Shown: positions 1-56,630 of the stretch, one piece after another
Position numbering within the stretch: position 1 is the stretch's first letter
How the letters are laid out: the number at the start of each line of letters is the position of its first letter
NCBI GenBank assembly: GCA_017436325.1
Contig: JAFSDI010000017.1
Span: forward strand, 1 to 56,630
DNA from: Alphaproteobacteria bacterium
GTDB taxonomy: Bacteria; Pseudomonadota; Alphaproteobacteria; Rs-D84
Length of the DNA stretch: 56,630 nt
Direction of reading: 5' to 3'
Program-made: the position numbers and the translations under genes
The notes under the pieces: generated by a model
What the model was told of the DNA's origin: nothing
Seen by the model: the letters and a program-made list of their open reading frames with translations, nothing else
Databases searched by the model: none

Positions 1-136
1 TGTCAACCTTAGACGATATTGCGGTTGCGATTTGTGATGCGACCTGTTCGCGCATATATGCACTGGACGGGATGCTGGCGATTGCCGGCGCAGTTGTCGA
101 AATTAGTGTAAGCGTTAAAAAAATTGTTTTTTTCAT
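1..136 (-). CDS. exported protein, N-terminal fragment (gene continues past the window start)
   Basis: The ATG at 136-134 (reverse strand) is preceded by the SD GCAGGAGGG (complement of 142-150). The translation MKKTIFLTLTLISTTAPAIASIPSSAYMREQVASQ... is a typical signal peptide. The ORF is missing from the ORF track only because the window edge truncates it. Confidence 0.45.
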   Translation of the reverse strand, partial: MKKTIFLTLTLISTTAPAIASIPSSAYMREQVASQIATAISSKVD

Positions 137-167
137 TTGTGCCCTCCTGCTTGGTTGGTTGTTAATT

Positions 168-420
168 AAAAAACCACTGAAAGTCTTTCTTATTCAAGTG
201 GTCAGGAGGTTAACGACAATCTTTGGAATTGTGCTGCTTATTCAGTATATTCGCAAGCCCTCCTGACCCATATCGGTCAGGAGTTTGTTCATCGAATAAA
301 AAATAGCGCGAACCTGCGCCAATAAATTTTTATTCAGACGCCAAAGAGAGGTCGTTACACCCCAATACGATAGTTCAATCGTATCGAGTTTATTGTATAT
401 TTTTTTGTCTGATTGTGCAA
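168..420 (-). promoter_or_regulatory. structured leader RNA module, copy 4 of 4 (promoter + hairpins + long-range helix + terminator) upstream of the 1-136 gene
   Basis: The promoter is TTGCAC-N17-TACAAT (complement of 415-420 and 392-397). In the RNA sense, X is CUCCUGACC (276-284), Y is GGUCAGGAGGG (258-268), a UAUAC motif lies at about 245-250, Z is CCUCCUGACC (200-209), and the terminator is CCACUUGAA/UUUCAGUGG plus U6 (168-201). Z is also complementary to the SD at 142-150. The module is homologous in layout to 28952-29243 and 56244-56536. Confidence 0.6.
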
Positions 421-599
421 TAGAAAAATACTTGTAAAAAAAATTGTTTTTTATTTTGATATTATTTATTGATTATCGACATTTTGCATGTAGACGCACA
501 TATGTTTATATATACCTACATTTTTATAGGGATAATATAACATAATTTATATTTTCTTGACAAGATAAAAAATCTTTCACGATGCAAAACATTGAAATA

Positions 600-619
600 C
601 ACCGCCCAAATGGGCGGTG
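600..619 (-). terminator. hairpin downstream of the autotransporter gene
   Basis: The hairpin CACCGCCC-AAAT-GGGCGGTG (8-bp GC-rich stem) lies 14 nt past the stop at 633. The trailing sequence on the minus strand is U-rich but not a clean U-run. Confidence 0.45.
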
Positions 620-632
620 CGGTTATAGATAG

Positions 633-3600
633 TTAAAATTCATATCTGAAATTTAAACGACCTGTTTGCGAGGTATAATCTTCGCGTGCTTCGATATCAT
701 AATTTAATGACATCTCTAGCCCCATATAATTCATACCGATACCAATACCAACTTCGTTCGCAATACGTGACAGACGTTCGCCACTTAATATATACGAATT
801 TACACCAGGCATCGTGACAACTATATCATTGTGGTCGGATATTAAATCGTACTTTAATGCATAACGAAGCTGTGGACGAATAATCCAACCGTTGTACATA
901 TAGATATCAAATTCATAACGTGTACCAAGCGATGCTGTTAAATAATTAGCATTGTCAAACTTGTTGCTGATACCCAATGAATTAGTGTAATCAGATGAAT
1001 CTAGGTACATATATTGCAAGGATAATTCCGGTGTAAGACCACCAAGAAATTCATACCCTGCGGCAACGCGCGCACCAAACGTATCAACATCATAATCCGA
1101 TGTTATACCAATGCCAAAGGCATTACCGTCTTCGTGATAATCTGCCATAGTATAATTCAATATCGCGTCCATATACCAGACACTTGGCTGATAATGACCA
1201 TAGATAAAGATACTTGATGAATCTATGTCCGTATCACGTGTAGCGCCTGAAATATCTGAGTGCGAATACATATAACCAGCACCTAAGGTCAAATCATCGG
1301 CAAACATTCTGTCAAAACCAACGGCAATACCGCGAGTGTAGCCATTAAATGCACTGCTATGTTTTGACTTGTTATACAGTCCCTGGGCCCAGATGCCACC
1401 AAATTCGACATCTGCATCACCGCCACTGCGACCAATGCCTGCCAACATCATACGATCTAAAACTAATGATGAAAGCGCGTTTTGCGTGTATACGCTGGCA
1501 GACTGTGCAACAAAGTTTTTTTCTGGGTTTATTGCAGCGCCCGCTTCTTCAACAGCAGCAATATCTGATGCTGTGCCAGAAGCTAGTTTTTCTTGGAATA
1601 TTACCGATAAGTCATTTAGACGAACAGACGAAGATTCTGATGAACTTGAAATTACACGCGCAGTTTCTGGTGTAATATTATTCTGTGACGCAATATCTTC
1701 AACAGATTTTATGGTCGCGGTCACATCGCCACCAGACCAGGTCAAATCATAAATCGAACTGACAATATCAATATTGTTAAATGTCTGATTGCCAAAGACG
1801 TGAAATATACCAGCCTTGTCCAAAGATAACTTTAATGTACCAGTGCCTGTAAAACCACCGTCATCATTCACTGTAATCTGTGCTGTATCCCCGCTGCGCA
1901 ATGTCGCCAACATCGTACCATCAAGAACTATTGAGCCCTGAGTTATATCACTGCTGCCGATATCCATCGTTGCACCAGTCGCGATATTTAGTATACCACC
2001 GCCTGTGATGCCGCCACTGAAAACAGAATCCGCGTTAAGGTTAATAGTTCCATCGTTGTGAATGTCATTCTGCACACCGTTTGCAGTGTTACCTTTAAAT
2101 GTTGCAGAACCGTTAAAGGTAACTGTATCATTATTATAAATCGCACCACCATAACCACCAGACGTGTTGTTCGTAAATGATACGTCATTATTAAATACTA
2201 TTGTTGATGTGCCTGTTGTGCCACCAGATGACGATACATAATTCCATATCGCACCGCCATCCAAGGTCGATGTATTTTTATTAAAATATGTCGAACCATT
2301 TATTGTAATATCAGAATCTTGACCAGAACCATCAAATGCACGCGCAACTATCGCACCACCATAGGCACCAGAACTGTTAGAATCAAAACGATTTATACTG
2401 TCTGCATCACCAATAACTAATGTTGCCGTTCCTGTATTGCCACGATTATGTATTGCGCCACCACCGCTTTTGGTCGCACCTGTATCATTGGCGATATTAC
2501 CTTGAAACGTATTTTGGGCACCTGTAATATTTAAATCACCGGCATTAAATATTGCACCACCATAACCACTGGCCGACTTATTACCTGTAAAAGATATATC
2601 TGATGCAGATAATGTTACAGTACCACCATTATCAAATGCACCGGCACTGTTGCTGGTCTGGTTTGCAGCAAACAAGATATTTCCAGTCGTATCTAATGAA
2701 ACAGAACCGCTATTCTTTAGGCCACCGCCATTGCTGCCACTGTTATTTGAAAAAATAAAATCACCAGATGTACCAATAATATTTCCCCTGTTTACCAAAG
2801 AACCATTTAAACTGTTTGTATTATCAGAAAATGTCGCACCATCGGAAAATGACACTGTTGCACTTGTAGAATTATTTAATAATGTACCAACACCAGTATT
2901 GCTGGAAAATGTCGCACTGTCTTTAAAGGTTAAACTGGACATCGCTTCGCCGATATATATCGCAGATGCACCTGATGCGACATTATTGCTGAAAGTCGCA
3001 GACTGTGCAAAAGTAGTATTACCGCCCATAATAGCAAGTGCACCACCACTTTTACCGGCGCTGTTACTGTCAAAACTTGCAGCACCATTAAATATCATAT
3101 CGCCAGCAGACATAATCGCACCACCCTGAGATGCTGATTCATTGCCAATAAAATTTGCATCGCCCGCAAAAACAATCATACCATTTCTGTGATTTATCGC
3201 ACCACCACCTGCATATACCCCATTCATACTTTCTGTAACTTGGTTATTACTGAAAGTCACAGAATCAGTAAATAATATATCTGGTGATGTTGCATTGCCA
3301 AGACCATAATTAAATATCGCACCACCACCATTGTTATTGTTGGTGGAATTATTTTCAAAGTTCGCAGAACCATTAAATATAATCTTGCCACCTTGTGTAT
3401 AACCAACACCAGACAATGATGATAGCCAGCCATTACCAATAACGCCACCCATACCGCCGTTATTCAGCGAATTTCCTGAAAAACTGCTGTCGCCATTAAA
3501 AACTAAATAGACACTTGGTACATCCTGCATATAAAAAACACCACCGTTGTTCGCAGTTGTCGAAGCAATGTTTTCTGCGACTAAATCTGTATACGTTGTG

Positions 3601-3710
3601 TTGGTATCAATAACTTGACGCGCTGTAATTGTTTCTGAGAACGCAGGCATAACCAATAATGCTGGCAATACAGACACACCCAGAAGTTTAGTATAAAAAT
3701 TGTTTTTCAT
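633..3710 (-). CDS. autotransporter outer-membrane protein with Pmp-type (GGAI / FxxN) passenger repeats
   Basis: The track ORF is 633-3785. I moved the start to the ATG at 3710, which has an AAGGA SD just upstream and is followed by the signal peptide MKNNFYTKLLGVSVLPALLVMPAFSE. The passenger domain carries many GGAI-type repeats (GGGAIFN, GGGAINH, QGGAIMS, YGGAIFN, GGGAIHN, YGGAIVA, DGGAIWN, YGGAIYN). The C-terminal beta-barrel-like domain ends in ...RLNFRYEF. Confidence 0.8.
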   Translation of the reverse strand: MKNNFYTKLLGVSVLPALLVMPAFSETITARQVIDTNTTYTDLVAENIASTTANNGGVFYMQDVPSVYLVFNGDSSFSGNSLNNGGMGGVIGNGWLSSLSGVGYTQGGKIIFNGSANFENNSTNNNNGGGAIFNYGLGNATSPDILFTDSVTFSNNQVTESMNGVYAGGGAINHRNGMIVFAGDANFIGNESASQGGAIMSAGDMIFNGAASFDSNSAGKSGGALAIMGGNTTFAQSATFSNNVASGASAIYIGEAMSSLTFKDSATFSSNTGVGTLLNNSTSATVSFSDGATFSDNTNSLNGSLVNRGNIIGTSGDFIFSNNSGSNGGGLKNSGSVSLDTTGNILFAANQTSNSAGAFDNGGTVTLSASDISFTGNKSASGYGGAIFNAGDLNITGAQNTFQGNIANDTGATKSGGGAIHNRGNTGTATLVIGDADSINRFDSNSSGAYGGAIVARAFDGSGQDSDITINGSTYFNKNTSTLDGGAIWNYVSSSGGTTGTSTIVFNNDVSFTNNTSGGYGGAIYNNDTVTFNGSATFKGNTANGVQNDIHNDGTINLNADSVFSGGITGGGILNIATGATMDIGSSDITQGSIVLDGTMLATLRSGDTAQITVNDDGGFTGTGTLKLSLDKAGIFHVFGNQTFNNIDIVSSIYDLTWSGGDVTATIKSVEDIASQNNITPETARVISSSSESSSVRLNDLSVIFQEKLASGTASDIAAVEEAGAAINPEKNFVAQSASVYTQNALSSLVLDRMMLAGIGRSGGDADVEFGGIWAQGLYNKSKHSSAFNGYTRGIAVGFDRMFADDLTLGAGYMYSHSDISGATRDTDIDSSSIFIYGHYQPSVWYMDAILNYTMADYHEDGNAFGIGITSDYDVDTFGARVAAGYEFLGGLTPELSLQYMYLDSSDYTNSLGISNKFDNANYLTASLGTRYEFDIYMYNGWIIRPQLRYALKYDLISDHNDIVVTMPGVNSYILSGERLSRIANEVGIGIGMNYMGLEMSLNYDIEAREDYTSQTGRLNFRYEF

Positions 3711-3858
3711 GTATATCCTTTTTTTTGCTTGTACATTTTTAGATATACAACTTGTGTAAAAAAAAATAACTAGGTTCGTTTTCACAACCTAGTTATTAAG
3801 ATAAATTTTATAAAATTATTAAGACATTTCAATTAACATAATAAATAAATTATGTTAC

Positions 3859-4590
3859 TTAACGAGTGTTTTGTCTTAGTACTTTTTGTGCCGCGTTATA
3901 AGTAATGGTTCCAGGCACAAAATCCATAACAAATCTGTCGACTATTTCTGTTGGGAAACCGCCGACAAGTAGTGCGTCCAAGAATAATAATGATGTATTT
4001 GGATGCGATTTTAAGTATTTACGCATACTGTCAACAACAATTTCAGATTCGACATCTGTTAAAGAATCACCTTCTGTTAATTTTTTTGCCAAATCAGGAT
4101 ATTCTGTTGCCAAAGATTTCATTATATTGCCTAAACTTGGGCCTAATTTCGCCAAGGTATCGTTTAATTTCGTATTCAATTCCTTGTTTGATAATGTTTT
4201 TGCTATTAATTTCTTGGTCACAATATTTGCGCCAGCACCAAACAATAAAGCCAATACGAAAATAGAAAAGGAATGTGACACTATATTAAATTGTTTCTCT
4301 GTCCAATATTGTTGGAATAATATGGTTTTGTATTCCCCGTTATCGTTATAAAAATATGTACTGTCAATAAAGTTAATCATTGCAGCAGAAAGTATAATAA
4401 ACGTTCCACGAGTAGCCAATGAAACCTTTTCATAAAAAGGCATTTTTAAACGGCTGCCATCATTTTTGTGGATTATTTCTTCGTATACATAATGTGCGTG
4501 CGGATCAAAAAACGAACGGTTTGTTTCCGCTTTTTTTTCTGCAAGCACTTCACGACTTTGCGCAAATTTATTTTTTTTCTTGTTTAACAT
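3859..4590 (-). CDS. hypothetical membrane protein (two predicted TM segments)
   Basis: The track ORF is 3859-4644. I moved the start to the ATG at 4590 (MLNKKKNKF...), which has an AAGGA SD upstream. Two hydrophobic stretches are present (GTFIILSAAMINF, FSIFVLALLFGAGANIV). No family was recognised. Confidence 0.5.
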   Translation of the reverse strand: MLNKKKNKFAQSREVLAEKKAETNRSFFDPHAHYVYEEIIHKNDGSRLKMPFYEKVSLATRGTFIILSAAMINFIDSTYFYNDNGEYKTILFQQYWTEKQFNIVSHSFSIFVLALLFGAGANIVTKKLIAKTLSNKELNTKLNDTLAKLGPSLGNIMKSLATEYPDLAKKLTEGDSLTDVESEIVVDSMRKYLKSHPNTSLLFLDALLVGGFPTEIVDRFVMDFVPGTITYNAAQKVLRQNTR

Positions 4591-4711
4591 ATACAATCCT
4601 TTTTGATTATCAATTTGTTTATCACATATATAAATATAATACATATTTTTATTTTGTCAATTGTTTTTTCTATTTTTTAGACTGTATTCTGATGTTATTA
4701 GTTTCGATATA

Positions 4712-5539
4712 TTATTCATCTAGTGCCAGAATAAATATCCCCAACTTATCAGCCTGCTTAATCACGTTTTCTTTATCAACAACAAAACAGGTTTTTGTAT
4801 TAACAACAATCCCACGCAAATGCGCAGCCGCAACAGCATTAACCGTATCAACACCAATCGCAGGTATATCAATCCGTAAATCCTGATTCGGCTTTGTCAT
4901 CTTGGCAAAAACACCGCTTGATTTTTTTACCTTTTGACGCATTTGCACAATGCGTTCCAGCATACGTGCCGTGCCTTCGGCTGCTTCTACCCCCAGAACA
5001 TGCGTGTCAACAACAACAGATGCACCAATATCTGCAGCACCGATTAGATGCGAAACCTCTATCGCGCGCGCTATATTTTTTTCATCAGATTTGGTTGGTT
5101 TGCGCTTTGTTTGTACACCTGAAACTTCAAATGTTAATTCTGGTGCTAAATCTTGTGCAGCAACAATTTCAAATCCTTGGTCTTCAAGAACCTTGTTAAA
5201 TGCAACAGCCATCGAATCATACCCCCGTTGATGTTTTATTATTTTTAATAGTGTTCGTAATGTCCAAAAATCAGGACGTAAATCAGATAAATTAGGATGC
5301 CCCAATGAACCAACAAATACAACCTTGGTTATGCCACGACTGCGCACCGCACGTACCGCACGCCCTGCCCCGCCAAGACGAATTACCATATCCGGATTCA
5401 GGCGCATATCTACAAAATTTTTTAGTCCTATGATAAATACGTCCCAACCTGCCCTGCGTAATGCATCACGCGTAAAAAAAGGCAGATCTAATGCGCCGGC
5501 AACCAATGCTATCTTTTTATCAGTTTTTTTTGCGTTCAT
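4712..5539 (-). CDS. lpxI: UDP-2,3-diacylglucosamine pyrophosphatase LpxI-like (DUF1009 family)
   Basis: The N-terminus KIALVAGALDLPFFTRDALRRAGWDVFIIGL and the C-terminal ...AAEGTARMLERI...KPNQDLRIDIPAIGVDTVNAVAAAHLRGIVVN match my recollection of LpxI layout. LpxI is the lipid A enzyme typical of alphaproteobacteria. Confidence 0.65.
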   Translation of the reverse strand: MNAKKTDKKIALVAGALDLPFFTRDALRRAGWDVFIIGLKNFVDMRLNPDMVIRLGGAGRAVRAVRSRGITKVVFVGSLGHPNLSDLRPDFWTLRTLLKIIKHQRGYDSMAVAFNKVLEDQGFEIVAAQDLAPELTFEVSGVQTKRKPTKSDEKNIARAIEVSHLIGAADIGASVVVDTHVLGVEAAEGTARMLERIVQMRQKVKKSSGVFAKMTKPNQDLRIDIPAIGVDTVNAVAAAHLRGIVVNTKTCFVVDKENVIKQADKLGIFILALDE

Positions 5540-5627
5540 ATTTTATATGGTACGAATAAATCAAACTGGAATCAAGTTACAATTTATGATAAAATTAACT
5601 AAACGATAGTATTTATAGGTTAAAAAA

Positions 5628-6398
5628 ATGAAAAAAATATCTTATTTTTCTTTAGTCGTATTCGCATTATTGAACTCTGCTGCGAATGCGTCATATGATG
5701 ATGATAAATTCAAGGCAGAAATTGCTGATGGACTGGATTTAGTCGTTGCAGAAGATACCGCAATATTTATCCAAGATGATGCACCAGGTGAACTGGGGCG
5801 CGAAGTTTATGAAATCGCAGACGCTGTTAATCCTGATGATACAAGATTGTTCATACCAACAACACACTATTTGCGTATGGGTGCCGGAATTAATATAGGT
5901 GACGCGTCATCCAAGGCGCTTTATAATGGTGCAAAATTTAGTTTATCAGACAGCTATTCTGTGCAAATTGGATTAGGTTGGAACCTGTCGTCTTATGTGC
6001 GCGCAGAATTAGACTTGCAGATGTCTGAATTTACGTTTTCTGGTCTGGACAACCTGCAGGCGACACAACATACAATTGATGGAATGTTGTACTTTGATTT
6101 TGCACGCAGATATGTGCAAATGGGGGACATCACAAAACGAAGAACTTTTGTTCCTTATATGGGAATCGGCGCAGGATTTGGTACATTTGATTACCAAGGA
6201 TATGATGGCAAAGACGGTTTAATGATTGCAACACCACAAGTCGCATTAGGTATTAACTTTATGCTGACAGACTTAATCGGTATCGATGTTATGTATCAAT
6301 ATAAAATGCTTGTCAGTAATGGCTTTGGATGGGGGGCAGAAACACTGGATATCAATAACATAAGTAATATTATGACATCTATACGTATGAACTTTTAA
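5628..6398 (+). CDS. small outer-membrane beta-barrel protein (OmpA-like barrel / porin-family surface antigen)
   Basis: The signal peptide is MKKISYFSLVVFALLNSAANA. The sequence shows an alternating amphipathic pattern and ends in ...SIRMNF, with the terminal Phe typical of OMPs. Confidence 0.6.
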   Translation: MKKISYFSLVVFALLNSAANASYDDDKFKAEIADGLDLVVAEDTAIFIQDDAPGELGREVYEIADAVNPDDTRLFIPTTHYLRMGAGINIGDASSKALYNGAKFSLSDSYSVQIGLGWNLSSYVRAELDLQMSEFTFSGLDNLQATQHTIDGMLYFDFARRYVQMGDITKRRTFVPYMGIGAGFGTFDYQGYDGKDGLMIATPQVALGINFMLTDLIGIDVMYQYKMLVSNGFGWGAETLDINNISNIMTSIRMNF

Positions 6399-6415
6399 TA
6401 AACAAGGCAAATAAA

Positions 6416-7054
6416 ATGAAAGCAAAATTACTATTTACACTTGTCTGTATTGCACCAATGACTGTGAATGCAGCAATACCATATCGTGTCGAACAAGTTA
6501 AAATGCCAACCGTTCAAGAAAATGAAACTTATGCCAGTGAACATAGATTCTATATCGGCGGAATGTACAACCTGTCTTTGTGGCAAGATTATACAAACGA
6601 TGCTAATTTGGCAATTAACGGCAAAAGCAGTAAAAACTTTGAGGGGCTGGTTGGTATGCGAATTTTTGATACCTTCAGAATGGAATTAAACTATATACAC
6701 CAAACAGCCAAATGGAATCAATTGAAATTCGACAGCGAAACAATATTGGCCAATGCAATAATTGATGCAAGAATTGACAGTTTATATCGAATCTTAAGAA
6801 ACCAAATGATTATGCCTTATGTCGGGATTGGCGCTGGCGCAGCATGGAACTTTGGCAGCGATGGCACACAGGTAACAAAAAAAATATCACCTGTTGTCGC
6901 TGCAATGGCGGGTATCAGCGTTGAATTCAACCCTATATTCGCACTAGATTTTGGATACAGATATTTATATATGTTCAGCCAGAAAAACAATGTTATGCCA
7001 GAATTTAACCCATCTGCACACCAATTTCGTATAGGGGCAAGGGTCGGCTTTTGA
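6416..7054 (+). CDS. small outer-membrane beta-barrel protein, paralogue-like neighbour of 5628-6398
   Basis: The signal peptide is MKAKLLFTLVCIAPMTVNA and the C-terminus is ...FRIGARVGF. It shares the motif P-Y-[MV]-GIGAG with the upstream gene (VPYMGIGAGFG versus MPYVGIGAGAA). Confidence 0.6.
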   Translation: MKAKLLFTLVCIAPMTVNAAIPYRVEQVKMPTVQENETYASEHRFYIGGMYNLSLWQDYTNDANLAINGKSSKNFEGLVGMRIFDTFRMELNYIHQTAKWNQLKFDSETILANAIIDARIDSLYRILRNQMIMPYVGIGAGAAWNFGSDGTQVTKKISPVVAAMAGISVEFNPIFALDFGYRYLYMFSQKNNVMPEFNPSAHQFRIGARVGF

Positions 7055-7070
7055 TTAGGTGTATATAAAT

Positions 7071-7994
7071 ATGAATAAATGCCCATTCTTTGAAAAATGC
7101 GGTGGATGTATGTTTGATTTTACAGCCACAGACTATAAAAAACAAAAATTAAACACAATTAATAAAATTCCTGTAACCGACCAACCAATATGGTTGGAAC
7201 CAGGTAATCGCAGACGTGCAGATTTTGCATTTTCTGGGGGAAAGTTCGGACTGTTTGAATCAAAAACAAAGAATATAATCCCAATCAGCAAATGCCCAAA
7301 CCTGACACAAGAAATCAATGACATTTTATCAAAACTTATAAAACTGCCTTGGGTTGGAACCGGCGCATGCCTGATTACAAAATGCGACAACGGTATTGAT
7401 GTCGCAATAACATCTGATGTGCCGTACTTTTCTGCGGAATTTAAAAACGCAATCGCAACACTGACTGTTGTTAGAGCAACCTGGAACAATAAAGTCATTA
7501 TACAAAATAAAAAACCAATTATTTCATTTGGAAATACCACTGTCGAATATCCAGCAAACGCATTTCTGCAACCAAGTATTTTTAGCGCGGATATTATGCG
7601 TAAAATGGTCAAAGAATATACAACTGATTTTAAACGAATCGCTGATTTATTCTGTGGACTGGGAAATTTTACATTCGAAACAAATGCTGATGGATTCGAC
7701 CTTGTTGGCACAGGTAATAAACGCGATTTATTTAAAAAACCATTAAGTACCGCAATGCTAAACCAATACGACTGTGTAATAATGGACCCACCGCGTGCAG
7801 GTGCACTGGCACAAACAAAAGAAATCGCAGACAGTAATGTAAGACGCGTGATTTATATTTCCTGCAATCCTGATACTTTTATGCGAGATAAAAAAATTCT
7901 GGAAAAAGGCTGGTATAAAAATATAAAACTTATTCCAATAGACCAATTTGTCGGCAGCAGCCATTGGGAACTATTTTCCGTATTCGATAAATAA
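7071..7994 (+). CDS. RNA (uracil-C5)-methyltransferase, RlmD/TrmA family (no TRAM domain)
   Basis: An Fe-S-type Cys cluster (CPFFEKCGGCMFDF ... SKCPNL) is present, together with the SAM-MTase motifs DPPRAG and YISCNP (catalytic Cys). The track ORF starts at a GTG at 7059; the ATG at 7071 is preferred. Confidence 0.7.
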   Translation: MNKCPFFEKCGGCMFDFTATDYKKQKLNTINKIPVTDQPIWLEPGNRRRADFAFSGGKFGLFESKTKNIIPISKCPNLTQEINDILSKLIKLPWVGTGACLITKCDNGIDVAITSDVPYFSAEFKNAIATLTVVRATWNNKVIIQNKKPIISFGNTTVEYPANAFLQPSIFSADIMRKMVKEYTTDFKRIADLFCGLGNFTFETNADGFDLVGTGNKRDLFKKPLSTAMLNQYDCVIMDPPRAGALAQTKEIADSNVRRVIYISCNPDTFMRDKKILEKGWYKNIKLIPIDQFVGSSHWELFSVFDK

Positions 7995-8019
7995 AATTGC
8001 GCCCCAAAAGGCGCATTAT

Positions 8020-10251
8020 TCATTTTCCAAATTTTCCACTGCGCGGAAATCCAACCGGAACAGTACGCCCCTGTGATGCGCGCTTAGCACGCCATGGCGC
8101 CCAGTCATCCAACTTTGTCGTGCCACGACCAGTCGTCCATCCAAATCCATCAGCGGCATTAAAGAACATAACATCAAGAACATATGTTCGTTCAGCATTG
8201 TATTTTTGTAAAATTACACCCTTGCCACGCGACATCTGCGGAATTTCATCTGTGGCAAATATTAATAACTTGTCATTAGAACCAGACATCGCAATACTGT
8301 CACCAGAAACCATAACGCACATATGTGCAGGATTTTTTGGGTCTGTGTTCATAACCTGTTTACCGTTCTTGGTTTGCGCAACACACGCATCGCCAGTTAT
8401 TACAAAGCCGTTACCATGTCGCGAAACAAGTAAATATTTTGCATTCACATCAAGAACAAACGCATGAACTATTTCTTCATCTGCGCCAATATCAGCCATC
8501 ATACGAACAGATTCACCAAAACCGCGCGCAGACGGTAATTCATTCGCAGATAATGTGAACATTTTGCCACCAGATGCAAATAAATTAATTTTATCCGTTG
8601 ATTGTGCATGAAACGCAGTTTGCAATTCATCCCCTTCTTTGAACTTTAAATCCAGCGCACCTAAATCAAGATGCCCCTTGGCCGCACGTATCCAGCCCAT
8701 CGTAGATAATATAATTGTCAAAGGTTCTTTTTCTATGAATTCATCCGCATTTACGACAAGTTCTTCGGTCTGCACCGCCCAGGTCGTGCGACGACGACCA
8801 AGTTTTGTCTTTTTATCGTAAGTAGTTTTTATATCATTAAACCATGCTTTTAATTGCTGATTTTGTGTTTCTTCACTGGCTAATAATGCCTGCAGCTGTG
8901 CCTGTTCTTCCCGCAGGGCGGCATCTTCGCGCTTTATTTCCATCTCTTCCAATTTGCGCAATGAACGCAGACGAGTGTTTAATATTGCCTCTACCTGAAT
9001 TTCTGACAAATTAAATTCTGACATCAAAACAGATTTCGCATCGTCTTCGTTACGAATTATCTCTATTACACGGTCTAAATTTAAATAAACAACCAGCAAA
9101 CCACCCAAAATTTCAAGCCGGCGGGCAATATTCGTCAAACGCCAATTCGTGCGCCGACATAATACAGACTTTTGATGCGCAACAAATTCACGCAATACAT
9201 CACCAATCCCCATAACACGTGGCGCGCCATTGGAATCAATAACGTTGAAATTCATATTAAAACGATATTCCAAATCAGTCAGTGCAAATAAATGCGCCAT
9301 CATCTTGTCAGCCGGAATATTGCGCGATTTTGGTGTAATAACAATACGAACATCAGTTGTAGATTCATCTATTATATCATCAACCAAAGGTAACTTTTTG
9401 CCATCAATTAATGCACCAATCTGTTCAACTAATTTTGACTTTACAATACCATACGGAATTTCAGTAACAACAACCTGCCAACCACCACGTTCAAGATTTT
9501 CTATTTCCCAACGGGCACGTATGCGAAATGCACCGCGACCAGTATCATAGTTCTTGACAATCGTATCAAAATTATCAATCAAAACGCCACCCGTTGGAAA
9601 ATCAGGACCGACCATTTTTTTGATAATTTGCGCAGTTGTCGCATCAGGGTTGTCAACAACTAGGTTTAAAGCATCACAAACCTCTGCCACGTTGTGGGTC
9701 GGTATGTTCGTCGCCATACCAACCGCAATACCCATTCCACCATTGGCTAATAAATTCGGAAACGCACCAGGCATAACAACAGGCTCAACAGTTGTGCCAT
9801 CAAAGTTTGGCATCATATCAACACTGTCTTCATCCAAACCTTCCATAATCAACATAGCCGCAGAAGTCATTTTGGATTCTGTATATCGATATGCCGCCTG
9901 AGGATCACCATCAATGTTACCAAAATTCCCCTGACCATCAATCAAAGGATAACGAACAGAAAAATCCTGAGCCAGACGTACCATCGCGTCATAAACAGAA
10001 CTGTCACCGTGCGGATGATAATGCCCCAATACATCACCAACAACTGTTGCGCACTTTCTGAACGCCGCATTAGGTGCCAATCGCTGACGAAGCATAGAAT
10101 ATAAAATTCGGCGATGTACAGGCTTTAACCCATCGCGCACATCAGGCAATGCACGTGATACAATCGTGCTGACCGCATAAGATAAATAACGTTCTGATAA
10201 TGCATCAGATAGTTGCTGTGATTCAATGTTTTCAATAAATTCTTTTCCCAT
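8020..10251 (-). CDS. parC: DNA topoisomerase IV subunit A
   Basis: The motif [34 protein letters not shown]...HPHGD matches the GyrA/ParC N-terminal domain. A length of about 745 aa fits ParC rather than GyrA. The track ORF starts at a TTG at 10260; the first ATG is at 10251. Confidence 0.85.
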
Positions 10252-10410
10252 AATGTTCAAAATTTAAAACATTTGAAAAAAAATAACAACAGAAAAAAAT
10301 TAGATTTATTTTTAACATATTAATAATAATAAATACTGCCAAGGAATAAGCATAAAAAAAAACACATCATTGATAATTGATATACGACAACACCGTAAAG
10401 ATGACTGAAC

Positions 10411-10444
10411 AAAAAAAAATTCCCCCAATCGGGGAAATTTTTTA
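10411..10444 (-). terminator. rho-independent terminator after rpmA (bidirectional shape)
   Basis: The hairpin TTCCCC-CAATC-GGGGAA (10420-10436) is flanked by an A9 run and a T-run. It lies immediately downstream of the rpmA stop on the minus strand. Confidence 0.7.
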
Positions 10445-10714
10445 TTATTTTGCTTCGGCGTCTTCTGGGATAACCGAAACTGTTTTGCGGTCGCCATTGC
10501 CTTTTTTGAATTTGACAATACCAGCGATTTTCGCAAACAGTGTGTGGTCTTTGCCCATACCAACATTCAATCCAGGGTGTACAGATGTACCACGTTGACG
10601 AATGATGATGTTTCCAGGGATAACACGACTGCCACCAGATTTTTTAACACCTAATCTGCGTCCTGGTGAATTGCGTCCGTTCATTGATGCCGAACCCGCT
10701 TTCTTATGTGCCAT
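10445..10714 (-). CDS. rpmA: 50S ribosomal protein L27
   Basis: The translation begins [25 protein letters not shown]...[22 protein letters not shown], and an AGGAG SD lies upstream. Confidence 0.95.
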
Positions 10715-10725
10715 AGTATCGCTCC

Positions 10726-11025
10726 TTAGGCTTTAATATCTGTTATTTTCAGAACAGTAATATACTGACGATGGCCCTTGGTGCGGCGATAATTCTGGCG
10801 ACGTTTCTTTTTGAAAACCAGAATTTTGTCAGCGCGTTTCTGTTCGACAACTTCTGCAACAACCTTGGCACCGTCCAAGAATGGGGTACCAACCTTGTCA
10901 CCGACCATTAATACTTGGTCGAATTCAACTGTACCTGTGGCATTCAGTTTTTCAACCTTGATAACATCGCCCTGTGTAACGCGATATTGTTTGCCACCGG
11001 TTTGAAAGATTGCAAATTCGCTCAT
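10726..11025 (-). CDS. rplU: 50S ribosomal protein L21
   Basis: The translation begins [27 protein letters not shown]... and ends ...[14 protein letters not shown]. The gene order rplU-rpmA is conserved. Confidence 0.95.
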
Positions 11026-11095
11026 ATTCTTTCTCTTGTTTATTTTGTTGTTTATTATTAATATTTTGCGCCATTTTGACGAAAAGTTTATGCAA

Positions 11096-11123
11096 ATTTT
11101 ATGTTTTTTTTACAAAAAGTCAA
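11096..11123 (-). promoter_or_regulatory. sigma70-type promoter of rplU-rpmA
   Basis: On the minus strand the promoter reads TTGACT (11123-11118), a 16-nt spacer, then TAAAAT (11101-11096). This lies about 70 nt upstream of the rplU ATG. Confidence 0.55.
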
Positions 11124-11165
11124 GCATTTTGTCGAAAAAATTATGCAAACCCCATTTTTAAGCAT

Positions 11166-11195
11166 TGAAAAAGCCCCCAATTGGGGACTTTTTTA
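11166..11195 (-). terminator. rho-independent terminator after rpmG
   Basis: The palindrome CCCCAATTGGGG (11175-11186) is flanked by A and T runs. It lies about 15 nt downstream of the rpmG stop. Confidence 0.7.
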
Positions 11196-11208
11196 GTTTT
11201 AACTGAAA

Positions 11209-11388
11209 TTAATGAGGCATTTTCGCTTCTGTAAAAATAACGTGCTTGCGCAATTTTTTATCGTATTTACGGAATTTCATTTTGCCTGCTGTATTTTCAG
11301 ACTTTGTATTTTTCGTTGTGATATAGAATACCCCAGTTTCAGGATTTCTTAATTGTACAACTTCTTTGCTACCTTTTTTAGATGCCAT
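11209..11388 (-). CDS. rpmG: 50S ribosomal protein L33 (59 aa; below the ORF-track size cut-off)
   Basis: My own translation of the reverse strand gives MASKKGSKEVVQLRNPETGVFYITTKNTKSENTAGKMKFRKYDKKLRKHVIFTEAKMPH*. The FY.T.KN...K..RKYD...RKHV.F.E.K pattern is characteristic of L33. Confidence 0.9.
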   Translation of the reverse strand: MASKKGSKEVVQLRNPETGVFYITTKNTKSENTAGKMKFRKYDKKLRKHVIFTEAKMPH

Positions 11389-11484
11389 TTTTATCGCCTT
11401 TATATTATTATGCGAAGATTTTATGTTAAATTTTACTGGAAATCAAGTTTTTTTTATAATAAAATATAAAAAGTTGATTTTTTT

Positions 11485-11569
<85 letters not shown>

Positions 11570-11610
11570 AACCTTTCCCCCCCGCGGATAACAATTGAGC
11601 CATAAGTAAA

Positions 11611-11687
11611 ATGTAGAAATTGGTAGACGCGCTGAATTTAGGTTCCCTGCGCAACCCATAAGAGTGCGCCGCTCTTTACCCGCACCA
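11611..11687 (+). pseudogene. decayed tandem duplicate of tRNA-Leu (non-functional)
   Basis: Residues GAAATTGGTAGACGCGCTGAATTTAGGTTCC...CATAAGAGTGCGCCGCTCTTTACCCGCACCAAACCTTACCCCCCGCG repeat the tRNA and its 3' flank. The 5' acceptor strand is missing, the anticodon stem is broken, and the T-arm is mutated (GAGTGCGCCGCTC). Confidence 0.6.
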
Positions 11688-11774
11688 AACCTTACCCCCC
11701 GCGCGCAACAGGTCAAAAATTCCTTTGAATACTGTCATATATATAAAAGCCCAAATTTATGATATATTCTTATT

Positions 11775-12074
11775 ATGGTCACAGATGTTAAATATTTTAT
11801 TTCCCAGACCGGCGATGGTTTTCAAGCGGTATACCAAGGGCAAACCATTGGTGAAATAACTTTTGCCCGTGTTGGTTCAGATAAAATAATAATTGACTAT
11901 ACTGGGGTCGCCCCAGAATTTCAGCACCAAAATATCGGATTAACATTAGTTCGAAACGTCGCAAATATGGCACGTGTTCAGCACAAACATATTTTAGCAC
12001 TGTGTCCTTTTGCGCGCGCAATGTTCAATCGATATTCAGAATTTGACGATGTTCGTTTAATGCGTGTCCATTAA
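11775..12074 (+). CDS. small GNAT-like N-acetyltransferase (YjdJ-type)
   Basis: This 99-aa protein contains ...GEITFARVGSDKIIIDYTGVAPEFQHQNIGLTLVRNVANMARVQHKHILALCPFARAMF. The layout matches the minimal GNAT fold with a C-terminal CPF motif, as I recall it. Confidence 0.55.
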   Translation: MVTDVKYFISQTGDGFQAVYQGQTIGEITFARVGSDKIIIDYTGVAPEFQHQNIGLTLVRNVANMARVQHKHILALCPFARAMFNRYSEFDDVRLMRVH

Positions 12075-12135
12075 AAAATTACATTGCAAGATTTTTGCTT
12101 TTTTTCTAACATTTCTTTTATAGAAAGGAAGAATT

Positions 12136-13521
12136 ATGCCAAAAATATCACGCCCAATGTTAATTTTCTTAATTTTCTTAAATGGTTATGTCAGTTTATC
12201 TTTGGAATTATCTGTTCTGCGCCAATTATCTTTTTATGTTGGCAGCAGTGCAGTTATAACCAGTATTATTATGGCAATTTTTCTGGGGTTTATGTCACTG
12301 GGGTATTTTGTTGGCGAATCACAGCGTGTAAATAATGCAAAAATACGTAAAATTTTAAATATCAGCTTTTTAATTATCGCCGCATTATCTGTCTTTGGGG
12401 CCAGCTTTCCATTGATAACGACTTATTTTATAATGATGTATAATGGCGGTATAACTTCTGGTGCGGTACAGACATTTATTTATTCACTAATATTTTTATC
12501 TGCTGGGCCATTTTTATTTGGTTTTAATACAACACTATTGTCACGACAATTACATTCACTTGGTAAAAATTGCACAGGCAGTATAATGGCATGGGATACA
12601 ATCGGTTCTGTGTTTGGTTCTATTGCAACGACATTGTTGCTGATGCCATTTCTGGGAGTGAATTATACAGTTGTTTTAATAACACTATTGGCGGTGGTGG
12701 GCGCATTGATTTTAAGCAGAACACTGTTGGTTTGGATAATATGTATTATTATACTTTTTGCATCTGTATTTATAAACAGCAATACATACCAACGTCGCAC
12801 ATTTGGTATTTTAGTAAACAATGCTAATTCTACGATTTCTGTACTGGAAGAAGAAGGCGAGCGAATATTGTATATGAACGGTCTGCCAATGAGTGTATAT
12901 TGGCCTGAATCAGGTGCCGCAGCAGAATATATAAACTATCTGAATCAAAATTTTATCTATACTATGCCCCAGAACAAGGTATACAAAATTCTTGTACTTG
13001 GCGCAGGTGGATTTACGCTGGGGCTGCAAGACACACATAATGATTATACTTTTGTTGATATCGAACATACCCTGCAACACGTGTCTGAAAAATATTTTCT
13101 GGGACAAAAATTGACCCCAAACAAAAAGTTCATTGTTGCAGATGCTAGTCAATTTTTAAAAAATACCGATATACAGTATGACTTTATTTTATTAGATGTG
13201 TATTCAAATTCATTTCAAGTCCCCGAAGGATTTATTACAGCTGAATTTATGTCACGACTGCGTTCGCGCGTTGCCCCAAATGGTATAATCGCAATGAATA
13301 TGATTGTTTCAGCAGAATTTGGTGATAAATATTCACGTGTTTTTGACAATACTTTCCACACTGTATTTCCATATAATACAACACGTCAGATTATTGGTGA
13401 TTTTGACCCATGGAATAATACTGATGGGGCGTCTAATATTGTATACATATATTATAACGTTGAAAATAATGGTCGCATTTATACAATAAACAAAACACCG
13501 GTAATATATGATAGACAATAA
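12136..13521 (+). CDS. membrane-anchored spermidine-synthase-like (SpeE-fold) protein
   Basis: The N-terminal ~210 aa contain multiple TM segments. The C-terminal half carries ILVLGAGGFTLG (a SAM/dcSAM-binding Gly loop) and DFILLDVYS, as in the aminopropyltransferase family. An AAAGGAAG SD lies upstream. Confidence 0.6.
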   Translation: MPKISRPMLIFLIFLNGYVSLSLELSVLRQLSFYVGSSAVITSIIMAIFLGFMSLGYFVGESQRVNNAKIRKILNISFLIIAALSVFGASFPLITTYFIMMYNGGITSGAVQTFIYSLIFLSAGPFLFGFNTTLLSRQLHSLGKNCTGSIMAWDTIGSVFGSIATTLLLMPFLGVNYTVVLITLLAVVGALILSRTLLVWIICIIILFASVFINSNTYQRRTFGILVNNANSTISVLEEEGERILYMNGLPMSVYWPESGAAAEYINYLNQNFIYTMPQNKVYKILVLGAGGFTLGLQDTHNDYTFVDIEHTLQHVSEKYFLGQKLTPNKKFIVADASQFLKNTDIQYDFILLDVYSNSFQVPEGFITAEFMSRLRSRVAPNGIIAMNMIVSAEFGDKYSRVFDNTFHTVFPYNTTRQIIGDFDPWNNTDGASNIVYIYYNVENNGRIYTINKTPVIYDRQ

Positions 13522-13792
13522 AGTTTATTTATAAAATATAAGCACAAAGTTCCCAGATTAAGAAAACTTTTTTAATCAGACATTCAACAACCTTTCATAT
13601 ATAAAGCATTCCATTTGTGGTGATATTTTTTTGATAAACCGTATATATTCATCAAAAAACTATAACTGGCACAACCATCCAAGGTACAATAACTATATTG
13701 ACTGCTGCATTGCGCGTGGCCTGTTATACTGCCCAAATTGCCATAATTAGCACTAAAGGTCATAGTTGATTCATCTGCGGTATAATCAATCG

Positions 13793-13824
13793 CCCCACAA
13801 AATTTCGAAATAAATTTTGTGGGG
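13793..13824 (-). terminator. 13-bp perfect hairpin downstream of sodB (probable terminator or RNA-stabilising stem)
   Basis: CCCCACAAAATTT / AAATTTTGTGGGG with a 6-nt loop lies about 57 nt past the sodB stop. No clean U-run follows the stem. Confidence 0.4.
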
Positions 13825-13880
13825 CACAACGGGGGCAGGAAATTAAAAGAATAAAACAATCGTTTTTATTGCAAATTTAG

Positions 13881-14468
13881 TTATTTCTTTAAATTTTCTG
13901 CAACGAAGTTCCAGTCAACCAGATTATTTAAAAAACTGTCTATGAAATCTGCACGCTTGTTTTTATAATCCAGATAATACGAATGTTCCCACACGTCAAG
14001 TGTTAATATTGGCGTCATATTATGTGCAATCGGTGTATCTGCATTGCTGGTATTTATAATCTTTAAAACATCACCATCGCGTACCAACCATGTATAGCCA
14101 CTGCCAAATAAACTGGTCGCAGCAGTCTTGAATTGCTGTGCAAAATTTTCCGCACTGCCAAACTGTGCAATTATTTCTGCTGGAATTTCTGCATCACACT
14201 TTGGACACATTCCATGAAAGAAAAAGTCGTGATTGTAAACCTGGGCCGCGTTATTAAATATCTTTTGTTCTGCTGGTTTTTTTGCAGATTCTTGAATTAT
14301 ATCAATTAACGACATTTCTGCATATGGGGTGTCAGATATCAATTTGTTCAGGTTTTCTATATATGTCGCAACATGACGACCATGATGCGTTTCAAGTGTT
14401 TCAGCAGATATATATGGCGCCAATGCATCTGGCGCATATGGTAAAGGAAACTGTGATAGTGTAAACAT
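13881..14468 (-). CDS. sodB: superoxide dismutase (Fe/Mn family)
   Basis: The motifs FTLSQFPLPYAPDALAPYISAETLETHHGRHVATYIENLNKL...DVWEHSYYLDYKNKR are canonical for Fe/Mn-SOD. An AAGGAG SD lies upstream. Confidence 0.9.
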   Translation of the reverse strand: MFTLSQFPLPYAPDALAPYISAETLETHHGRHVATYIENLNKLISDTPYAEMSLIDIIQESAKKPAEQKIFNNAAQVYNHDFFFHGMCPKCDAEIPAEIIAQFGSAENFAQQFKTAATSLFGSGYTWLVRDGDVLKIINTSNADTPIAHNMTPILTLDVWEHSYYLDYKNKRADFIDSFLNNLVDWNFVAENLKK

Positions 14469-14602
14469 ATTTTTCTCCTTGGTGTTTGTTTCATCTTATT
14501 GTGCTTTATTAAATAAAATTATCAACAGGAAAATTTTATTAAAAATATCTTGCACATTAATTAATATATTTTCTATAATCGAATTATTAGAAAGGAGTAA
14601 AT

Positions 14603-15166
14603 ATGAAAAAATTGTCGCTGTTGTCTGCTGTTTTAGGTTTGTCTTTGGTAGGCAGCGCAAACGCAAATGAAACAATAACAATTTATTATTCACCAACATG
14701 TCCATATTGTCACTATGCACGTAATGATATCTCTGACGGCTTGATTTATGAATACCCAAATATTTCTGTTACAGAAATTGATGTTTCAAAATCTGAAAAT
14801 CGTGGCCTTTTTGGTTCAGCACTGGAAAAATGCGGATTGGAATCTGGCGGGGTGCCTGTGGTTGTTTTTGGCGACACTTGTAAACAAGGATATTCAGGAC
14901 TGTTGAAAGACGAAGTTCGTAAATTTTTAGATGCCAATCTTAATGAAGATGAAAAAACACAAGTTGCCGCTAATCGCAAGGCAATGGAAGAGAATGCAGA
15001 TGACTTTAAGGCAAACAATACAGATCGTAAAAATGCGGTTACACAATATGTTCATAAGCAATCTGAAAATACAGAAAAACCTGCAGAGAAACCTGTTGAA
15101 AAACCTGCGGAGTCAACCGTTGAAAGTCCAGCAGAACAGACTGCAGAAGTTGCCGATGCAAAATAA
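14603..15166 (+). CDS. exported thioredoxin-fold (glutaredoxin-like, CPYC) protein with a C-terminal EKP-rich repeat tail
   Basis: The signal peptide is MKKLSLLSAVLGLSLVGSANA. A CPYC redox motif (YYSPTCPYCHYA) and ...GGVPVVVFG are present. The tail reads EKPAEKPVEKPAESTVESPAEQTAE. A GAAAGGAG SD lies upstream. Confidence 0.55.
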   Translation: MKKLSLLSAVLGLSLVGSANANETITIYYSPTCPYCHYARNDISDGLIYEYPNISVTEIDVSKSENRGLFGSALEKCGLESGGVPVVVFGDTCKQGYSGLLKDEVRKFLDANLNEDEKTQVAANRKAMEENADDFKANNTDRKNAVTQYVHKQSENTEKPAEKPVEKPAESTVESPAEQTAEVADAK

Positions 15167-15285
15167 TGTTAATTAGATAATATTGTGTATTTATTTGGGG
15201 CTGATATTCTTTTTTTGATATTTAGTAAGGTTTTGTCTTTAAAAAATAATATCAGCCCAGTTTATTTATATAACAGGAATAAAAT

Positions 15286-16050
15286 ATGTTCGATTTAACT
15301 GTACTTGATTATGTTTATATTGGTGTAGTGTTGGCTTCTACGATTTGGGCAACAATACGTGGCGGGGTATATGAAACAGTCGCAACAATGTCTTGGGTCG
15401 TTGCGGCAGTTGCGGCGCGTTTTGCTTCGCCTTGGTTGGATAAATTATTACAATCTTGGTTCAATTTGTCGGATTCAACTGTTGGAACGTTGGTTGCGTC
15501 TTATTTCGTGGTTTTCTTTGCTGTATTGTTATTATTTGGTTTTCTAAACCAAAAATTGCGCGATAAAATCCAAGACAGTATTATGAATATAACAGATAAA
15601 ACACTGGGGGTTATTTTCGGAATAATTCGCGGCGTTGTCGTTATGGGGGGCGTGTATTGGGGCGCACTGTGGTATTATTCTGATATGCCTTTCTTACCAC
15701 AATGGTTGGCACAGGCACGTATGCGACCAATTATGCAAATAACAGCAGTAAAATTAGACGAATGGTTCTTTCCAGGCCCTGAAAATAAGCTGTTGGCACG
15801 TGATGTGGCGGGCGCACGTGAAGCAATAGAAATTTATAATAATTTAATTAATCCTGCGATTACAGAAAAGTTAAAAGAAAAAAATACCGATGATTCCGCA
15901 ACTGTTGATACGTCAGAAGAAACAGGATATAAATCGTCTGAACGCGCAGCATTGGAAAACCAATTACTGCAGATAGAAACTGTTGCGCGCGCAATTGAAG
16001 AACAGACGGAAAAATCAGAAGAAAATATATCAGCAGATTCTGTACAATAA
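15286..16050 (+). CDS. cvpA: CvpA-family membrane protein
   Basis: The N-terminus reads MFDLTVLDYVYIGVVLASTIWATIRGGVYE... Four TM segments are followed by a hydrophilic tail, which is typical of colicin V production protein homologues. Confidence 0.7.
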   Translation: MFDLTVLDYVYIGVVLASTIWATIRGGVYETVATMSWVVAAVAARFASPWLDKLLQSWFNLSDSTVGTLVASYFVVFFAVLLLFGFLNQKLRDKIQDSIMNITDKTLGVIFGIIRGVVVMGGVYWGALWYYSDMPFLPQWLAQARMRPIMQITAVKLDEWFFPGPENKLLARDVAGAREAIEIYNNLINPAITEKLKEKNTDDSATVDTSEETGYKSSERAALENQLLQIETVARAIEEQTEKSEENISADSVQ

Positions 16051-16052
16051 TT

Positions 16053-16075
16053 TCCCCATTTGGGGATTTTTTTTC
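16053..16075 (+). terminator. rho-independent terminator after cvpA
   Basis: TCCCCA-TT-TGGGGA followed by T9 lies directly after the stop codon. Confidence 0.7.
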
Positions 16076-16267
16076 TTTGATTCTGATTGCTGTCTGGATT
16101 CTTTTTACGCAGGAATTTTGTGTATGCACAGCGCACTGTTTATATTTATAACCTGCACTGTTTTCTTGTCAAAACAGTGTTCGTTCTTTGCCATAGCTAT
16201 GCCGTTACAAATTGTGACAATAACACAGATACCGTAAAAAAATCTTATACAATATCTTTTGTGACAT

Positions 16268-16297
16268 CAAAAAAACCTGTAGTTAATTACAGGTTTT
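16268..16297 (-). terminator. terminator after the 16318-16836 gene
   Basis: AACCTGTA-GTTAAT-TACAGGTT is preceded on the plus strand by A7, which gives a U-run on the minus strand. It lies about 20 nt past the stop. Confidence 0.6.
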
Positions 16298-16317
16298 GGG
16301 GTTGTCGTAGGTTATAT

Positions 16318-16836
16318 TTATTTCTTCTTTTTAACATCTGACTTTTTTAACTTAACGGTTGGCTTAACACGCTTTTTTGCAGATGGTCTTTTTATTTCTG
16401 CAGACATTATTTCCATATCTGCTTGTTCATCAGAGGCGTCTACAAAACCTTTGATTTTTTTATGCAAATCAGGATGCCTGTCCGCATACCTTTTTATGCC
16501 AATCAAGATTGCAGCCGCAATTAATTTTTCGATATCCTGAATATCAAGATGTTCTGATAACTTGCTGCGAACGTTGCCCATTATATTATTCAATGCGTTC
16601 TTGGCACGTCTGATAAAGGTCCTGCGCCTGTGTGCACGAACAATCTCGCGCAGCCACATCAGAATAATCATCGCAACCAATGGTACAATTACACAAAATA
16701 GAAAATACCGATACCAACTGTCACAAAATGCAGTCGGAAACATCGCATCGCATACACGTTGAAAGTGCAATACTGATACTGCCAACATTTCATAAACAGC
16801 CAATACAGTAAAACAAATTTTCGATTTTAAAAGCAT
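16318..16836 (-). CDS. hypothetical membrane protein with a Lys-rich tail
   Basis: An AAGGAG SD lies upstream. Two TM segments are present, and the C-terminal tail is basic (...KRPSAKKRVKPTVKLKKSDVKKKK). No family was recognised. Confidence 0.5.
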   Translation of the reverse strand: MLLKSKICFTVLAVYEMLAVSVLHFQRVCDAMFPTAFCDSWYRYFLFCVIVPLVAMIILMWLREIVRAHRRRTFIRRAKNALNNIMGNVRSKLSEHLDIQDIEKLIAAAILIGIKRYADRHPDLHKKIKGFVDASDEQADMEIMSAEIKRPSAKKRVKPTVKLKKSDVKKKK

Positions 16837-16904
16837 CTTTTTCTCCTTGGGTTCTTAATACTGTAATTTTATAAAAAATATTATAAAAAATCGTCAGGTA
16901 TCTA

Positions 16905-16939
16905 TTCCGAAAATAAATTCCCTGTATTTCACAGGGAAT
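16905..16939 (-). terminator. rho-independent terminator after nrdG
   Basis: ATTCCCTGT-ATTTC-ACAGGGAAT (16917-16939) is followed on the minus strand by UUUAUUUU. Confidence 0.65.
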
Positions 16940-16962
16940 GAAGGGAGAGAAGAAGATTAAAT

Positions 16963-17664
16963 TTATTCGCGCCAAACAACAGTTTCAAACATCTGATTAA
17001 GCCTGTGACGCAAATCATCATCAATGAAAAATTGATTTCTTTGCGCGTCTGTTGTTTTGCAATCATCTGTTTCAAAGTGCGGTACATATTTCTGAATTGC
17101 AATATTCTTTACATCACGATCAGATAATATGTTCGCAATTTGCATTAAGTCAGACTTATTAATATAACGCGGGTCACATGTTATTCGTACTTCGAATTCC
17201 TTGCCCGTGGTTCGCCATATGTCTAAACTTTTTATCATATTATCATAGGCAATGTTTTGACCGGTTAAATCAGGATACTTTTCACGTGTAGCCTTGAAAT
17301 CTAGACCAATCCAGTCAATTGTGTCAGATGCTTGCCCCAATACGTGCGGATAAAATCCGTTTGTGTGTATGCCTATCTTGAAACCCATTTCACGTACTTG
17401 TTGCATATACTGAATTAGTGCGGGGCCTTGCATTAACGCTTCGCCACCAGAAAAAACAACCGCCTCTAACTTGCCAATACGATTATGCAACCATTCAAGT
17501 ATGCGCGATGGATCGTATTCACCATTGCCAACAGATAATAAATGTGGATTGGAACAATATGCACATCGCAATGGACAACCAACCAAGAATATTACCGCAG
17601 ATAATTTCCCAGGATAATCTATTGTCGTGAACGGAACCAATCCACCAATCTGAATTTCAGCCAT
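16963..17664 (-). CDS. nrdG: anaerobic ribonucleoside-triphosphate reductase activating protein (radical SAM), long form
   Basis: The radical-SAM cluster motif is CPLRCAYCSNPH, and ...VVFSGGEAL is also present. The gene lies directly downstream of nrdD and the glycyl-radical peptide gene. At 233 aa it is longer than the E. coli-type NrdG. Confidence 0.8.
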   Translation of the reverse strand: MAEIQIGGLVPFTTIDYPGKLSAVIFLVGCPLRCAYCSNPHLLSVGNGEYDPSRILEWLHNRIGKLEAVVFSGGEALMQGPALIQYMQQVREMGFKIGIHTNGFYPHVLGQASDTIDWIGLDFKATREKYPDLTGQNIAYDNMIKSLDIWRTTGKEFEVRITCDPRYINKSDLMQIANILSDRDVKNIAIQKYVPHFETDDCKTTDAQRNQFFIDDDLRHRLNQMFETVVWRE

Positions 17665-17667
17665 ATC

Positions 17668-17850
17668 TTATGCTGCTTTCTTTAACAAATCACAGTGACG
17701 TTGACCCGCAGATAGACTGTTCGCCTCTGTAAAGGTTTTGCGTTCGCAGAATTCTGAATATTTACCAATGTTAAAGTTCTTTACAGGTCGAATAAAACCC
17801 ATTGAACGTGAAAAAACTTCGCATGGTGTTCTGTGTGCATTTTCAATCAT
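17668..17850 (-). CDS. stand-alone glycyl-radical domain peptide of class III RNR (NrdD C-terminal module)
   Basis: This 60-aa ORF has its own AGGAG SD. The sequence ...CEVFSRSMGFIRPVKNFNIGKYSEFCERKTF matches the NrdD C-terminal pattern [ST]R..G[YF]......[WF]N.GK..E...R that surrounds the radical glycine. Confidence 0.65.
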   Translation of the reverse strand: MIENAHRTPCEVFSRSMGFIRPVKNFNIGKYSEFCERKTFTEANSLSAGQRHCDLLKKAA

Positions 17851-17892
17851 AATATTCTCCTACGTTTGTTAGATTTGTTATTTTTATTTATT

Positions 17893-19926
17893 CTATTGTT
17901 TGTTTTCTTGGTTAGCGGCATTTTCTGCATCGCACTTTGGACAAAATTCGTGTCTGCCAGGCAAATATCCATGCACAGGACAGATTGAAAACGTTGGTGT
18001 CAATGTCATATATGGCACTTTATAGTTTTCAAATATTGTTCTGACGATTTTTTGTGCCGCATCACCCGAAGAAACCGGTTCGCCCATATACAAGTGCAAC
18101 ATTGTGCCACCTGTATATTTGCGCTGTAGCTCTTCTTGATGTTCCAGTGCAACAAATGGATCATCTGTAAAATTCACTGGCAATTGTGTCGAATTTGTAT
18201 AATACGGTGCATCCTTGGTACCAGCAGTGATGATATCGGGGAAGTTCTTGACATCTGTTTTTGCAAAACGATACGAACATCCTTCTGCTGGGGTTGCTTC
18301 TAGATTATACAAATTCCCTGTTTGTTCTTGGAATGTCGCCAGATTTTCACGAATAAAATCCATAACGTCCAAAACCAACTTCTTGCCCATCGGTGTGGCA
18401 ATATTTTCACGATCACCCGTAAAATTACGAACCATTTCATTCGCACCATTCACACCAATTGTCGAAAAGTGATGATCCCAGTTGCCCAGATAACGTTTTG
18501 TGAATGGATATAGGCCACGTTCCATATTCTTGGAAATAATATCACGCTTGATTTCCAATGCGTCACGACCTAAATCCAATAAGCGCTTTAGTTCTGTGAA
18601 CAAACCTTCGCGGTTGCCACGATGTACATAACCTAAACGCGCTAAATTAATTGTAATAACACCAATCGAACCTGTCTTTTCCGCAGAACCAAACAGACCA
18701 CCGCCACGCTTTAGCAATTCACGTACGTCCAGACGTAAGCGACAGCACATAGAACGAACATCTGTTGGATTCAAATCAGAGTTCAAAAAGTTCTGGAAAT
18801 TTGGTATCCCGTATTTCGCAGCCAATTCAAATAATGGTTTTACATTGGGGTGTTCCCATGGAAAATCATTAGTAATATTATATGTCGGTATCGGGAATGT
18901 AAATGGACGACCAAGCGCATCACCTTCGGTCATAACCTCTAAGAATGCCTTGTTTATCATATCCATTTCTGGTTGCAAGTCACCATAGGTAAAGTCTTGC
19001 TGTTGTTTGCCAACAAATGGATGTTGCGATTTTAAGTCTTCTGGACATGTCCAATCAAATGTGAAATTTATAAACGGTGTCTGTGTACCCCATCTGCACG
19101 GAACAGCACAATTAAAGACCAATGTTTGCATCGCATTTTTTACATCTGCATACGATAAGTTATCAATCCTGATATATGGCGCCAAATAAGTATCAACAGA
19201 TGAAAATGCCTGCGCACCCGCAAACTCGTTCTGCAAGGTACCTAAAAAGTTCACCATATGCGAAATTGCGGTTGCCATATGCTTAGCCGGTTCGCATTGC
19301 AGATATCCGTCAACACCATTAAATCCTTCGTATAATAATTCACGCAAAGACCAGCCAGCACAATACCCAGTCAACCATCCCAAATCATGTATATGAATTG
19401 CAGCAGTCTTGTGCGCATCAGCAACGGCCCGCGGATACAGATTTAACCAATATTCCGCGGTGACGCGTTCACTGGTACGCAATATCAGCCCACCGATGGA
19501 ATAGCCGACATTTGCATTTTCTTTGATACGCCAATTTGAACCACCAACATAGCCTTCGATTACCTCAACAGCGTCAACCATAGATTCGCGAATTTCAGTC
19601 CGCTTTTGACGATATATGATATATGCCTGTGCTGTCTTGTATGCCTTGTTATCCATTAATGTTTTGATAACAATGTCTTGGATATGTTCAACAGATGGTG
19701 TCTTTTGTGCAAAACTGTCATCAAGATTCTTTAATACATCTTGGGTAATTTTTACAATTTCTACATCTGAAACCTCTGCCGTGACGGCAACAGCTTTCTT
19801 AATAGCCTCATATATTTTCTTGGAATCAAAAGGCACTGTTTCACCGCTGCGCTTTTGTACCGCAACCAAATGAGTGACCAGTGTCGGTGTAATCTGAATT
19901 TTAATTTCGCTTTGTGTTTCTGACAT
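17893..19926 (-). CDS. nrdD: anaerobic ribonucleoside-triphosphate reductase, catalytic subunit lacking the glycyl-radical tail
   Basis: An ATP-cone-like N-terminus (VQKRSGETVPFDSKKIYEAIKKA) and a class III core are present. The C-terminal Zn-ribbon is CPVHG...CPKC, after which the ORF ends at a TAG. A GGAG SD lies upstream. Confidence 0.85.
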   Translation of the reverse strand: MSETQSEIKIQITPTLVTHLVAVQKRSGETVPFDSKKIYEAIKKAVAVTAEVSDVEIVKITQDVLKNLDDSFAQKTPSVEHIQDIVIKTLMDNKAYKTAQAYIIYRQKRTEIRESMVDAVEVIEGYVGGSNWRIKENANVGYSIGGLILRTSERVTAEYWLNLYPRAVADAHKTAAIHIHDLGWLTGYCAGWSLRELLYEGFNGVDGYLQCEPAKHMATAISHMVNFLGTLQNEFAGAQAFSSVDTYLAPYIRIDNLSYADVKNAMQTLVFNCAVPCRWGTQTPFINFTFDWTCPEDLKSQHPFVGKQQQDFTYGDLQPEMDMINKAFLEVMTEGDALGRPFTFPIPTYNITNDFPWEHPNVKPLFELAAKYGIPNFQNFLNSDLNPTDVRSMCCRLRLDVRELLKRGGGLFGSAEKTGSIGVITINLARLGYVHRGNREGLFTELKRLLDLGRDALEIKRDIISKNMERGLYPFTKRYLGNWDHHFSTIGVNGANEMVRNFTGDRENIATPMGKKLVLDVMDFIRENLATFQEQTGNLYNLEATPAEGCSYRFAKTDVKNFPDIITAGTKDAPYYTNSTQLPVNFTDDPFVALEHQEELQRKYTGGTMLHLYMGEPVSSGDAAQKIVRTIFENYKVPYMTLTPTFSICPVHGYLPGRHEFCPKCDAENAANQENKQ

Positions 19927-19951
19927 CTTAAAAACTCCAATTCTTGTAAAA

Positions 19952-20017
19952 ACACAACATATAGTGGTTGTTTATTAAGTTCGATAACAATATATAGTTT
20001 TATTGCTTAATCGGCAA
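19952..20017 (-). promoter_or_regulatory. nrdD promoter with two NrdR boxes
   Basis: The boxes are ACACAACATATAGTGG (19952-19967) and TAACAATATATAGTTT (19985-20000). Both fit the NrdR consensus acaCwAtATaTwGtgt and their starts are 33 nt apart. On the minus strand the promoter TTGCCG-N17-TATATT (20017-19989) has its -10 inside box 2. Confidence 0.6.
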
Positions 20018-20360
20018 TATATAAAAACGCAAAAAAAATTTTTTTTTGCTTTACTTTAAAAAAAGCAGGTTTTCTGCATACTTCAGTGCAATTACAGAAT
20101 CGGTCAATTGGCACGAACTGACCTTTTGTACAATAAAAAGCCGTTTTTTGTCCTAGGATATGATTCGTTTTTGTGTATTTTTACCAGATATAGATACGAA
20201 TCTTTTTCTTTTTTACTATATATTGTAATGATTCGAATCGTATCTGCAATATGGCCTGGATGATTATTAGGTTGTTTTTCCTGATGTATTTGTATATATT
20301 AAAAATATTGTCATTATGGTGATGACAATATAACAAACTATATATCTTAAGGTTTTTATT

Positions 20361-21947
20361 ATGATGAAAAATATATATGAAATGCTGCAAGATGTATGTT
20401 CACGGAATAAAGACGGTATTTTCTTTGTCAGACAGAACGAAACCTATGCAGAATTATTAAAAAAAGTAAAACGCCGCGCAGTATTGCTGGCAGAACGCTT
20501 TGGTATTAAAAAAGGCGATACAGTCGGAATCTTGTCTGGGAATACCCCTGATTTCTTGCGGACATACTTTGCGATTACATCACAAGGTGCGCGCGCATTA
20601 ATGCTGGATACTGGTTTACAGACAACAGAACATATTAATATGATGAAGCGTACTGACTGTAAACTGTTGCTGGCACAAAAGTCATTGTTTATAGATGATG
20701 CGCCCTGTGAAATGTTTGATATCGAAAATATAGACGATACAAATGAAGATAACTTTTTAATGACGCAAACAGAACGCAGTGATATCGCACAATTGTCGTT
20801 TACATCTGGTTCAACTGGAAATCCAAAAGTAGTTGGTCTGACACACGATAACCTGTTGTCTTTATCAGACGGGGCACAATTTTATAAAGACGTAATTCAC
20901 CCCGGGTATACTTTCTATGGATTTTTGCCTTTGTACCATATATATGGTGTTGTAATTAATATCATCGTACCTGTTTCACTGCAGGGAAAGTTGTTGCTGC
21001 AACCAATATTAAAACCACAGGAATTTATCAAGGACTTTAAACAATATAAGCCAGAGGTTATACCGGCAGTGCCACGTATATGGGAAGTTTTCTATAAGAA
21101 AATTGCAGACAGCGCACGCGAAAAACACGTTTGGACACTGATGCGTGTGGTCGTTGCTATGCGCCATGTATTGCGTGCAATCGGTCTGGGGGGGCTGGTA
21201 AAAAAGGTCACAAAACCTGTTCACGATGCATTTGGCGGAAATACAAAGGTTTTGGTGTCGGCCGGCGCAACACTAAAACCATCAATTCGTAAATTCTATG
21301 AAAGTATGGGATTTGTAGTCGGTGATTGCTATGGCCTGACAGAAACAACAGGTCCTGCAAATTTTAACTTTGCATTCCGCCGCGCAGATGGTTCTATGTA
21401 TTATGCAGGCCCGCTGCCAGGAAATGAAATTCAAATCCATAATCCAGATAAACATGGTGTTGGTGAAATTTGGGTTCGTGGAAATATGGTTATGACAGGA
21501 TATCTGGAAAATAACGATGCAAATAAAGAAGCATTTGAAAACGGTTGGTTCAAAACCGGCGATATTGGATGTCTGGATAAATATGGTCGTTTAACTGTAA
21601 AAGGTCGTCAAAAGCAGGTCATCGTTCTGGATAGCGGAAAAAATGTTTATCCAGATGAACTAGAGGACCTGTATATGCAAAATGATGAAATATTGAATGC
21701 GGCGGTCTTTGAATATGTTATCAAAGACAAAACCGTACCGTTTGCAGTATTTCAGGTAAAACCAGGAACAACTGTTGCACGTGTTGCAATGTTACTAAAA
21801 AAATCTAATCTGGCGATTGCGCAGTATAAATGGGTACGACACTTTGCAATTACAGAAGAAGAACTGCCATCAACGTCTGCAAAGAAAGTAAAACATTTTG
21901 CAGTTCGCGATATGCTTAATCACGGCGCATTTACACGGGCAGAATAA
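20361..21947 (+). CDS. AMP-dependent acyl-CoA/acyl-ACP synthetase (long-chain fatty-acid ligase family)
   Basis: The AMP-binding signature is SFTSGSTGNPKVVGLTHDNL. Downstream motifs are ...GYGLTET-like (CYGLTETTG) and ...GWFKTGDIG...GRLTVKGRQK. Confidence 0.75.
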   Translation: MMKNIYEMLQDVCSRNKDGIFFVRQNETYAELLKKVKRRAVLLAERFGIKKGDTVGILSGNTPDFLRTYFAITSQGARALMLDTGLQTTEHINMMKRTDCKLLLAQKSLFIDDAPCEMFDIENIDDTNEDNFLMTQTERSDIAQLSFTSGSTGNPKVVGLTHDNLLSLSDGAQFYKDVIHPGYTFYGFLPLYHIYGVVINIIVPVSLQGKLLLQPILKPQEFIKDFKQYKPEVIPAVPRIWEVFYKKIADSAREKHVWTLMRVVVAMRHVLRAIGLGGLVKKVTKPVHDAFGGNTKVLVSAGATLKPSIRKFYESMGFVVGDCYGLTETTGPANFNFAFRRADGSMYYAGPLPGNEIQIHNPDKHGVGEIWVRGNMVMTGYLENNDANKEAFENGWFKTGDIGCLDKYGRLTVKGRQKQVIVLDSGKNVYPDELEDLYMQNDEILNAAVFEYVIKDKTVPFAVFQVKPGTTVARVAMLLKKSNLAIAQYKWVRHFAITEEELPSTSAKKVKHFAVRDMLNHGAFTRAE

Positions 21948-21961
21948 TAAACCTGAATTAT

Positions 21962-21992
21962 AAAGATGGGGAATTTACCCCCATCTTTTTTT
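21962..21992 (+). terminator. rho-independent terminator
   Basis: AAAGATGGGG-AATTTAC-CCCCATCTTT is followed by a T-run. It lies 15 nt after the stop codon. Confidence 0.75.
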
Positions 21993-22002
21993 ATTCTCCG
22001 TA

Positions 22003-22031
22003 TTGACAAATTGATATAACGTACCTATATT
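22003..22031 (+). promoter_or_regulatory. sigma70-type promoter of the 22062 gene
   Basis: The promoter is TTGACA (22003-22008), a 17-nt spacer, then TATATT (22026-22031). Confidence 0.55.
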
Positions 22032-22061
22032 AATAAACAGGCAGATGAAAGGATTGCAAAT

Positions 22062-22538
22062 ATGCAAAATAATAAAAAAGACAATGCTTTTAGAAAAAAC
22101 ACCCAGACCACTGTTAATTTAGAGGCGCTGGTTATGGCCGGTGCACGTGCCGCGCAAGAACGTGTAAAAATTTTAGGCTATATTTTTGAACTGGAACAAA
22201 GTCTTAGAAACAATCGTCAAGACAGGGAAGATGTTATCGAAACTGAAAATGCAATTAAAAATCATGAGGCACGCCTTGATATGCTAAATCAGACAATCAA
22301 AAATGCAGATGCCGCAAAAAAGAAACTGTTAGATGGTTTGAAATCTCAGAAAGAAGAAATCGAAGACAGAATGGAATTCTATTCAAGAAAAATTGATGCA
22401 TGTACAATCAATATGTATGATAACAGATTTTTAAATGTCGAATCCGACTGTGATGCATATAACGAAGAATATTCACGCCTGTATAACGAATCTAGAAAAA
22501 TCGTGGCGGAAATACATAAAATACAAAATATAAAATGA
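22062..22538 (+). CDS. hypothetical coiled-coil protein
   Basis: An AAAGGA SD lies upstream. The sequence is heptad-rich and charged (…ELEQSLRNNRQDREDVIETENAIKNHEARLDMLNQTIKNADAAKKKLLDGLKSQKEEIEDRME…). No signal peptide and no recognisable family were found. Confidence 0.5.
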   Translation: MQNNKKDNAFRKNTQTTVNLEALVMAGARAAQERVKILGYIFELEQSLRNNRQDREDVIETENAIKNHEARLDMLNQTIKNADAAKKKLLDGLKSQKEEIEDRMEFYSRKIDACTINMYDNRFLNVESDCDAYNEEYSRLYNESRKIVAEIHKIQNIK

Positions 22539-22567
22539 AAAACAGCACCGTTTTGTGCTGTTTTTTT
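22539..22567. terminator. bidirectional terminator between convergent genes
   Basis: AAACAGCAC-CGTTTT-GTGCTGTTT is flanked by A and T runs. It fills the whole gap between the stops at 22538 (+) and 22566 (-). Confidence 0.7.
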
Positions 22568-23807
22568 AATTACATATGACAATATATGGGGGCCTTGATT
22601 TTTCTTGGTTTATCCCACGTTCACCACAATCCATACAATTAAACTTACGATTTTGTGAACGGTTACTGTCCAACATAACAGGAATATCAATCAGTTCTTG
22701 GACACGGTCAATATAAAGCCGATTTGGAAAACCAAAGTAAAAGGCACGTGTACCACCACTGCATTCTGTGGCCAAACCAGGATAACAAGCGGGGTCAGTT
22801 AATTTTTCAGAATCCGGTACACATGCAGCCTGACACGTTTCCATATTGGTTATCAGCTTTTCACAATCTGTACACGATGTTTGCGGAACATGCAGGGTTG
22901 TCCCCAACGCACCAGTTGTTGTTGCGCCAAATATATGATCGCACTTTGTTGTATCACTTATATCGGTCGGGTTAAGCACACATTCCCATTCCAAGGTATT
23001 ATAATTTAAACGCGCAACCATCTTATCAGGACATTGTTTTTCTGGGAATGGACTGATACATTCCCACACGTTTTCAACCATAACCGCAGTTTGATTGTCT
23101 GCACATAGCGGCCTTTTGGATTCGTCTGGTACACACTGATAGGAATCAGAATCCCATATCATATCACCACCACAATCTGTCTTGGTATTAAAACTGATAC
23201 ACTGCCAACGACCAAATCGAAATACTTTTGTAGTACCAACTGGACATTCAACATCTAAGACCTGGGGCGCAACAAATTCAGTTGCGGTATCTGGCAATTC
23301 ATATTGGGTCAAATACACCAGTTGACCTTCTTGCAAACCCATTTCGCTTATAATTTCCTTTGGAACGATTCGCTTAGTCGCAGTTCCGCCAGACATAATC
23401 ATATTTTCATGAAAAATACCGAATGTCCCTGCGTCAGGATAATATTTCTCTAGAACCTCCATCATACTGTTATAATTATCAGGATTAATTGGCGCACTGA
23501 CAGATACTAAATAACTGAATGCAGGCTTTTTATTCCTGACAATCTCGCAGGATGTTTTTTTTAATCTGCTATCCAGACAAATAAATTTACTAATAATCTG
23601 GTTTTGCTGAATGCAAATATCTTGAAAGTCTGTACCGTTAATGTTCGAATTCTGAACCGCTGCAACACACTGGGCAATCGTACGCAGGTCAGACTGAACA
23701 ATCGCATATTCAGTCGTCTGGGTCACAATATTTTGACTGGGGCTGTCCAGTAAATAATAGCCCGCCATAAACAATGCAACTAAAATCATTATAAAAATAT
23801 TCATCAT
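22566..23807 (-). CDS. membrane-anchored Cys-rich extracytoplasmic protein, unknown family
   Basis: An AGAGGGA SD lies upstream. The N-terminal TM anchor is MMNIFIMILVALFMAGYYLL. I count 22 Cys, mostly in the C-terminal 230 aa, with three W-[QE]-C-[IV] modules (RWQCIS, VWECIS, EWECVL). Confidence 0.6.
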   Translation of the reverse strand: MMNIFIMILVALFMAGYYLLDSPSQNIVTQTTEYAIVQSDLRTIAQCVAAVQNSNINGTDFQDICIQQNQIISKFICLDSRLKKTSCEIVRNKKPAFSYLVSVSAPINPDNYNSMMEVLEKYYPDAGTFGIFHENMIMSGGTATKRIVPKEIISEMGLQEGQLVYLTQYELPDTATEFVAPQVLDVECPVGTTKVFRFGRWQCISFNTKTDCGGDMIWDSDSYQCVPDESKRPLCADNQTAVMVENVWECISPFPEKQCPDKMVARLNYNTLEWECVLNPTDISDTTKCDHIFGATTTGALGTTLHVPQTSCTDCEKLITNMETCQAACVPDSEKLTDPACYPGLATECSGGTRAFYFGFPNRLYIDRVQELIDIPVMLDSNRSQNRKFNCMDCGERGINQEKSRPPYIVICN

Positions 23808-23876
23808 TCCCTCTTGCGATTTATAAAAAGTCTAGGTAATATACAAATAAATTGCAACAGGAAATCTGATACTGAT

Positions 23877-24359
23877 ATGAAAAAAGTTTTGCTAAGCCTT
23901 GTTATAATCTGTTTAACAGCATGTGGTTTTAAGCCAATGTTTTCCGGTAATACCACAGATATCTATGTACATCCTATTAGTGGCATTAACGGAATCGATT
24001 TACGTAATGCGCTACGCGCACGGTTCGGTGGCCAACACGGACCAGAATCTGAATATTCACTGCAAATAAACCTGTCCACACCAAATAATCAATACAAGGC
24101 ATTGGAAAAAACAGGTGATGCAACGTGGCAAGAAGTGTCTTTGACCGCATCATACACTTTGACACATAATGGTCAGGTAATCGCAACAGGTACTGAAACA
24201 GCGGCGGAATCATATGTATTTGTTCGATATCTGGTCGCGTCAAATGCATCTTATAATAACGCAATTCAAAATACTATTCAGGTTCTGGCAGAAAAGATTG
24301 GAACACGTACAATCGTTGAAACACAGAAACATTCTGGAATAACATCGGATAAAAATTAA
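23877..24359 (+). CDS. lptE: LPS-assembly lipoprotein LptE-like
   Basis: The start was moved to the ATG at 23877 (MKKVLLSLVIICLTACGFKP), which gives a lipobox LTAC. The protein is about 160 aa and sits immediately upstream of holA with a TAATG overlap, the conserved lptE-holA arrangement. Confidence 0.6.
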   Translation: MKKVLLSLVIICLTACGFKPMFSGNTTDIYVHPISGINGIDLRNALRARFGGQHGPESEYSLQINLSTPNNQYKALEKTGDATWQEVSLTASYTLTHNGQVIATGTETAAESYVFVRYLVASNASYNNAIQNTIQVLAEKIGTRTIVETQKHSGITSDKN

Positions 24360-25348
24360 TGAAATGGCGTGACACTGATTTTAAAACAGGTATATGTGAT
24401 ATTCGTGCCGTGTTAATTTACGGCCCTGATGCGGGTCAAGTTGATGAATACTGCGATATCGCGATCGAAAAACTGGGGGTCGAAAAAGACAATCTGTTTG
24501 CACTGGATTCTAATGAACTTAATGAAAAGTCAGACGCATTGTTTACAGAAGCCTGTAGCCCATCAATGTTTGGTGGTCGTAAAATGGTTTTGATTTCAAA
24601 CGCAGGTGATTCAGATGCAAAAAATATATCTGATCTGGTAAATCATACCGGATTGTGCGCAACTGTTGTTATTGCAGCAGGTGATTTGCGTGCCGGTGGC
24701 GGATTGCGCACTTTGTTTGAAGGCGCAGACAATTTGGCAGCAATCGCATGCTATACCGATGATGCACGTACACTGGCCACATTGATACGAAATGAACTTT
24801 CTGCATCTGCCGGAATCCAACAAATTACCCCAGATGCAATGGCATATATGACATCACACCTGGGGGGGGACAGGGGTATAACACGTGGATTCCTGACAAA
24901 AATCGCCCTGTATGTTAACGATAAACGAATTGTAGAACTGTCTGACGTTGAAAAGTGCCTGCCAGATACGGGGGCGGCGGATATTGATGAATTTTTATAC
25001 TCTTTGACCGCTGGTCACGTTTCACAAACTATGACGGCACTAGATAGATTACTGTATGATAATAAAGAACCTAATATGTTGCTGCGAATGCTGGATAGCC
25101 ATTTTAAAAAACTGCAAAACGCGGTCGTTAATGGTCAATTGCCTAATTTATTTTGGAAGGTTCGTGATAAATTTAATGCAGCAATTAAAATTTGGCCAGA
25201 ATCTGAAATTACTGCTGTATTGATGCGCCTGAATGAACTGGAACGTCAATTACGCACAACAGGAATGCCTGCAGAAATTTTATTGCGCGATTTCGCACTA
25301 AAGTTGTCTGTGCGGGCATATAAATTTGCTGTAAAACGAAGGAATTAA
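24359..25348 (+). CDS. holA: DNA polymerase III subunit delta
   Basis: The size (329 aa), the N-terminal ...VLIYGPDAGQVDEY... and the position after lptE fit HolA. Sequence similarity is weak by eye, so the call rests largely on synteny. Confidence 0.65.
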   Translation: MKWRDTDFKTGICDIRAVLIYGPDAGQVDEYCDIAIEKLGVEKDNLFALDSNELNEKSDALFTEACSPSMFGGRKMVLISNAGDSDAKNISDLVNHTGLCATVVIAAGDLRAGGGLRTLFEGADNLAAIACYTDDARTLATLIRNELSASAGIQQITPDAMAYMTSHLGGDRGITRGFLTKIALYVNDKRIVELSDVEKCLPDTGAADIDEFLYSLTAGHVSQTMTALDRLLYDNKEPNMLLRMLDSHFKKLQNAVVNGQLPNLFWKVRDKFNAAIKIWPESEITAVLMRLNELERQLRTTGMPAEILLRDFALKLSVRAYKFAVKRRN

Positions 25349-25350
25349 TT

Positions 25351-26112
25351 ATGTTAGCATCTGTATACGCACCAAAAGATTTTAAAAGATTACGTGCCGC
25401 AGGCGATGTTGTCGCACGCTGCTTTGACTTTATTTCACCGCATATCAAGGCCGGTATTTCAACAGGCGAAATAGACAGAATGGTTGCACAATTTTTAAAA
25501 GAAAATGGTGCACGCTCTTCGGATTTAGGATATCAGGGATACCCAAAACATATTTGCACATCTGTAAACGATGTTATTGTTCATGGTATACCCAGCGATG
25601 ATTGTATTTTAAAAGATGGTGATATTGTTAATGTAGACCTAACCGCAGAATACAAAGGGTTTCATGGTGACGCATCACGTATGTTCACAATCGGCCGCGT
25701 TTCACAACAGGCACAAAAACTGGTTCAGGTTTGTCAAGACGCATTGAATGCAGCAATTTCTGTATGCGCACCAGGGGTACCACTGTCAGAAATCGGCAAA
25801 ACAATAGAGGCCGTTGTTCATCCACATGGTTTTTCAATTTCACGTGACTTTGTTGGACACGGTATCGGCAAGGTTATGCACGATGAACCACAAATATATC
25901 ATTTTTACGACAAGGTATGGGATAAAGTAAAAATGGTCCCAGGATTGGTATTTACAATCGAACCAATGATAAATACAGGATCTGCGGAATGTAAAATAGA
26001 TGCCGATGGATGGACAGCGCGTACCGTTGATGGCGGTTTGTCCGCCCAATGGGAACACACAATTGGCATTACAGAAGATGGCGCGATTATATTTACTGAA
26101 AAAATAGTCTAG
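25351..26112 (+). CDS. map: type I methionine aminopeptidase
   Basis: The motifs ...GYQGYPKHICTSVNDVIVHGIP...GDIVNVDL...GFHGD.SRMF...HGIGKVMHDEP...FTIEPM...WTA.T.DG.LSAQWEHT are the canonical MetAP metal ligands and layout. Confidence 0.9.
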   Translation: MLASVYAPKDFKRLRAAGDVVARCFDFISPHIKAGISTGEIDRMVAQFLKENGARSSDLGYQGYPKHICTSVNDVIVHGIPSDDCILKDGDIVNVDLTAEYKGFHGDASRMFTIGRVSQQAQKLVQVCQDALNAAISVCAPGVPLSEIGKTIEAVVHPHGFSISRDFVGHGIGKVMHDEPQIYHFYDKVWDKVKMVPGLVFTIEPMINTGSAECKIDADGWTARTVDGGLSAQWEHTIGITEDGAIIFTEKIV

Positions 26113-26121
26113 GGATACGAT

Positions 26122-26826
26122 ATGCCAAAAACAGATCCTGAATTCCATTCCGGACATCGTAGCAGATTAAAACAAAAACTGTTAGACGGTAAATTAACCG
26201 GCTATGAACTGTTGGAACTGTTATTGACATACGCGATACCACGGCGTGATGTACGACCCTTGGCACATAGTTTGGTGAAAAAGTTCGGCAGTGTTTATTC
26301 TGTACTGCACGCGTCTTTTGATGAATTGATTTCTGTATCTGGTATTGGTCACGGTGCGGCGACTATAATAAAATTAGCAAATGAACTGATTTCTGTATCA
26401 TATAAAGAACGTGCAGAAGCAGGTACATATTTGGCAGATGATAAATTTATTAGGGACTATTGCAGAAATTTGGTCGCAGGAAAACCAGTCGAAGAATTTC
26501 ACGTGTTGTATCTGGGAAATGACAGACGTTTATTGTTTGACGAAATACATAGCCATGGAACTATTAATCAATCTGCTGTATACCCGCGTGAGATATCAAG
26601 AAAAGCATTGCAACTGAACGCAATCAGTGTCATCTTGGTTCATAATCACCCCGTATCCGAAAATAATTTTTCAAGCGAAGATACAGCCATAACATCTGTA
26701 ATAGAAGCCTGCTTGAATTCGTTTAGTATTTCATTAATCGATCATTTCTTGGTGACATCTAATGGAATCGTTCATTCATTAAGAGCATCACCATGGCTGA
26801 ACAAATCATCATTTAAATCAATATAA
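26122..26826 (+). CDS. radC: RadC-family JAB/MPN domain protein
   Basis: The N-terminal HhH-like region is GHRSRLKQKLL...ELLELLL, and the JAMM-type motif is ILVHNHPVSENNFSSEDTAIT. Confidence 0.8.
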   Translation: MPKTDPEFHSGHRSRLKQKLLDGKLTGYELLELLLTYAIPRRDVRPLAHSLVKKFGSVYSVLHASFDELISVSGIGHGAATIIKLANELISVSYKERAEAGTYLADDKFIRDYCRNLVAGKPVEEFHVLYLGNDRRLLFDEIHSHGTINQSAVYPREISRKALQLNAISVILVHNHPVSENNFSSEDTAITSVIEACLNSFSISLIDHFLVTSNGIVHSLRASPWLNKSSFKSI

Positions 26827-26829
26827 ATT

Positions 26830-27267
26830 TTATGGATTTATCGGGCCTGTATCATATACATCAAGCCGTTCATACAATTCATCTGTCCCAAGTCTGTTAT
26901 TTCTGGTTTCCAACAATTCATTAAGTTCTGATATCGGGGCACGGATTGTTTTACACCCCTGTGCAAATATGTCATTACCATATAATAAATTTATAATTAA
27001 TCCAAGGGCTGATAATGTGCCGAACAACAATATAAGATTCTTTAGATTGTTAAAAATATCGTTCTTTGCACCGCGTATCATTGATATAGCCCAACCAGTC
27101 AACATCAAGCCTGTAAATACACTGATTATAACCCACGCATATTCCGCAAAAGTTTCAAAACTGCGCAGAATACAAGACGGATCTTCCATATAGATATATA
27201 CATCGTCTGCATACACCCCATAAAAACCCGAATTATTTAAAATCCTTATAATCGTTTCTGTGTTCAT
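26830..27267 (-). CDS. hypothetical two-TM membrane protein
   Basis: The ATG lies 9 nt after the stop of the upstream 27277-28305 gene, suggesting an operon. The hydrophobic segments are WVIISVFTGLMLTGWAISMI and LILLFGTLSALGLIINLLYG. Confidence 0.5.
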   Translation of the reverse strand: MNTETIIRILNNSGFYGVYADDVYIYMEDPSCILRSFETFAEYAWVIISVFTGLMLTGWAISMIRGAKNDIFNNLKNLILLFGTLSALGLIINLLYGNDIFAQGCKTIRAPISELNELLETRNNRLGTDELYERLDVYDTGPINP

Positions 27268-27276
27268 TTATCTGCT

Positions 27277-28305
27277 TTATGCACCCTGCTTTTTTGTGAA
27301 GAACCCAGGAATTGAAAAATCATCATCATTTGCAGCAATACCAGCCCACCCAAATAAATCACCAATTAGGCCACTGTCATCACGTTTCGCCTTCTTGAAT
27401 GGCAATATATTTTTTAATTTTCCAATCTTGCCATGTGATTCATTTTTCTTTGGAACGGATATTGTATCTTCTGTTTCAGCAAATTCAGATGCCAGTTGCG
27501 CCAATGTCGCATCTGTATCTGTATCAATAAAATCATCAAAAGATTCTTCTGAAACAATGTTTGTCTTTTCATCATATTCTGCAATTGATTGGTCTTCACG
27601 TAATGGGGTCATACTTTCCAATAATTGTTCAAGTGTCTTTTCAACCGGTGCAACAGGTGCGTCATCATTAATCATATCAGATATAGAAACAGTTGTTGCA
27701 ACCGTATCACTATCAGTTGCAGGCGCAATCAATTCAGAATCTATGCTGATACTTGATATCACAGGTTCTTCTTCGATTGCTGTAACATTTTCTGTTTCTT
27801 GGTCTGTAACTTCTGAAACAGATTCTGATTCTGAATCTGCGATTTCTGATTGCACTGCTTCGACCCCGGCCACCATTTCAGATGAATCAATGATATCTTC
27901 TTCCTGAACAGATAACACCGATAAAATAGGAATTATTGTGTCTTGTTCGGGTGCAACTGTAGTTGCCGTTTCTGACTGTTGTACATCAATTACTAAATCA
28001 GATTCTTTTTCTGGGGGTTGTGTTGATACATCCGTGGCAGACCCAATAATCTCTGTGACGGACTCATCTGCAACAGCCCCAGAATTTTCACAACAAAATG
28101 TCGCGGTTGGGGTTTCTGATACTGCTGTAATATCTTTTTCGGTCACACTAATGTCTGCAAGTGCATTATCACTGTCAACAGGCACACCAAATAAAATTGT
28201 ATCTTTTCCCAATCCTAATGCAGCACGAACCTGTTCAAAAGCGGCACGAACATCCGTCATATCAAAGACTTCATTCCCTGAAATATAGATAATTTTTGTT
28301 TTCAT
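27277..28305 (-). CDS. highly acidic, low-complexity protein with structured termini, unknown family
   Basis: An AAGGG SD lies upstream. The N-terminal ~45 aa are ordered (MKTKIIYISGNEVFDMTDVRAAFEQVRAALGLGKDTILFGVPVD). The central ~230 aa are D/E/S/T/V-rich. The C-terminus is basic and amphipathic (...GKIGKLKNILPFKKAKRDDSGLIGDLFGWAGIA...). Confidence 0.55.
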   Translation of the reverse strand: MKTKIIYISGNEVFDMTDVRAAFEQVRAALGLGKDTILFGVPVDSDNALADISVTEKDITAVSETPTATFCCENSGAVADESVTEIIGSATDVSTQPPEKESDLVIDVQQSETATTVAPEQDTIIPILSVLSVQEEDIIDSSEMVAGVEAVQSEIADSESESVSEVTDQETENVTAIEEEPVISSISIDSELIAPATDSDTVATTVSISDMINDDAPVAPVEKTLEQLLESMTPLREDQSIAEYDEKTNIVSEESFDDFIDTDTDATLAQLASEFAETEDTISVPKKNESHGKIGKLKNILPFKKAKRDDSGLIGDLFGWAGIAANDDDFSIPGFFTKKQGA

Positions 28306-28388
28306 ATAATTTACCCTTACAATAACACGGGTTTATTATATCACATTTTAATCTTGAACGCATATAAAAAATATCTTAAACTGTAATT

Positions 28389-28601
28389 ATGACAGATATA
28401 AAACAACAAATTTTCCAGGAACTGACTTCATTAGAAGATGCAGCTGCACGACTGCGCGGGACAGCAATACACGCCGGAAAACAAACAGATTTAGAAGTGG
28501 CAATCCTGTCTGAACAAGTGCGCACATTGCGTGATAAAAATGCACGGGCATCAGAAATGATTAATGAAACAATATCAATATTAGAGCGGCTAAAAAAATG
28601 A
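28389..28601 (+). CDS. small coiled-coil protein (zapA-upstream partner, DUF4164-like)
   Basis: This 70-aa helical, charged protein overlaps zapA by 4 nt (ATGA). Its position is the same as the conserved small gene that precedes zapA in alphaproteobacteria, as I recall. Confidence 0.5.
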   Translation: MTDIKQQIFQELTSLEDAAARLRGTAIHAGKQTDLEVAILSEQVRTLRDKNARASEMINETISILERLKK

Positions 28602-28876
28602 GTGTTGTATCAATACCAATCGTTAATAAAAATTACCCCATGGGATGTGAAGATGGACAAGAACATCGTTTAATAGAACTGGGGAAAATGGTTGATGCAC
28701 GGGCGCGTCAGATTTTAGATAAAATTGGGCCCTTGCCAGAAAATTCATTATTGGCGACACTTTGTATTGTCTTGGCAGATGAGGTTTTTAACCGCCCTGC
28801 CCCAGTGGCAACAGATGCTGATTTAAAAGAAATATTGGCGCGCATCCGCGAAATAAAACATAAAATATCCCAGTAA
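28598..28876 (+). CDS. zapA: cell division protein ZapA
   Basis: The sequence MSVVSIPIVNKNYPMGCEDGQEHRLIELGKMVDARARQI...LLATLCIVLADEVF matches the ZapA N-terminal pattern (V.I.G..Y...CEDGQE..L). Confidence 0.8.
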   Translation: MSVVSIPIVNKNYPMGCEDGQEHRLIELGKMVDARARQILDKIGPLPENSLLATLCIVLADEVFNRPAPVATDADLKEILARIREIKHKISQ

Positions 28877-28951
28877 TTAAAATTTAGTGCTGTATAAAAA
28901 TTTTAATCATACAAATACAAGTAACAGAATAATAAAAGTGCTTTTTATCGC

Positions 28952-29243
28952 TTGATAAAGCACGTATTCTGTGATATAATTTATCGTGAAATCGCAGGGA
29001 TGCGCTTTCGGGGCCTTAGAAAAGCCTTTCAAGAATCCATATAAGCAAAACTTATATTGGAAATCCGCGCATAAATGGCGCGTTTTGCGCTTTTTTTTGT
29101 GCAATTTGCCCTGTGCAAAATATATTTTGTCGGGGTGCCGTCGGTTATACCACAGGGGCCCAGCGCCCCAAAGACCGATGGGATCGATATTCTTGACGAT
29201 TTTTCTAACACCCCGACCGCCTTGTATCCTGTGGCGGATTTTT
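28952..29243 (+). promoter_or_regulatory. structured leader RNA module, copy 1 of 4 (promoter + 5' hairpin domain + three-way-junction domain + terminator) upstream of the 29266-30597 operon
   Basis: The promoter is TTGATA (28952-57), a 17-nt spacer, then TATAAT (28975-80). The 5' domain has hairpins and ends in a GC hairpin plus T8 (29091-98). P1 pairs GUCGGGGUG (29129-37) with CACCCCGAC (29209-17). P2 pairs CCGUCGGU (29138-45) with ACCGAUGG (29174-81). The UAUACCACAG motif lies at 29146-55. The terminator is CCGCC-N11-GGCGG-AUUUUU (29217-43). Confidence 0.65.
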
Positions 29244-29265
29244 AATAAAAAAAAACAGGAATATT

Positions 29266-29556
29266 ATGAAATTTATTTTTTGTGGAATTTTATTGTTAAT
29301 ACCGCCGTTTACAGGTATGGCTGTCACACTTGCAGAAAAGCAGGCAATTGTTAATCAACTGAATCTGGAGATTCAGGAACTGGACAAACAACTGATAAAA
29401 TGCAAAAAAAATAAAACTGTTTGGCAGGCAACAACTGCCACCGGCAGCATCGGAAATATTCTGACAGGCATAGGTATCGTATCAAAAACAAAGCAATTAA
29501 AACAATTAAACGCAGATGCACAACAAAAAACAGAAGGTGAAGGCAATGAACAATAA
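29266..29556 (+). CDS. small exported coiled-coil protein, unknown family (paralogue of the next gene)
   Basis: An AGGA SD lies upstream. The signal peptide is MKFIFCGILLLIPPFTGMA. A coiled coil is followed by the Gly/Thr-rich hydrophobic segment TTATGSIGNILTGIGIV. Confidence 0.55.
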   Translation: MKFIFCGILLLIPPFTGMAVTLAEKQAIVNQLNLEIQELDKQLIKCKKNKTVWQATTATGSIGNILTGIGIVSKTKQLKQLNADAQQKTEGEGNEQ

Positions 29557-29947
29557 AAAATTTATGGCTATTCTTCTGTTACTTGTACCGACACCTACAA
29601 TCGCCACAGATATGGACGTGCAATATCAAATGCTGGATTTACAAATCGAAAAATTAACCGCAGAACGAAATTCAAAAAAGGAATTGTTACACGAATGCGA
29701 AAAGGCCACCAGAAAATTTAAAATCGCAGGCACAGCGACACTTACCGCAACCGGAATCGGCGCAATTGTAAACGATAATCTTAAGAAAAAAATCGAAAAT
29801 ATGAGTGCGAATAATTCTGGAAATCATAACAGTATCGCAAACCCAGCAAGTATGCCAAACGCAATCGAAACAAATTGCAAACAAGTATGCGATGGTGACC
29901 AATCTTGTATTAAAGAATGTATCGAATTCTATCAAAAAAACAACTAA
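29546..29947 (+). CDS. small exported coiled-coil protein, paralogue of 29266-29556
   Basis: The start was moved to the ATG at 29546, which has a GAAGGTGAAGG SD. The signal peptide is MNNKKFMAILLLLVPTPTIA. A coiled coil is followed by GTATLTATGIGAIVN (compare the upstream gene) and a Cys-containing tail (CKQVCDGDQSCIKEC). Confidence 0.55.
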   Translation: MNNKKFMAILLLLVPTPTIATDMDVQYQMLDLQIEKLTAERNSKKELLHECEKATRKFKIAGTATLTATGIGAIVNDNLKKKIENMSANNSGNHNSIANPASMPNAIETNCKQVCDGDQSCIKECIEFYQKNN

Positions 29948-29970
29948 AACAACAAAAAAAGGAGTAAAAT

Positions 29971-30597
29971 ATGAAAAAAACTTGTTTAATGACACTGACC
30001 GCAATAATCGGTCTGACACAAGCTGCCGATGCCGGATTTATTGCACAACAATGCCAAAAAAAGGTAGATGCAGGAACACACATTTTGCTGAATGCAAATA
30101 CAAATGACGAAAGATGTGTCCCTGTGAATGCATGTAATGATTTGGACTTCGCACCATATTACTGCAATCGCCTGTTCAAAAATATTCAGGTTTCTTCGGT
30201 GCGCGATGCAGAAGAATTGGTTAATATGTTTATAAAAAACAATATGAATATTTCCGAAGGATGTGCATTCAAAGAAACTAATGCGCGTGTTGTCGGTCAG
30301 GACTTTGTACGCTGTGTATTGCCAAATGATGGATATATCGAATTTGAATTCGATGATTTAAGTGAGAGCAATTCTGAAACATCAGAATATTCTTATTTGG
30401 TCGGACAATGCATCGCATATGGTGGCAATATTGACGAGAGAGCAACACAAGACAAACCACTTTTAGCACAGATACCTGTAAATAACGCAAGAAAAGTCCT
30501 TAGATGTCGCGATGTAACAAAAGCACAATGCGAAGAAATGTACAATGGATACGCGGGATATGTCGAAGCAGATAAAACCTGTGTTTATAATCGTTAA
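29971..30597 (+). CDS. exported Cys-containing protein, unknown family
   Basis: An AAAGGAG SD lies upstream. The signal peptide is MKKTCLMTLTAIIGLTQAADA. The mature protein has multiple Cys. It is the last gene of the operon, just before the terminator. Confidence 0.6.
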   Translation: MKKTCLMTLTAIIGLTQAADAGFIAQQCQKKVDAGTHILLNANTNDERCVPVNACNDLDFAPYYCNRLFKNIQVSSVRDAEELVNMFIKNNMNISEGCAFKETNARVVGQDFVRCVLPNDGYIEFEFDDLSESNSETSEYSYLVGQCIAYGGNIDERATQDKPLLAQIPVNNARKVLRCRDVTKAQCEEMYNGYAGYVEADKTCVYNR

Positions 30598-30624
30598 AAA
30601 AACTGCCCATTGGGCAGTTTTTTT
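30598..30624. terminator. bidirectional terminator between convergent genes
   Basis: AACTGCCCA-T-TGGGCAGTT is flanked by A7 and T7 runs and lies between the stops at 30597 (+) and 30623 (-). Confidence 0.75.
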
Positions 30625-32605
30625 ACCATAACTTTACACGATTTTCCGGTGATAAATATAATTTATCATTGGCGGTGATACCAAATGCATCATACCACGC
30701 GTTAATATGTGGCAAAATTCCATTGACACGATTCTTGCCCAACGAATGTTCATCAATCTTGGTCAGACGCAATTCTTCGTCTGGTCTGATGTTTTGCCCC
30801 CACACACCAGCATACGCAACAAAGAAACGCATATCTGATGTCAGATTTCCAACCGTTTCAGATGCGTCACCGTACTTTTTGTACGCATCAAATGCAATCG
30901 TAACACCACCATAATCCGCCAGATTTTCACCCAGTGTAAATTCACCATTTGCATTTACTTCATTATTTATTTTTATCTTGTTAAAGAAATCCTTCATAAC
31001 ACTGGCACGTTCGTCAAAACCACGCGCATCATCCGCAGTCCACCAGTCTTTCATATTACCATCTTTATCAAAATGACGACCAGAATCATCAAAACCGTGC
31101 GTCATTTCATGACCAATAACCGCACCAATAGCACCATAGTTAAAAGCATCATCTGCAGACATATCAAAGAATGGATACTGCAAAATTCCCGCAGGAAAAC
31201 AAATTTCATTCGTTGATGGGTCATAATATGCATTCACTTCGTGTGCATTCATATACCAGATATTCGGATCTTTTTCTTTGCCAATTTTTTCAATCCAAAA
31301 TGCGTCTTCGAATTCGGAAACACGTATCATATTTTCCCACAAAGAATCGTCCTTGATTTCTAATTTCGAATAATCACGCCAACGATCAGGAAATCCGATT
31401 TTCGCACGAAATGTAGATAATTTTTCCAGTGCTTTTGATTTTGTTTCATCAGACATCCAATCCAGATTTTCAATCCTGTCACCGTATGCACGTTGCAGAT
31501 TCTTTACCAATGTTTGCATACGTTTTTTTGCATCGCCCGAAAAATATTTTTCAACATACAGACGACCAACTTCTTCACCCAAAGAATCATCAATTAATGC
31601 AACAGCACGTTTCCAGCGTGGCTTTTGTTCTTTTTGACCCGCCATAGTGCGATTGTAAAAATCAAATGCAATGTCATATGTTTTATCATCCAGTAATGTA
31701 TCCGCAGTGCTGACAATTCTGTATTTCAAATACGTCTTGATTAATTCAAAATCAGTATCGTTCATAATCGCAATCGATTCTGTTATTGCTTCTGGTTGAC
31801 CAATATTTATGAAATTCGCCGCACTGGCACCGCGCGCAGATAAAAACGCATCCCAATCAAAGCCAGAAAATTTTTCTTTGATTTCTGCAAGACTCATTTT
31901 GTGATAATTCGCATGCGGGTCACGTAATTTTTCTTTTGGATAAAAGGATTTTGCCATACGCGATTCTAATGCATATAATTTTTCAACATCACCTGATATG
32001 CCAAAGTTTTCTAATTGTCGTGCCATAAAATCTTTGTACTTTTTTCTGATTTCAACTGACTTAGCATCTGTATCAAAATAATAGTCACGCGACAACCCCA
32101 AGCCACCTTGGCCAATATTATACAAAAAGTGTTCGCTATCCATTTCATCCAGCGCAACACCGTCACCCCAAAACGCAGATGAAAATCTGTGCAGTTTACC
32201 TAAATATTTTTCTAAATCAGCGCGGGATAATTTATCAATTTCTGCAATTTGTGGCGCAACAGGTTTTGTGCCATCTGAATTTAATTTTTCTGCATCCATC
32301 GCAATTTTATAAAGCATACCAATCTTGCCAGAATCCTGTTGTGCGATTTCGCGTGTGCGTTGCAGGTTTGTATCACGCAATACATCAAATGCACCATAAC
32401 GCGAATAATCGTCAGGAATTGGATTTTTCTGTTGCCAACCATTAGTCGCATAATTATAAAAATCATCGCCTGCATTAAATTCAGTATTCATATTTTCTAG
32501 TTTTATCCCAGCATTCACTAACTTCTCCTTTTGTATATTGTGTGCCCATACAATTGCAGCAATTACTGCAACAATTCCAATTATGTTCCAAATTTTGCTT
32601 CTCAT
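30623..32605 (-). CDS. M13-family zinc metallopeptidase (neprilysin/PepO-like), membrane-anchored
   Basis: The N-terminal anchor is IWNIIGIVAVIAAIVWA. The HExxH motif is VIGHEMTHGFD, and the downstream motifs NAYY and ...GENLADYGG (the E ligand) are typical of M13 peptidases. Confidence 0.85.
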   Translation of the reverse strand: MRSKIWNIIGIVAVIAAIVWAHNIQKEKLVNAGIKLENMNTEFNAGDDFYNYATNGWQQKNPIPDDYSRYGAFDVLRDTNLQRTREIAQQDSGKIGMLYKIAMDAEKLNSDGTKPVAPQIAEIDKLSRADLEKYLGKLHRFSSAFWGDGVALDEMDSEHFLYNIGQGGLGLSRDYYFDTDAKSVEIRKKYKDFMARQLENFGISGDVEKLYALESRMAKSFYPKEKLRDPHANYHKMSLAEIKEKFSGFDWDAFLSARGASAANFINIGQPEAITESIAIMNDTDFELIKTYLKYRIVSTADTLLDDKTYDIAFDFYNRTMAGQKEQKPRWKRAVALIDDSLGEEVGRLYVEKYFSGDAKKRMQTLVKNLQRAYGDRIENLDWMSDETKSKALEKLSTFRAKIGFPDRWRDYSKLEIKDDSLWENMIRVSEFEDAFWIEKIGKEKDPNIWYMNAHEVNAYYDPSTNEICFPAGILQYPFFDMSADDAFNYGAIGAVIGHEMTHGFDDSGRHFDKDGNMKDWWTADDARGFDERASVMKDFFNKIKINNEVNANGEFTLGENLADYGGVTIAFDAYKKYGDASETVGNLTSDMRFFVAYAGVWGQNIRPDEELRLTKIDEHSLGKNRVNGILPHINAWYDAFGITANDKLYLSPENRVKLW

Positions 32606-32609
32606 ATCT

Positions 32610-33668
32610 TTATTTCACCAGTTTTGTTATTACATTGTCCAGTATCAATAAACCGCGTGCAGTTGCATAAATTCGGTTATCTGAAACCTGAACATATTCG
32701 GGGTGAGCGTTCACCCAATCTATATCAATAACGTTTTTTACGTCCTGTGTCAATCGACAACCACAAACAGTTCGCATTCCTGTTAATATTTTTTCAATTG
32801 CACGCTGGCCGTCCGACAAAGGATTAAACATTCCGCCGCCACCAGACTGTTCATACCAAACGCCGTCTAATAAAATACGACCCGCGGCACCTTGGCCTAT
32901 ACCAATATATGCACCGCCATCCCAGATATTTTCATTGTGACGACAATGACTATCAAATAATGCGTAATTTGAAACTTCATATCGTGGCAGATTCAAGTAA
33001 TCTGAAATCGCAAGGTACATATTTGCCATTTCTTCATTTTTTGGCATATCAAGATTCATTTTGCCAAATGGCGTATCTTTTTCAATGGTTAATTCATATA
33101 AAGAACAATGCGTCAGACCAATTGTATTTATTTGTTTACACATCTTTGTAATACTTTCCACAGTATCACCAGGTATACCATAAATAAAATCCGCAGAAAC
33201 ACGCATACCAAAATCCATCGCAACATTCAATAATTCAAATGCATCACGCGCAGTATGCGTTCGTCCTAAAAACTGTAATTCATTGTCGTCTAATCTTTGC
33301 ACACCAACAGACAGACGATTAAAACCCATTTGTTGCAAGGCTGATAACTTATCCTTGTCAATAGTTGCAGGATTAGCTTCTAGGGTGATTTCTGCACCAT
33401 CTGGGATAATAAAATATTTTTTTAACGCCGATATAATTCGCAACATATTTACCTGAGGAACCAAAGACGGTGTACCACCACCAAAAAATACCGTTGGTAC
33501 AAGAACTTTGCCCAACTTTTGTCCAAAATATGCAATTTCATCACAAATACTTTCAGTATATCTGTCCCAATCCGGACATGGACACGGACGTGAAAAAAAT
33601 GCGCAATATTTGCACTTTGATTTACAAAAAGGAACATGTATATAAATATTATGTGCGCACTGTTTCAT
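32610..33668 (-). CDS. hemW: radical-SAM heme chaperone HemW (HemN-like, oxygen-independent coproporphyrinogen oxidase family)
   Basis: The motifs IYIHVPFCKSKCKYCAF (CxxxCxxC) and ...FFGGGTPS are present. A size of 352 aa fits HemW rather than HemN. Confidence 0.8.
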   Translation of the reverse strand: MKQCAHNIYIHVPFCKSKCKYCAFFSRPCPCPDWDRYTESICDEIAYFGQKLGKVLVPTVFFGGGTPSLVPQVNMLRIISALKKYFIIPDGAEITLEANPATIDKDKLSALQQMGFNRLSVGVQRLDDNELQFLGRTHTARDAFELLNVAMDFGMRVSADFIYGIPGDTVESITKMCKQINTIGLTHCSLYELTIEKDTPFGKMNLDMPKNEEMANMYLAISDYLNLPRYEVSNYALFDSHCRHNENIWDGGAYIGIGQGAAGRILLDGVWYEQSGGGGMFNPLSDGQRAIEKILTGMRTVCGCRLTQDVKNVIDIDWVNAHPEYVQVSDNRIYATARGLLILDNVITKLVK

Positions 33669-33769
33669 AATGTCTTTATTTTACATTCTGAATTCTTTCA
33701 AGCAAGGTTTAAATTAAAATACTTTTATGAATTAAATTTTTATGTTATAATATGCATAACATATATACG

Positions 33770-35287
33770 ATGAAGGTAAGGATATTTTCTTTTTTAACAG
33801 GGATTTTTGCGCCATTGGCGGTGTTTGCCGCGAATGAGGGTGTGCCTTCGTACTATCAAATATCTGCTGTACCAAACTCTAATCAGGCATCGTACGGAAA
33901 ATACGCAGACCAAGGCTATACAAAATATGTCGGACATTCTGGTAATAAACAGGTCGTTGGTTCACGAACATATTCTTATCAGGTTCCGCGCCCACAGTTA
34001 CCTACTTTTACCGGCACGATGACACCGAATGGTATTGCAATGCCAATGGCGACAGAGCCAAAAACATATATTTGGGCAGAATATGTACGCCGATTTTCTG
34101 ACTTTGAATTTGAAACAGGGGTTAATTCTATATTAGAATGGGATGACATGATTTGGAATGAAATTCAGGTCGGTGCGCGTCATAATTTCAGCCTGCGTGA
34201 TTTTGATTTGTCTGTATTTGGTCAATATGCATATGGAACAATGTCACATGGCGGGCTATCTATGGACTATGACCTGAAACCATTTGATACATCCTATCCA
34301 GAATACGGTATATTTACAATTTCTATGGGCGACCAGTCGGGGCGCAGCAATCATTTTAAACTGGGCATATCTGCACATCATATCTGGGATATAGGTGGGT
34401 GGAAATTGTCACCAACCTTTGGATACGAGATTTTTAAACATAACCTAGAAATGGCAAATCATTATTATCCAAATCCTGGGGTGTATCTGCCACTGATGAC
34501 AGACCAAGGTTTTTATGTATATGGTAATGAACTGGGCGAATTCTTTTCTGTACCAGTTGGTGCAACACCGCCAGAGGACTGGTATCAAGTATGTATGTCG
34601 CCAGAAGATATCAAAGTTGTTACAAATACCCCAAGCGGTTCAAGTATTGACGGATTCCCATATCTGGGCGATGAATTGATGACTGGTGATTATCAAATTT
34701 CAATGGGAACTATTCCGTGGGGGGTCGATTCTGGCGAATGCGTTATTATCGGTGGCGATGGCCCTGTGATTGTAGAAGGCACTACACACATATATAATAC
34801 AACCTGGTCAGGTTTCTATGTCGGATTAGAAATAGAAAAACAAATGACATTGAAAGACAAACTGCGTATCTATATGCAATTTGGATTACCAAACTATTCG
34901 TCCGAAGGCATTTGGCCAAACCGTACAGACTGGCAACAAAACCCAAGCTTTTTAGACGAAGGAAATAACGGCGCTTATTCATATACAGCAGAAATGGAAT
35001 ATAATTATAAATTGTCCGAACGTCTGCAGTTGGCACTAAAAGTAGATATGAACCTGTTCCATGTTGGAAATATCCCTGGGGAATTATATGTCGCAGAATA
35101 CAGCCAATATGTAATCGATGAAAACGGCCAATATGTTATGCAAGAAATTATTGACGATTATGGTAATATATATTACGTACCATTGCTGGAAACTGTTCCT
35201 GCACATACCGAGTATGTCGCAGATTCTTTAAAGCGTGCAACCTGGCAATCATTTGGTTTGCATCTGGGCTTTAAATACGCATTTTAA
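33770..35287 (+). CDS. large outer-membrane beta-barrel protein, unknown family
   Basis: The signal peptide is MKVRIFSFLTGIFAPLAVFAA (ATG at 33770; the track start at 33752 is also possible). The protein is aromatic-rich and ends in ...LHLGFKYAF. Confidence 0.6.
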   Translation: MKVRIFSFLTGIFAPLAVFAANEGVPSYYQISAVPNSNQASYGKYADQGYTKYVGHSGNKQVVGSRTYSYQVPRPQLPTFTGTMTPNGIAMPMATEPKTYIWAEYVRRFSDFEFETGVNSILEWDDMIWNEIQVGARHNFSLRDFDLSVFGQYAYGTMSHGGLSMDYDLKPFDTSYPEYGIFTISMGDQSGRSNHFKLGISAHHIWDIGGWKLSPTFGYEIFKHNLEMANHYYPNPGVYLPLMTDQGFYVYGNELGEFFSVPVGATPPEDWYQVCMSPEDIKVVTNTPSGSSIDGFPYLGDELMTGDYQISMGTIPWGVDSGECVIIGGDGPVIVEGTTHIYNTTWSGFYVGLEIEKQMTLKDKLRIYMQFGLPNYSSEGIWPNRTDWQQNPSFLDEGNNGAYSYTAEMEYNYKLSERLQLALKVDMNLFHVGNIPGELYVAEYSQYVIDENGQYVMQEIIDDYGNIYYVPLLETVPAHTEYVADSLKRATWQSFGLHLGFKYAF

Positions 35288-35303
35288 ACTTTAAGGATAT
35301 TTG

Positions 35304-36350
35304 ATGATAAGACAAGGTTTTTTGTGGCTGATTGTCGCAATGTTTTTTACACCAATAGACGCGTTCGCACAACGTGGGTCTTTTGATGTCGATCGTTGGT
35401 ACAGTATACTGGATAATCTGCGTTCCCGCGCAATAAATGAAAATATTTCAGATGATGTTATAAACGATGTATTACGCACACCTGCATTTATCCCATCTAT
35501 AGTCAAAAGTGATAAAAATCAAGCAGAATTTAAGTTGACTCTGAACGGATATCTGGATAAAACCGTCAGCAAAGGCCGTATATCAAGCGGAAAAAAAATG
35601 CGCGCAAAATACCCAACTATGCTGGCAAATATAGAACAAAAATATGGTGTTCCCGGGCATATTATGTTGGCTTTTTGGGGGCTGGAATCAAACTATGGCG
35701 CTGTTAAATCGCGGCATAAATTAACAGACGCTTTTTTAACACTGATGTATGATGGTCGGCGCGAAACTTTCTTTTCAAACCAATTAATTGCACTGATGAA
35801 AATTGCAGATGATAATAATTTAGACATCACAAATATTCGTGGTTCTTGGGCGGGCGCAATGGGACACTTTCAGTTTATTCCAACAACCTTGGCGCAATAT
35901 GGGGCGGATGGTAATGGCGATGGTCGTATAGATATTATAAATAACATTAGTGATGCAATGCATAGCGCAGGTAACTATCTGAATAAATTAGGCTGGGATA
36001 AAAATGAACGTATCGTTAGACGCGTTGTTTTGCCTGCTGATTTTGATGTGAATTTACTGGATGGAAAAACAAAATTTTCTTTGCCAGAATGGTCCGCCTT
36101 AGGTGTGACTAATCCAGACGGTTCGACAATCCCACAAACTAAAATGATTGCAGGACTGGTTGCAGATGTAGCAGAAATAAAAGCACAACGCGCCAATTCA
36201 AGTGATGCAAATTCACCCGATACTGACATCGCACCAATGCCTGTTATAACAGCATATCTGACGTATCCGAATTTTTATCGTATTAAAAAATGGAACAATT
36301 CAAACTGGTATGCTATTGCAATTGCAAACCTGGCAGATAATCTGCACTAA
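35304..36350 (+). CDS. lytic murein transglycosylase (MltB/SLT_2 family)
   Basis: An AAGGA SD lies 6 nt upstream of the ATG at 35304 (the track ORF starts at a TTG at 35301). A signal peptide is present. The motifs are FWGLESNYG (catalytic Glu) and GAMGHFQFIPTT. Confidence 0.75.
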   Translation: MIRQGFLWLIVAMFFTPIDAFAQRGSFDVDRWYSILDNLRSRAINENISDDVINDVLRTPAFIPSIVKSDKNQAEFKLTLNGYLDKTVSKGRISSGKKMRAKYPTMLANIEQKYGVPGHIMLAFWGLESNYGAVKSRHKLTDAFLTLMYDGRRETFFSNQLIALMKIADDNNLDITNIRGSWAGAMGHFQFIPTTLAQYGADGNGDGRIDIINNISDAMHSAGNYLNKLGWDKNERIVRRVVLPADFDVNLLDGKTKFSLPEWSALGVTNPDGSTIPQTKMIAGLVADVAEIKAQRANSSDANSPDTDIAPMPVITAYLTYPNFYRIKKWNNSNWYAIAIANLADNLH

Positions 36351-36420
36351 AAAAATAAAACTATTGAAACACTTGATTTTGTTTGGTATTCTTTCCTGTA
36401 TAGAAACCTAAGGATTATTT

Positions 36421-37389
36421 ATGACAATCAAAGTTCGCGATTTCGAAGTGCGCCTGACCCGTAATAAAGATGAACGCAGACAAGTACGACAGTTGCGATA
36501 TGAAGTATTCGTAGAAGAAGAAGGCGCAGCCGCCACCGAAGAACAACGCGCACTGCGTGAAGAATATGATTCTTATGACAGATTTGCAGAATATATGGCT
36601 GTATTCCACAACGGTCGTGTCGTTGGAACATATCGAATAATCGATCGCAAGGCGGCTGAAAAAATGGACGGTTTTTATACCGAAAGTGAATATAATATCT
36701 CTAAGATAAAAAAATATCGTGGTAATATCGCAGAAATGTCACGTGCCTGTGTCGAAAAATCTTATCGCGATAATGGACTGGTGATGCGATTGTTATGGGC
36801 GGGTTTGGGCGAAATGATTGTCCGCAGAAAAATTGGTATCGTTTTTGGTGTTGCATCTTTTGTAGGCAAGAATCCTGCGCGCTCTGCCCAGGCAATATCA
36901 TATTTATACTATAATCATTTGACACCGTCACGTTTGCGTGCAACAGTTTTACCAGAAAAATTCGCAGATGGTGTAAATCCAAAACTTGGGCGAATGAATA
37001 TCCTGCCACGTGAATTCGTAGACGAGGCTGATGCGCGCGCTGAAATGACCCCGCTAATCAAGGGATATTTGCGTTTGGGCGCAACATTTGGCCGTGGTGT
37101 ATTTATTGATGCGCCGTTTAATACGTATGATGTGTTTGTAATGCTGGAAACACGCAAGATGAATGCAACATATCAAAAACATTTCTTGGGCCGTGAAAAT
37201 GCACTGGGGACACCAGATGATGACAAAGAAAATATTATTCGCACAGTCGGCAAGATTATGACATTCCCTGTTGTCGGGCCTTTCAAAATCTTACGCGCAG
37301 CCGTTGATTTCTTGCTGCGTGAAGATGCCGCAGATGCAGAATATATCGAAGATGCTGAACGCACCGATATAGATGAAAAAGAAGAATAA
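36421..37389 (+). CDS. olsB: ornithine-lipid N-acyltransferase OlsB-like (GNAT/hemolysin-like)
   Basis: The N-terminal sequence ...RQLRYEVFVEEEGA... and ...AEMSRACV are as in the acyl-ACP-dependent GNAT family. The gene is followed 6 nt later by a PlsC-type acyltransferase, the olsB-olsA arrangement. Confidence 0.6.
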   Translation: MTIKVRDFEVRLTRNKDERRQVRQLRYEVFVEEEGAAATEEQRALREEYDSYDRFAEYMAVFHNGRVVGTYRIIDRKAAEKMDGFYTESEYNISKIKKYRGNIAEMSRACVEKSYRDNGLVMRLLWAGLGEMIVRRKIGIVFGVASFVGKNPARSAQAISYLYYNHLTPSRLRATVLPEKFADGVNPKLGRMNILPREFVDEADARAEMTPLIKGYLRLGATFGRGVFIDAPFNTYDVFVMLETRKMNATYQKHFLGRENALGTPDDDKENIIRTVGKIMTFPVVGPFKILRAAVDFLLREDAADAEYIEDAERTDIDEKEE

Positions 37390-37395
37390 AAACAA

Positions 37396-38214
37396 ATGGC
37401 AAAACTACGTAAACAAAATATTTTTAATACAACAACTGCAACAATCAAATTCGTTTTGTTTTGGATAATGGTCGTTATTCAAGTGCCATTGTTGATTATT
37501 CTGCCACGCCGCACAGCAGTACGATATATGCCAATTTTTATGTGGTTTTTGATAAAACTGGCCGGAATCAAAATTGTTGTTCACGGGCAGGTATCAAAAA
37601 AACGCCCTTTGATGATTGTATCAAATCATATATCTGTATTTGAATTGGCGACTTTTCCATGCGTATTTAAGGGCAGTTTTATCGCAAAAAAAGAAATGGA
37701 AAATTGGCCTTTGGTTGGTTGGGTTGCAAAAAAATTTGGTGTAATATTTGTTGATCGCCGCCCATCGCACGCGCGGGACGCGCTGGCTGTGGTACAACAG
37801 GCGGTTCAAAATGTCCAATACCCAATGATTTTATTTCCCGAAGGCACAACAACAAACGGCGCGTATGTAAAGCCATTTAAAAGCACACTGTTTAATTTTG
37901 TCGAAAATTCAAACATAACGGTTCAACCGGTTGCAATGCATTATCGCTATAAAGATGGCAGTGTTATTGACGAACAAACAATGGCAGACCATTTTGCATA
38001 CTTTGATAACTCCAAGATGGATATGGGCCCACACTGCAAACGTGAACGCAGTGCATTTGGTCAAGTGTTTCACATAATGATGCTGGGTGGTTTTACTGTT
38101 GAAATCACAATGTTGCCACCGCCCCCCCTGATGGGGTTAGATAGAAAGCAGATTGCCGAAGTTCTGCAACAACAAGTTTCGGCAAAATATATGGAACTAA
38201 AAGATAAAAAATAA
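37396..38214 (+). CDS. olsA: lyso-ornithine lipid O-acyltransferase OlsA-like (PlsC family)
   Basis: The acyltransferase motifs are NHISVFE (NHxxxxD/E) and FPEGTTTNG. A TM anchor is present at the N-terminus. Confidence 0.6.
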   Translation: MAKLRKQNIFNTTTATIKFVLFWIMVVIQVPLLIILPRRTAVRYMPIFMWFLIKLAGIKIVVHGQVSKKRPLMIVSNHISVFELATFPCVFKGSFIAKKEMENWPLVGWVAKKFGVIFVDRRPSHARDALAVVQQAVQNVQYPMILFPEGTTTNGAYVKPFKSTLFNFVENSNITVQPVAMHYRYKDGSVIDEQTMADHFAYFDNSKMDMGPHCKRERSAFGQVFHIMMLGGFTVEITMLPPPPLMGLDRKQIAEVLQQQVSAKYMELKDKK

Positions 38215-38242
38215 GATTTAATAAATAAAAGAGAATACAGAA

Positions 38243-39679
38243 ATGAAGACAGCGATTACACCAACACGCGCAGAAAATTTTAGCGAATGGTATCAAAACC
38301 TTATTGTTGCAGCAGATTTGGCTGAAAATGCACCGGTGCGCGGTTGTATGACAATTAAACCCTATGGATGGGCAATATGGGAACTAATGCGTGATGAAAT
38401 GGACCATCGCATCAAGGCGCACGGTGTTCAAAATGCAAATTTCCCTTTGCTGATACCGATTGACTTTTTTAATAAAGAGGCAGAACATGTCGCAGGCTTT
38501 GCCAAAGAATGTGCGGTCGTAACACACCATCGCCTGAAGATGATTGATGGCAGTCTGCAACCAGACCCAGATTCAAAATTGACCGAACCATATATTATTC
38601 GCCCAACGTCTGAAACAATTATTGGCGAAGCGATGTCCCGTTGGGTTCAGTCTTATCGTGATTTGCCACTTAAATTGAATCAGTGGGTGAATGTTATGCG
38701 GTGGGAAATGCGCCCACGTATGTTCTTGCGTACGTCTGAATTTAATTGGCAAGAAGGACACAATGTATTCGCAACACACGAAGAAGCAAACGAAGATGCA
38801 CGCAAAATGCACAAAATGTATGGCGACTATATGCGCGATATTTTGGCAATCCCATCAATTATGGGTGAAAAAACCCCAGAAGAACGCTTTGCAGGGGCAG
38901 ACCATACATATACGCTGGAACATATTATGCAAGACGGCAAAGCATTACAGGCCGGAACATCGCACGATTTAGGACAGCATTTTTCAAAATCCTTTGGCAT
39001 TCAGTTCTTGGGGACAGATGGTAAATTACAACATGGATGGACAACATCATGGGGTACAACAACACGTATGATGGGGTCGATGTTTATGATTCATTCTGAT
39101 GATGATGGTCTGATTTTGCCACCGGCGGTTGCACCGTATCAGGTTGTAATTATTCCAATCACACGCGAAGAAACCGCAGAGGCGTTAAATACATACGCAG
39201 AACAATTGGGTGAAAAATTGCGTGCAAATGGTGTTCGTGTCTTGGTTGATACGACCGATATGCGTGCGCCTGACAAGATGTGGAAATGGATTAAACGCGG
39301 TGTTCCATTGCGTGTTGAAATTGGCAGTCGCGAAATGGATACAAACCAAGTAACGATTACCCGCCGTGATATCGGGCGCGAATCAAAGCGCACAATCACT
39401 TCAGACGAATTAATCGCGACTGTTAATGATATTATGCGCGATATCCATAATACTATGGTTGCGCGGGTTGAAAAACGCAATGCTGAAATGATACACGATG
39501 TCGCTGATTTAGATGCACTGGAAACGGCACTTTCCAATGGCGAAATTGGATTCTTTAGAATCAAATACGAAATGACCAAGAATGACCGCTTTGATGGTCT
39601 GATGGAACAGTACAAGATTACCCGCCGTTGTTTAGATGACAGAAATCCAGAATATGTATTTGTAGCAAAATCATATTAA
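38243..39679 (+). CDS. proS: proline--tRNA ligase (short form without the INS editing domain)
   Basis: The N-terminus reads ...FSEWYQNLIVAADLAENAPVRGCMTIKPYGWAIWE... Class II motifs are ...RPTSET...FRCW-like (MRWEMRPRMFLRTSEF.WQEGH). A length of 478 aa fits the short form. Confidence 0.9.
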   Translation: MKTAITPTRAENFSEWYQNLIVAADLAENAPVRGCMTIKPYGWAIWELMRDEMDHRIKAHGVQNANFPLLIPIDFFNKEAEHVAGFAKECAVVTHHRLKMIDGSLQPDPDSKLTEPYIIRPTSETIIGEAMSRWVQSYRDLPLKLNQWVNVMRWEMRPRMFLRTSEFNWQEGHNVFATHEEANEDARKMHKMYGDYMRDILAIPSIMGEKTPEERFAGADHTYTLEHIMQDGKALQAGTSHDLGQHFSKSFGIQFLGTDGKLQHGWTTSWGTTTRMMGSMFMIHSDDDGLILPPAVAPYQVVIIPITREETAEALNTYAEQLGEKLRANGVRVLVDTTDMRAPDKMWKWIKRGVPLRVEIGSREMDTNQVTITRRDIGRESKRTITSDELIATVNDIMRDIHNTMVARVEKRNAEMIHDVADLDALETALSNGEIGFFRIKYEMTKNDRFDGLMEQYKITRRCLDDRNPEYVFVAKSY

Positions 39680-39706
39680 AAAAAACGGGTTTTAGCCCGT
39701 TTTTTT
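39680..39706 (+). terminator. rho-independent terminator after proS
   Basis: A7-ACGGG-TTTTAG-CCCGT-T7 lies directly after the stop. Confidence 0.75.
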
Positions 39707-39778
39707 ATATAAAAATTCAAAAATCTGATATAGCCATAACAATATCATTTATATTGATTTTTTAATTCATAATTGTAG

Positions 39779-39974
39779 CCGAACTTGATAATAAAAAGTT
39801 CGGGGATTTCAAGTCCCATAAGCCGAGATATTTTAAACATCAGTTTATTTTGCCTGACCTAGGTTGGTTGGCTATCAGTAGTTATACAACAGTTTTTTCC
39901 AAAAGCTAAGAAGCCATTCGGCTTAACCCGACCATCATATCTTGAAAAAAACCGCGTGGGTGCGCGGTTTTTTT
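39779..39974 (+). ncRNA. structured leader RNA module, copy 3 of 4 (shorter and degenerate; no downstream ORF)
   Basis: Hairpin 1 pairs CCGAACUU with AAGUUCGG (39779-39803) and is followed by GGGG, as in the other copies. The UAUACAACAG motif lies at 39883-92. P1 pairs GGUUGG (39862-67) with CCGACC (39928-33). A P4-like hairpin AAGCC-AUUC-GGCUU is present. The terminator is ACCGCG-N6-CGCGGU plus U7 (39951-74). Confidence 0.45.
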
Positions 39975-40030
39975 CTTGCGGTATTCTCAATATAAACTGA
40001 GAAAAGGAGGAAACTTTAATCTTGTTGCCC

Positions 40031-42184
40031 TTATGAGCCAGAACCTTCACCTGAGTCAGATTCTATCGGTTTGCCTTCCAATGCACTGTACACCCAATTT
40101 TTTAACAACACAGGGTTAGGGGTATTACGGACATCGCCATTTACCGACATACATGTTATAATCTGTGGTCGACAGGCATTGATTGCAATATTGTTTGCTG
40201 TTTTTTCTTCATCAGTTTCCTGTTCAGCTTCAATACCTACATACTTATTTTGTGTCAAGCATGCTTCTACATCAGTTAAACAATTTTCGGCATACTCATT
40301 TAACAGATTATCCTGCATTGTTTTAATTTGAACTAATGTACGTTGCAAGTATTCCCTGACAACAGGATTAGCTGGATTATATGTACCATCTTTGTTATAG
40401 CTGACATCCTGACATTTATTTAGGACAGACATACACATACCATAATTTCTGCGATCTTCTTTGTCGTTATAACCGATTTTATGTTGTAAGAATCTGGCTA
40501 AATTATAATCTGTATTTACTGGCAAATATACACCACCACCACTATCTTCCAAAGAATCATTAATATAATCCGTTAAGGAGGAATTCGACCATGCATTTAA
40601 ACTGCTATCTTTAATTTGGTTCCAGGTTTTATACAAGCCTTCTGTCGTATAAACAGGCGGAGTCAATGAACCTGAACCAGAAGATTGACCTGGTTCTGAT
40701 CCAACAACAATTTCACCGTTTACGATATACTTGCCAGTTGGGTCAATACAATTTTCATAATCAGAACCACAGACAAAATCGTCCTGCATACATGAATCAA
40801 GCGCGTTTATGCAACCACGCAAATCATATGCATTCTTTTGCTGTGCAACCATTAAGCGCGCACGTTGCAGAACACTTTTTGCATTGCGTACTGTACGTGC
40901 CATTTCTTCGTTGCTGTCTGTTAAACTGCGTTCATAGGCAACACACTGCTTATCAATTTCCAAATCGTATGCATTTGAAATAATTGATACATCAACACCC
41001 TGGGCAGAACAATCTGTTAATACCGCCGCCTTGCAACGCGCAGCAGCTGTTTTATATAATTGTTCGCCACGCTGATTACTGATACTGTTGGTATTCGACT
41101 GATTACCACCAAACAATGATGCTAAATCAAAGCCAGTGCTGTCGATAGAGAAATCCAACATACCAGACAAATCAAAACTCATCCCTGTTTCTGTAGAAGA
41201 TGCCGTTCCGCCCTTTACATCGACAATCAATCTCTTGATTTTATCCAAATCATTCTTTAACTGTGAATTATCAGATTTTGACTGCATTGTTTCTTCTGCA
41301 ATTGTCTGCGTGAACAAGGTTTCAACTTCATCACCAGTCAAGCCAATATACTGAATCTGTTGTGCAACGTCTTGTAATGCCTCTGTCGCTGTTTTTAATG
41401 CTTCTTCGGTTTTGGCATAGTTCTTTAGATTCTTTGAACAGCTGCAACGTCCCTGATTATCATCCAGAACATTACAGAAATTATCCATACACTGGGTATA
41501 CTGCGCCTTGCAAAAATCAGTGATTTGCGCCAATTCATCCATTGACATCGCAACCTGCTCGGCCGATTCGCTGGCAGTTGTGCTGGCACCCACACTTGCA
41601 GTAACACTTGGGATACGTGCACGAACCGCACCAGAACGCATCGCAACACGACCTGTATACAATGGCGCATTAACAGTATCTGTTTGTGTAATTCCAGCAC
41701 GCGACACATCGACAGCCGGCGCATTATTATTTTGCATTGCACGGCGCGTTACAGAAATCTGTTCTTGGGATGTCGGACGCGCAACAGTCGAACGCGATAC
41801 AGCACCGCGTGTCATCGCACCCTGAGTCGTTGCAGTACGTGGTGCAACACGTTGTGTTGTCGCACTGCGTGACGATGGGGTCACACGACCAGTCGCAGCA
41901 ACGCGCCTTGCGCTGTTGTCCGCAGACGATGCAGCACCAGACACAGGCACTGCACGTGAAACAGTACGTCCAGGATTTGCAGTACCACGTGCCCCAGCAC
42001 GAGGAGACTGTACCGCCGGCGCAACATATACCGCACTTCCCTGCTCTATCGTTGCATCATCAGACACTTCTGTATCTGCAACATCTGAAACCTCTTGATA
42101 AGTTTCATCGTAATAAAGCGGTGCAACCTCTGCAAATGCAGGTAACACCAACAGTCCACTTAATACTGCAATAAATCTTTTCAT
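40031..42184 (-). CDS. large secreted protein: Arg/Ser/Thr/Ala-rich low-complexity region plus Cys-rich C-terminal domain, unknown family
   Basis: The signal peptide is MKRFIAVLSGLLVLPAFAE. Residues ~60-200 are R/S/T/A/V-rich quasi-repeats (...RVAATGRVTPSSRSATTQRVAPRTATTQGAMTRGAVSRSTVARPTS...). A Cys-patterned domain follows (FCKAQYTQCMDNFCNVLDDNQGRCSCS...). A GAAGGGAAG SD lies upstream. Confidence 0.65.
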   Translation of the reverse strand: MKRFIAVLSGLLVLPAFAEVAPLYYDETYQEVSDVADTEVSDDATIEQGSAVYVAPAVQSPRAGARGTANPGRTVSRAVPVSGAASSADNSARRVAATGRVTPSSRSATTQRVAPRTATTQGAMTRGAVSRSTVARPTSQEQISVTRRAMQNNNAPAVDVSRAGITQTDTVNAPLYTGRVAMRSGAVRARIPSVTASVGASTTASESAEQVAMSMDELAQITDFCKAQYTQCMDNFCNVLDDNQGRCSCSKNLKNYAKTEEALKTATEALQDVAQQIQYIGLTGDEVETLFTQTIAEETMQSKSDNSQLKNDLDKIKRLIVDVKGGTASSTETGMSFDLSGMLDFSIDSTGFDLASLFGGNQSNTNSISNQRGEQLYKTAAARCKAAVLTDCSAQGVDVSIISNAYDLEIDKQCVAYERSLTDSNEEMARTVRNAKSVLQRARLMVAQQKNAYDLRGCINALDSCMQDDFVCGSDYENCIDPTGKYIVNGEIVVGSEPGQSSGSGSLTPPVYTTEGLYKTWNQIKDSSLNAWSNSSLTDYINDSLEDSGGGVYLPVNTDYNLARFLQHKIGYNDKEDRRNYGMCMSVLNKCQDVSYNKDGTYNPANPVVREYLQRTLVQIKTMQDNLLNEYAENCLTDVEACLTQNKYVGIEAEQETDEEKTANNIAINACRPQIITCMSVNGDVRNTPNPVLLKNWVYSALEGKPIESDSGEGSGS

Positions 42185-42259
42185 AGCAAATCTTCCCTTC
42201 TCTTTAGACAGATTTTATCATATATCAAAAATTAATACAAGAGTATTTTTGACAAAAAA

Positions 42260-43282
42260 TTAAGATTTTTTTTCACCACTATTTATCTGCCAACGCCATG
42301 CAGACTGTAACGTATTTGATAGCGGAACTTTTGCACGCCAATTTAAAACCTTTGCCGCAGATGTTGCATCCGCCCAAATCGCAGGAACATCACCGTCACG
42401 ACGCGCAACTATTTCATATGGAACAGAAACGCCAGTCGCATCACGAAACGCATCTATCAATTCCATAACCGAATAACCGCGACCAGTCCCAAGATTAAAT
42501 GTACTTACACCATCTGTACCAGACAACATATTATTTAATGCCGCAACATGCGCCGCAGCCAAATCATTAACATCAATATAATCGCGAATACAAAAACCAT
42601 CTGGTGTATCATAATCATTACCAAAAACACGTAATATCGGACGAATTCCCGCCGCAGTTTGTGTTATGTACGGCATCAAATTATTCGGTATGCCAGATGG
42701 ATTTTCCCCAATAAATCCAGATGGATGCGCACCAATAGGATTAAAATAACGCAATAATGTCGCGCGCATCTTTGGATTTGCTGCGACACAATCACGAACA
42801 ATCGTTTCACCAATTACCTTGGTCTGGCCGTATGGCGATGTCGCCGGCTGAAGCGGGGTGTCTTCGGTGACAGGCAACGTTTCAGGCACACCATATACTG
42901 TTGCAGATGAAGAAAATACAATACTGGGGATTTCAAATTCTGTCATACATAATAACACATTCATCAATCCAACAAGATTATTGCGATAATATAACAATGG
43001 ACGTTGCACAGATTCACCCACAGCCTTTAACGCAGCAAAATGTATCACACCAACCGCATCAGAATGCCGCGAAAAAGCATCACGAAGCGCAGATAAGTCT
43101 GTACAATCAATCTGAACAAATTCGGGGCGCGTGCCTGTTATACGCTCAATGCCATACAATGAATCTGTTGTGGAATTTGATAAATTGTCAAAAACAACAA
43201 CCTTGAAACCAGATTCTTGTAACGCAACCGCGGTATGCGAACCAATATAACCTGTGCCACCTGTAATTATTATATTTTGCAT
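42260..43282 (-). CDS. galE: UDP-glucose 4-epimerase
   Basis: The motifs are MQNIIITGGTGYIGSH (Rossmann GxxGxxG), ...SSSATVYG and ...YGQTK (YxxxK). A length of 340 aa fits GalE. Confidence 0.9.
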   Translation of the reverse strand: MQNIIITGGTGYIGSHTAVALQESGFKVVVFDNLSNSTTDSLYGIERITGTRPEFVQIDCTDLSALRDAFSRHSDAVGVIHFAALKAVGESVQRPLLYYRNNLVGLMNVLLCMTEFEIPSIVFSSSATVYGVPETLPVTEDTPLQPATSPYGQTKVIGETIVRDCVAANPKMRATLLRYFNPIGAHPSGFIGENPSGIPNNLMPYITQTAAGIRPILRVFGNDYDTPDGFCIRDYIDVNDLAAAHVAALNNMLSGTDGVSTFNLGTGRGYSVMELIDAFRDATGVSVPYEIVARRDGDVPAIWADATSAAKVLNWRAKVPLSNTLQSAWRWQINSGEKKS

Positions 43283-43456
43283 AATATATGTCCCCCTGTG
43301 TTATATGAATCTATTATGTTATACATATAATATATATAACGAAAATTTATTGCAAAGGTAAAGTATCCTAAATCATTAAAAAACTTAATGATTTTTACTT
43401 GCAGGCAAATTATCTTTTGTTTATAATCTCAACACAACATATAAAGGCTAATTAAA

Positions 43457-45046
43457 TTGGGAATATTTAAAAAAGTTTCTATGTGGATTTTAACATTACC
43501 ATTGTTGGGATGCACAACTGTGCCAACAACAACACACGATACACGACTGGAACACTATTCGCCAAAAATTACATCAGACGATTTTAATTATAACCCTTAT
43601 GAAACACCAATTGCACAGTATTATGCAGATGAACTGCACGCAGAACCAGATATTTCCGGCGCAACACTTATTGAAGACGGACTGTCCGCATTTGTTATAA
43701 GATCTGCATTTGCACGAATGGCAACAAAAACCATCGATTTGCAGACTTATATTTATAGTAATGATTTTACGTCACGTGTCTTAATCGCAGAACTAAAAAA
43801 CGCTGCAGACCGTGGGGTAAAAGTTCGCATATTGCTGGATGATTATGGAACAAAATCTGATATAGTTGATGTTATGCTGCTAAATCAGCATCCAAATATA
43901 GAAGTCAAAGTATTTAATACTGTCGCAAACCGTTCAAAATTGTTGTACTATCCACAATTTTTAACAGATTTTAACAGACTTAATTCACGTATGCATAACA
44001 AACTGTTTATCGTAGATAATGTTGCCTATATCACAGGTGGCAGAAATGTCGGCAGTAATTATTTCTATCCAGAAACAGCATCAAACTTTTCAGATACTGA
44101 CGTTTTGTTTATTGGCGGTATGACAAAATATGCAACAAACAGTTTTAACGAATATTGGAATCATCACTTGTCAATTCCTGCGTCTGTATTTCCAAAAGCA
44201 AAATCAAAACGCGCATTGAAAAAATTAGAGCATTCTTTTGAACAAATCGAACAACGTAATGCAGAAAATATTCGCAAATATAATACTATAATCAATCTGG
44301 CACAGCGAGAATTTAAACATAAAAAATTTGACTTTAGTTGGGGACATGGGAAATTCTTGGCTGATCCGCCGCAGAAAGTCGAAATGACAATGGATGAAAA
44401 AGAATCTTATCGCGGTGAAATTGTAAAGGCACTGCAGCATTTGTGGAATACCACTAATAAGTCGGTATATATGTCCGCAGCATACTTTGTCCCAGGACAA
44501 GGCGGGCTGGAACATATGTTACGCGAAGAAAATTCTGGGGTACACTTAACAATTGTAACAAATTCATTGTCGTCAACAAATGCGCCAACAGTATACGCAA
44601 AATGGGAAAAATATAGAAAAAAACTGATTGAATCCGGCGCAGATGTCTATGAATTTATGGAGTCTGCAGAAAACCTGCGCGGGAAAGAACACGACCGTGA
44701 AAGAAAGCAGTCTAGTTTTTCTGTGTTGCACAGCAAAACAATGGTCTTTGACGATGATATTTCTTGGATTGGCAGTTTTAATCTTGACCCACGCAGCGCA
44801 TATTATAACACCGAAAATGTCGCAATATTCGAAAGTCGTGACTTCGCAGATAAATTACGCAATATGATTATTCAGGATACTAAAACATCTTGGCGAGTTT
44901 CACTGGATGAAAAAGGTAAACCTGTCTGGACAGGTAAAAGACCAGACGATACAAAACCACGCACATATCATCATGCGCCAGATACAGGTTTGCTGCGCAG
45001 ATTTTGGAAAACATTATGCAATTTAGTTCCTGAGAAATTCGTTTAA
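43457..45046 (+). CDS. phospholipase D / cardiolipin-synthase-like protein (two HKD motifs), probable lipoprotein
   Basis: The start is a TTG with an AAAGG SD. The lipobox-like sequence is LTLPLLGCTT. The HKD motifs are HNKLFIVDN and LHSKTMVFDD, each followed by GS.N. Confidence 0.8.
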   Translation: MGIFKKVSMWILTLPLLGCTTVPTTTHDTRLEHYSPKITSDDFNYNPYETPIAQYYADELHAEPDISGATLIEDGLSAFVIRSAFARMATKTIDLQTYIYSNDFTSRVLIAELKNAADRGVKVRILLDDYGTKSDIVDVMLLNQHPNIEVKVFNTVANRSKLLYYPQFLTDFNRLNSRMHNKLFIVDNVAYITGGRNVGSNYFYPETASNFSDTDVLFIGGMTKYATNSFNEYWNHHLSIPASVFPKAKSKRALKKLEHSFEQIEQRNAENIRKYNTIINLAQREFKHKKFDFSWGHGKFLADPPQKVEMTMDEKESYRGEIVKALQHLWNTTNKSVYMSAAYFVPGQGGLEHMLREENSGVHLTIVTNSLSSTNAPTVYAKWEKYRKKLIESGADVYEFMESAENLRGKEHDRERKQSSFSVLHSKTMVFDDDISWIGSFNLDPRSAYYNTENVAIFESRDFADKLRNMIIQDTKTSWRVSLDEKGKPVWTGKRPDDTKPRTYHHAPDTGLLRRFWKTLCNLVPEKFV

Positions 45047-45057
45047 TGGAAAATTTG

Positions 45058-46353
45058 TTAACTGTTTTCCTTGATAATCTTCCACAGGTTTTTAGCGCCG
45101 CTTTTTGTCTTGCCCCAAATCTTTTTAACATCAGATTGCAACATATCGCCCATCGATGTGTTTATCGCACCGCCAATTTCTGATGCTATTTTGCTGGCAT
45201 TCTTGGCAAGATATATCGATATCGCTAATACCAATATAGAAACAAAAAATCCAGAACTTTCAAACTTTGGCAATGCATCAGATGTGTTTAGCGTAACAAC
45301 CTCTGACAACAATCCTGCACATAACGATATGACAATAGATAAAACAACAAAATGCAAGGCAGCATCTATAAATCTGCTGACTTGCGATTTTAATGATTCT
45401 GCTTTGAACAAGTCCATAAAACCATTAAATATATCGCCAAGAATGCCTTTGTATGATGTCTTGCCAATCGTTTCTGCCAATGCTGTAAATGGCAACATCA
45501 TAATGCCTAAAAATAAGTCAGCAATAACACCAAACGCAACAAATATAAAACGCCAACCAATATATATAAAACCAACAACAAAAATTAAACCACACAAAAA
45601 TGAAAAAGCACTGTGACCAATACCCATAGACATCCAACGCCAACCAGTCGCAATGGCAGAATAACAAAAACCAGATAACCGTGTCGGCAAACACATTATG
45701 TCTGCGGCATAACCAGCATTTATTAAATTAGTGTCTGTGGTATGCGCAATGGTATATTCACGAATCGCAGCACATGTGTCTGGCAATTCCATACCAACAA
45801 TGCCAGAAACCACGTTCAAAATACCGTCAGATATATATGTGGCCGCAGTTAAAATCGGCGACATAACCATCATAAACGTCTGCGCGGGACCAATACGCAA
45901 TACTGCAATCCACATAAAAATAATTACGCCTTTTTTTATAATTTCAATGGTTTTTTCTTTGGCATCTGCCTTGGCTGTTATAATTGTGTATGCTTCGAAC
46001 ATAGTCCAAAATATATACGCAATTATCATAAATATTATTGTAAATCTGACCAATGACAAATCCAAAATATGCGCAACGTGTGACAGCCCATTCATAAACG
46101 CAAGTCCTATCTTGGCTTCTGGGGGAACATAATCTGCAACCACACGTTTTTGAAATTCGCCTTGGAATTCATTTATGTCATTTGTCATAGATGTAACAAA
46201 TAATTCACGATTAACGTCTGTGGCCCAGCTGCCATAGTCGCCAATATCACCCATCGGCAGGTTAGATTCTGCACAAAAAGACGACATCGAAATACACAGT
46301 GATATCAAAACCACAAGTAAACGTGATAAAAATTGTTTTATTATTCGTTGCAC
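45058..46353 (-). CDS. polytopic membrane protein, paralogue 1 of 5 (tentatively TrbL/VirB6-like)
   Basis: The start is a GTG with an AAGGTG SD, 11 nt after the stop of the preceding gene. A signal-peptide-like N-terminus and at least 6 hydrophobic segments are present. A Cys pair lies in the first large loop (PDTCAAI...DIMCLP). The core motif is IMMLPFTALAETIG. Confidence 0.5.
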   Translation of the reverse strand: MQRIIKQFLSRLLVVLISLCISMSSFCAESNLPMGDIGDYGSWATDVNRELFVTSMTNDINEFQGEFQKRVVADYVPPEAKIGLAFMNGLSHVAHILDLSLVRFTIIFMIIAYIFWTMFEAYTIITAKADAKEKTIEIIKKGVIIFMWIAVLRIGPAQTFMMVMSPILTAATYISDGILNVVSGIVGMELPDTCAAIREYTIAHTTDTNLINAGYAADIMCLPTRLSGFCYSAIATGWRWMSMGIGHSAFSFLCGLIFVVGFIYIGWRFIFVAFGVIADLFLGIMMLPFTALAETIGKTSYKGILGDIFNGFMDLFKAESLKSQVSRFIDAALHFVVLSIVISLCAGLLSEVVTLNTSDALPKFESSGFFVSILVLAISIYLAKNASKIASEIGGAINTSMGDMLQSDVKKIWGKTKSGAKNLWKIIKENS

Positions 46354-46364
46354 TGTAACACACC

Positions 46365-47852
46365 TTAATCAGACATACCTTTGGTAATTCCCTGGGCGAT
46401 TTGTTTTGGCACAGACCAAACCTTTTTGCCCAAACTATGAACCCATGCACCATAATCAAACTGTTCGCCAGTTTGTTCCATCTTGTTTTCATTACCGTTC
46501 GTAAAGCGAACAAGCGTACTGTTTGGCAATAATTTATCAATCCGTGGACTGATGATATAATAATATAAAAAGAATAAACAGACCATCATCAATAAAAATC
46601 CCCAACCGTCACGCAGAAAATCAAATGCGTCTGGATATATACGCTCAACCTGTGCACGGCGTGCAGTAAAACAATTCTTAAACAAGTCTTTATCAAGACC
46701 ATCTGACGTCATTGATACGGATTCACATTCTGAAAACACATTCATAACAGATAATGTTTGCGTGTCAGGATTATCTGCCTGCATACCCATCATTGGTGGC
46801 AATATCGCAGTATATCCATCTGCGGGTGCAGGGAAATACATATCTGCGGCATAAGAAATAGTGGCATACAATATAACCACCTTTAGGCTGATTGCAACTA
46901 TTCGAACCGCCGATGATACCAACATACCAATTGCGTTGCTGACCAGTGAGTTAGCCTTGGCCCAAACACCTTCGAATGCTGTTGCAGCCAATAACAATGG
47001 TAAAAAGATTATTATGAATACTAACTTAAATACAACTGATAAAACCTGAAAAAATAAATCAAAACCAACAATTAAAAACATTAGCACAAGTGTCAAACCA
47101 GCCAACCAGGTAAATACCCCACCACCCATATCAAGCCACGCATAATTCATCAGTGCAAAACCACCTGCAGCGCCAGCCAGCATTACACTATTCAAATTTC
47201 CCATAACACACATAAACGGACGCATTATCGGATTTAATATATCGGCAGATTCTGTTTCGCCAATCGCACTTAATGCATTACACTGCGCAGCATCAGAAAT
47301 GCCAGTCGCCGCCATCGCAAGTTCAGAACCAACATATAAAACAGGCGTTATTGTTAGCTGTGAAACAGTACGCAACGCAGTCGTACCACCCAAACCAAGC
47401 GCACCAATCAAAACACCAACAAATAAAATTCTAATACCTTGTTTCCAGACCTTATCGAACCATTCTTTAAATTCGAATTTATATTCTTTGGCATCTAAGG
47501 TCGCTGTCTTTTTTGCGTTGTTATACATATATTGTATCGTATGTATTAAAACAAATACACCAAAACCAAATACAACAAGAACCCATATACTATCAACCAT
47601 TATGTCCCAAAAACGATGAGTCGCATCACCAATAACAGCAAATAAATCAGAAATATACCGACACATAAAACAGCCATTCGCACTTGCAATATCGCCATTT
47701 TCAACACCAATAGATGATAAAAAATTATCCATACTGGTATACGTCATTGCAGAACCACCCAATGATGATGATAAATACCAAATGCCAACCCCCAGCGCAA
47801 TCGCACACATTATGATTTTTACGGCGGCCATAATTAATTTTGCTTTTAACAT
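46365..47852 (-). CDS. polytopic membrane protein, paralogue 2 of 5 (tentatively TrbL/VirB6-like)
   Basis: The ATG overlaps the stop of the upstream gene (TAATG). The N-terminal CxxC is NGCFMCRYISDLF. The loop Cys pair is AAQCNAL...RPFMCVM. The core LFFQVLSVVFKLVFIIIFLPLLLAATAFEG...SNAIGMLVSSAVRIV resembles the TrbL central region, as I recall it. Confidence 0.55.
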   Translation of the reverse strand: MLKAKLIMAAVKIIMCAIALGVGIWYLSSSLGGSAMTYTSMDNFLSSIGVENGDIASANGCFMCRYISDLFAVIGDATHRFWDIMVDSIWVLVVFGFGVFVLIHTIQYMYNNAKKTATLDAKEYKFEFKEWFDKVWKQGIRILFVGVLIGALGLGGTTALRTVSQLTITPVLYVGSELAMAATGISDAAQCNALSAIGETESADILNPIMRPFMCVMGNLNSVMLAGAAGGFALMNYAWLDMGGGVFTWLAGLTLVLMFLIVGFDLFFQVLSVVFKLVFIIIFLPLLLAATAFEGVWAKANSLVSNAIGMLVSSAVRIVAISLKVVILYATISYAADMYFPAPADGYTAILPPMMGMQADNPDTQTLSVMNVFSECESVSMTSDGLDKDLFKNCFTARRAQVERIYPDAFDFLRDGWGFLLMMVCLFFLYYYIISPRIDKLLPNSTLVRFTNGNENKMEQTGEQFDYGAWVHSLGKKVWSVPKQIAQGITKGMSD

Positions 47853-49039
47853 TATTCACCATCCTTTTTGCCGCCAGATATGATTGTTTTTCCAGTCTGG
47901 GTAACTTTGTCCAACGCAATTTTCCCGAACTTTATTAAATCTTCACCCAATTTTTCACCCAAGTCTTTCTTTTCATCAACATTGAATGCACTTAGAATCA
48001 TCTTTGTAATTTGTGGAATTTGCCCATATATATAATTTAATACATACATCAAAACCGTACAACTCATTAATGTCATCGCAGCCAGATTTTCCGTGTTTAA
48101 ATCAAATTCAAATATTTCACCAGTAGTTATCGCAGTCATCAATTCATTAATATTACCATCTGTCGCAGTAAAGAAATTAGCAACAATCATCATTATTACT
48201 GTATACGTTATTACAACAGAACCCAGTGTAACAATAGAATTTATTAAACTTTTTATCTGTTTTGTTCCAACTGAACCACCTAAATTTTTTGCCCATTCGG
48301 GAACACCAGAGATGCCTTGGAATGGAAATACCGCCAAAGATAACGGAAAAAAGAATGCAAACAATGCCATCGACATTATGACATCGACAAAATAACAACA
48401 GTATTTGAAAAACAATCTAAAAAATCCAATCGTTAATGCCAGCCCAATAAAAAACAATACAATATGCTTAATCAATGCACCAATTCCTAGTAAGGCTTGC
48501 CACGAAAATGCACTGTCCATAACAGCAATCCCAAGTTTCATATACGATTGAAACTGAGTCACTGTTGTTTTCATTATCATAATTATCTTGTCACGCAATT
48601 GCGGACGAAAGAAACTGTCGTCTGACATTTCTGTTGGTGTATATGTGACACGGGCGTTAATATCTGCATCTGTTTGCTGAGTCATATACTGTGTATAGGA
48701 TAACGTCATTTGCGCAACAGGTTCAAAAGTAATAGTCGATAAAACGCGCGGAAAAGTAATACCTGCCCCCATTATACCCAGCGCAACAATGCCAGAGATA
48801 AAAACTTTTTGTATAGAATTTTTATACCACGGGTCTGAAAAATCGCTCTTGAAATTTGCGTATATACTGTTTACTACGAATACAGTAAATATCGCGCAAA
48901 ATAAAACAACACATATCATACTGAAATAATCATAAATAGCCGCCGCCGCAATCGATACAATTTGAAACAATCTATCAAAAACAGAACAGCCCCAACACTG
49001 TATGGTATTGTCTATCAAAGATGCTGTCCAATTTGTCAT
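47852..49039 (-). CDS. polytopic membrane protein, paralogue 3 of 5 (tentatively TrbL/VirB6-like)
   Basis: The ATG lies 1 nt after the upstream stop. The N-terminal CxxC is IQCWGCSVFDRLF. The core motif is ALFAFFFPLSLAVFPFQG. The C-terminal tail is hydrophilic. Confidence 0.5.
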   Translation of the reverse strand: MTNWTASLIDNTIQCWGCSVFDRLFQIVSIAAAAIYDYFSMICVVLFCAIFTVFVVNSIYANFKSDFSDPWYKNSIQKVFISGIVALGIMGAGITFPRVLSTITFEPVAQMTLSYTQYMTQQTDADINARVTYTPTEMSDDSFFRPQLRDKIIMIMKTTVTQFQSYMKLGIAVMDSAFSWQALLGIGALIKHIVLFFIGLALTIGFFRLFFKYCCYFVDVIMSMALFAFFFPLSLAVFPFQGISGVPEWAKNLGGSVGTKQIKSLINSIVTLGSVVITYTVIMMIVANFFTATDGNINELMTAITTGEIFEFDLNTENLAAMTLMSCTVLMYVLNYIYGQIPQITKMILSAFNVDEKKDLGEKLGEDLIKFGKIALDKVTQTGKTIISGGKKDGE

Positions 49040-49040
49040 T

Positions 49041-50297
49041 TTACTTCTTTATCCAACCAATTGCTGTGCCTAATTTTTTGCCCATATCTTTTATGCCACC
49101 GTATAGGGTCTTGCTGTCTGATTTTACCTGATTGTACAGTCCATCTAGCCCACCACCAGTATACAACTTTAACTGTTGTTGCGTCATATCAAATATCTTG
49201 AAAAACAAGTAAAACGTTAATATCGCAGACAGCCACGTTACAGAATGTTCACCAAATCCCATTGCGGTATTTGCAGTTTGTGGCAAATTACTGTATGCAG
49301 AACCAGATGCAGCAACAACAAATACAGATGTATTCCATTGAAACAACGCCTTGATGACAGCCAAATCAATACACAACATAAAAGCACAGGCAATCATTGT
49401 GATGATTAAATCTTGCAAGGCCTTGGTTATACCACTGAATGCAGGCCATATATCAAACCATTTGTCACTGGATTTTACAACATAGGTAAATACATTAAAC
49501 GGATATAAAATTAATTGCATTCCAAAATTAAATATTCCCTGAATTATTAACAGCGCCATAAATAAATTACAACCCACAAATGTTATGACCAATAATAATC
49601 CAGTTATGATATTCAAAAAGTTTTCGCCCCCTTGGGGAACAAGTGTAAATAAACCACGCAATCCACTGTTAATAAACTCAAAACCGCGCTTTACAATCTG
49701 GTTGTTTGCATGTGATAAATCTGAAACAGGCTGAACCAAAAATTCACAGGATGCCTGTGAAACCCACCCCTTGTCAATTATACTGGATGGACATTCTATT
49801 TTGGGCGCAGAACCAGAATCATTTATGGTCTGTGTAATAGCATTTGTATATATCGCACCAAGTTCTAAAAATGGATTCACCAACCATTGTGTCAAAAATA
49901 CAGGACTTATCTGCAACAGCAGTACAGCCGCAATCACTGCACGCAACCCAGGTCGCATAACATTTTCTGCAATCTGCCAACCTGTTGCCTGACCTTCATA
50001 TATTTCGCCCCCACCAGAAAAACCAAAATAACCCAACCATTTCTTTGGAAAATACATCTTGAAAACATACAAGGTTATCGTTATCCCCAAAAAAAACCAA
50101 ACCAGTATATAAATAATACCATCGCCATTGCCAACAAAATATTCATAACCACGTGTGGCAATCATCATCAATGCATCAAGAACAACAGGAACAAATGGCG
50201 CCAGATTTAAATTATCTATCAATGATTGCGCATATGCAAAACTAGGCACAAAAAATGCCGATAATAAAAATGCAAAAAAACACGTTTTTTTCAACAA
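49041..50297 (-). CDS. polytopic membrane protein, paralogue 4 of 5 (tentatively TrbL/VirB6-like); first gene of the minus-strand operon
   Basis: The start is a TTG; no in-frame ATG lies near the 5' end. The signal peptide is LKKTCFFAFLLSAFFVPSFAYA. The loop Cys pair is KIECPSS...QASCEFL. The core motif is QLILYPFNVFTYVV. Confidence 0.5.
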   Translation of the reverse strand: MLKKTCFFAFLLSAFFVPSFAYAQSLIDNLNLAPFVPVVLDALMMIATRGYEYFVGNGDGIIYILVWFFLGITITLYVFKMYFPKKWLGYFGFSGGGEIYEGQATGWQIAENVMRPGLRAVIAAVLLLQISPVFLTQWLVNPFLELGAIYTNAITQTINDSGSAPKIECPSSIIDKGWVSQASCEFLVQPVSDLSHANNQIVKRGFEFINSGLRGLFTLVPQGGENFLNIITGLLLVITFVGCNLFMALLIIQGIFNFGMQLILYPFNVFTYVVKSSDKWFDIWPAFSGITKALQDLIITMIACAFMLCIDLAVIKALFQWNTSVFVVAASGSAYSNLPQTANTAMGFGEHSVTWLSAILTFYLFFKIFDMTQQQLKLYTGGGLDGLYNQVKSDSKTLYGGIKDMGKKLGTAIGWIKK

Positions 50298-50327
50298 CTA
50301 CATTCCCAAATATTTTTTATCTTTTCA

Positions 50328-50361
50328 ATTATATCATATTTGTTGCATAATATGGTATAAT
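50328..50361. promoter_or_regulatory. back-to-back extended -10 promoters for the divergent paralogue genes
   Basis: On the minus strand TGATATAAT is the complement of 50328-50336. On the plus strand TGGTATAAT lies at 50353-50361. The plus-strand -10 ends 8 nt before the ATG at 50370 and no SD is present, so the mRNA may be leaderless or have a very short leader. Confidence 0.4.
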
Positions 50362-50369
50362 TAAAAACA

Positions 50370-51668
50370 ATGAGTCGACTAAAAAAATTTTGGGTTGCAT
50401 TTTTATCTTTTCTGCCGTTAACAGCGGCGGCATGGGCTCCTTTTGTTGTCGCAGGTGCAGCAGGCGCAGTTGCAATTGCAGGATTTTCAATTTATCGCAG
50501 TCTTTTTCCAGTCAGTATGACAGATGCATATCAATTCTTTTCTACGTGCTGGTCATGCGAAATGTTTTCCGGAATTATGTCAACGATGTCTGACATCCTG
50601 CCCGCGATTTATTCCGCATTAGGAAAAACTATTGTGCCATTCGCAATTTTGCTGATGGCAATTTGGATAGCCTGGACACTGATAGATAATTTTTTAAACA
50701 ACAAAAACAAAGACTTTGAAAACCCATGGTCTTTGGCCAGTGATTTTACAAATAAACTTGTTAAACTGGGGATTATTTCTATCTTTTTATTGGCACCGCT
50801 GCCACGAATTATTAGCGAAGTCGCAATCCAGCCTATATTCAATATTGGACTGTCTTTGAACAGGGCTGTGGTTCACGATGATACATTTGATTCTTGCGTT
50901 ATCGCAACCGCAATTGCAGACCCAGCCTCAATCGACAAAAGTGCCGCAAATTCAGGTGCATTTTCACCAAAACTGCGATATAATTTAGCGTGCGAGCTGG
51001 CAGGTGTCCACCAATTAACAGGACTGGGGATGACCGTTGGATGGACAATGATTAATATGGCATTTAATCGTGACTATATGCATAAAATATTATGGAATGT
51101 CCCAATATTTCCAAATGTCATAATGTTCTTTGCAGGCTTTTTAATCTTGGCCCTGTTTTTAATGGCACTTATCCCGATACCAATATATTTCTTAGAAATA
51201 TTTATCAAACTGTCACTGGATTTGATTATGTTACCACTGATGTTATTGGCGTGGCTGTTCAAGGGATGGAAAATATCACTTCAAGGCGCAGGAAAAACAA
51301 TATCGCAAATTGTCGATGGTGTTATTAATGGGACACTGGGACTGGCTGTGACCGGCGTGTTTGTCAGTTTCGCAGTTATGTTTCTTGAGGCCTTGTTTGG
51401 CGATTGGCAAGGTCAATCTGTTCTGGCCACAGCAATAGCACAAAACGATTCGAAATTCTTGATGGATGCATTAATGCTGCGTAACGACAGTCTGATAACC
51501 ATTGTATTGATGGGAATATTTATCGCAATGTTTATGATAATGATTCCAGCATTATCAAAGACTTTGTTCAAGGTAGAAATTTCACAAGACTTCTATAACA
51601 CCACAAAAAAGAATACTCAAATAATGTGGAACGCATTGAAAAAGTGGTACGAAATGATAAAAAAATAA
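50370..51668 (+). CDS. polytopic membrane protein, paralogue 5 of 5 (tentatively TrbL/VirB6-like), divergently transcribed
   Basis: The N-terminal CxxC is STCWSCEMFSGIM. The loop Cys pair is FDSCVIA...NLACELA. The core motif is LDLIMLPLMLLAWLFKG. At least 7 hydrophobic segments are present. Confidence 0.5.
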   Translation: MSRLKKFWVAFLSFLPLTAAAWAPFVVAGAAGAVAIAGFSIYRSLFPVSMTDAYQFFSTCWSCEMFSGIMSTMSDILPAIYSALGKTIVPFAILLMAIWIAWTLIDNFLNNKNKDFENPWSLASDFTNKLVKLGIISIFLLAPLPRIISEVAIQPIFNIGLSLNRAVVHDDTFDSCVIATAIADPASIDKSAANSGAFSPKLRYNLACELAGVHQLTGLGMTVGWTMINMAFNRDYMHKILWNVPIFPNVIMFFAGFLILALFLMALIPIPIYFLEIFIKLSLDLIMLPLMLLAWLFKGWKISLQGAGKTISQIVDGVINGTLGLAVTGVFVSFAVMFLEALFGDWQGQSVLATAIAQNDSKFLMDALMLRNDSLITIVLMGIFIAMFMIMIPALSKTLFKVEISQDFYNTTKKNTQIMWNALKKWYEMIKK

Positions 51669-51735
51669 AAATCAAGCCTTTTATTTAACCTGCCCCCCTT
51701 TTTTATGAATACCGAATCTGATATAATTCATAGCA

Positions 51736-52245
51736 ATGACAAAGTTTCCGATTCTTTATTGGCCGCGCAGGACAACTGGGGATACAGAATACCAGTTGGC
51801 GCGTAAAGTAATAAATAATTCATGCGGTGTAATGCCTGATGTATGTACTGATGATTTAGATATCGCAGACATATTAAATAAAAATCCAAACGCAGTTATT
51901 TATTATCCTGTGTTCTGCGGTTCAACAGGATGGTGGGGCGAATTGCTGGGCAGCGATGGTGTCGTATGCGACAAACTGATTATATCGCCAGAATGTCAAC
52001 TGATGGTTATCGAATCCGAAAAACAGGTCAAACCAACCGGAAAAACACAATTGCTGGCAGCAGAGATTTATCCAACCAGCGGATTCTTTAAAAAAATGAA
52101 TTCTGGAATAGCAACTGTTGCAGATATGCTGGCCACGGATGCAGGTACTATATTAGCACTGTTTTCAGGAAAAAACCAATCACAGTTTATAAATATATTA
52201 GAATCTACGGGAAATTCCTATCTGGGCTGTATCGGCAGATATTAG
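51736..52245 (+). CDS. hypothetical protein (169 aa), unknown family
   Basis: This is the only long ORF in the interval. It has no signal peptide, no clear SD and contains several Cys. It follows paralogue 5 on the same strand. Confidence 0.4.
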   Translation: MTKFPILYWPRRTTGDTEYQLARKVINNSCGVMPDVCTDDLDIADILNKNPNAVIYYPVFCGSTGWWGELLGSDGVVCDKLIISPECQLMVIESEKQVKPTGKTQLLAAEIYPTSGFFKKMNSGIATVADMLATDAGTILALFSGKNQSQFINILESTGNSYLGCIGRY

Positions 52246-52259
52246 TTTGCTAATATTGC

Positions 52260-52287
52260 TTGATTTCTATAAAAATCATAGTATAAT
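52260..52287 (+). promoter_or_regulatory. sigma70-type promoter of rpmE
   Basis: The promoter is TTGATT (52260-65), a 16-nt spacer, then TATAAT (52282-87). This lies 34 nt upstream of the rpmE ATG. Confidence 0.55.
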
Positions 52288-52320
52288 TTTGTAGCTAAAA
52301 TTTAAAAAAAGGTAAAAATT

Positions 52321-52533
52321 ATGAAAAAAGGAATTCATCCAGAATACTATGAAATTAACGTCACAAGAACTGACGGTAAAACAATCAAAATGTATTCTTC
52401 TGTAAATAAAGATATGACTTTGTCTACTGATAACTTGAATCATTCCGCATGGACTGGTCAACGTTCGAACGCAGGCGAAAAAGGTCAACGCGCAGCTGAA
52501 TTTAAATCAAAATTTGCTGGCTTTAATTTCTAA
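52321..52533 (+). CDS. rpmE: 50S ribosomal protein L31 (non-Zn type)
   Basis: The sequence MKKGIHPEYYEINVTRTDGKTIKMYSS...HSAWTG...FKSKFAGF matches the L31 N-terminal MKKGIHP signature. It lacks the CxxC pair. Confidence 0.9.
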   Translation: MKKGIHPEYYEINVTRTDGKTIKMYSSVNKDMTLSTDNLNHSAWTGQRSNAGEKGQRAAEFKSKFAGFNF

Positions 52534-52566
52534 ATCAACAAATATGCATAAAGGCGGTGCAACGAT

Positions 52567-53271
52567 ATGGAACTGTTAATCAAAGGGTCAACAGAATTAA
52601 ACAAAATGTTTATGGCGTTGCAGCGCACTGCGTCTGGTTTGCGTCGCGACTTTGGTGAGGTTGAAAACCTGCAACAATCCTTGCGCAGTGCAAGTGATTT
52701 TGTCCAAAAGGCCGCAAACAGAATCGAAGAAAGCATTCTGTCTGATTTGCTGTTGGTTCGACCCGCAGCAGGTTTGTTGACACCAGATATGTCACGTGCC
52801 GGTGATGGTCGTGATGAATTTGTTTTGGCACTGTCTGGGGCATCTAATTTCGTTCGTGGAAACCCACATTTTGCGATTTCTTTGGCACTGCGTACAAATG
52901 ATGAAACAAAAATAGCACTGGTCTATTCACCAATTGACGAGCGCTTGTATTATGCAGAAGCAGGGAATGGCGCATATGTATTTTCTGCATTCCATTCGGC
53001 ACGCATCAAGGTTTCTAATATAAAATCTGCTTTTGAATCAACAATTGCGTACAATACGACTGATGCACGACCATTAAATGGCACAGTTCGCCGCACAGGT
53101 TGCCCAGCACTGGATTTAGCATGGGTCGCAGCAGGAAAATTCGATGCATATATATCAGACCCATTAGATTTTGCAGAAATTGCCGCAGGTGACTTGATAC
53201 TACGCGAAGCCGGCGGAACAATCGAAATGACAGCTGACTTGGTCGCGACAAATGCAAAAATAGAATTATAA
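52567..53271 (+). CDS. inositol monophosphatase/SuhB-family protein with degenerate metal-binding motifs (probable pseudoenzyme)
   Basis: The sequences RDFGEVENLQQS, ...NFVRGNPHFAISLAL and ...GCPALDLAWVAAGKFDAYI follow the SuhB layout. However, DPxDGT is replaced by LALSGAS, the EE(S/T) ligand region by TPDMS, and F-V-T-x-x-D by FVQKAAN. Confidence 0.7.
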   Translation: MELLIKGSTELNKMFMALQRTASGLRRDFGEVENLQQSLRSASDFVQKAANRIEESILSDLLLVRPAAGLLTPDMSRAGDGRDEFVLALSGASNFVRGNPHFAISLALRTNDETKIALVYSPIDERLYYAEAGNGAYVFSAFHSARIKVSNIKSAFESTIAYNTTDARPLNGTVRRTGCPALDLAWVAAGKFDAYISDPLDFAEIAAGDLILREAGGTIEMTADLVATNAKIEL

Positions 53272-53293
53272 ATCGCCAATTGGCGATTTTTTT
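53271..53293 (+). terminator. rho-independent terminator
   Basis: The palindrome AATCGCCAATTGGCGATT is followed by a T-run and starts at the stop codon. Confidence 0.75.
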
Positions 53294-53363
53294 ATTTTGA
53301 TGTTTTTTCTTCTTGCGTACGATTCATTTTTTGTTCTATGATTGTTTTGGAAGGAAAGGAATT

Positions 53364-54653
53364 ATGCATAGATTATCAATCTGCGTATTGTCGTTGTTTG
53401 TTACATCTGGTTTGTGGGCAAATACAAGAATGCCGGTGGTAAATATTGCCGCAGGCGGGGTTTCTGCACGCAGCGCATTTGGTGAAGAAATCGTTAAAAA
53501 CACAAAAAAAATAGAAGGACAAAAAGCAACACAAACACGCACTAAAAAAGTCGTGGCGCGCAATACAAAAAAAGCACACACACCACAAGTTATGCCGATT
53601 GCAAAAACTGATGTTGCTGTAAACAATTCAGATATTCTTAGCCCACAAAGACCAAGTCCTGATTTATGGGCAAAAAATGATGCAACACTGCGTATGCCAC
53701 ACCCAAGTGAATTTTCTGTATACAGAAACGATTCGATTCTGCCAGAAGAAAGTTTAGATTCTGCACCTGTTAATTCTGAAAAGTTTTTTGCAAAGACAGA
53801 AACTAAACCTGTGCAGGTTGCGAAAAGCAATACATCAGAATTAGATACACAAATCGCACGATTGATTGATTTGCAAAAAAAAGCAGAAGATAGTGTACGT
53901 ACAGTATCGTCACGCGTTATTGCCGCACCAATTACAGACGAAACTGTGAATGAACCTGTAAAATTAGCCGAATCATTAGACAAAACAGAAATAGATAAAC
54001 CCGTATCTTTGCGCCGTATGGTCGTTCCAATGAATGACGATGTTATTGTAAGAAAAGTAGAAAAAAATAAATCGCCAAAAATCGCGCGTGTGCGTGAGGA
54101 TATGACAAAAATGAGCCCATCCGAACTAAGAAATGCGTTTAGGAAAACTTTCTTGTCTGAAAATAAGCATTTATCAACTTATTCCGTTGATAGTTCTTTT
54201 GATACAATCAGTGATATGTCATCTTCGATAGAAGGTTTTACCGCAAAACGTGATTTGTCTGAAGATGGCGGAATCAGACCATTGGAAATAAAAATTAAAT
54301 TCAGAAATGCTGATTCTGCACTTTCGCGCGATAACTATACTTTGTTAACCGAATATGCAGGTATTGTTGTCAATAAACCAACACGCGCAATTCAGATTGC
54401 AATCCCAGAATATATGACAAAAAGCAAAGATGAACGCAAATTAGCCGCACGTAGATTAGCAATCGTTGAACAGGTGCTGAATGACAATGGTGTTTCACAA
54501 CAGCGCATCATCCCTGTTCTGTCACAACGAAATGAATCTGGGTTTGTTTTGCGCATAATTTCAAGCGAACAGTATGAAAGCCTGACCCAGCAACACAGAA
54601 ATATTTTTGGTGACGATATGGGTAAGACTACTTATAAAAGTATGACGTGGTAA
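53364..54653 (+). CDS. exported protein with a C-terminal OmpA/MotB-like peptidoglycan-binding domain
   Basis: The start was moved to the ATG at 53364 (AAGGAAAGGA SD; the track ORF starts at a TTG at 53313). The signal peptide is MHRLSICVLSLFVTSGLWA. The C-terminal sequence ...LAARRLAIVEQVLNDNGVSQQRI fits the OmpA_C pattern L...RA..V...L...GV...RI. Confidence 0.6.
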   Translation: MHRLSICVLSLFVTSGLWANTRMPVVNIAAGGVSARSAFGEEIVKNTKKIEGQKATQTRTKKVVARNTKKAHTPQVMPIAKTDVAVNNSDILSPQRPSPDLWAKNDATLRMPHPSEFSVYRNDSILPEESLDSAPVNSEKFFAKTETKPVQVAKSNTSELDTQIARLIDLQKKAEDSVRTVSSRVIAAPITDETVNEPVKLAESLDKTEIDKPVSLRRMVVPMNDDVIVRKVEKNKSPKIARVREDMTKMSPSELRNAFRKTFLSENKHLSTYSVDSSFDTISDMSSSIEGFTAKRDLSEDGGIRPLEIKIKFRNADSALSRDNYTLLTEYAGIVVNKPTRAIQIAIPEYMTKSKDERKLAARRLAIVEQVLNDNGVSQQRIIPVLSQRNESGFVLRIISSEQYESLTQQHRNIFGDDMGKTTYKSMTW

Positions 54654-55369
54654 AATATTTAAGAAATATTACAGACTTTTTATTCCCACCGGCATGTCCT
54701 TTGTGCGATATGCCGGTGTCTGTTCACGGACAACTGTGTCCAGATTGTTGGGGCAAATTTAACTGGATATCAGATCCAAAATGTATTAAATGCGGATACC
54801 CTTTTCCAGCAAATCTGGATTTAGGTAATACGCCACTTTGTCCCGTGTGCGCCGCAGGAAAATGCGAACTGGACTGGATTCGTTCCGCGTGTGTTTATGA
54901 TAACGCATCACGAAACGCGGTGTTGCCGTTTAAACACGCAGATAAAATAAAGTACGCAAAATTTATGGCACACGCAATGATTGCCGCACTGAATGACATA
55001 AATATTGATGCTGATTTGGTTATGCCGGTTCCGTTGGCACGTCAACGTCTGTTTCATCGCGGATATAACCAAGCAACCTTGTTAGCACAGCCAATCGCAC
55101 GGGCATTTAATCTAAAAATGGATTTAAATTCCGTTAACAGAAAATATCGTCCAGATATGGGACATAAAAACGCACGCGAACGAGCACAAAATATTCATGG
55201 TGTGTTTTCTGTGAAAAACAAAAATAAAATTACAGGGAAAAAGATACTGCTGGTCGATGATGTTATGACAACTGGCGCAACATTTTCTGAACTGCGCAAA
55301 GTCTTGTTACGGGCCGGCGCGACCGCAGTATATGGTATTACGTTTTGTCGTGTTGTTCGGGCAATTTAG
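54647..55369 (+). CDS. comF: ComF-family phosphoribosyltransferase-like protein
   Basis: The N-terminal double zinc-finger is CPLCD...CPDCW...CIKCG...CPVC. The PRTase motif is KILLVDDVMTTGAT. The start is a GTG overlapping the upstream stop. Confidence 0.75.
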   Translation: MVKYLRNITDFLFPPACPLCDMPVSVHGQLCPDCWGKFNWISDPKCIKCGYPFPANLDLGNTPLCPVCAAGKCELDWIRSACVYDNASRNAVLPFKHADKIKYAKFMAHAMIAALNDINIDADLVMPVPLARQRLFHRGYNQATLLAQPIARAFNLKMDLNSVNRKYRPDMGHKNARERAQNIHGVFSVKNKNKITGKKILLVDDVMTTGATFSELRKVLLRAGATAVYGITFCRVVRAI

Positions 55370-55737
55370 TTTAAATGTGTATTCTGCCTGTCTGCATCAA
55401 TCGTTTTTTGTATCGCCATTTTTGTTTCTTGAAAAATAATACGTGCAGAACAAAGCTCAAACAAATTTTCAATACGTTTTTCATCCGCAGTCAAATGCTT
55501 TGCCTGACTGGAAATTACTGCTTCGGCGATTAAATCGTCATTTGCCATAATAATATAGTTATAATGAATAATATTATCTGGCTTACTGCGCGAAACAAGA
55601 AAACTGATACACATATCCTTGTCAACATCAATAGAATATTCTTTTATCGCACCATCAGCAATATACGCAACACCAATCGCAGATGTCTGGATTATTCTTT
55701 TTAGATAACTATAGATTCTATCAGATTCATCTGGCAT
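55366..55737 (-). CDS. hypothetical cytoplasmic protein (123 aa)
   Basis: The ATG at 55737 overlaps the 3' end of the upstream gene by 11 nt. No signal peptide, TM segment or known motif was found. Confidence 0.45.
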   Translation of the reverse strand: MPDESDRIYSYLKRIIQTSAIGVAYIADGAIKEYSIDVDKDMCISFLVSRSKPDNIIHYNYIIMANDDLIAEAVISSQAKHLTADEKRIENLFELCSARIIFQETKMAIQKTIDADRQNTHLN

Positions 55738-56185
55738 TTATATAACCCTTGCTTTGTTGCGCCAATACTTTTTTGAGTCTTTTTAACTCATTCAGGTGTG
55801 TCTTGGTTGATTTTTTTATACAAACATCTAAAATCTTGGTAAATACATCATCACTTGCATCTATATTTTTTGAATAACCAAGTAATTCGGTTTTATAAGC
55901 AAAATTTTCTTTATTATAAATACATTCACCATCAAAAAATATTCTAAGATTTTTTGTTCCTGAACAATATGCAATCTGTAAAATTGGATAAGCACCATAA
56001 GTTTCAGATGATTTTTCTAATTTTTCTTTTGCGCAATCAGACGTATCTTGCATTTCCATATCTAATAAAACCGTATAAATATCAAACATATCGAATTTGT
56101 TTTCGGCGGCAATTTCACGACTGACATGATGAAAGATTTCATTTTGATTTAATATGTTTAAAACTTCTTTGAAAACGCGTTGCAT
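55727..56185 (-). CDS. hypothetical cytoplasmic protein (152 aa)
   Basis: The start is the ATG at 56185. This is the first gene of a two-gene minus-strand unit that diverges from leader copy 2. No motif was recognised. Confidence 0.45.
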   Translation of the reverse strand: MQRVFKEVLNILNQNEIFHHVSREIAAENKFDMFDIYTVLLDMEMQDTSDCAKEKLEKSSETYGAYPILQIAYCSGTKNLRIFFDGECIYNKENFAYKTELLGYSKNIDASDDVFTKILDVCIKKSTKTHLNELKRLKKVLAQQSKGYINAR

Positions 56186-56243
56186 AATGATGCCTTTTTA
56201 GAAAATATAGCACGCAAACAACATTTGTCAATCGTTTTTGTAT

Positions 56244-56536
56244 TTGCAACAGGTTCGCTTTTTCGATATAATAAAAGTTGAACTGGATGGGAATCTGGTT
56301 CGGGGCTGTCACAAGCCTGACTAATCCGGTGCAAATATATGTGAACATATATTAAGTGTCGTTATTCCGACAAAGATATTTCCTGTATTTGCATCGCAAT
56401 CTTGATTATCCCTGACTTTTATGGTCGGGGGGCTGTCCGCTATACAACAGGTGTTTACACTAAAAGCGGGCAGAATCAGTGATTAGTTGATTTGTGAACT
56501 CCCCGACCGCATTGATTTTCATTGCGGTTTCTTTTT
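56244..56536 (+). promoter_or_regulatory. structured leader RNA module, copy 2 of 4, upstream of the 56564 gene
   Basis: The promoter is TTGCAA (56244-49), a 17-nt spacer, then TATAAT (56267-72). Hairpin 1 pairs UUGAAC with GUUCGG and is followed by GG. X is CCCUGAC (56411-17). P1 pairs GGUCGGGGGG (56423-32) with CUCCCCGACC (56499-508). P2 pairs CUGUCCGC (56433-40) with GCGGGCAG (56466-73). The UAUACAACAG motif lies at 56441-50. The terminator is CCGCAUUG-N5-CAUUGCGG-UUUCUUUUU (56507-36). Confidence 0.65.
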
Positions 56537-56563
56537 ACACAAACAATTAAAGCGGGGGACATT

Positions 56564-56630
56564 ATGAATAAAAAAATTCTTTTGGGCAGTATATTTACAA
56601 TTTCAATTATCGGTATGACGCATGCTGAAA
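56564..56630 (+). CDS. exported protein, N-terminal fragment (runs off the window end)
   Basis: The ATG at 56564 has a GGGGGA SD 5 nt upstream. The translation MNKKILLGSIFTISIIGMTHAE... looks like a signal peptide. Confidence 0.45.
   Translation, partial: MNKKILLGSIFTISIIGMTHAE

Follow-up and report, generated by a model that had tools for sequence, protein, structure and literature searches.

Terminator attenuators built from three tiers of competing helices are exemplified by the trp leader, whose segments pair as 1:2, 2:3 and 3:4, by the pyr operon with PyrR and by the T-box leaders. Riboswitches of the c-di-GMP-I (GEMM-I) class occur in multiple copies per genome, precede genes for adhesins and surface proteins and act via a terminator. 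The Brt leader-like RNAs of Bartonella are alphaproteobacterial, restricted to that genus and present in multiple copies; they measure ~200 nt, carry their own promoter and end in a terminator directly before a gene, the downstream genes encoding DNA-binding regulators. An example of multi-copy second-messenger riboswitches located before surface-protein genes has been documented (PMC4933901). The sRNA-Xcc1 motif (RF02221) was seen on Northern blots as a separate RNA of 88 nt (PMC2996969) and is set in an integron cassette adjoining symE (bioRxiv 10.1101/2025.06.18.660453).

The window analyzed here, a DNA stretch of 56,630 nt, contains exactly four copies of a leader RNA, named c1 to c4. Copies c1, c2 and c3 belong to a subfamily called type I and c4, a structured RNA of ~220 nt read from the minus strand at 166-388, to a subfamily called type II. 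We confirm that the c4 interval is a real structured leader RNA belonging to a large family in gut bacteria with small genomes. The family has apparently not been described so far. Rfam, scanned with gathering as well as permissive thresholds, returned no family at threshold and a weak likeness to sRNA-Xcc1 confined to type I, and a literature search on the host Enterousia, sRNA-Xcc1 and symE yielded no description of the leader RNA.

RF02221 is the best non-tRNA match of type I leaders, with scores of 29-41 bits (33.9 bits for the 3' domain of c3) and a full-length alignment in 11 of 14 loci. Its gathering cut-off of 53 bits was reached by none of 18 loci, true Xcc1 elements score 69-70 bits and c4 gave no match to this model even at E <= 10. 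One true element, carried by a Nitratidesulfovibrio plasmid, is followed 46 nt downstream by a gene with a GGAGG Shine-Dalgarno. The likeness is structural as well: in the second of the two folds described below (fold B), the 3' domain of type I forms a three-way junction with a G/C-rich closing helix (GGUCGGGG:CCCCGACC in type I, GGCCGGGG:CCCCGGCC in the RF02221 consensus), an arm in which a short GGG/CCC hairpin is flanked by the internal loop AUACAA-A / (G)AA, and a second hairpin. The corresponding sRNA-Xcc1 loop, AUACAAUA / GAA around a CCC...GGG hairpin, recurs in outline in type I fold B. In c4, Y:Z closes two hairpins, but without the sRNA-Xcc1 internal loop. The leaders are two to three times longer than sRNA-Xcc1; they have an extra 5' domain (P1, G box, Pb and Pc strands, Pd and X) that competes with the junction, and their terminator is separate. 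They are chromosomal and precede exported-protein genes, and neither an integrase nor symE was seen among their neighboring genes.

Like three-tier attenuators, the leaders combine a terminator with a putative antiterminator (Y:Z) sharing its 5' strand, putative anti-antiterminator helices (X:Y and Pa) and a predicted default of termination. They differ by the lack of a conserved leader peptide and by an anti-antiterminator including ~20 bp of copy-specific long-range helices; T-box, PyrR-site and other Rfam families gave no match in the leaders. With c-di-GMP-I riboswitches they have in common the several to many copies, the surface-protein genes and the terminator, whereas they match no Rfam riboswitch in sequence or structure and fall into two subfamilies with different cores. 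Brt RNAs resemble the leaders in host class, copy number, length and layout; they produced no match in the Rfam scans and differ in the genes they precede, those behind the leaders encoding exported proteins.

Copies and subfamilies

Three of the four copies lie on the plus strand and were scored with R1, a covariance model of the type I 3' domain built without c4. Copy c2 (28981-29249; 107.9 bits) precedes a small protein with a hydrophobic N-terminus encoded at 29266-29556, and c3 (56273-56539; 116.6 bits) precedes an ORF beginning MNKKILLGSIF... The Y and Z boxes quoted for comparison in the first-pass annotation, a reading made earlier from the letters of the window, are those of c3: GGUCGGGGGG at 56423-56432 and CUCCCCGACC at 56499-56508. 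Copy c1 (39775-39979; 26.8 bits, E = 1.9e-5) is a degenerate type I orphan with no same-strand gene downstream and a convergent gene facing it.

With DNA patterns that fix the Y and Z cores, scans collected at least 111 copies of type I and at least 120 of type II. Among the matches listed, nearly all type I hosts are metagenome-assembled genomes (MAGs) named Candidatus Enterousia or uncultured gut Alphaproteobacteria; the type II copies are found in gut metagenomes. A full-length type II covariance model, R2, built from 70 metagenome sequences with c4 excluded, recovers c4 at 166-388 on the minus strand over all 181 model positions (1-181), with 97.2 bits and an E-value of about 1e-24.

The first-pass annotation had presented c4 as one more copy alongside c2 and c3. 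The kinship holds: R1 scores 31.0 bits on c4 (E = 1.3e-6), the best spurious match in the window reaching 14.3 bits. This match is confined to the terminator, Y:Z and the junction preceding Z, local alignment having skipped the core, and nhmmer with a type I profile did not recover c4. Judged on sequence and models, c4 is related to type I but represents a distinct subfamily with a different conserved core. Type I is marked by a UAUACAACAG/AAAG internal loop in its 3' domain. The type II hallmarks present in c4 are the loop GAAUAUACUGAAUAA (252-238), which fits GAAUAUAYWGAAUAA(G), the H2 hairpin ACAAU/AUUGU, whose loop CCAAAG pairs with CUUUGG at 346-341, and a Z region beginning AACCUCC (211-205). 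The comparison originally drawn between c4 and the other copy therefore crosses subfamilies and is weaker than assumed, although the helix it pointed to is real.

The family also contains unusual arrangements. On one metagenome contig, four copies stand head to tail and the array is not followed by an exported-protein gene, and an ortholog of c4 in another sample contains a patch disrupting Pb and Pc. Signs of recombination between leader copies were observed.

Elements and alternative helices of c4

Every c4 element listed by the first-pass annotation (the hairpins, X, Y, the UAUAC motif, Z and the terminator) was found in place on the minus strand, to which all coordinates in this section refer. 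The interval folds at -78.0 kcal/mol, compared with -48.1 +/- 4.1 kcal/mol for shuffled sequences (z = -7.3). A putative promoter can be read at 392-420, consisting of TTGCAC (420-415), a 17-nt spacer and TACAAT (397-392), and a simple promoter scanner lists a site at 419-392 matching 9 of 12 positions. The near-consensus motif initially described is therefore present, but promoter-like sites found by this scanner are not commoner than in shuffled sequence and the c4 call is indistinguishable from chance. In type I copies, a -10-like box lies immediately 5' of P1.

P1 is a 5'-terminal hairpin of 8 bp at 364-385, GAUACGAU-UGAACU-AUCGUAU(U), which appears in the minimum-energy fold and whose pairs are changed on both sides at 7 of 7 positions in the type II family. 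It is followed by the G1 box GGGGU (359-363; GGGG at 363-360), which has two possible partners: the ACCUC of Z, forming Pa, or the neighboring C-box ACCUC (352-348), forming P2. The minimum-energy fold contains the next two 5' strands, UAACGAC of Pb (351-357), pairing with 217-211, and UCUUUGG of Pc (341-347), pairing with CCAAAGA at 226-220. Pd, a variable branched hairpin at 290-340 in the same fold, comprises an A/U hairpin and a GC hairpin with U6; the segment of the latter (321-304) was scored terminator-like, and all 5 pairs at the base of Pd covary in type II. The X box CUCCUGACC occupies 275-283 and pairs with Y, which would make it the anti-antiterminator strand. The Y box GGUCAGGAGG (259-268) pairs with X in fold A or with Z in fold B, and in c4 it does resemble a Shine-Dalgarno sequence, as had been remarked.

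Downstream of Y, the Pe' hairpin (233-257) presents the conserved loop GAAUAUACUGAAUAA at 252-238, within which the UAUAC motif (249-245) falls, and it is a candidate sensor. This loop is nearly invariant among the 70 seed sequences, 12 of its 15 positions having been preset by the scan pattern, and the Pe' stem varies between copies (UGUG:CACA, GCGGGU:ACCCGC, UGGUC:GACCA). A loop-loop kissing interaction joining the P1 loop to the conserved Pe' loop was considered and dropped, as c4 does not fit it. The small hairpin ACAAU-UCCAAAG-AUUGU at 216-232, here called H2, had been recognized without its role: its loop and the first base of its 3' stem constitute the 3' strand of Pc. The 3' strand of Pb, GUCGUUA (211-217), is seen both in the minimum-energy fold and in type II covariation. 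Then comes Z, A-CCUCCUGACC at 200-210 (CCUCCUGACC at 209-200), whose 5' part pairs with G1 and which as a whole pairs with Y; its final CC in c4 opens the stem of the intrinsic terminator (168-201), a stem-loop at 201-174 with one U-C mismatch followed by U6 at 173-168, also part of the minimum-energy fold. At 134-149 lie the Shine-Dalgarno CAGGAGG (149-143) and the ATG (136-134) of the controlled gene.

These elements can be arranged into two folds. Fold A unites the long-range helices Pa, Pb and Pc with the X:Y hairpin and leaves the terminator free to form. Pa is present in the minimum-energy fold of c4, and in the copy L080 a G1 box reading GGGC accompanies a Z reading GCUCC. In type II, Pb is changed on both sides at 5 of 6 pairs, with 99.2% of cells paired, and X:Y at 5 of 8 pairs. 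The type I long-range helices, counted on a MAFFT alignment only, show such changes at 5 of 6 pairs of Pb and 8 of 8 pairs of Pc. MAFFT misaligned Pc and Pe in type II, and Pc was therefore tested there by comparing partner energies: strands pair with their own partner at -10.1 kcal/mol and with those of other copies at -5.2 kcal/mol (p = 7e-45). Pb and Pc sequences are copy-specific. G-U pairs are abundant (pair 41:367, for instance, is GU in 89 of 110 sequences), which fixes the strand that acts as RNA.

Fold B consists of P2, H2 and Y:Z, the last occupying bases at the foot of the terminator. Neither Y:Z nor P2 was part of the model that produced the type II alignment, in which both-side changes affect 6 of 9 pairs of Y:Z and 3 of 3 pairs of P2 (pair 41:55 being GC in 72 sequences, GU in 18 and AU in 16). 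P2 appears in the c4 fold once Y:Z is enforced; its type I counterpart displays G-C/G-U variation only, so that the case for P2 comes from type II alone. H2 is changed on both sides at 4 of 4 type II pairs (one being AU in 50 sequences, UA in 49 and CG in 5), with 99.8% of cells paired. In type I, the Y:Z pair lying past the fixed core is AU 12, GU 11, UA 11 and GC 6 times, 0 of 40 sequences being unpaired, while about half of the sequences are unpaired at the corresponding X:Y position. The compensatory Y:Z helix proposed at the outset thus stands in both subfamilies. X follows Z, the two having an identical base at their variable position in 103 of 110 sequences, and X, Y and Z vary in concert across the family. 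The original picture of an X/Y/Z switch is supported in part; it had missed P2 and the helices Pa, Pb and Pc that connect the 5' GGGG region to the region before Z.

On the strength of this covariation, X:Y and Y:Z are two conserved pairings competing for Y. Since X:Y and Y:Z, Pa and Y:Z, and Pa and P2 share nucleotides, the members of each couple do not coexist. The terminator helix covaries in both subfamilies, and Y:Z overlaps 3 of its 7 pairs in type I and 2 of its 5 in type II. The overlap of Z with the 5' strand of the terminator foot, correctly noticed before, amounts to 2-4 nt and to only 2 nt in c4-type copies. When the pairings are enforced, X:Y and Y:Z give -68.6 versus -58.6 kcal/mol in c4 and -85.2 versus -78.3 kcal/mol in c3. 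In these calculations fold A is far more stable, and fold B may never form without a partner. Y:Z could also coexist with Pb and Pc as a pseudoknot instead of alternating with them.

Genes downstream of the leaders

Among the matches listed, a Shine-Dalgarno and start codon lie downstream of 91 of 106 copies in type I and of 85 of 107 in type II (79-86%). A median of 23 nt and 25.5 nt, respectively, separates the last U of the run from the start codon, too little to leave room for a separate promoter. A hydrophobic N-terminal segment characterizes 71 of 81 downstream proteins (~88%), as against 4 of 54 internal control windows. The controlled genes encode diverse exported proteins, most of them without a Pfam domain; the few Pfam matches are outer-membrane barrels, a YadA anchor and surface-glycan transferases. 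For the c4 operon and other controlled proteins Pfam was uninformative, with one PKD match below cut-off. The gene behind c4, first described as encoding a signal-peptide protein, is complete in another assembly, where it is an 81-aa ORF with a signal-peptide-like start, followed by a 668-aa protein that begins in a similar manner. The copies neighbor chromosomal housekeeping, outer-membrane and exported-protein genes, and neither terminal inverted repeats nor transposase genes were seen around them.

The type of Shine-Dalgarno tracks the type of Z. Type I has GGGG or GGGA in 71% of copies; GGAGG reaches 24% in type II versus 2% in type I, and CAGGAG is overrepresented among copies whose Z is CCUCCUGA (6 of 11 versus 1 of 82), a bias that lends statistical support to the original proposal of Z as an anti-Shine-Dalgarno. 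Complementarity between Z and the Shine-Dalgarno extends over 7 bp in c4 and 8 bp in the L074 copy. The mean duplex energies are -8.8 and -8.6 kcal/mol against -3.2 kcal/mol for background genes, a contrast biased by a start-codon finder that demanded a Shine-Dalgarno-like motif, and the duplex with the 16S anti-Shine-Dalgarno is as good as that with Z. Controlled genes possess strong G-rich Shine-Dalgarno sequences; 20 of 36 other genes of the genome have none.

A proposed switch and its alternatives

The reading we favor, with moderate confidence, is that the leader is a transcription attenuator placed before exported-protein genes and off by default. Transcription of c4 would proceed from the promoter through the ~220-nt structured RNA to the intrinsic terminator, the Shine-Dalgarno and start codon of the exported-protein operon lying ~30 nt past the U-tract. 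In fold A, the G box would pair with the 5' part of Z as Pa, extended by the copy-specific Pb and Pc, and X would pair with Y; the 3' end of Z, left unpaired, would allow the terminator to form and transcription to stop. In fold B, the G box would turn to the adjoining C box as P2, H2 would form and Y would take the whole of Z, removing the G-C pairs at the terminator foot beside the U-tract and letting RNA polymerase read through. X is transcribed before Z, so that X:Y is able to form first; together with the 7-10 kcal/mol greater stability of fold A, this suggests that 'off' is the default and that some factor must favor fold B. The likely contact for such a factor would be the conserved 15-nt loop GAAUAUAYWGAAUAAG in c4-type copies and the sRNA-Xcc1-like internal loop in c2/c3-type copies. 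The Shine-Dalgarno, too, could be bound by Z or by the similar X, adding a translational layer. Two structural features expected of an attenuator are seen: a stem-loop with U6 at 201-168 followed by an ATG at 136 in c4, and overlapping, covarying alternative helices. As to a metabolite riboswitch, conserved unpaired nucleotides exist and the controlled genes code for diverse exported proteins.

The copies might instead be free-standing small RNAs, always terminated, that act in trans or titrate a protein, their adjacency to exported-protein genes being secondary. We hold this to be unlikely, even though every copy is equipped with a promoter-like box and a strong terminator of its own, the nearest Rfam relative is the 88-nt RNA seen on Northern blots (PMC2996969), the termination-permitting fold A is the thermodynamic ground state and several boxes containing GGA or GGG are possible protein-binding sites. 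The orphan c1 and the four tandem copies on one contig, with no exported-protein gene behind, likewise fit a pure leader poorly. Against this weigh the 79-86% of copies that precede a same-strand Shine-Dalgarno and start at a fixed short distance, with no space for a second promoter before the start codon, and a Shine-Dalgarno type that follows the Z type. Pb and Pc differ from copy to copy, which leaves no common target-pairing seed, and the conserved second fold competing with the terminator would have no obvious use in an RNA that is always terminated.

Improbable in our estimation is an element acting mainly on translation or mRNA fate, by masking or unmasking the Shine-Dalgarno through Z or X or by stabilizing or localizing the mRNA, the 'terminator' being mostly a structural or stabilizing hairpin. 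The complementarity of Z to the Shine-Dalgarno, its duplex energies, the unusually strong Shine-Dalgarno sequences of the controlled genes and the export of nearly all downstream proteins agree with it. However, the hairpin has a covarying stem and a canonical U-tract, any strong Shine-Dalgarno complements a CCUCC-like box so that much of this signal is expected, the 16S duplex is equally good and the contrast with background genes is biased by start-codon choice. We give very little credence to a trp-type leader-peptide mechanism or to a DNA-level repeat or mobile element devoid of RNA function. X:Y, Y:Z and Z:terminator do mirror the trp segments 1:2, 2:3 and 3:4, but a conserved leader peptide was rejected, an AUG being found at the sole recurrent position in 41 of 110 copies with ORF lengths scattered from 6 to 43 codons. 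A repeat would account for the many copies per genome and the signs of recombination between them; it is at odds with the compensatory changes and strand-specific G-U pairs in helices throughout the RNA, with the fixed position and orientation before genes and with the absence of visible terminal inverted repeats or transposase genes.

Taking the attenuator reading further, we tentatively raise the possibility of a new class of RNA switch, responsive to a factor or ligand, that would subject a considerable share of the exported and surface proteome to a single signal, with some ten to a few tens of copies in each genome. The hosts would be gut symbionts with genomes below 1 Mb (Candidatus Enterousia, order Rs-D84 and relatives). 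The two subfamilies, having different cores, could read two different signals, and the terminated leader RNAs might have an additional role as small RNAs. More than 200 natural variants in which both conformations are visible in covariation constitute a rare and useful resource for RNA-switch design studies. If the proposal is true, a possible cis-regulatory role would be suggested for the poorly understood sRNA-Xcc1 motif, and very small genomes with few classical regulators would steer their exported and surface proteins by means of a multi-copy RNA switch. This would provide an entry into the biology of an uncultured gut lineage, from the signal it senses to the deployment of its surface proteins.

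Elements of c4 and the family to which it belongs

The first-pass annotation had described an ordered series of leader elements at 168-420 on the minus strand, and direct reading of the sequence finds every one of them in place. The promoter-like TTGCAC, 17-nt spacer and TACAAT occupy 420-392, although the promoter call alone does not rise above chance. There follow a hairpin and GGGG (385-360), two further hairpins between GGGG and X (one A/U, one GC with U6), the boxes X (CUCCUGACC, 283-275) and Y (GGUCAGGAGG, 268-259), UAUAC (249-245), ACAAU-N7-AUUGU (232-216), the box Z (CCUCCUGACC, 209-200), a terminator stem-loop (201-174, with U6 at 173-168) and, ahead of an ATG at 136-134, the Shine-Dalgarno sequence CAGGAGG (149-143), all on the minus strand. 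The folding energy of this RNA copy, c4, is -78.0 kcal/mol as against -48.1 +/- 4.1 kcal/mol in shuffled sequence (z = -7.3). The GC hairpin with U6 (304-321, minus strand) lies in the variable branched hairpin Pd and has a terminator-like score; c2 and several copies of both subfamilies described below carry comparable hairpins with U-runs, which could be an early termination checkpoint or purely structural.

The three intervals previously proposed as copies align with one another, and a fourth copy, c1, lies at 39775-39979. Two covariance models with all filters off find exactly these four in the window. Model R1, made from the 3' domain of the c2/c3 type with c4 and c1 left out of the build, gives 116.6 bits for c3, 107.9 for c2, 31.0 for c4 and 26.8 for c1, the next match reaching 14.3; in related loci it also recovers a further group of c4-like matches at 28-41 bits. 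In metagenome contigs, a pattern drawn from this group has at least 120 matches. Because the resulting full-length model R2 (181 positions, 70 sequences, built without c4) gives c4 97.2 bits across 166-388, c4 is classed in a type II subfamily; c1, c2 and c3 are type I. The claim that c4 belongs with the other copies thus holds for the common architecture but not for the conserved core, which in type I is an internal loop UAUACAACAG / AAAG flanking a GGG/CCC hairpin and in type II a 15-nt hairpin loop, GAAUAUAYWGAAUAAG. Copy c1 (plus strand) is a degenerate orphan with the type I core; downstream of it stands a convergent gene and no controlled gene, and its strong terminator may be shared by both neighbouring genes.

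In one-genome-per-species contigs, the c2/c3-derived pattern has at least 111 matches. Those listed come, with few exceptions, from MAGs named Candidatus Enterousia or uncultured gut Alphaproteobacteria, of human, ruminant and mouse origin; the window, too, is a contig from a metagenome. Enterousia is placed in order Rs-D84, where genomes are mostly below 1 Mb (PMC12306168). Loci of Enterousia hold both types, with 8 copies of type II across 740 kb selected for type I. Type I is rare in loci selected for type II (1 in 572 kb), so the host range of type II may be wider than, or different from, that of type I. Rfam 15 holds no family that these RNAs match at its cut-off and no description of this leader RNA was found in the literature searched; by both measures c4 belongs to a large, so far undescribed RNA family.

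Two mutually exclusive folds

In the minimum-energy folds of c2, c3 and c4, the GGGG after the first hairpin pairs with the C-run of Z (helix Pa), long-range helices (Pb, Pc) extend this pairing, and X:Y forms a hairpin, leaving the terminator free (fold A). Across 40 type I and 110 type II copies, covariation was present for both folds. In type I (diverse copies from the matches listed, MAFFT alignment), pairs changed on both sides number 6/9 in the 5'-terminal hairpin P1, 5/6 in Pb (99.6% of cells paired), 8/8 in Pc, 5/6 at the base of Pd, 6/7 in Pe and 3/7 in the terminator; the overall score is 0.444 against 0.187 for shuffled alignments and at most 0.116 with partners slid. For type II (copies from the matches listed, aligned to R2) the counts are 7/7 in P1, 5/6 in Pb, 5/5 in Pd, 5/8 in X:Y and 4/5 in the terminator. 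Here the 5' strand of Pc pairs with the loop of the small hairpin H2, as CUUUGG (346-341) with CCAAAG (226-221) in c4, and its energy is -10.1 kcal/mol with its own partner versus -5.2 kcal/mol with those of other copies (p = 7e-45). G-U pairs are frequent in the type II copies and show selection on the RNA of this strand.

Fold B comprises Y:Z, H2 and P2, a local hairpin of G box and C box with the Pb 5' strand as its loop. The Y:Z helix proposed earlier is conserved with compensatory changes in both types. In type I, the pair just beyond the pattern-fixed core is AU in 12 sequences, GU in 11, UA in 11 and GC in 6, never unpaired, whereas roughly half of the sequences leave the matching X:Y position unpaired. 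Type II pairs changed on both sides amount to 6/9 in Y:Z, 3/3 in P2 and 4/4 in H2; since Y:Z and P2 are absent from R2, neither helix guided the alignment. One P2 pair is GC in 72, GU in 18 and AU in 16 copies, and one H2 pair AU in 50, UA in 49 and CG in 5, with 99.8% of H2 cells paired. Several complementary forms of Y and Z exist: GGUCAGGAGG/CCUCCUGACC (the c4 form), GGUUGGAGG/CCUCCAACC, GGCAGGAGG/CCUCCUGCC and, in type I, GGUCGGGGAG/CUCCCCGACC; X varies along with them, carrying the same base as Z at the variable position in 103 of 110 sequences.

As had been proposed, X:Y and Y:Z use the same nucleotides and exclude each other; so do Pa and Y:Z, and Pa and P2. Y:Z may nevertheless form a pseudoknot alongside Pb and Pc. 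Y:Z takes 3/7 terminator pairs in type I and 2/5 in type II, namely the G-C pairs adjoining the U-tract, and in intrinsic terminators these matter most for termination. For transcripts extending up to 8 nt beyond Z, enforcing X:Y gives -68.6 kcal/mol in c4 and -85.2 in c3, against -58.6 and -78.3 with Y:Z enforced. Because fold A is lower in energy and X is transcribed ahead of Z, fold A, and hence termination, would be the default: fold A would form, the terminator would follow and transcription would end, while fold B would require the help of some factor.

Downstream genes and their Shine-Dalgarno sequences

Among the matches listed, a same-strand Shine-Dalgarno sequence and start codon follow 91/106 type I and 85/107 type II copies, at a median of 23 and 25.5 nt from the end of the U-run, a gap in which a second promoter would not fit. 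A hydrophobic N-terminal segment is found in 71 of 81 complete downstream proteins versus 4 of 54 internal control windows. Most are without a Pfam domain; the matches obtained are to outer-membrane barrels, Opacity, Surface_Ag_2, the YadA anchor and surface-glycan transferases. For the signal-peptide gene assigned to c4, another assembly shows, after c4, an 81-aa ORF that begins with a signal-peptide-like segment and, behind it, a 668-aa repeat protein with the same kind of start. Several leader-controlled proteins (ORFs after leaders in loci L007, L015, L027, L047, L074, L085 and L089, and window 1-136, minus strand) have in common, immediately behind the signal peptide, an N-terminal motif such as IPSxxYxxxQ[IV]ASQIATA..SKVD or ALVSRGFLDEALENYATTTAL, and appear from their sequences to be a lineage-specific secreted family with no Pfam match.

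The complementarity noted between Z (CCUCCUG) and CAGGAGG exists in c4, and sequence comparison supports an association of Z with the Shine-Dalgarno sequence, subject to two caveats. GGGG or GGGA precedes 71% of type I and 41% of type II controlled genes and GGAGG 2% and 24% (among the matches listed), against GGGG or GGGA in 2/36 other genes of this genome, 20/36 of which have no motif, a fraction not defined for the controlled genes because their start finder required a Shine-Dalgarno-like motif. CAGGAG occurs in 6/11 copies with Z = CCUCCUGA versus 1/82 others (p = 4e-6), some copies being mutual orthologs and a CCUCC-like box matching any strong Shine-Dalgarno site. The 20/36 come from gene starts in L001 and L115; leader-controlled genes have strong, G-rich sites. 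GGGGGA-type sites without a leader occur at window 42260-43282 (minus strand) and before the gene of 668 aa that stands second in the c4 operon.

The window also encodes (633-3785, minus strand) a 1050-aa protein, matched by Pfam Autotransporter and faintly by Chlam_PMP, with no leader copy before it; with two OMP beta-barrel genes in the vicinity, this marks the region as rich in envelope proteins. Just downstream of an intact tRNA-Leu (11485-11569) lies a degenerate second copy (about 11600-11700, plus strand), called by neither ARAGORN nor Rfam.

Leader, small RNA and known attenuators

The position of most copies before exported-protein genes fits a leader; the possibility that the terminated RNAs also act as small RNAs is kept alive by c1, which has no gene downstream, by a head-to-tail array of four type II copies that no exported-protein gene directly follows (L139 154-1002, plus strand, metagenome contig Ga0073906_1009298), and by the c4 ortholog of another sample (L115), where a patch that matches another copy exactly breaks Pb and Pc. 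The tandem copies score 104-133 bits each, are 34-84 nt apart, and have as their next neighbours an S21 gene, on the opposite strand, and a gene for an MsbA-like ABC transporter. The L115 patch (about 13560-13590, ~25 nt, orthologous to window 205-232) covers the H2 loop and Pb 3' strand; apart from a small nearby terminator-loop difference, the ortholog is otherwise as the window copy. As the patch equals the L074 sequence and breaks complementarity to the unchanged 5' strands, this comparison suggests recombination between leader copies.

The type I Y-to-Z domain aligns over its full length with sRNA-Xcc1 (RF02221) in c3 and 11/14 loci, at 29-41 bits where the cut-off is 53 and true members reach 69-70; c4 has no match to it in the Rfam scan. 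In Xanthomonas, sRNA-Xcc1 has a length of 88 nt and resides upstream of symE within integron cassettes (PMC2996969; bioRxiv 10.1101/2025.06.18.660453). True elements were seen in a Nitratidesulfovibrio plasmid (L239 882-1020, 69.7 bits) and a Neisseria gonorrhoeae record (L238 885-970, 68.8 bits). In the plasmid, a hypothetical gene with a AAAGGAGG Shine-Dalgarno starts 46 nt past the element, which hints that sRNA-Xcc1 may itself be a 5' leader, instead of, or as well as, a small RNA acting in trans.

The logic of the leader RNA described here is that of classical three-tier attenuators but, unlike leader-peptide attenuators, it has no conserved leader peptide: an AUG recurs at one position in only 41/110 copies, opening ORFs of 6-43 codons. 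The structural part of the earlier interpretation is supported and extended, and a regulatory function is, from sequence, a well-founded inference. The principle, terminator control by alternative helices, is known; its form here is unusual and heavily replicated.

Follow-up and report, generated by a model that had tools for sequence, protein, structure and literature searches.

The window is the whole 56,630-nt stretch of DNA that was analyzed. Positions 28952 to 29243 hold copy 1 of a structured leader RNA of approximately 250 nt, probably cis-acting, that runs from promoter to terminator and ends 22 nt ahead of a three-gene operon (Table 1). An earlier note on this DNA had described a promoter, a 5' hairpin domain, a three-way-junction (3WJ) domain, and a terminator in this interval, and all of them are present. 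The promoter is TG-extended and matches the sigma-70 consensus at 11 of 12 positions; transcription would start about 7 nt past the -10 box. The terminator T begins with the 3 nt (GAC) in which the P1 3' strand ends, and it has an 11-nt loop, which is why a simple terminator scan misses it. All three operon proteins have signal-peptide-like N-termini. None of the three had a Pfam match, and a homologue search with the 208-aa protein returned only itself.

Table 1 Coordinates of the leader copies and adjoining features in the window; R1 scores of copies 1 and 2 are those of training-set members
Feature	Position	Strand	Description
Copy 1 promoter	28952-28980	+	-35 TTGATA 28952-28957; TG-bearing 17-nt spacer; -10 TATAAT 28975-28980
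Copy 1 H1	28988-29009	+	5'-terminal hairpin, apical loop GGGA, then invariant UUCGGGG
Copy 1 H2	29010-29028	+	GGGGCC...GGCCUU-type hairpin of 5' domain
Copy 1 H3	29037-29060	+	A/U-rich hairpin of 5' domain
Copy 1 H4/T0	29077-29098	+	GC hairpin GGCGCG-UUUU-GCGCU plus U8, terminator-like, inside leader
Copy 1 segment 1	29108-29116	+	GCCCUGUGC; 5' strand of alternative helix P0 (candidate anti-antiterminator)
Copy 1 3WJ domain	29128-29218	+	Xcc1-like; R1 77.6 bits; RF02221 30.9 bits over full model; covariation
Copy 1 P1	29129-29137 : 29209-29217	+	GUCGGGGUG : CACCCCGAC
Copy 1 P2	29138-29145 : 29174-29181	+	CCGUCGGU : ACCGAUGG
Copy 1 internal loop	29146-29155	+	single-stranded UAUACCACAG
Copy 1 P2a	29155-29169	+	hairpin, then AAAG
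Copy 1 P3	29182-29201	+	hairpin; J3/1 is UUUCUAA
Copy 1 terminator T	29215-29243	+	intrinsic terminator (GACCGCC...GGCGGAUUUUU)
Three-gene operon	29256-30597	+	SD 29256-29261; ATG 29266
Operon gene 1	29266-29556	+	96 aa
Operon gene 2	29516-29947	+	143 aa
Operon gene 3	29971-30597	+	208 aa
Copy 2	56244-56578	+	complete leader; R1 82 bits; RF02221 33.9 bits
Copy 2 promoter	56244-56272	+
Copy 2 H1-H2	56280-56319	+
Copy 2 segment 1	56409-56416	+	UCCCUGAC
Copy 2 3WJ	56423-56508	+	R1 match over same positions
Copy 2 terminator	56505-56536	+
Copy 2 SD	56552-56559	+	GCGGGGGA
Copy 2 ATG	56564	+
Copy 3	39779-39974	+	shortened and decayed, between convergent genes, no gene downstream
Copy 3 H1	39779-39803	+
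Copy 3 H2	39803-39817	+
Copy 3 segment 1	39852-39859	+
Copy 3 3WJ remnant	39862-39933	+	P1 and P2 broken; R1 match 39866-39933, 19.4 bits, E = 0.03, many non-pairs
Copy 3 terminator	39945-39974		strong, bidirectional
Copy 4	134-420	-	diverged leader; R1 24 bits, E = 0.003
Copy 4 H1	364-385	-	without GGGA loop
Copy 4 H4	298-322	-
Copy 4 segment 1	275-283	-	CUCCUGACC
Copy 4 3WJ	200-268	-	P1 GGUCAGGAGG:CCUCCUGACC; without P2a; R1 match over same positions
Copy 4 terminator	168-203	-
Copy 4 SD	~142-149	-	CAGGAGGG
Copy 4 ATG	134-136	-

Four leader copies, two of them intact

A covariance model built from the family described below (R1) was used to scan the window with filters off. The scan recovered exactly the four places that had been named from reading the DNA and nothing else credible. 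The four-member family of the earlier note does not consist of equal members: copies 1 and 2, which belonged to the R1 training set, are intact, and copies 3 and 4 are degenerate. The compensatory P1 and P2 pairs that had been listed are correct in copies 1, 2, and 4, but both helices are broken in copy 3. Copy 2 precedes a gene (product MNKKILLGSIF...) that extends past the end of the window and whose start codon, placed elsewhere in the earlier note, is corrected in Table 1; an orthologous leader and gene are present at another family locus, L084. In the SD region of copy 4, 9 nt of the P1 5' strand (CAGGAGGGC) are repeated.

The proposed structure is supported by covariation

Covariation was assessed in a MAFFT alignment of 52 sequences, made independently of the proposed structure, with slid partners and shuffles as controls. 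In this alignment, 82.9% of cells pair, compared to 35 to 55% when the partners are slid. Compensatory changes in which both sides are altered occur at 26 of 32 pairs, and none of 500 shuffles reached the observed values. The changes are nested in four separate helices, they include strand-specific G-U pairs (U-G in P0, G-U in P3), and the RNAalifold consensus agrees with the proposed structure. About 20 unpaired junction nucleotides are invariant across very diverse genes and hosts; the conserved junction motifs are UAUAC.ACAG, AAAG, and UUU.C.AAC, a conservation that is partly ascertainment from the search pattern.

The outer parts of the leader are conserved as well. Each copy has a predicted sigma-70 promoter of its own, and in 86 of 92 members the spacing between a TANNNT box and the conserved UUCGGGG is constant. 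H1 occurs as 59 distinct hairpins using several pair types, with 63 to 80% of positions paired versus 35 to 51% when slid, and its loop is GGGA in 31 of the 59. The GC hairpin and U-run that had been read as a first terminator (H4/T0) exist in copy 1, but similar elements are found in only about half of the family (50/109), a subfamily feature. T has the form of an intrinsic terminator, a G+C-rich hairpin with a stem of 7 to 8 bp followed by a U-run. Its 8-bp stem is 90.6% paired across the family versus 23 to 60% when slid, and at least 5 U's fall within 8 nt after the stem in 70 of 91 members. The overlap of T with the P1 3' strand, which had also been predicted, holds for the family and amounts to three shared alignment columns (3 to 4 nt).

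The leader precedes genes for exported proteins in Rs-D84 Alphaproteobacteria

A strict pattern scan found at least 111 loci, nearly all in gut metagenome-assembled genomes (MAGs) of Candidatus Enterousia or uncultured Alphaproteobacteria, and in a single MAG copies lie on at least seven contigs. The pattern fixed P1 and the UAUACNACAG loop, and the apparent invariance of both is therefore partly ascertainment; the loop does vary among eight pattern-free matches (for example, UAUAUAACAG and CAUACCAUAG). Of the metagenome matches to the pattern, about half were an unrelated, nearly identical sequence, mostly from marine assemblies, and were discarded. The hosts belong to the order Rs-D84, Alphaproteobacteria of the gut with tiny genomes, those of Enterousia being <1 Mb (PMC12306168). 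Neither Enterousia nor other Rs-D84 have been cultured; they are common in the guts of humans and livestock and have a coding density of ~90%.

Among the 111 listed copies, 106 (~95%) are followed by an open reading frame on the same strand that has an SD, and the median distance from P1 is 48 nt. The terminator lies 15 to 35 nt ahead of the SD, which leaves no space for another promoter before the gene. The genes served overwhelmingly encode exported or cell-surface proteins: signal-peptide-like N-termini were found in 66 of 83 leader genes (~80%) versus 210 of 845 other open reading frames (25%; odds ratio 11.7, P = 7e-23). Pfam matches among the downstream proteins include outer membrane protein (OMP) beta-barrels, Opacity, OmpA, OmpW, the YadA anchor, autotransporters, and glycosyltransferases. 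The analysis bears out the earlier claim of a promoter-to-terminator leader family ahead of related exported-protein genes, and the family covaries. Because several downstream proteins are paralogs, gene duplication with the leader in tow explains part of the copy number.

The 3WJ core is related to sRNA-Xcc1

At the gathering score, an Rfam search of the window and 18 related loci returned only tRNAs, in keeping with the earlier statement that the leader fits no known class. That statement does not extend to sub-threshold matches, where the 3WJ aligns over its full length with RF02221 (sRNA-Xcc1), an integron-encoded sRNA of Xanthomonas campestris. Among the Rfam models, RF02221 gives the best match over the full length to copy 1 (30.9 bits), copy 2 (33.9 bits), and a Sphingomonas variant (31.2 bits), all below the gathering score of 53, so that by the Rfam criterion the family is not a member. 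The alignments cover model positions 1 to 87 with all helices in register, and the topology is the same. Reciprocally, the top match of R1 was a bona fide Xcc1 (79.6 bits with RF02221) from a prophage of E. coli, at identical coordinates (22.4 bits, E = 6e-4). At the level of sequence and predicted fold, these matches identify the 3WJ core as a distant relative of sRNA-Xcc1.

Both have a P1 rich in G/C (GGCCGGGG:CCCCGGCC versus GGUCGGGG:CCCCGACC), an AUACAA(U/C)A internal loop within P2, and a small hairpin at P2a; in both, the 3' side is A-rich (GAA/AAAG), P3 is a hairpin, and J3/1 is rich in U. They also share a position 35 to 50 nt upstream of a co-oriented gene. Bona fide Xcc1 lies directly 5' of an ORF6N gene in the E. 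coli prophage, at 39 nt, and in APSE phage, and it is found upstream of symE in Xanthomonas integrons. The window family goes beyond Xcc1 in three parts, namely, a conserved set of 5' hairpins spanning ~130 nt, the competing helix P0, and an intrinsic terminator that overlaps P1. It is also chromosomal, with many copies per genome in front of genes for exported and surface proteins, whereas Xcc1 serves mobile-element regulators or toxins. The window copies do not have the mobile-element residence of Xcc1 and adjoin chromosomal genes (zapA, an M13 peptidase, and a class II aminoacyl-tRNA synthetase). A separate variant from Alphaproteobacteria is present on 185 plasmids, 151 of them conjugative; on pAMI8 it precedes the gene for an HTH regulator. 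The zapA neighborhood made 6S RNA a candidate, because under E. coli-like synteny it would lie downstream of zapA, but RF00013 was unmatched at either threshold.

A proposed transcription switch with mutually exclusive helices

The earlier note had proposed an alternative upstream helix that competes with P1, and this helix, P0, is borne out in most of the family: at least seven contiguous pairs with the P1 5' strand can form in 84 of 107 members versus 31 and 10 of 107 in control windows. In the minimum-free-energy fold of copy 1, segment 1 is paired to the P1 5' strand. P0 also tracks variants of P1. In copy 4, two G-to-A changes in segment 2 are followed by both P0 and P1, and corresponding changes are seen in L135 (AUCUCGGUC:GACCGGGAU), L127 (UUCCCG:CGGGAA), and L054. 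In silico, the P0 and P1 states are near-isoenergetic (P0 minus P1, median of -1.5 kcal/mol), and T retains nine pairs in the P0 state and five in the P1 state.

These features point to a cis-acting attenuation leader, riboswitch-like or protein-responsive, as the fairly likely reading, and the leader is probably an on/off transcription switch; we infer promoter use, termination at T, and read-through from sequence features and predicted folds. Segment 1 (CCCUGAC) would pair with segment 2 (GUCGGGG) as P0, the anti-antiterminator; segment 2 would alternatively pair with segment 3 (CCCCGAC) as P1, which closes the 3WJ and would serve as the antiterminator; and segment 3 with the adjoining CGCC would pair with segment 4 (GGCGGUC) as T. 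By default, P0 would form first, followed by full T, and transcription would halt. An effector that stabilizes the folded 3WJ and P1 would remove the base of T and allow RNA polymerase to enter the gene. The candidate effector is a small ligand or a protein that would act at the invariant junction nucleotides (UAUACAACAG, AAAG, and UUUnCnAAC). The regulated genes, for surface and exported proteins, give no metabolic hint to a ligand.

A second regulatory layer at the SD is likely. GGGA occurs in 70% of leader-gene SDs versus 27% of the background, and the unusually G-rich SD (GGGGA) may be masked by pairing with the C-rich segment (1 or 3) that stays free. The SD is predicted to be paired with a probability of 0.85, and its partner is segment 3 or segment 1 in 82 of 94 cases. 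Because this pairing is predicted in both states, the plain ON/OFF logic may be incomplete.

Comparison to known regulatory RNAs

Three-helix control of termination is classical in trp-type leaders, where attenuation proceeds through 1:2, 2:3, and 3:4 pairings, and transcriptional ON riboswitches are exemplified by the pbuE adenine riboswitch. The window family resembles both in that P0 (1:2), P1 (2:3), and T (3:4) are mutually exclusive and T lies just upstream of the SD. Like the P1 of an aptamer, the putative antiterminator helix closes a junction that is conserved, covaries, and has unpaired nucleotides that are invariant. Two riboswitch features are present: an aptamer-like domain whose helices covary and whose junction nucleotides are invariant (partly ascertainment) and, in silico, an expression platform of exclusive helices tied to the closing stem. 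The family differs from these systems in its short P1/T overlap, in a regulon that is not a metabolic pathway, and in its additional large 5' domain. A ribosome-mediated attenuator of the trp, leu, or phe type was considered and rejected: small open reading frames are found in some copies only, without an SD, and are unconserved. Since there is no conserved leader peptide, the family is not ribosome mediated, and Rfam Leu/Phe leader matches in the window are noise on terminators.

The c-di-GMP-I and -II (GEMM) riboswitches occur in many copies per genome upstream of genes for secreted, surface, and adhesion proteins and are often coupled to terminators; they resemble the window family in this deployment only. 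The sole c-di-GMP-I match scored 12 bits on the wrong strand, with no likeness in sequence or structure. The C4 and isrK RNAs (RF01695 and RF01394) of P1-like prophage immunity regions are likewise 3WJ RNAs located in the leader of the operon that they control. C4 acts by antisense pairing of a loop with the downstream ribosome-binding site. Pairing of this kind was rejected for the window family: the invariant loop UAUACAACAGG pairs with the downstream 80 nt at -4.5 kcal/mol versus -5.0 kcal/mol in shuffled controls. The paper on the human-microbiome structured-RNA catalogue makes no reference to Alphaproteobacteria, to Xcc1, or to secreted proteins.

Alternative explanations

The leaders might instead be genes for trans-acting sRNAs, with the terminated transcript of ~250 nt as the product, exposed C-rich strands (UCCCC) pairing with G-rich SDs of target mRNAs, and the downstream genes expressed by leaky read-through. 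We regard this as improbable. The 3WJ does match a family typed as an sRNA, and homologues of Xcc1 are regarded as sRNAs in the literature (PMC12189769). The leader has its own promoter and U-tailed terminator, and its C-rich segments are able to pair with the GGGGA SDs common to the whole gene set. An sRNA gene would not, however, explain the fixed short distance to a co-oriented gene that lacks room for a promoter of its own, or three mutually exclusive helices that covary together. Bona fide Xcc1 is itself placed before genes, and tens of near-redundant sRNA genes would be odd in a genome this small. Copy 3, which has no downstream gene, could be cited in favor of an sRNA, but it is the decayed copy, as expected if function needs a downstream gene.

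Nor is a constitutive expression cassette likely, in which a strong promoter, a protective 5' hairpin, and a stabilizing or insulating 5' untranslated region spread with duplicating surface-protein genes and there is neither switching nor an effector. H1 does lie right at the predicted transcription start, and the paralogous downstream proteins could have carried the leader along. In addition, a tblastn search with CsrA, Hfq, NusG, RfaH, and FliW against a 1.28-Mb sample of family loci rather than a whole genome gave no match to an effector or sensor protein. On the other hand, a terminator between promoter and gene would be counterproductive in a cassette, and P0 is conserved and covaries although its sole evident role is to compete with P1. 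The near-equal energies of the two states and the invariant junction nucleotides also count against a cassette, as does the fact that unrelated gene families (OMPs, lipoproteins, and glycosyltransferases) bear the leader.

A promoter-carrying, Correia-like miniature inverted-repeat element (MITE) whose helices are DNA inverted repeats, which the earlier note took as the main alternative, is very improbable: the family is multicopy, P1 is an inverted repeat at the DNA level, and the related Xcc1 resides on integron cassettes, prophages, and conjugative plasmids, but orientation and start-codon distance are fixed in 106 of the 111 listed copies, the nested compensatory changes include G-U pairs that exist only in RNA, and orthologs in different MAGs each retain a leader that has diverged (L084 versus copy 2). 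A repeat search found neither target-site duplications, outer terminal repeats, nor flanking repeats, P1 is not extended by terminal inverted repeats, and a loose-pattern scan of viral contigs gave no matches.

Implications for Rs-D84 and for sRNA-Xcc1

Within the favored reading of a cis-acting attenuation leader, we tentatively raise a broader possibility, which we hold to be less probable than the attenuation itself. Rather than being an sRNA, the Xcc1-type 3WJ may be the sensor in an undescribed but widespread class of switches that act in cis, whether as riboswitches or as antiterminators responsive to a protein. In the Rs-D84 gut Alphaproteobacteria, with their <1-Mb genomes and few regulators, such a switch would have expanded to tens of copies and been fused to the 5' domain, so that one signal would control essentially the whole exported and surface proteome. 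More speculatively, terminated leaders exposing UCCCC could repress each other's GGGGA SDs in trans, leading to cross talk or mutual exclusion among surface-protein genes.

Many noncoding leaders of 250 to 300 nt in such genomes imply strong selection and point to a single RNA-based system of cell-surface control. The family is an orphan switch candidate: it has >100 representatives, its covariation is clear, and its expression platform can be read. Material of this kind has yielded new riboswitch classes or RNA-protein regulators. The relationship also gives a new view of Xcc1, which has been described as trans-acting and is annotated as such in many plant and animal pathogens, prophages, integrons, and conjugative plasmids; it suggests that sRNA-Xcc1 is probably a 5' leader element. 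Tractable models for Xcc1 would be the E. coli O26 prophage and plasmids of Rhizobium, Agrobacterium, or Paracoccus. In the O26 prophage, where the Xcc1-ORF6N leader occupies positions 2486 to 2608 of locus L114, isrK, C4, and Xcc1 are found in one region, each before an antirepressor-type gene.

Structure and covariation of the leader

Every feature that an earlier note had listed for the leader at 28952-29243 (copy 1) was found in place at its position in the table below. R1, a covariance model built for the junction domain, matched exactly four places when run over both strands of the window with filters off. In copy 4, two compensatory changes preserve P1 (GGUCAGGAGG:CCUCCUGACC), but P2a is absent. 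Copy 3 looks like a decaying orphan, because its P1 and P2 are broken and it sits between convergent genes with no gene downstream.

Features of the leader copies and related RNAs (window positions unless a locus is named)
Feature	Position	Strand	Remarks
zapA	28598-28876		directly upstream of copy 1 leader
Copy 1 promoter TTGATA-N17-TATAAT	28952-28980	+	11/12 match, TG-extended
Copy 1 H1 apical loop GGGA	28996-28999	+	
Copy 1 GC hairpin, then U8	29077-29098	+	
Copy 1 P1	29129-29137 : 29209-29217	+	helix of three-way junction
Copy 1 P2	29138-29145 : 29174-29181	+	helix of three-way junction
Copy 1 single-stranded UAUACCACAG	29146-29155	+	then small P2a hairpin, then AAAG
Copy 1 P3	29182-29201	+	
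Copy 1 terminator T	29215-29243	+	opening 3 bases are final 3 of P1 3' strand
Terminator loops	29225-29233 (copy 1), 56513-56521 (copy 2)	+	
SD / ATG of three-gene operon	29256 / 29266	+	ORFs of 96, 143, and 208 aa
Copy 1 junction	29128-29218	+	R1 77.6 bits, high by construction (in R1 training alignment)
Copy 2 junction	56423-56508	+	R1 82 bits, high by construction (in R1 training alignment)
Copy 3 junction	39866-39933	+	R1 19.4 bits, E = 0.03
Copy 4 junction	200-268	-	R1 24 bits, E = 0.003
Xcc1-like plasmid/Sphingomonas variant	L030 440-660		
Xcc1-like plasmid/Sphingomonas variant	L178 3001-3597		Paracoccus aminophilus pAMI8

In 106 core sequences, RNAalifold recovered P1, P2, P2a, and P3, and 11 of the 22 pairs showed compensatory changes. 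A separate MAFFT alignment of 52 sequences, not fitted to any structure, extends from the competing helix P0 through the terminator and includes P1 variants. This alignment had 82.9% paired cells, compared to 35 to 55% with partners slid; 26 of its 32 pairs changed on both sides, and none of 500 shuffles reached any observed measure. The full 8-bp T stem (GACCGCCA:UGGCGGUY) was 90.6% paired versus 23 to 60% when slid, and it has three columns (GAC) in common with the end of P1. The terminator arms of one fetched locus (L142) covary, GAUCGUCAA pairing with UUGACGAUC. The leader family is real and well above chance.

Sequences upstream of the junction are also alignable. A TANNNT box, mostly TATAAT, lies at a fixed distance in 86 of 92 members (mode, 26 nt 5' of the invariant UUCGGGG), usually with a -35-like TTG. 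We infer that transcription begins near GAAUCC and that the RNA opens with hairpin H1, which has a covarying stem and, in 31 of 59 distinct versions, a GGGA apical loop. H1 is followed by UUCGGGG/H2, H3, a conserved AAUCCG, and the long hairpin H4, and the full leader measures ~250 nt. The GC hairpin and U-run of H4, previously read as a first terminator, are present but limited to about half of the members.

Distribution and downstream genes

A strict DNA pattern (GTCGGGG-N8-16-TATACNACAG-N35-65-CCCCGAC), for which we calculated ~5 chance matches, occurs at at least 111 loci in a species-representative genome collection. Among the matches listed, nearly all are metagenome-assembled genomes (MAGs) labelled Candidatus Enterousia or uncultured Alphaproteobacteria, with human, mouse, goat, sheep, deer, buffalo, yak, horse, and rabbit guts as sources, and a few come from another setting (Sphingomonas, Sphingobium, Altererythrobacter, and one Caulobacter-labelled MAG). 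Enterousia belongs to Rs-D84, an order with genomes of <1 Mb (PMC12306168). Leader copies lie on at least seven contigs of MAG JAFXFG01 and on at least four or five contigs of several other MAGs. A P1-free pattern recovered ~18 further true elements with variant P1 sequences from metagenomes, and a pattern scan of viral contigs returned zero matches. A near-identical sequence (…CAGCTATCTATGCACTATACAACAGGTGAAATACTGAGTGTATGTGGAAGTCATGGAAGCATGCATGATTT…) in L115, L117, L118, L120, L126, and ~20 other metagenome loci, several on contigs labelled marine, has no P1 and was rejected as a chance pattern match unrelated to the leader. An Enterousia-type leader with a signal-peptide gene also occurs on a contig labelled Bacteroides fragilis (L019, CAVGNU010000003.1), which is probably mis-binned or mislabelled.

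Among the matches listed, 106 of 111 elements are followed by a co-oriented ORF with a Shine-Dalgarno sequence (SD). These ORFs start a median of 48 nt past P1 and thus leave no room for a second promoter. By a crude signal-peptide heuristic applied uniformly to all ORFs of the same loci, 66 of 83 leader-associated ORFs were positive, compared to 210 of 845 others (odds ratio 11.7, p = 7e-23). All three operon proteins after copy 1 have signal-peptide-like N termini, and none has a Pfam match. The majority of 78 complete downstream proteins likewise had no Pfam family; the families found were outer-membrane beta-barrels, Opacity/OmpA/OmpW porins, YadA anchor, autotransporter, and surface antigens, along with TRL lipoprotein, sulfatase, glycosyltransferases, and a few HTH proteins. 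The leader is retained at orthologous genes, as in L084, which carries the equivalent of window copy 2 together with the MNKKI... protein. The motif …[AS][LI][VI]SR[GS]FLDE[AV]L[ET][NS]YATT… follows the signal peptide in the downstream ORFs of L006, L012, L025, L044, L073, and L088. Proteins with this SR[GS]FLDE-type motif seem to form one paralogous family of surface proteins, variable in length, that carries the leader along.

A competing helix and a proposed attenuation model

A C-rich strand directly 5' of P1 (segment 1; consensus CCCUGAC) complements the 5' strand of P1 (segment 2). In 84 of 107 elements, P0 could form with at least seven contiguous pairs, compared to 31 and 10 of 107 in two control windows farther upstream. 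Segment 1 also tracks P1 variants: CUCCUGACC occurs with GGUCAGGAG in window copy 4, and fetched loci pair AUCUCGGUC with GACCGGGAU (L135), UUCCCG with CGGGAA (L127), and UCCCGAC with GUCGGGA (L054). Because segment 1 can pair with the P1 5' strand and follows its variants, and T reuses the end of P1, strands are shared by three helices: segments 1:2 form P0, 2:3 form P1, which closes the junction, and 3:4 form T (segment 3, P1 3' strand; segment 4, T 3' arm). Constrained folding of 104 members found the P0 and P1 states near-isoenergetic (median difference, -1.5 kcal/mol; IQR, -4.6 to +1.2); the median number of T pairs drops from 9 with P0 formed to 5 with P1 formed.

A transcription-attenuation leader is the best-supported model. 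P0, as an anti-antiterminator, would fold first, after which T would form in full and presumably terminate transcription. An effector, whose existence and nature are both postulated, would stabilize the folded junction and P1, take away the base of T, and so switch the predicted leader toward read-through into the exported-protein gene. CsrA, Hfq, NusG, RfaH, and FliW had no match in the 1.28 Mb of fetched loci, which are a sample of loci only.

Two rivals remain: a trans-acting sRNA with leaky read-through, and a constitutive promoter with a stabilizing 5' UTR cassette spread by gene duplication. Each is hard to square with a conserved, covarying competitor helix and with a terminator between promoter and gene. 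A MITE was not supported, nor was a leader-peptide mechanism, for lack of a conserved ORF, and a C4-like antisense role of the invariant loop was tested and rejected.

SDs may add to attenuation. Leader-associated SDs are unusually G-rich: 70% contain GGGA and 51% contain GGGG, whereas for other ORFs with an SD the figures are 27% and 24%. In full read-through leaders, the SD G-run has a mean predicted pairing probability of 0.85, its predicted partner being segment 3 in 47 of 94 and segment 1 in 35 of 94. The copy 4 SD region (GCAGGAGGGC, window 142-149, minus strand) shares a nine-base sequence (CAGGAGGGC) with the P1 5' strand (GUCAGGAGGGC, 259-268, minus strand), and therefore both C-rich strands that pair with that strand can pair with the SD equally well. 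Terminator loops are pyrimidine-rich, with UCC in 41 of 91 and GGA in none of 91. These patterns point either to a further layer of control at translation or to loop-loop contacts involving the GGGA loop of H1; UCC terminator loops, the GGGA H1 loop, and GGGA/GGGG SDs together hint at loop-loop or anti-SD contacts beyond a simple attenuator model.

Relation to sRNA-Xcc1

No Rfam 15 family reached its gathering score for the leader in the window or in 18 related loci. At permissive thresholds, sRNA-Xcc1 (RF02221) was the sole meaningful match, full length and in register: 30.9 bits for copy 1 (E = 0.0014, 401-nt search), 33.9 for copy 2, and 31.2 for a Sphingomonas variant. These scores lie below the gathering score of 53, and the junction domain was rejected as an Rfam Xcc1 member. 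In the reverse search, R1 gave its top match (22.4 bits, E = 6e-4) at the coordinates of a bona fide Xcc1 from an E. coli O26 prophage (79.6 bits with RF02221). These reciprocal matches make the junction domain a distant Xcc1 relative, or at least a domain with the Xcc1 fold. The earlier view that the leader fits no known class thus holds at the Rfam threshold, but its core is part of, or closely akin to, an RNA family that is known yet poorly understood.

Like the leader family, Xcc1 lies directly 5' of genes: 39 nt upstream of an ORF6N gene in the E. coli prophage, upstream of an ORF6N gene in APSE phage, and upstream of symE in Xanthomonas integron cassettes. The immunity-like region of the E. 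coli O26 str. RM10386 prophage (L114, 1463-2608) carries isrK (61.8 bits), C4 (77.4 bits), and Xcc1 as three consecutive structured RNAs. The first two lie ahead of a Rha-family regulator gene or overlap with it. This arrangement suggests that Xcc1 is a leader for antirepressor-type genes. The Sphingomonas-type variant, a distinct Xcc1-like form (GUCGGGGAG...UAUACAACAGG...CUCCCCGAC, then a long GC hairpin), is conserved on 185 plasmids of Alphaproteobacteria, chiefly from Rhizobium, Agrobacterium, and Bradyrhizobium; 151 of these plasmids are conjugative. The variant is also present in Sphingomonadales chromosomes. It carries no annotation in sequence records, and on pAMI8 it is directly upstream of a small HTH regulator gene. 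Xcc1 is treated in the literature as a trans-acting sRNA; because Xcc1 and the plasmid variant also lie directly 5' of genes, a cis-regulatory role is plausible for the whole superfamily.

As far as could be checked against named RNA families, what is new is a composite leader that combines the 5' domain and P0 with an Xcc1-like junction and a terminator overlapping it, together with the expansion of this leader in Rs-D84 genomes and its close association with exported and surface proteins.

Other features of the window

The copy 1 leader fills the slot directly 3' of zapA (28598-29243). E. coli-type genomes have the 6S RNA gene in the slot downstream of zapA; no 6S RNA was detected across the whole window. 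Two large exported proteins are predicted on the minus strand, one of 1,050 aa with internal DNA repeats spaced 200 to 285 nt (633-3785) and a Cys-rich one of 717 aa with an S/T/A/R-rich N-terminal region (40031-42184). Where tested, they had no Pfam match, and our impression is that they fit a genome rich in unknown surface proteins. A tRNA-Leu (anticodon TAG, 11485-11569) is followed 120 nt on by a partial copy that is 90 to 92% identical (11611-11646 and 11651-11700). Neither Rfam nor ARAGORN called this copy (11611-11700) a tRNA; it may be the scar of a duplication or mark an integration site.

What the first reader, a model, noticed from the sequence alone, without database searches (positions are those of the whole stretch)
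45058..51668. Array of five paralogous polytopic membrane proteins, tentatively TrbL/VirB6-like, with no other type IV secretion genes nearby
Five consecutive genes encode proteins of 395-495 aa that share an architecture: an N-terminal segment, a TM, a large loop, a cluster of 4-5 TMs and a hydrophilic tail.

Four of the genes form a tightly coupled minus-strand operon: the junctions are a TAATG overlap, a 1-nt gap and an 11-nt gap with an SD. The fifth gene is transcribed divergently from a 72-bp region that holds two back-to-back extended -10 promoters (TGATATAAT and TGGTATAAT). The plus-strand promoter leaves almost no 5' UTR.

Several sequence features are shared. Three members have an N-terminal C-x-x-C followed by an aromatic or hydrophobic run (NGCFMCRYISDLF, IQCWGCSVFDRLF, STCWSCEMFSGIM), while the other two have cleavable-looking signal peptides instead. 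Four members have a Cys pair in the first large loop. All five have a core motif [FLM]-[LFY]-P-[LF]-x-x-[LFV]-[AT] after a long hydrophobic helix (IMMLPFTALA, IFLPLLLAA, FFFPLSLAV, ILYPFNVFT, IMLPLMLLA).

The region around this motif in paralogue 2 (LFFQVLSVVFKLVFIIIFLPLLLAATAFEG…SNAIGMLVSSAVRIV) resembles my recollection of the TrbL central region. Tandem VirB6 amplification is a hallmark of the Rickettsiales vir-homologue T4SS, but there it sits next to virB3/virB4, which are absent here.

Two explanations are possible. This may be a scattered, rvh-like T4SS island. Alternatively, it may be a new family of envelope channels or scaffolds, possibly linked to the many orphan exported proteins in this window.
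Basis: partly seen in the sequence, partly recalled or inferred. Interest (0 to 1): 0.75.

Follow-up and report, generated by a model that had tools for sequence, protein, structure and literature searches.

The report
Five-gene array of divergent VirB6-like proteins
A tiny-genome gut bacterium (Candidatus Enterousia) keeps five very different copies of VirB6, the membrane "platform" protein of type IV secretion machines; this echoes the unexplained five-copy array of Rickettsia and matches the five-fold symmetry of the VirB6 platform.

Summary

Pairwise similarity links only some of them. A family HMM hits all five (E 2e-17 to 7e-103) and nothing else in the window.

None of the five hits Pfam TrbL/VirB6 directly. 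The link is remote but supported by three lines of evidence:
- Eight homologues from sister alphaproteobacterial lineages hit PF04610 on the same profile segment (two above threshold).
- Their joint profile matches 11 genuine plasmid VirB6 proteins (96% probability, E 1e-9) and each of p1–p5 (96.5–99.5%). Reversed-column controls reach at most 6.5%.
- AlphaFold models of p3 and p4 both have R388 TrwI/VirB6 as their top four PDB matches.

The array is kept in every untruncated locus from 80 Enterousia/Rs-D84 species. Five-member arrays also occur in two more distant lineages, always among housekeeping genes.

No other T4SS gene lies in the window. In three Enterousia species, however, a solitary chromosomal VirD4 coupling-protein gene lies about 1.7–6 kb from the array.

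Best reading: this is the VirB6 islet of a dispersed, Rickettsia-rvh-like T4SS, possibly a heteropentamer. It is a new variant of a known kind.

The parts
45058..46353 (-). p1: VirB6-like paralogue, 431 aa. It has a signal-peptide-like N-terminus, a loop Cys pair (C194/C221) and the core motif IMMLPFTALA. It is the last gene of the four-gene operon.
   Evidence: ORF. Family HMM E 9e-25. hhalign against the TrbL-positive bridge profile: 98.7%, E 1.9e-16 over 297 columns. Orthologs found in 77 loci with median identity 51.5%.
46365..47852 (-). p2: VirB6-like paralogue, 495 aa. It has an N-terminal TM, a CxxC (C61/C64), a loop Cys pair (C191/C215), an extra Cys pair (C376/C394) and the core motif IFLPLLLAA.
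   Evidence: Family HMM E 2e-35. Bridge profile 99.2%, E 3e-19. The p2 HMM hits L084:15734-17278 at E 6e-23, and that protein carries a TrbL hit of 23.5 bits.
47852..49039 (-). p3: VirB6-like paralogue, 395 aa. It has an N-terminal CxxC (C15/C18), no loop Cys pair, and the core motif FFFPLSLAV.
   Evidence: Family HMM E 2e-45. Bridge profile 99.3%, E 1e-20. The AF2 model (pTM 0.62) has TrwI/VirB6 as its top four PDB matches, best E 9.6e-3 with probability 1.00.
49041..50297 (-). p4: VirB6-like paralogue and first gene of the operon. It is 418 aa from the TTG start, which gives a signal peptide (gene callers use an ATG giving 402 aa). It has a loop Cys pair (C169/C184) and the core motif ILYPFNVFT.
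   Evidence: Family HMM E 2e-17. Bridge profile 96.5%, E 9e-10 over 230 columns. The AF2 model (pTM 0.52) has TrwI/VirB6 as its top four PDB matches, probability 0.96-0.99 and target-normalised TM 0.45-0.49.
50370..51668 (+). p5: VirB6-like paralogue, 432 aa, transcribed divergently and probably leaderless. It has an N-terminal TM, a CxxC (C60/C63), a loop Cys pair (C176/C208) and the core motif IMLPLMLLA.
   Evidence: Family HMM E 7e-103. Bridge profile 99.5%, E 2.5e-23 over 334 columns. Reciprocal best hits with L103 gene 2 and L105 gene 1.
50298..50369 (.). Divergent control region of 72 bp with two back-to-back extended -10 elements. TGATATAAT faces the p4-p3-p2-p1 operon and TGGTATAAT faces p5.
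   Evidence: Sequence. Conservation in orthologous loci is 58/74 toward p4, 52/74 toward p5 and 51/74 for both, against 0.63 motifs per kb background. Promoter activity itself is inferred.
48329..48355 (-). Core VirB6 signature segment in p3 (FFFPLSLAV, invariant Pro232). Equivalent segments: p1 45475-45504, p2 46983-47009, p4 49485-49511, p5 51225-51251.
   Evidence: Coordinates and Pro conservation (78/80 to 81/81). The motif aligns to the VirB6 consensus GPiFI..f..T..fF..W in the bridge-versus-VirB6 hhalign.
48986..48997 (-). Clade-specific N-terminal CxxC in p3 (CWGC). Equivalents: p2 47661-47672 (CFMC) and p5 50547-50558 (CWSC).
   Evidence: Conserved in 100% of orthologs. Invariant in the eight bridge proteins. 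No N-terminal CxxC in any of the 11 plasmid VirB6 proteins; one has an unrelated C-terminal CxxC.

Best explanation
The five genes encode highly diverged members of the TrbL/VirB6 superfamily. VirB6 is the polytopic inner-membrane and periplasmic subunit that forms the central pentameric platform, or protochannel, of type IV secretion systems.

They form the 'VirB6 islet' of a chromosomally dispersed T4SS in Candidatus Enterousia. Enterousia belongs to order Rs-D84, a group of gut Alphaproteobacteria with genomes of about 0.9 Mb that lack most biosynthetic pathways. The arrangement is analogous to islet A (virB6a-e) of the Rickettsiales rvh system.

Shown:
- The five proteins are homologous to one another and to VirB6.
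- The five-gene set is strictly retained across species, with tight coupling of four genes and conserved divergent promoters.
- A VirD4-type coupling protein is present in Enterousia chromosomes.

Inferred:
- The five non-redundant paralogues are made together and co-assemble, most simply one of each, into a hetero-oligomer that takes the place of the VirB6 homopentamer.
- Their N-terminal segments and large loops lie in the periplasm. These are stabilised by the conserved Cys pairs, with the CxxC either forming a disulfide or acting as a redox or metal site. The Lys-rich tails lie in the cytoplasm.
- The machine serves exchange with a partner or host cell, on which this organism is thought to depend.
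For: Homology:
- Eight relatives hit Pfam PF04610, always on profile positions about 79-195. They are P0197 (34.2 bits) and P0216 (26.3 bits), both above the 25.9 cutoff, then P0221, P0224, P0207, L084:15734-17278, L085:11543-12916 and L085:15281-17650.
- Thirteen of 22 P0197 relatives carry a precomputed PF04610 domain. NCBI names one of them 'type IV secretion system protein'.
- The bridge profile matches 11 true VirB6 proteins at 96.4% (E 1.1e-9, 140 columns) and matches p1-p5 at 96.5-99.5%. Reversed controls reach 2.0% against VirB6 and 0.7-6.5% against p1-p5.
- The family Pro motif aligns to the VirB6 GP(L/I)F signature.
- Foldseek top hits for two independently built models are TrwI/VirB6.

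Selection and co-expression:
- The array is intact in 77/80 species loci, and the three exceptions are truncated contigs.
- Median identity is 51-65%.
- The junctions and promoters are conserved.

Non-redundancy:
- There are exactly five members in the window, in L104, in L084 and in L103.
- p2-, p3- and p5-type orthologs are recovered by reciprocal best hits. Their relative order is kept across lineages.

T4SS link:
- VirD4/T4CP genes occur at L030:3449-5698, L036:1-1314 and L035:3-1328. L036 and L035 were scanned: PF02534 scores 120 and 115 bits, plus TraG-D_C and TrwB_AAD_bind.
- These genes lie about 1.7-6 kb from p5 among housekeeping genes. That indicates a dispersed system rather than an integrative element.

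Pentamer premise:
- VirB6 in R388 and DotA in Dot/Icm assemble as pentamers (PMC12857230).
- Rickettsia has five divergent virB6 copies in a dispersed 'archipelago' (PMC2653234).
Against: - None of the five proteins, nor the p3 and p5 consensus sequences, hits PF04610 or any NCBIfam T4SS model.
- Direct hhalign against MPF-T VirB6 is not significant, with probability <=8%.
- Fold matches are weak: E 1e-2 to 3e-1 and TM 0.30-0.49, from models with pLDDT 61-66.
- No VirB2, B3, B4, B5, B8, B9, B10 or B11 was found in 1.86 Mb of fetched loci or in about 73 kb around the window.
- VirD4 was seen near the array in only 3 of 80 species. It was not seen in the window's own strain.
- A published metabolic survey of Rs-D84 does not mention a T4SS.
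- The VirB6 Trp reported as essential does not align to a conserved Trp in the bridge profile.
- L085 and L105 show four detectable members, not five.
- Hetero-oligomer assembly is untested.
Confidence: 0.55

Rival explanations
1. The array is a repurposed, T4SS-independent complex. The VirB6 descendants would have been retained after loss of the secretion ATPases and outer-membrane core. They would now form an autonomous inner-membrane and periplasmic channel or scaffold, for example for uptake from a partner cell or for envelope biogenesis.
For: - No T4SS gene other than VirD4 appears in any of about 90 loci.
- In six lineages the only genes shared around the arrays are the arrays themselves.
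- The neighbours are envelope or housekeeping genes: a PLD-domain protein and a sugar epimerase here, the dcw cluster in L104, LpxK and a Kdo-transferase-like glycosyltransferase in L105, and an OmpA-like gene in L103.
- The proteins have diverged beyond Pfam recognition and gained clade-specific CxxC and disulfide features.
- The Rs-D84 survey reports no standard transporters and many unknown membrane proteins.
Against: - To my knowledge, no T4SS-independent role is known for any VirB6 family member.
- A conserved chromosomal VirD4, which only makes sense alongside a T4SS channel, is present in Enterousia and lies next to the array in three species.
- Only about 8% of the genome could be inspected, and the Rickettsia precedent shows that T4SS genes can be scattered genome-wide.
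Confidence: 0.25
2. The five are alternative VirB6 isoforms of one T4SS. Each paralogue would form its own homo-oligomer, used for different substrates, conditions or partner cells, instead of co-assembling.
For: - All solved VirB6 and DotA assemblies are homopentamers.
- Anaplasmataceae manage with four copies, and R. massiliae lacks virB6e. L085 and L105 have four detectable copies. So five is not obligatory.
- p5 has its own promoter.
Against: - Four genes are translationally coupled in one operon and share a divergent control region with the fifth, so differential use is not obvious.
- No species among 77 untruncated loci has lost any copy, despite genomes of about 1 Mb or less.
- The paralogue types are ancient and keep their order.
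Confidence: 0.15
3. These are not VirB6 homologues at all. They would be an unrelated family of helical membrane proteins whose hydrophobic composition produces spurious TrbL, hhalign and Foldseek matches.
For: - There are no direct Pfam or NCBIfam hits.
- Direct hhalign is not significant.
- TM-scores are below 0.5.
- Six of the eight TrbL hits fall below the gathering threshold.
Against: - Among 24,736 Pfam models, the only recurrent hit across 38 relatives scanned is TrbL, and always on the same profile segment.
- Reversed-column controls, which keep composition, drop from 96-99% to between 0.7% and 6.5%.
- Two independent models both rank VirB6 chains first to fourth out of 350,542 PDB chains.
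- The conserved Pro motif aligns with the VirB6 GP motif.
- VirD4 is a neighbour in three species.
Confidence: 0.04

Closest known systems
Rickettsiales vir homologue (rvh) T4SS, islet A: tandem RvhB6a-e (Gillespie et al. 2009, PMC2653234)
   Same: - It is a tandem chromosomal array of VirB6-family paralogues in a reduced-genome alphaproteobacterium.
- There are five copies in most Rickettsia genomes.
- The copies are extremely divergent from each other (about 80% aa divergence there; 20-26% identity, or undetectable, here).
- Each copy is conserved across species.
- The T4SS genes are dispersed among housekeeping genes, with virD4 elsewhere.
   Different: - The rvh array directly follows virB3-virB4a, and no VirB3 or VirB4 is present here.
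- RvhB6 proteins are 'extended' (674-1154 aa), and every copy hits PF04610/COG3704. The Enterousia proteins are 395-495 aa and none hits PF04610.
- Enterousia has one gene inverted (a 1+4 divergent layout), N-terminal CxxC motifs and loop Cys pairs.
- The organism is a gut or rumen bacterium of unknown cell biology, not a known intracellular parasite.
- Orthology to RvhB6a-e could not be tested because no RvhB6 sequences were available.
Classical VirB6/TrbL of MPF-T conjugative and effector T4SSs (A. tumefaciens VirB6; R388 TrwI, PDB 7O3V/8RT9/8RTD)
   Same: - The superfamily is the same, as shown by the bridge profile at 96% and E 1e-9.
- The core signature around the conserved Pro is shared.
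- It is the best fold match for the p3 and p4 models.
- It is an all-helical polytopic protein with a large periplasmic portion. The N-out/C-in topology of A. tumefaciens VirB6 is recalled from the literature, not tested here.
   Different: - Classical VirB6 is a single copy embedded in a virB operon between virB5/eex and virB7/virB8. It forms a homopentamer capped by VirB5.
- Here there are five paralogues, no operon partners and no VirB5.
- There is no detectable direct sequence or profile similarity.
- The CxxC and the conserved cysteines are absent from the classical proteins.
DotA of the Legionella Dot/Icm T4BSS (VirB6 analogue; pentamer with IcmX)
   Same: It is a central pentameric protochannel made by a very divergent VirB6-type protein, which shows how far the family can drift while keeping its role.
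   Different: DotA is a single large protein encoded in dot/icm clusters. No similarity to it was tested or seen here.

Membership tests
TrbL/VirB6 (Pfam PF04610) | The protein itself scores above the PF04610 gathering threshold | tested here: not met
   hmmscan finds no TrbL hit for p1-p5 at E<=10, nor for the p3 and p5 consensus sequences at E<=1. NCBIfam finds no T4SS model.
TrbL/VirB6 (Pfam PF04610) | Homology to bona fide VirB6 demonstrable through intermediate sequences or profiles | tested here: met
   Eight relatives hit PF04610 on positions about 79-195, two of them above threshold. Their profile matches 11 plasmid VirB6 proteins at 96.4% (E 1.1e-9) and p1-p5 at 96.5-99.5%. Reversed controls reach at most 6.5%.
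TrbL/VirB6 (Pfam PF04610) | Direct profile-profile similarity to classical MPF-T VirB6 | tested here: not met
   hhalign of each ortholog profile against the 11-sequence VirB6 profile gives probability 0.7-7.8%. tblastn of p3 and P0197 against 72,556 plasmids finds no match. An A1 profile search against PDB sequences finds no match.
TrbL/VirB6 (Pfam PF04610) | VirB6 fold | tested here: met
   For p3 the top four PDB matches are TrwI/VirB6 chains (best E 9.6e-3, probability 1.00, TM 0.30/0.38). For p4 the top four are TrwI/VirB6 (probability 0.96-0.99, target-normalised TM 0.45-0.49). Caveat: the models are moderate (pLDDT 66 and 61) and all TM-scores are below 0.5, so this is a weak pass.
TrbL/VirB6 (Pfam PF04610) | Conserved core signature (GP(L/I)F... 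and the Trp reported as essential) | tested here: inconclusive
   The invariant family Pro aligns with the VirB6 GP motif. The VirB6 Trp column aligns to a non-Trp position in the bridge consensus. p2, p3, p4 and p5 each have a Trp 11-18 residues after the Pro, but p1 does not (read from the sequences).
TrbL/VirB6 (Pfam PF04610) | Encoded within or next to a virB/trb operon (VirB3/B4/B5/B7-B11) | tested here: not met
   No T4SS Pfam family occurs in the 56.6-kb window or about 16 kb beyond it. R388 probes find no VirB2-B5 or VirB8-B11 in 1.86 Mb of loci. Only VirD4 is found, in 3 species, about 1.7-6 kb from p5.
TrbL/VirB6 (Pfam PF04610) | Assembles as a central pentamer contacting VirB5/VirB2 | not testable with these tools
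   No multimer prediction or biochemistry was available. The pentamer premise comes from PMC12857230.
Rickettsiales rvh RvhB6 array | Tandem array of four or more mutually very divergent VirB6 paralogues, each conserved across species | tested here: met
   There are five members at 20-26% identity or less. There is 1:1 orthology in 77/80 species loci. For comparison, see PMC2653234.
Rickettsiales rvh RvhB6 array | Array contiguous with virB3 and virB4 | tested here: not met
   The array is flanked by a PLD-domain protein and a sugar epimerase on one side. On the other side are a 169-aa unknown, L31 and IMPase. L084 and L103 have only an 86-88-aa two-TM gene upstream, of unknown relationship.
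Rickettsiales rvh RvhB6 array | 'Extended VirB6' architecture (670-1150 aa with large hydrophilic extensions) | tested here: not met
   The Enterousia proteins are 395-495 aa. Sister-lineage arrays do include extended members of 650-868 aa.
Rickettsiales rvh RvhB6 array | Orthology to RvhB6a-e in a phylogeny | not tested
Rickettsiales rvh RvhB6 array | Remaining T4SS genes dispersed as chromosomal islets among housekeeping genes | tested here: inconclusive
   A solitary virD4 sits among housekeeping genes: truB and mutS, or RNA-methyltransferase-domain and pseudouridine-synthase genes, and YidC and RecR in relatives.

The most novel reading that the evidence does not exclude
The five paralogues are the five protomers of a hetero-pentameric VirB6 platform or protochannel. 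It would belong to a dispersed, highly diverged T4SS that a metabolically crippled gut alphaproteobacterium of about 0.9 Mb uses to tap a partner cell.

The match between copy number (five, in four independent lineages here and in Rickettsia) and the five-fold symmetry of VirB6 and DotA would then explain the long-puzzling VirB6 amplification of Rickettsiales. It would amount to subfunctionalisation of a homopentamer into a heteropentamer.
Probability: 0.3. Interest if true: 0.8.

Novelty: new variant of a known kind. Interest (0 to 1): 0.6.

Why it matters
VirB6 is among the less well understood conserved T4SS subunits. Why Rickettsiales keep four or five wildly divergent copies in shrinking genomes has been open since at least 2009.

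This finding gives an independent second setting for the same phenomenon. The setting is gut and rumen Alphaproteobacteria of order Rs-D84 and several sister lineages, with proteins so diverged that standard annotation calls them all 'hypothetical'.

The recurrence of exactly five ancient, order-preserving paralogue types fits the now-known pentameric VirB6 architecture. Together they make a concrete and cheaply testable hypothesis: a heteropentamer.

The finding also flags a probable T4SS in a widespread, uncultured, partner-dependent gut lineage whose means of interacting with other cells is unknown. And it supplies sequences that would let Pfam TrbL be extended to this clade.

Tried and rejected
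- Direct Pfam and NCBIfam scans of p1-p5 and of consensus sequences gave nothing meaningful.
- tblastn of p3 and of the best bridge protein against all plasmids gave no match.
- A PDB sequence-profile search with the p3 alignment gave no match.
- Direct hhalign of each paralogue profile against 11 plasmid VirB6 proteins was not significant. For this reason the claim is 'remote superfamily member' and not 'VirB6 ortholog'.
- Supplements of the Rs-D84 genomics paper are not held.
- A literature search for Rs-D84 plus 'secretion system' found nothing relevant.
- The VirB11-like phmmer hits in four loci turned out to be MgsA-type AAA+ ATPases. The weak VirB8 hit in L085/L086 lies antisense inside a family gene and was dismissed.
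- The metagenome scan for VirD4 relatives mostly returned organisms with about 50% GC. These are useful only for showing that this VirD4 type is a solitary chromosomal gene.
- The 365-aa gene inside the L085 array is not detectably a family member.
- The conserved 169-aa neighbour of p5 has no Pfam or PDB match.
- An integrative conjugative element was considered as the origin and rejected. The flanks are housekeeping genes, GC is uniform, and synteny holds across 77 species.

Full report
**1. What is in the sequence**

The five ORFs exist exactly as listed:
- p1 45058-46353(-), 431 aa
- p2 46365-47852(-), 495 aa
- p3 47852-49039(-), 395 aa
- p4 49041-50297(-), 418 aa
- p5 50370-51668(+), 432 aa

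The junctions are a TAATG overlap (p3/p2), a 1-nt gap (p4/p3) and an 11-nt gap with AAGGTG before the GTG of p1.

The 72-bp divergent region carries TGATATAAT facing p4 and TGGTATAAT facing p5. A generic sigma-70 scan of the whole region finds no more sites than shuffles do. These two elements are nevertheless conserved in orthologous loci: 58/74 toward p4, 52/74 toward p5 and 51/74 for both. The background is 0.63 per kb. The p5 element ends a few bases before the ATG, so p5 is probably leaderless. That last point is an inference.

Ortholog-averaged hydropathy shows one shared layout. There are TM cores near residues 90-110 and about 150, a large loop, a long double-TM block, and further TMs followed by a Lys-rich tail. 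In the shorter p3 these positions are shifted by about 50-60 residues.

- The CxxC is present in 100% of p2, p3 and p5 orthologs.
- The loop Cys pair is present in 97-100% of p1, p2, p4 and p5 orthologs.
- p2 has a further invariant pair.
- The motif proline is conserved in 78/80 to 81/81 alignment rows per paralogue.

**2. Organism and conservation**

p3 has 1,046 database homologues. All are unnamed or 'hypothetical', none has a Pfam domain, and the named ones come from uncultured Alphaproteobacteria.

A scan of GTDB species representatives returned 80 loci from Candidatus Enterousia and related gut and rumen MAGs. One comes from a closed 958,618-bp chromosome.

Enterousia belongs to order Rs-D84. 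Its genomes are about 0.75-1.0 Mb and lack amino-acid, nucleotide and lipid biosynthesis, respiration and standard transporters. It is proposed to be an obligate symbiont or parasite (PMC12306168).

In 77 of the 80 loci all five genes are present in the same order and orientation. The three exceptions are contigs that end inside the array.

The five genes are less conserved than adjacent housekeeping genes. Median identity to the window proteins is 51-65%, against about 83% for the neighbours. That is typical of envelope-exposed proteins.

**3. Paralogy**

Pairwise comparison supports only p3-p5 (E 1e-11), p2-p3 (5e-5) and p1-p2 (2e-5). p4 matches nothing.

Profile-profile comparison of the ortholog alignments gives long collinear matches:
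- p3-p5 97%
- p1-p4 90%
- p1-p2 83%
- p1-p5 79%

A family HMM built from relatives in other lineages hits p5, p3, p2, p1 and p4 at E 7e-103, 2e-45, 2e-35, 9e-25 and 2e-17. It hits no other ORF of the window at E<=10.

So all five are homologous, and there are exactly five in this 56.6-kb window.

**4. Relationship to VirB6**

Direct tests fail.
- There is no PF04610 or NCBIfam T4SS hit for any of the five, or for the consensus sequences.
- There is no tblastn match in 72,556 plasmids.
- There is no PDB sequence match.
- hhalign against a profile of 11 genuine plasmid VirB6 proteins is not significant, with probability <=8%.

The relationship emerges in three other ways.

(a) Intermediate sequences. 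An exhaustive search of 1.84 billion representatives with the p3 profile found only 106 clusters. Among the distant full-length hits and their array neighbours, eight proteins hit PF04610.
- P0197 scores 34.2 bits and P0216 26.3 bits, both above the 25.9 cutoff.
- P0221, P0224, P0207, L084:15734-17278, L085:11543-12916 and L085:15281-17650 score 17-25 bits.
- All eight hits fall on TrbL profile positions about 79-195.
- Where the alignments overlap, this segment corresponds to the double-TM block plus Pro motif of the Enterousia proteins.
- Apart from one C-terminal Peptidase_M23 fusion, no other Pfam family recurs among the 38 relatives scanned.
- Thirteen of 22 P0197 relatives carry a precomputed PF04610. 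NCBI names one of them 'type IV secretion system protein'.

(b) The profile chain. The profile of these eight bridge proteins matches the true-VirB6 profile at 96.4% (E 1.1e-9, 140 columns). It matches the five paralogues as follows:

| Paralogue | Probability | E-value |
|---|---|---|
| p1 | 98.7% | 1.9e-16 |
| p2 | 99.2% | 3e-19 |
| p3 | 99.3% | 1e-20 |
| p4 | 96.5% | 9e-10 |
| p5 | 99.5% | 2.5e-23 |

Column-reversed controls, which keep composition, give 0.7-6.5%. The aligned core puts the family's LLPLLI..F..T motif onto VirB6's GPiFI..f..T..fF..W.

(c) Fold. AlphaFold2 models of p3 (19 sequences, pLDDT 65.6, pTM 0.62) and p4 (68 sequences, pLDDT 60.7, pTM 0.52) were built from independent alignments. 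Each has chains of TrwI/VirB6 from the R388 T4SS as its top four hits among 350,542 PDB chains.
- For p3 the best hit has E 9.6e-3 and probability 1.00.
- For p4 the hits have probability 0.96-0.99 and target-normalised TM 0.45-0.49.
- TM-scores are below 0.5, so this is supporting evidence and not decisive.

I conclude with about 90% confidence that these are remote members of the TrbL/VirB6 superfamily. They form a clade that current Pfam and NCBIfam models miss.

Clade-specific features are the N-terminal CxxC and the conserved loop cysteines. The CxxC is invariant in the bridge proteins as well. The 11 plasmid VirB6 proteins have no N-terminal CxxC and share no conserved Cys positions.

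**5. The array recurs, usually with five members**

The table covers the Enterousia array and five further lineages.

| Locus | GC | Family members | Notes |
|---|---|---|---|
| Enterousia | 38% | 5 | 1+4 divergent layout |
| L104 | 44% | 5 | clear orthologs of p1-p5 (E 1e-132 to 1e-180), same 1+4 layout, beside the dcw genes |
| L084 | 28% | 5 | five consecutive members of 514-858 aa |
| L103 | 30% | 5 | five consecutive members of 474-857 aa |
| L085/L086 | 45% | 4 | plus an unrelated 365-aa gene inside the array |
| L105 | 38% | 4 | one member split |

In every case the flanks are housekeeping or envelope genes. No other gene is shared between the neighbourhoods.

Reciprocal best hits recover p2-, p3- and p5-type orthologs across lineages, for example ENT_p2 = L084 gene 4 = L103 gene 4 = L105 gene 3. 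Their relative order (p5-type, p3-type, p2-type) is preserved in L103 and L105, and is less clear in L084. So the diversification into distinct types is ancient.

**6. Other T4SS genes**

Pfam annotation of the whole window and about 16 kb beyond shows none.

Probing all fetched loci (1.86 Mb) with the R388 proteins found no VirB2, B3, B4, B5, B8, B9, B10 or B11. It did find a VirD4-type coupling protein in three Enterousia species:
- L036:1-1314
- L035:3-1328
- L030:3449-5698 (full length, 749 aa)

The evidence is PF02534 at 120 bits (L036) and 115 bits (L035), plus TraG-D_C and TrwB_AAD_bind. In NCBIfam the L030 protein matches VirD4/TraG models, all below equivalog cutoffs.

In L030 this gene is about 1.7 kb from p5. 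Between them lie IMPase and the conserved 169-aa gene, with room for the L31 gene seen in other loci.

Its neighbours are housekeeping genes:
- truB and mutS
- RNA-methyltransferase-domain and pseudouridine-synthase genes
- YidC, RecR and an rRNA adenine dimethylase-family gene in relatives with higher GC

This is a solitary chromosomal virD4 and not part of a mobile element. That is the pattern of a dispersed T4SS.

VirB4 and the core complex remain unlocated. I could inspect only about 8% of one genome.

**7. Mechanism proposed**

Established knowledge:
- In R388, VirB6 forms a central pentamer anchored by two N-proximal helices, with VirB5 on top.
- DotA does the same with IcmX.
- The assembly is thought to be a protochannel and pilus platform (PMC12857230).
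- Most Rickettsia genomes have five virB6 copies that are about 80% divergent. They sit beside virB3/virB4a in one of five T4SS 'islets', with virD4 in another (PMC2653234).

Inference:
- The five Enterousia paralogues are co-expressed from one bidirectional control region, four of them by translational coupling.
- They co-assemble into a VirB6-type platform, most simply as a 1:1:1:1:1 heteropentamer.
- The N-terminal segments are periplasmic. They follow signal peptides in p1 and p4 and a first TM in p2 and p5. In p3 the N-terminus is acidic.
- The large loops are also periplasmic and are disulfide-stabilised.
- The complex works with VirD4 and further components encoded elsewhere.

Confidence by step:

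| Step | Confidence |
|---|---|
| T4SS role | about 0.6 |
| Heteropentamer | about 0.3 |

**8. Rivals**

| Rival | Confidence |
|---|---|
| Repurposed, T4SS-independent complex | 0.25 |
| Alternative homo-oligomeric isoforms | 0.15 |
| No true homology | 0.04 |

Evidence for and against each is given in the structured fields.

**9. Novelty and verdict**

Tandem VirB6 amplification in a dispersed chromosomal T4SS is known from Rickettsiales, so the kind is known. The following are new:
- The lineage: Rs-D84 and several uncultured sister groups, for which literature searches found nothing on this.
- The degree of divergence, below all curated models.
- The compact, non-extended proteins with CxxC and disulfide features.
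- The detachment from virB3/virB4.
- The recurrence of exactly five ancient paralogue types, which fits the pentameric architecture.

I rate it a new variant of a known kind, with interest 0.6.

Noticed in passing
window 51736-52245 (+): A 169-aa ORF lies immediately downstream of p5, called as 137 or 169 aa by gene callers. It is present in 75 of the loci at median 82% identity, which is more conserved than p1-p5. A 183-aa gene occupies the same position after the p5 ortholog in L104. It has no Pfam or PDB match and is not hydrophobic. It could be a housekeeping gene or a soluble partner of the array.
   Followed up: partly
L030:3449-5698; L036:1-1314; L035:3-1328: A solitary chromosomal VirD4/TraG-type coupling-protein gene sits among housekeeping genes. 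It is divergent, falling below all NCBIfam equivalog cutoffs. Relatives at 53-61% identity in other metagenomes are also solitary. The same upstream genes (RNA-methyltransferase-domain and pseudouridine-synthase genes) appear to recur in L110-L113, judged by ORF size and position; only L111 was scanned with Pfam.
   Followed up: partly
window 49041-50297 (-): The start codon of p4 is uncertain. Public gene calls use an internal ATG (402 aa) that truncates the signal peptide. The TTG at 50297 (418 aa) restores a KK-hydrophobic-AYA|Q signal peptide that matches the ortholog consensus.
   Followed up: partly
L084:9734-10000 and L103:4967-5227: An 86-88-aa protein with two hydrophobic helices is encoded directly upstream of the first VirB6-like gene in two low-GC lineages. 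This is the position that virB3 occupies relative to virB6 in Rickettsia, apart from virB4. No homology test was done, and Enterousia has no equivalent gene.
   Followed up: no
P0215 (653 aa; cluster of 10, contigs up to 190 kb): A distant family member has its N-terminal VirB6-like region fused to a C-terminal Peptidase_M23 (LytM-type) domain scoring 107 bits. This recalls the peptidoglycan hydrolase (VirB1-type) functions of T4SSs.
   Followed up: no
window 633-3785 (-): A 1050-aa autotransporter carries a Chlamydia polymorphic-membrane-protein (PMP) repeat and a C-terminal beta-barrel domain (118 bits). Two OMP beta-barrel genes lie nearby at 5628-7054. It is a candidate adhesin in an organism thought to depend on a partner.
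   Followed up: no
window 40031-42184 (-) and 53313-54653 (+): Two large ORFs of 717 aa and 429-446 aa have no Pfam domain. The 717-aa protein is found near the array in 34 loci at only about 35% identity, so it is fast-evolving. The 446-aa protein has a signal-peptide-like N-terminus.
   Followed up: no
window 33752-36350 (+): A gene with the Pfam 'Pom' domain (PF17251, 511 aa) is followed by an SLT_2 lytic transglycosylase (348 aa). An SLT-type enzyme could in principle serve as a VirB1 equivalent, but nothing links it to the array.
   Followed up: no
L085:12918-14015: A 365-aa gene sits in the middle of the L085/L086 VirB6-like array and shows no detectable similarity to the family (hhalign <=3.6%). 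It is either an unrelated insertion or a fifth member diverged beyond recognition.
   Followed up: partly
loci L001-L080, p1-distal flank: Synteny is conserved on the p5 side (169-aa gene and IMPase in 75 loci, with L31 between them where checked). It breaks immediately after p1: the PLD-domain and sugar-epimerase genes of the window are adjacent in only 2-3 loci. The array therefore sits at a recurrent rearrangement boundary.
   Followed up: no
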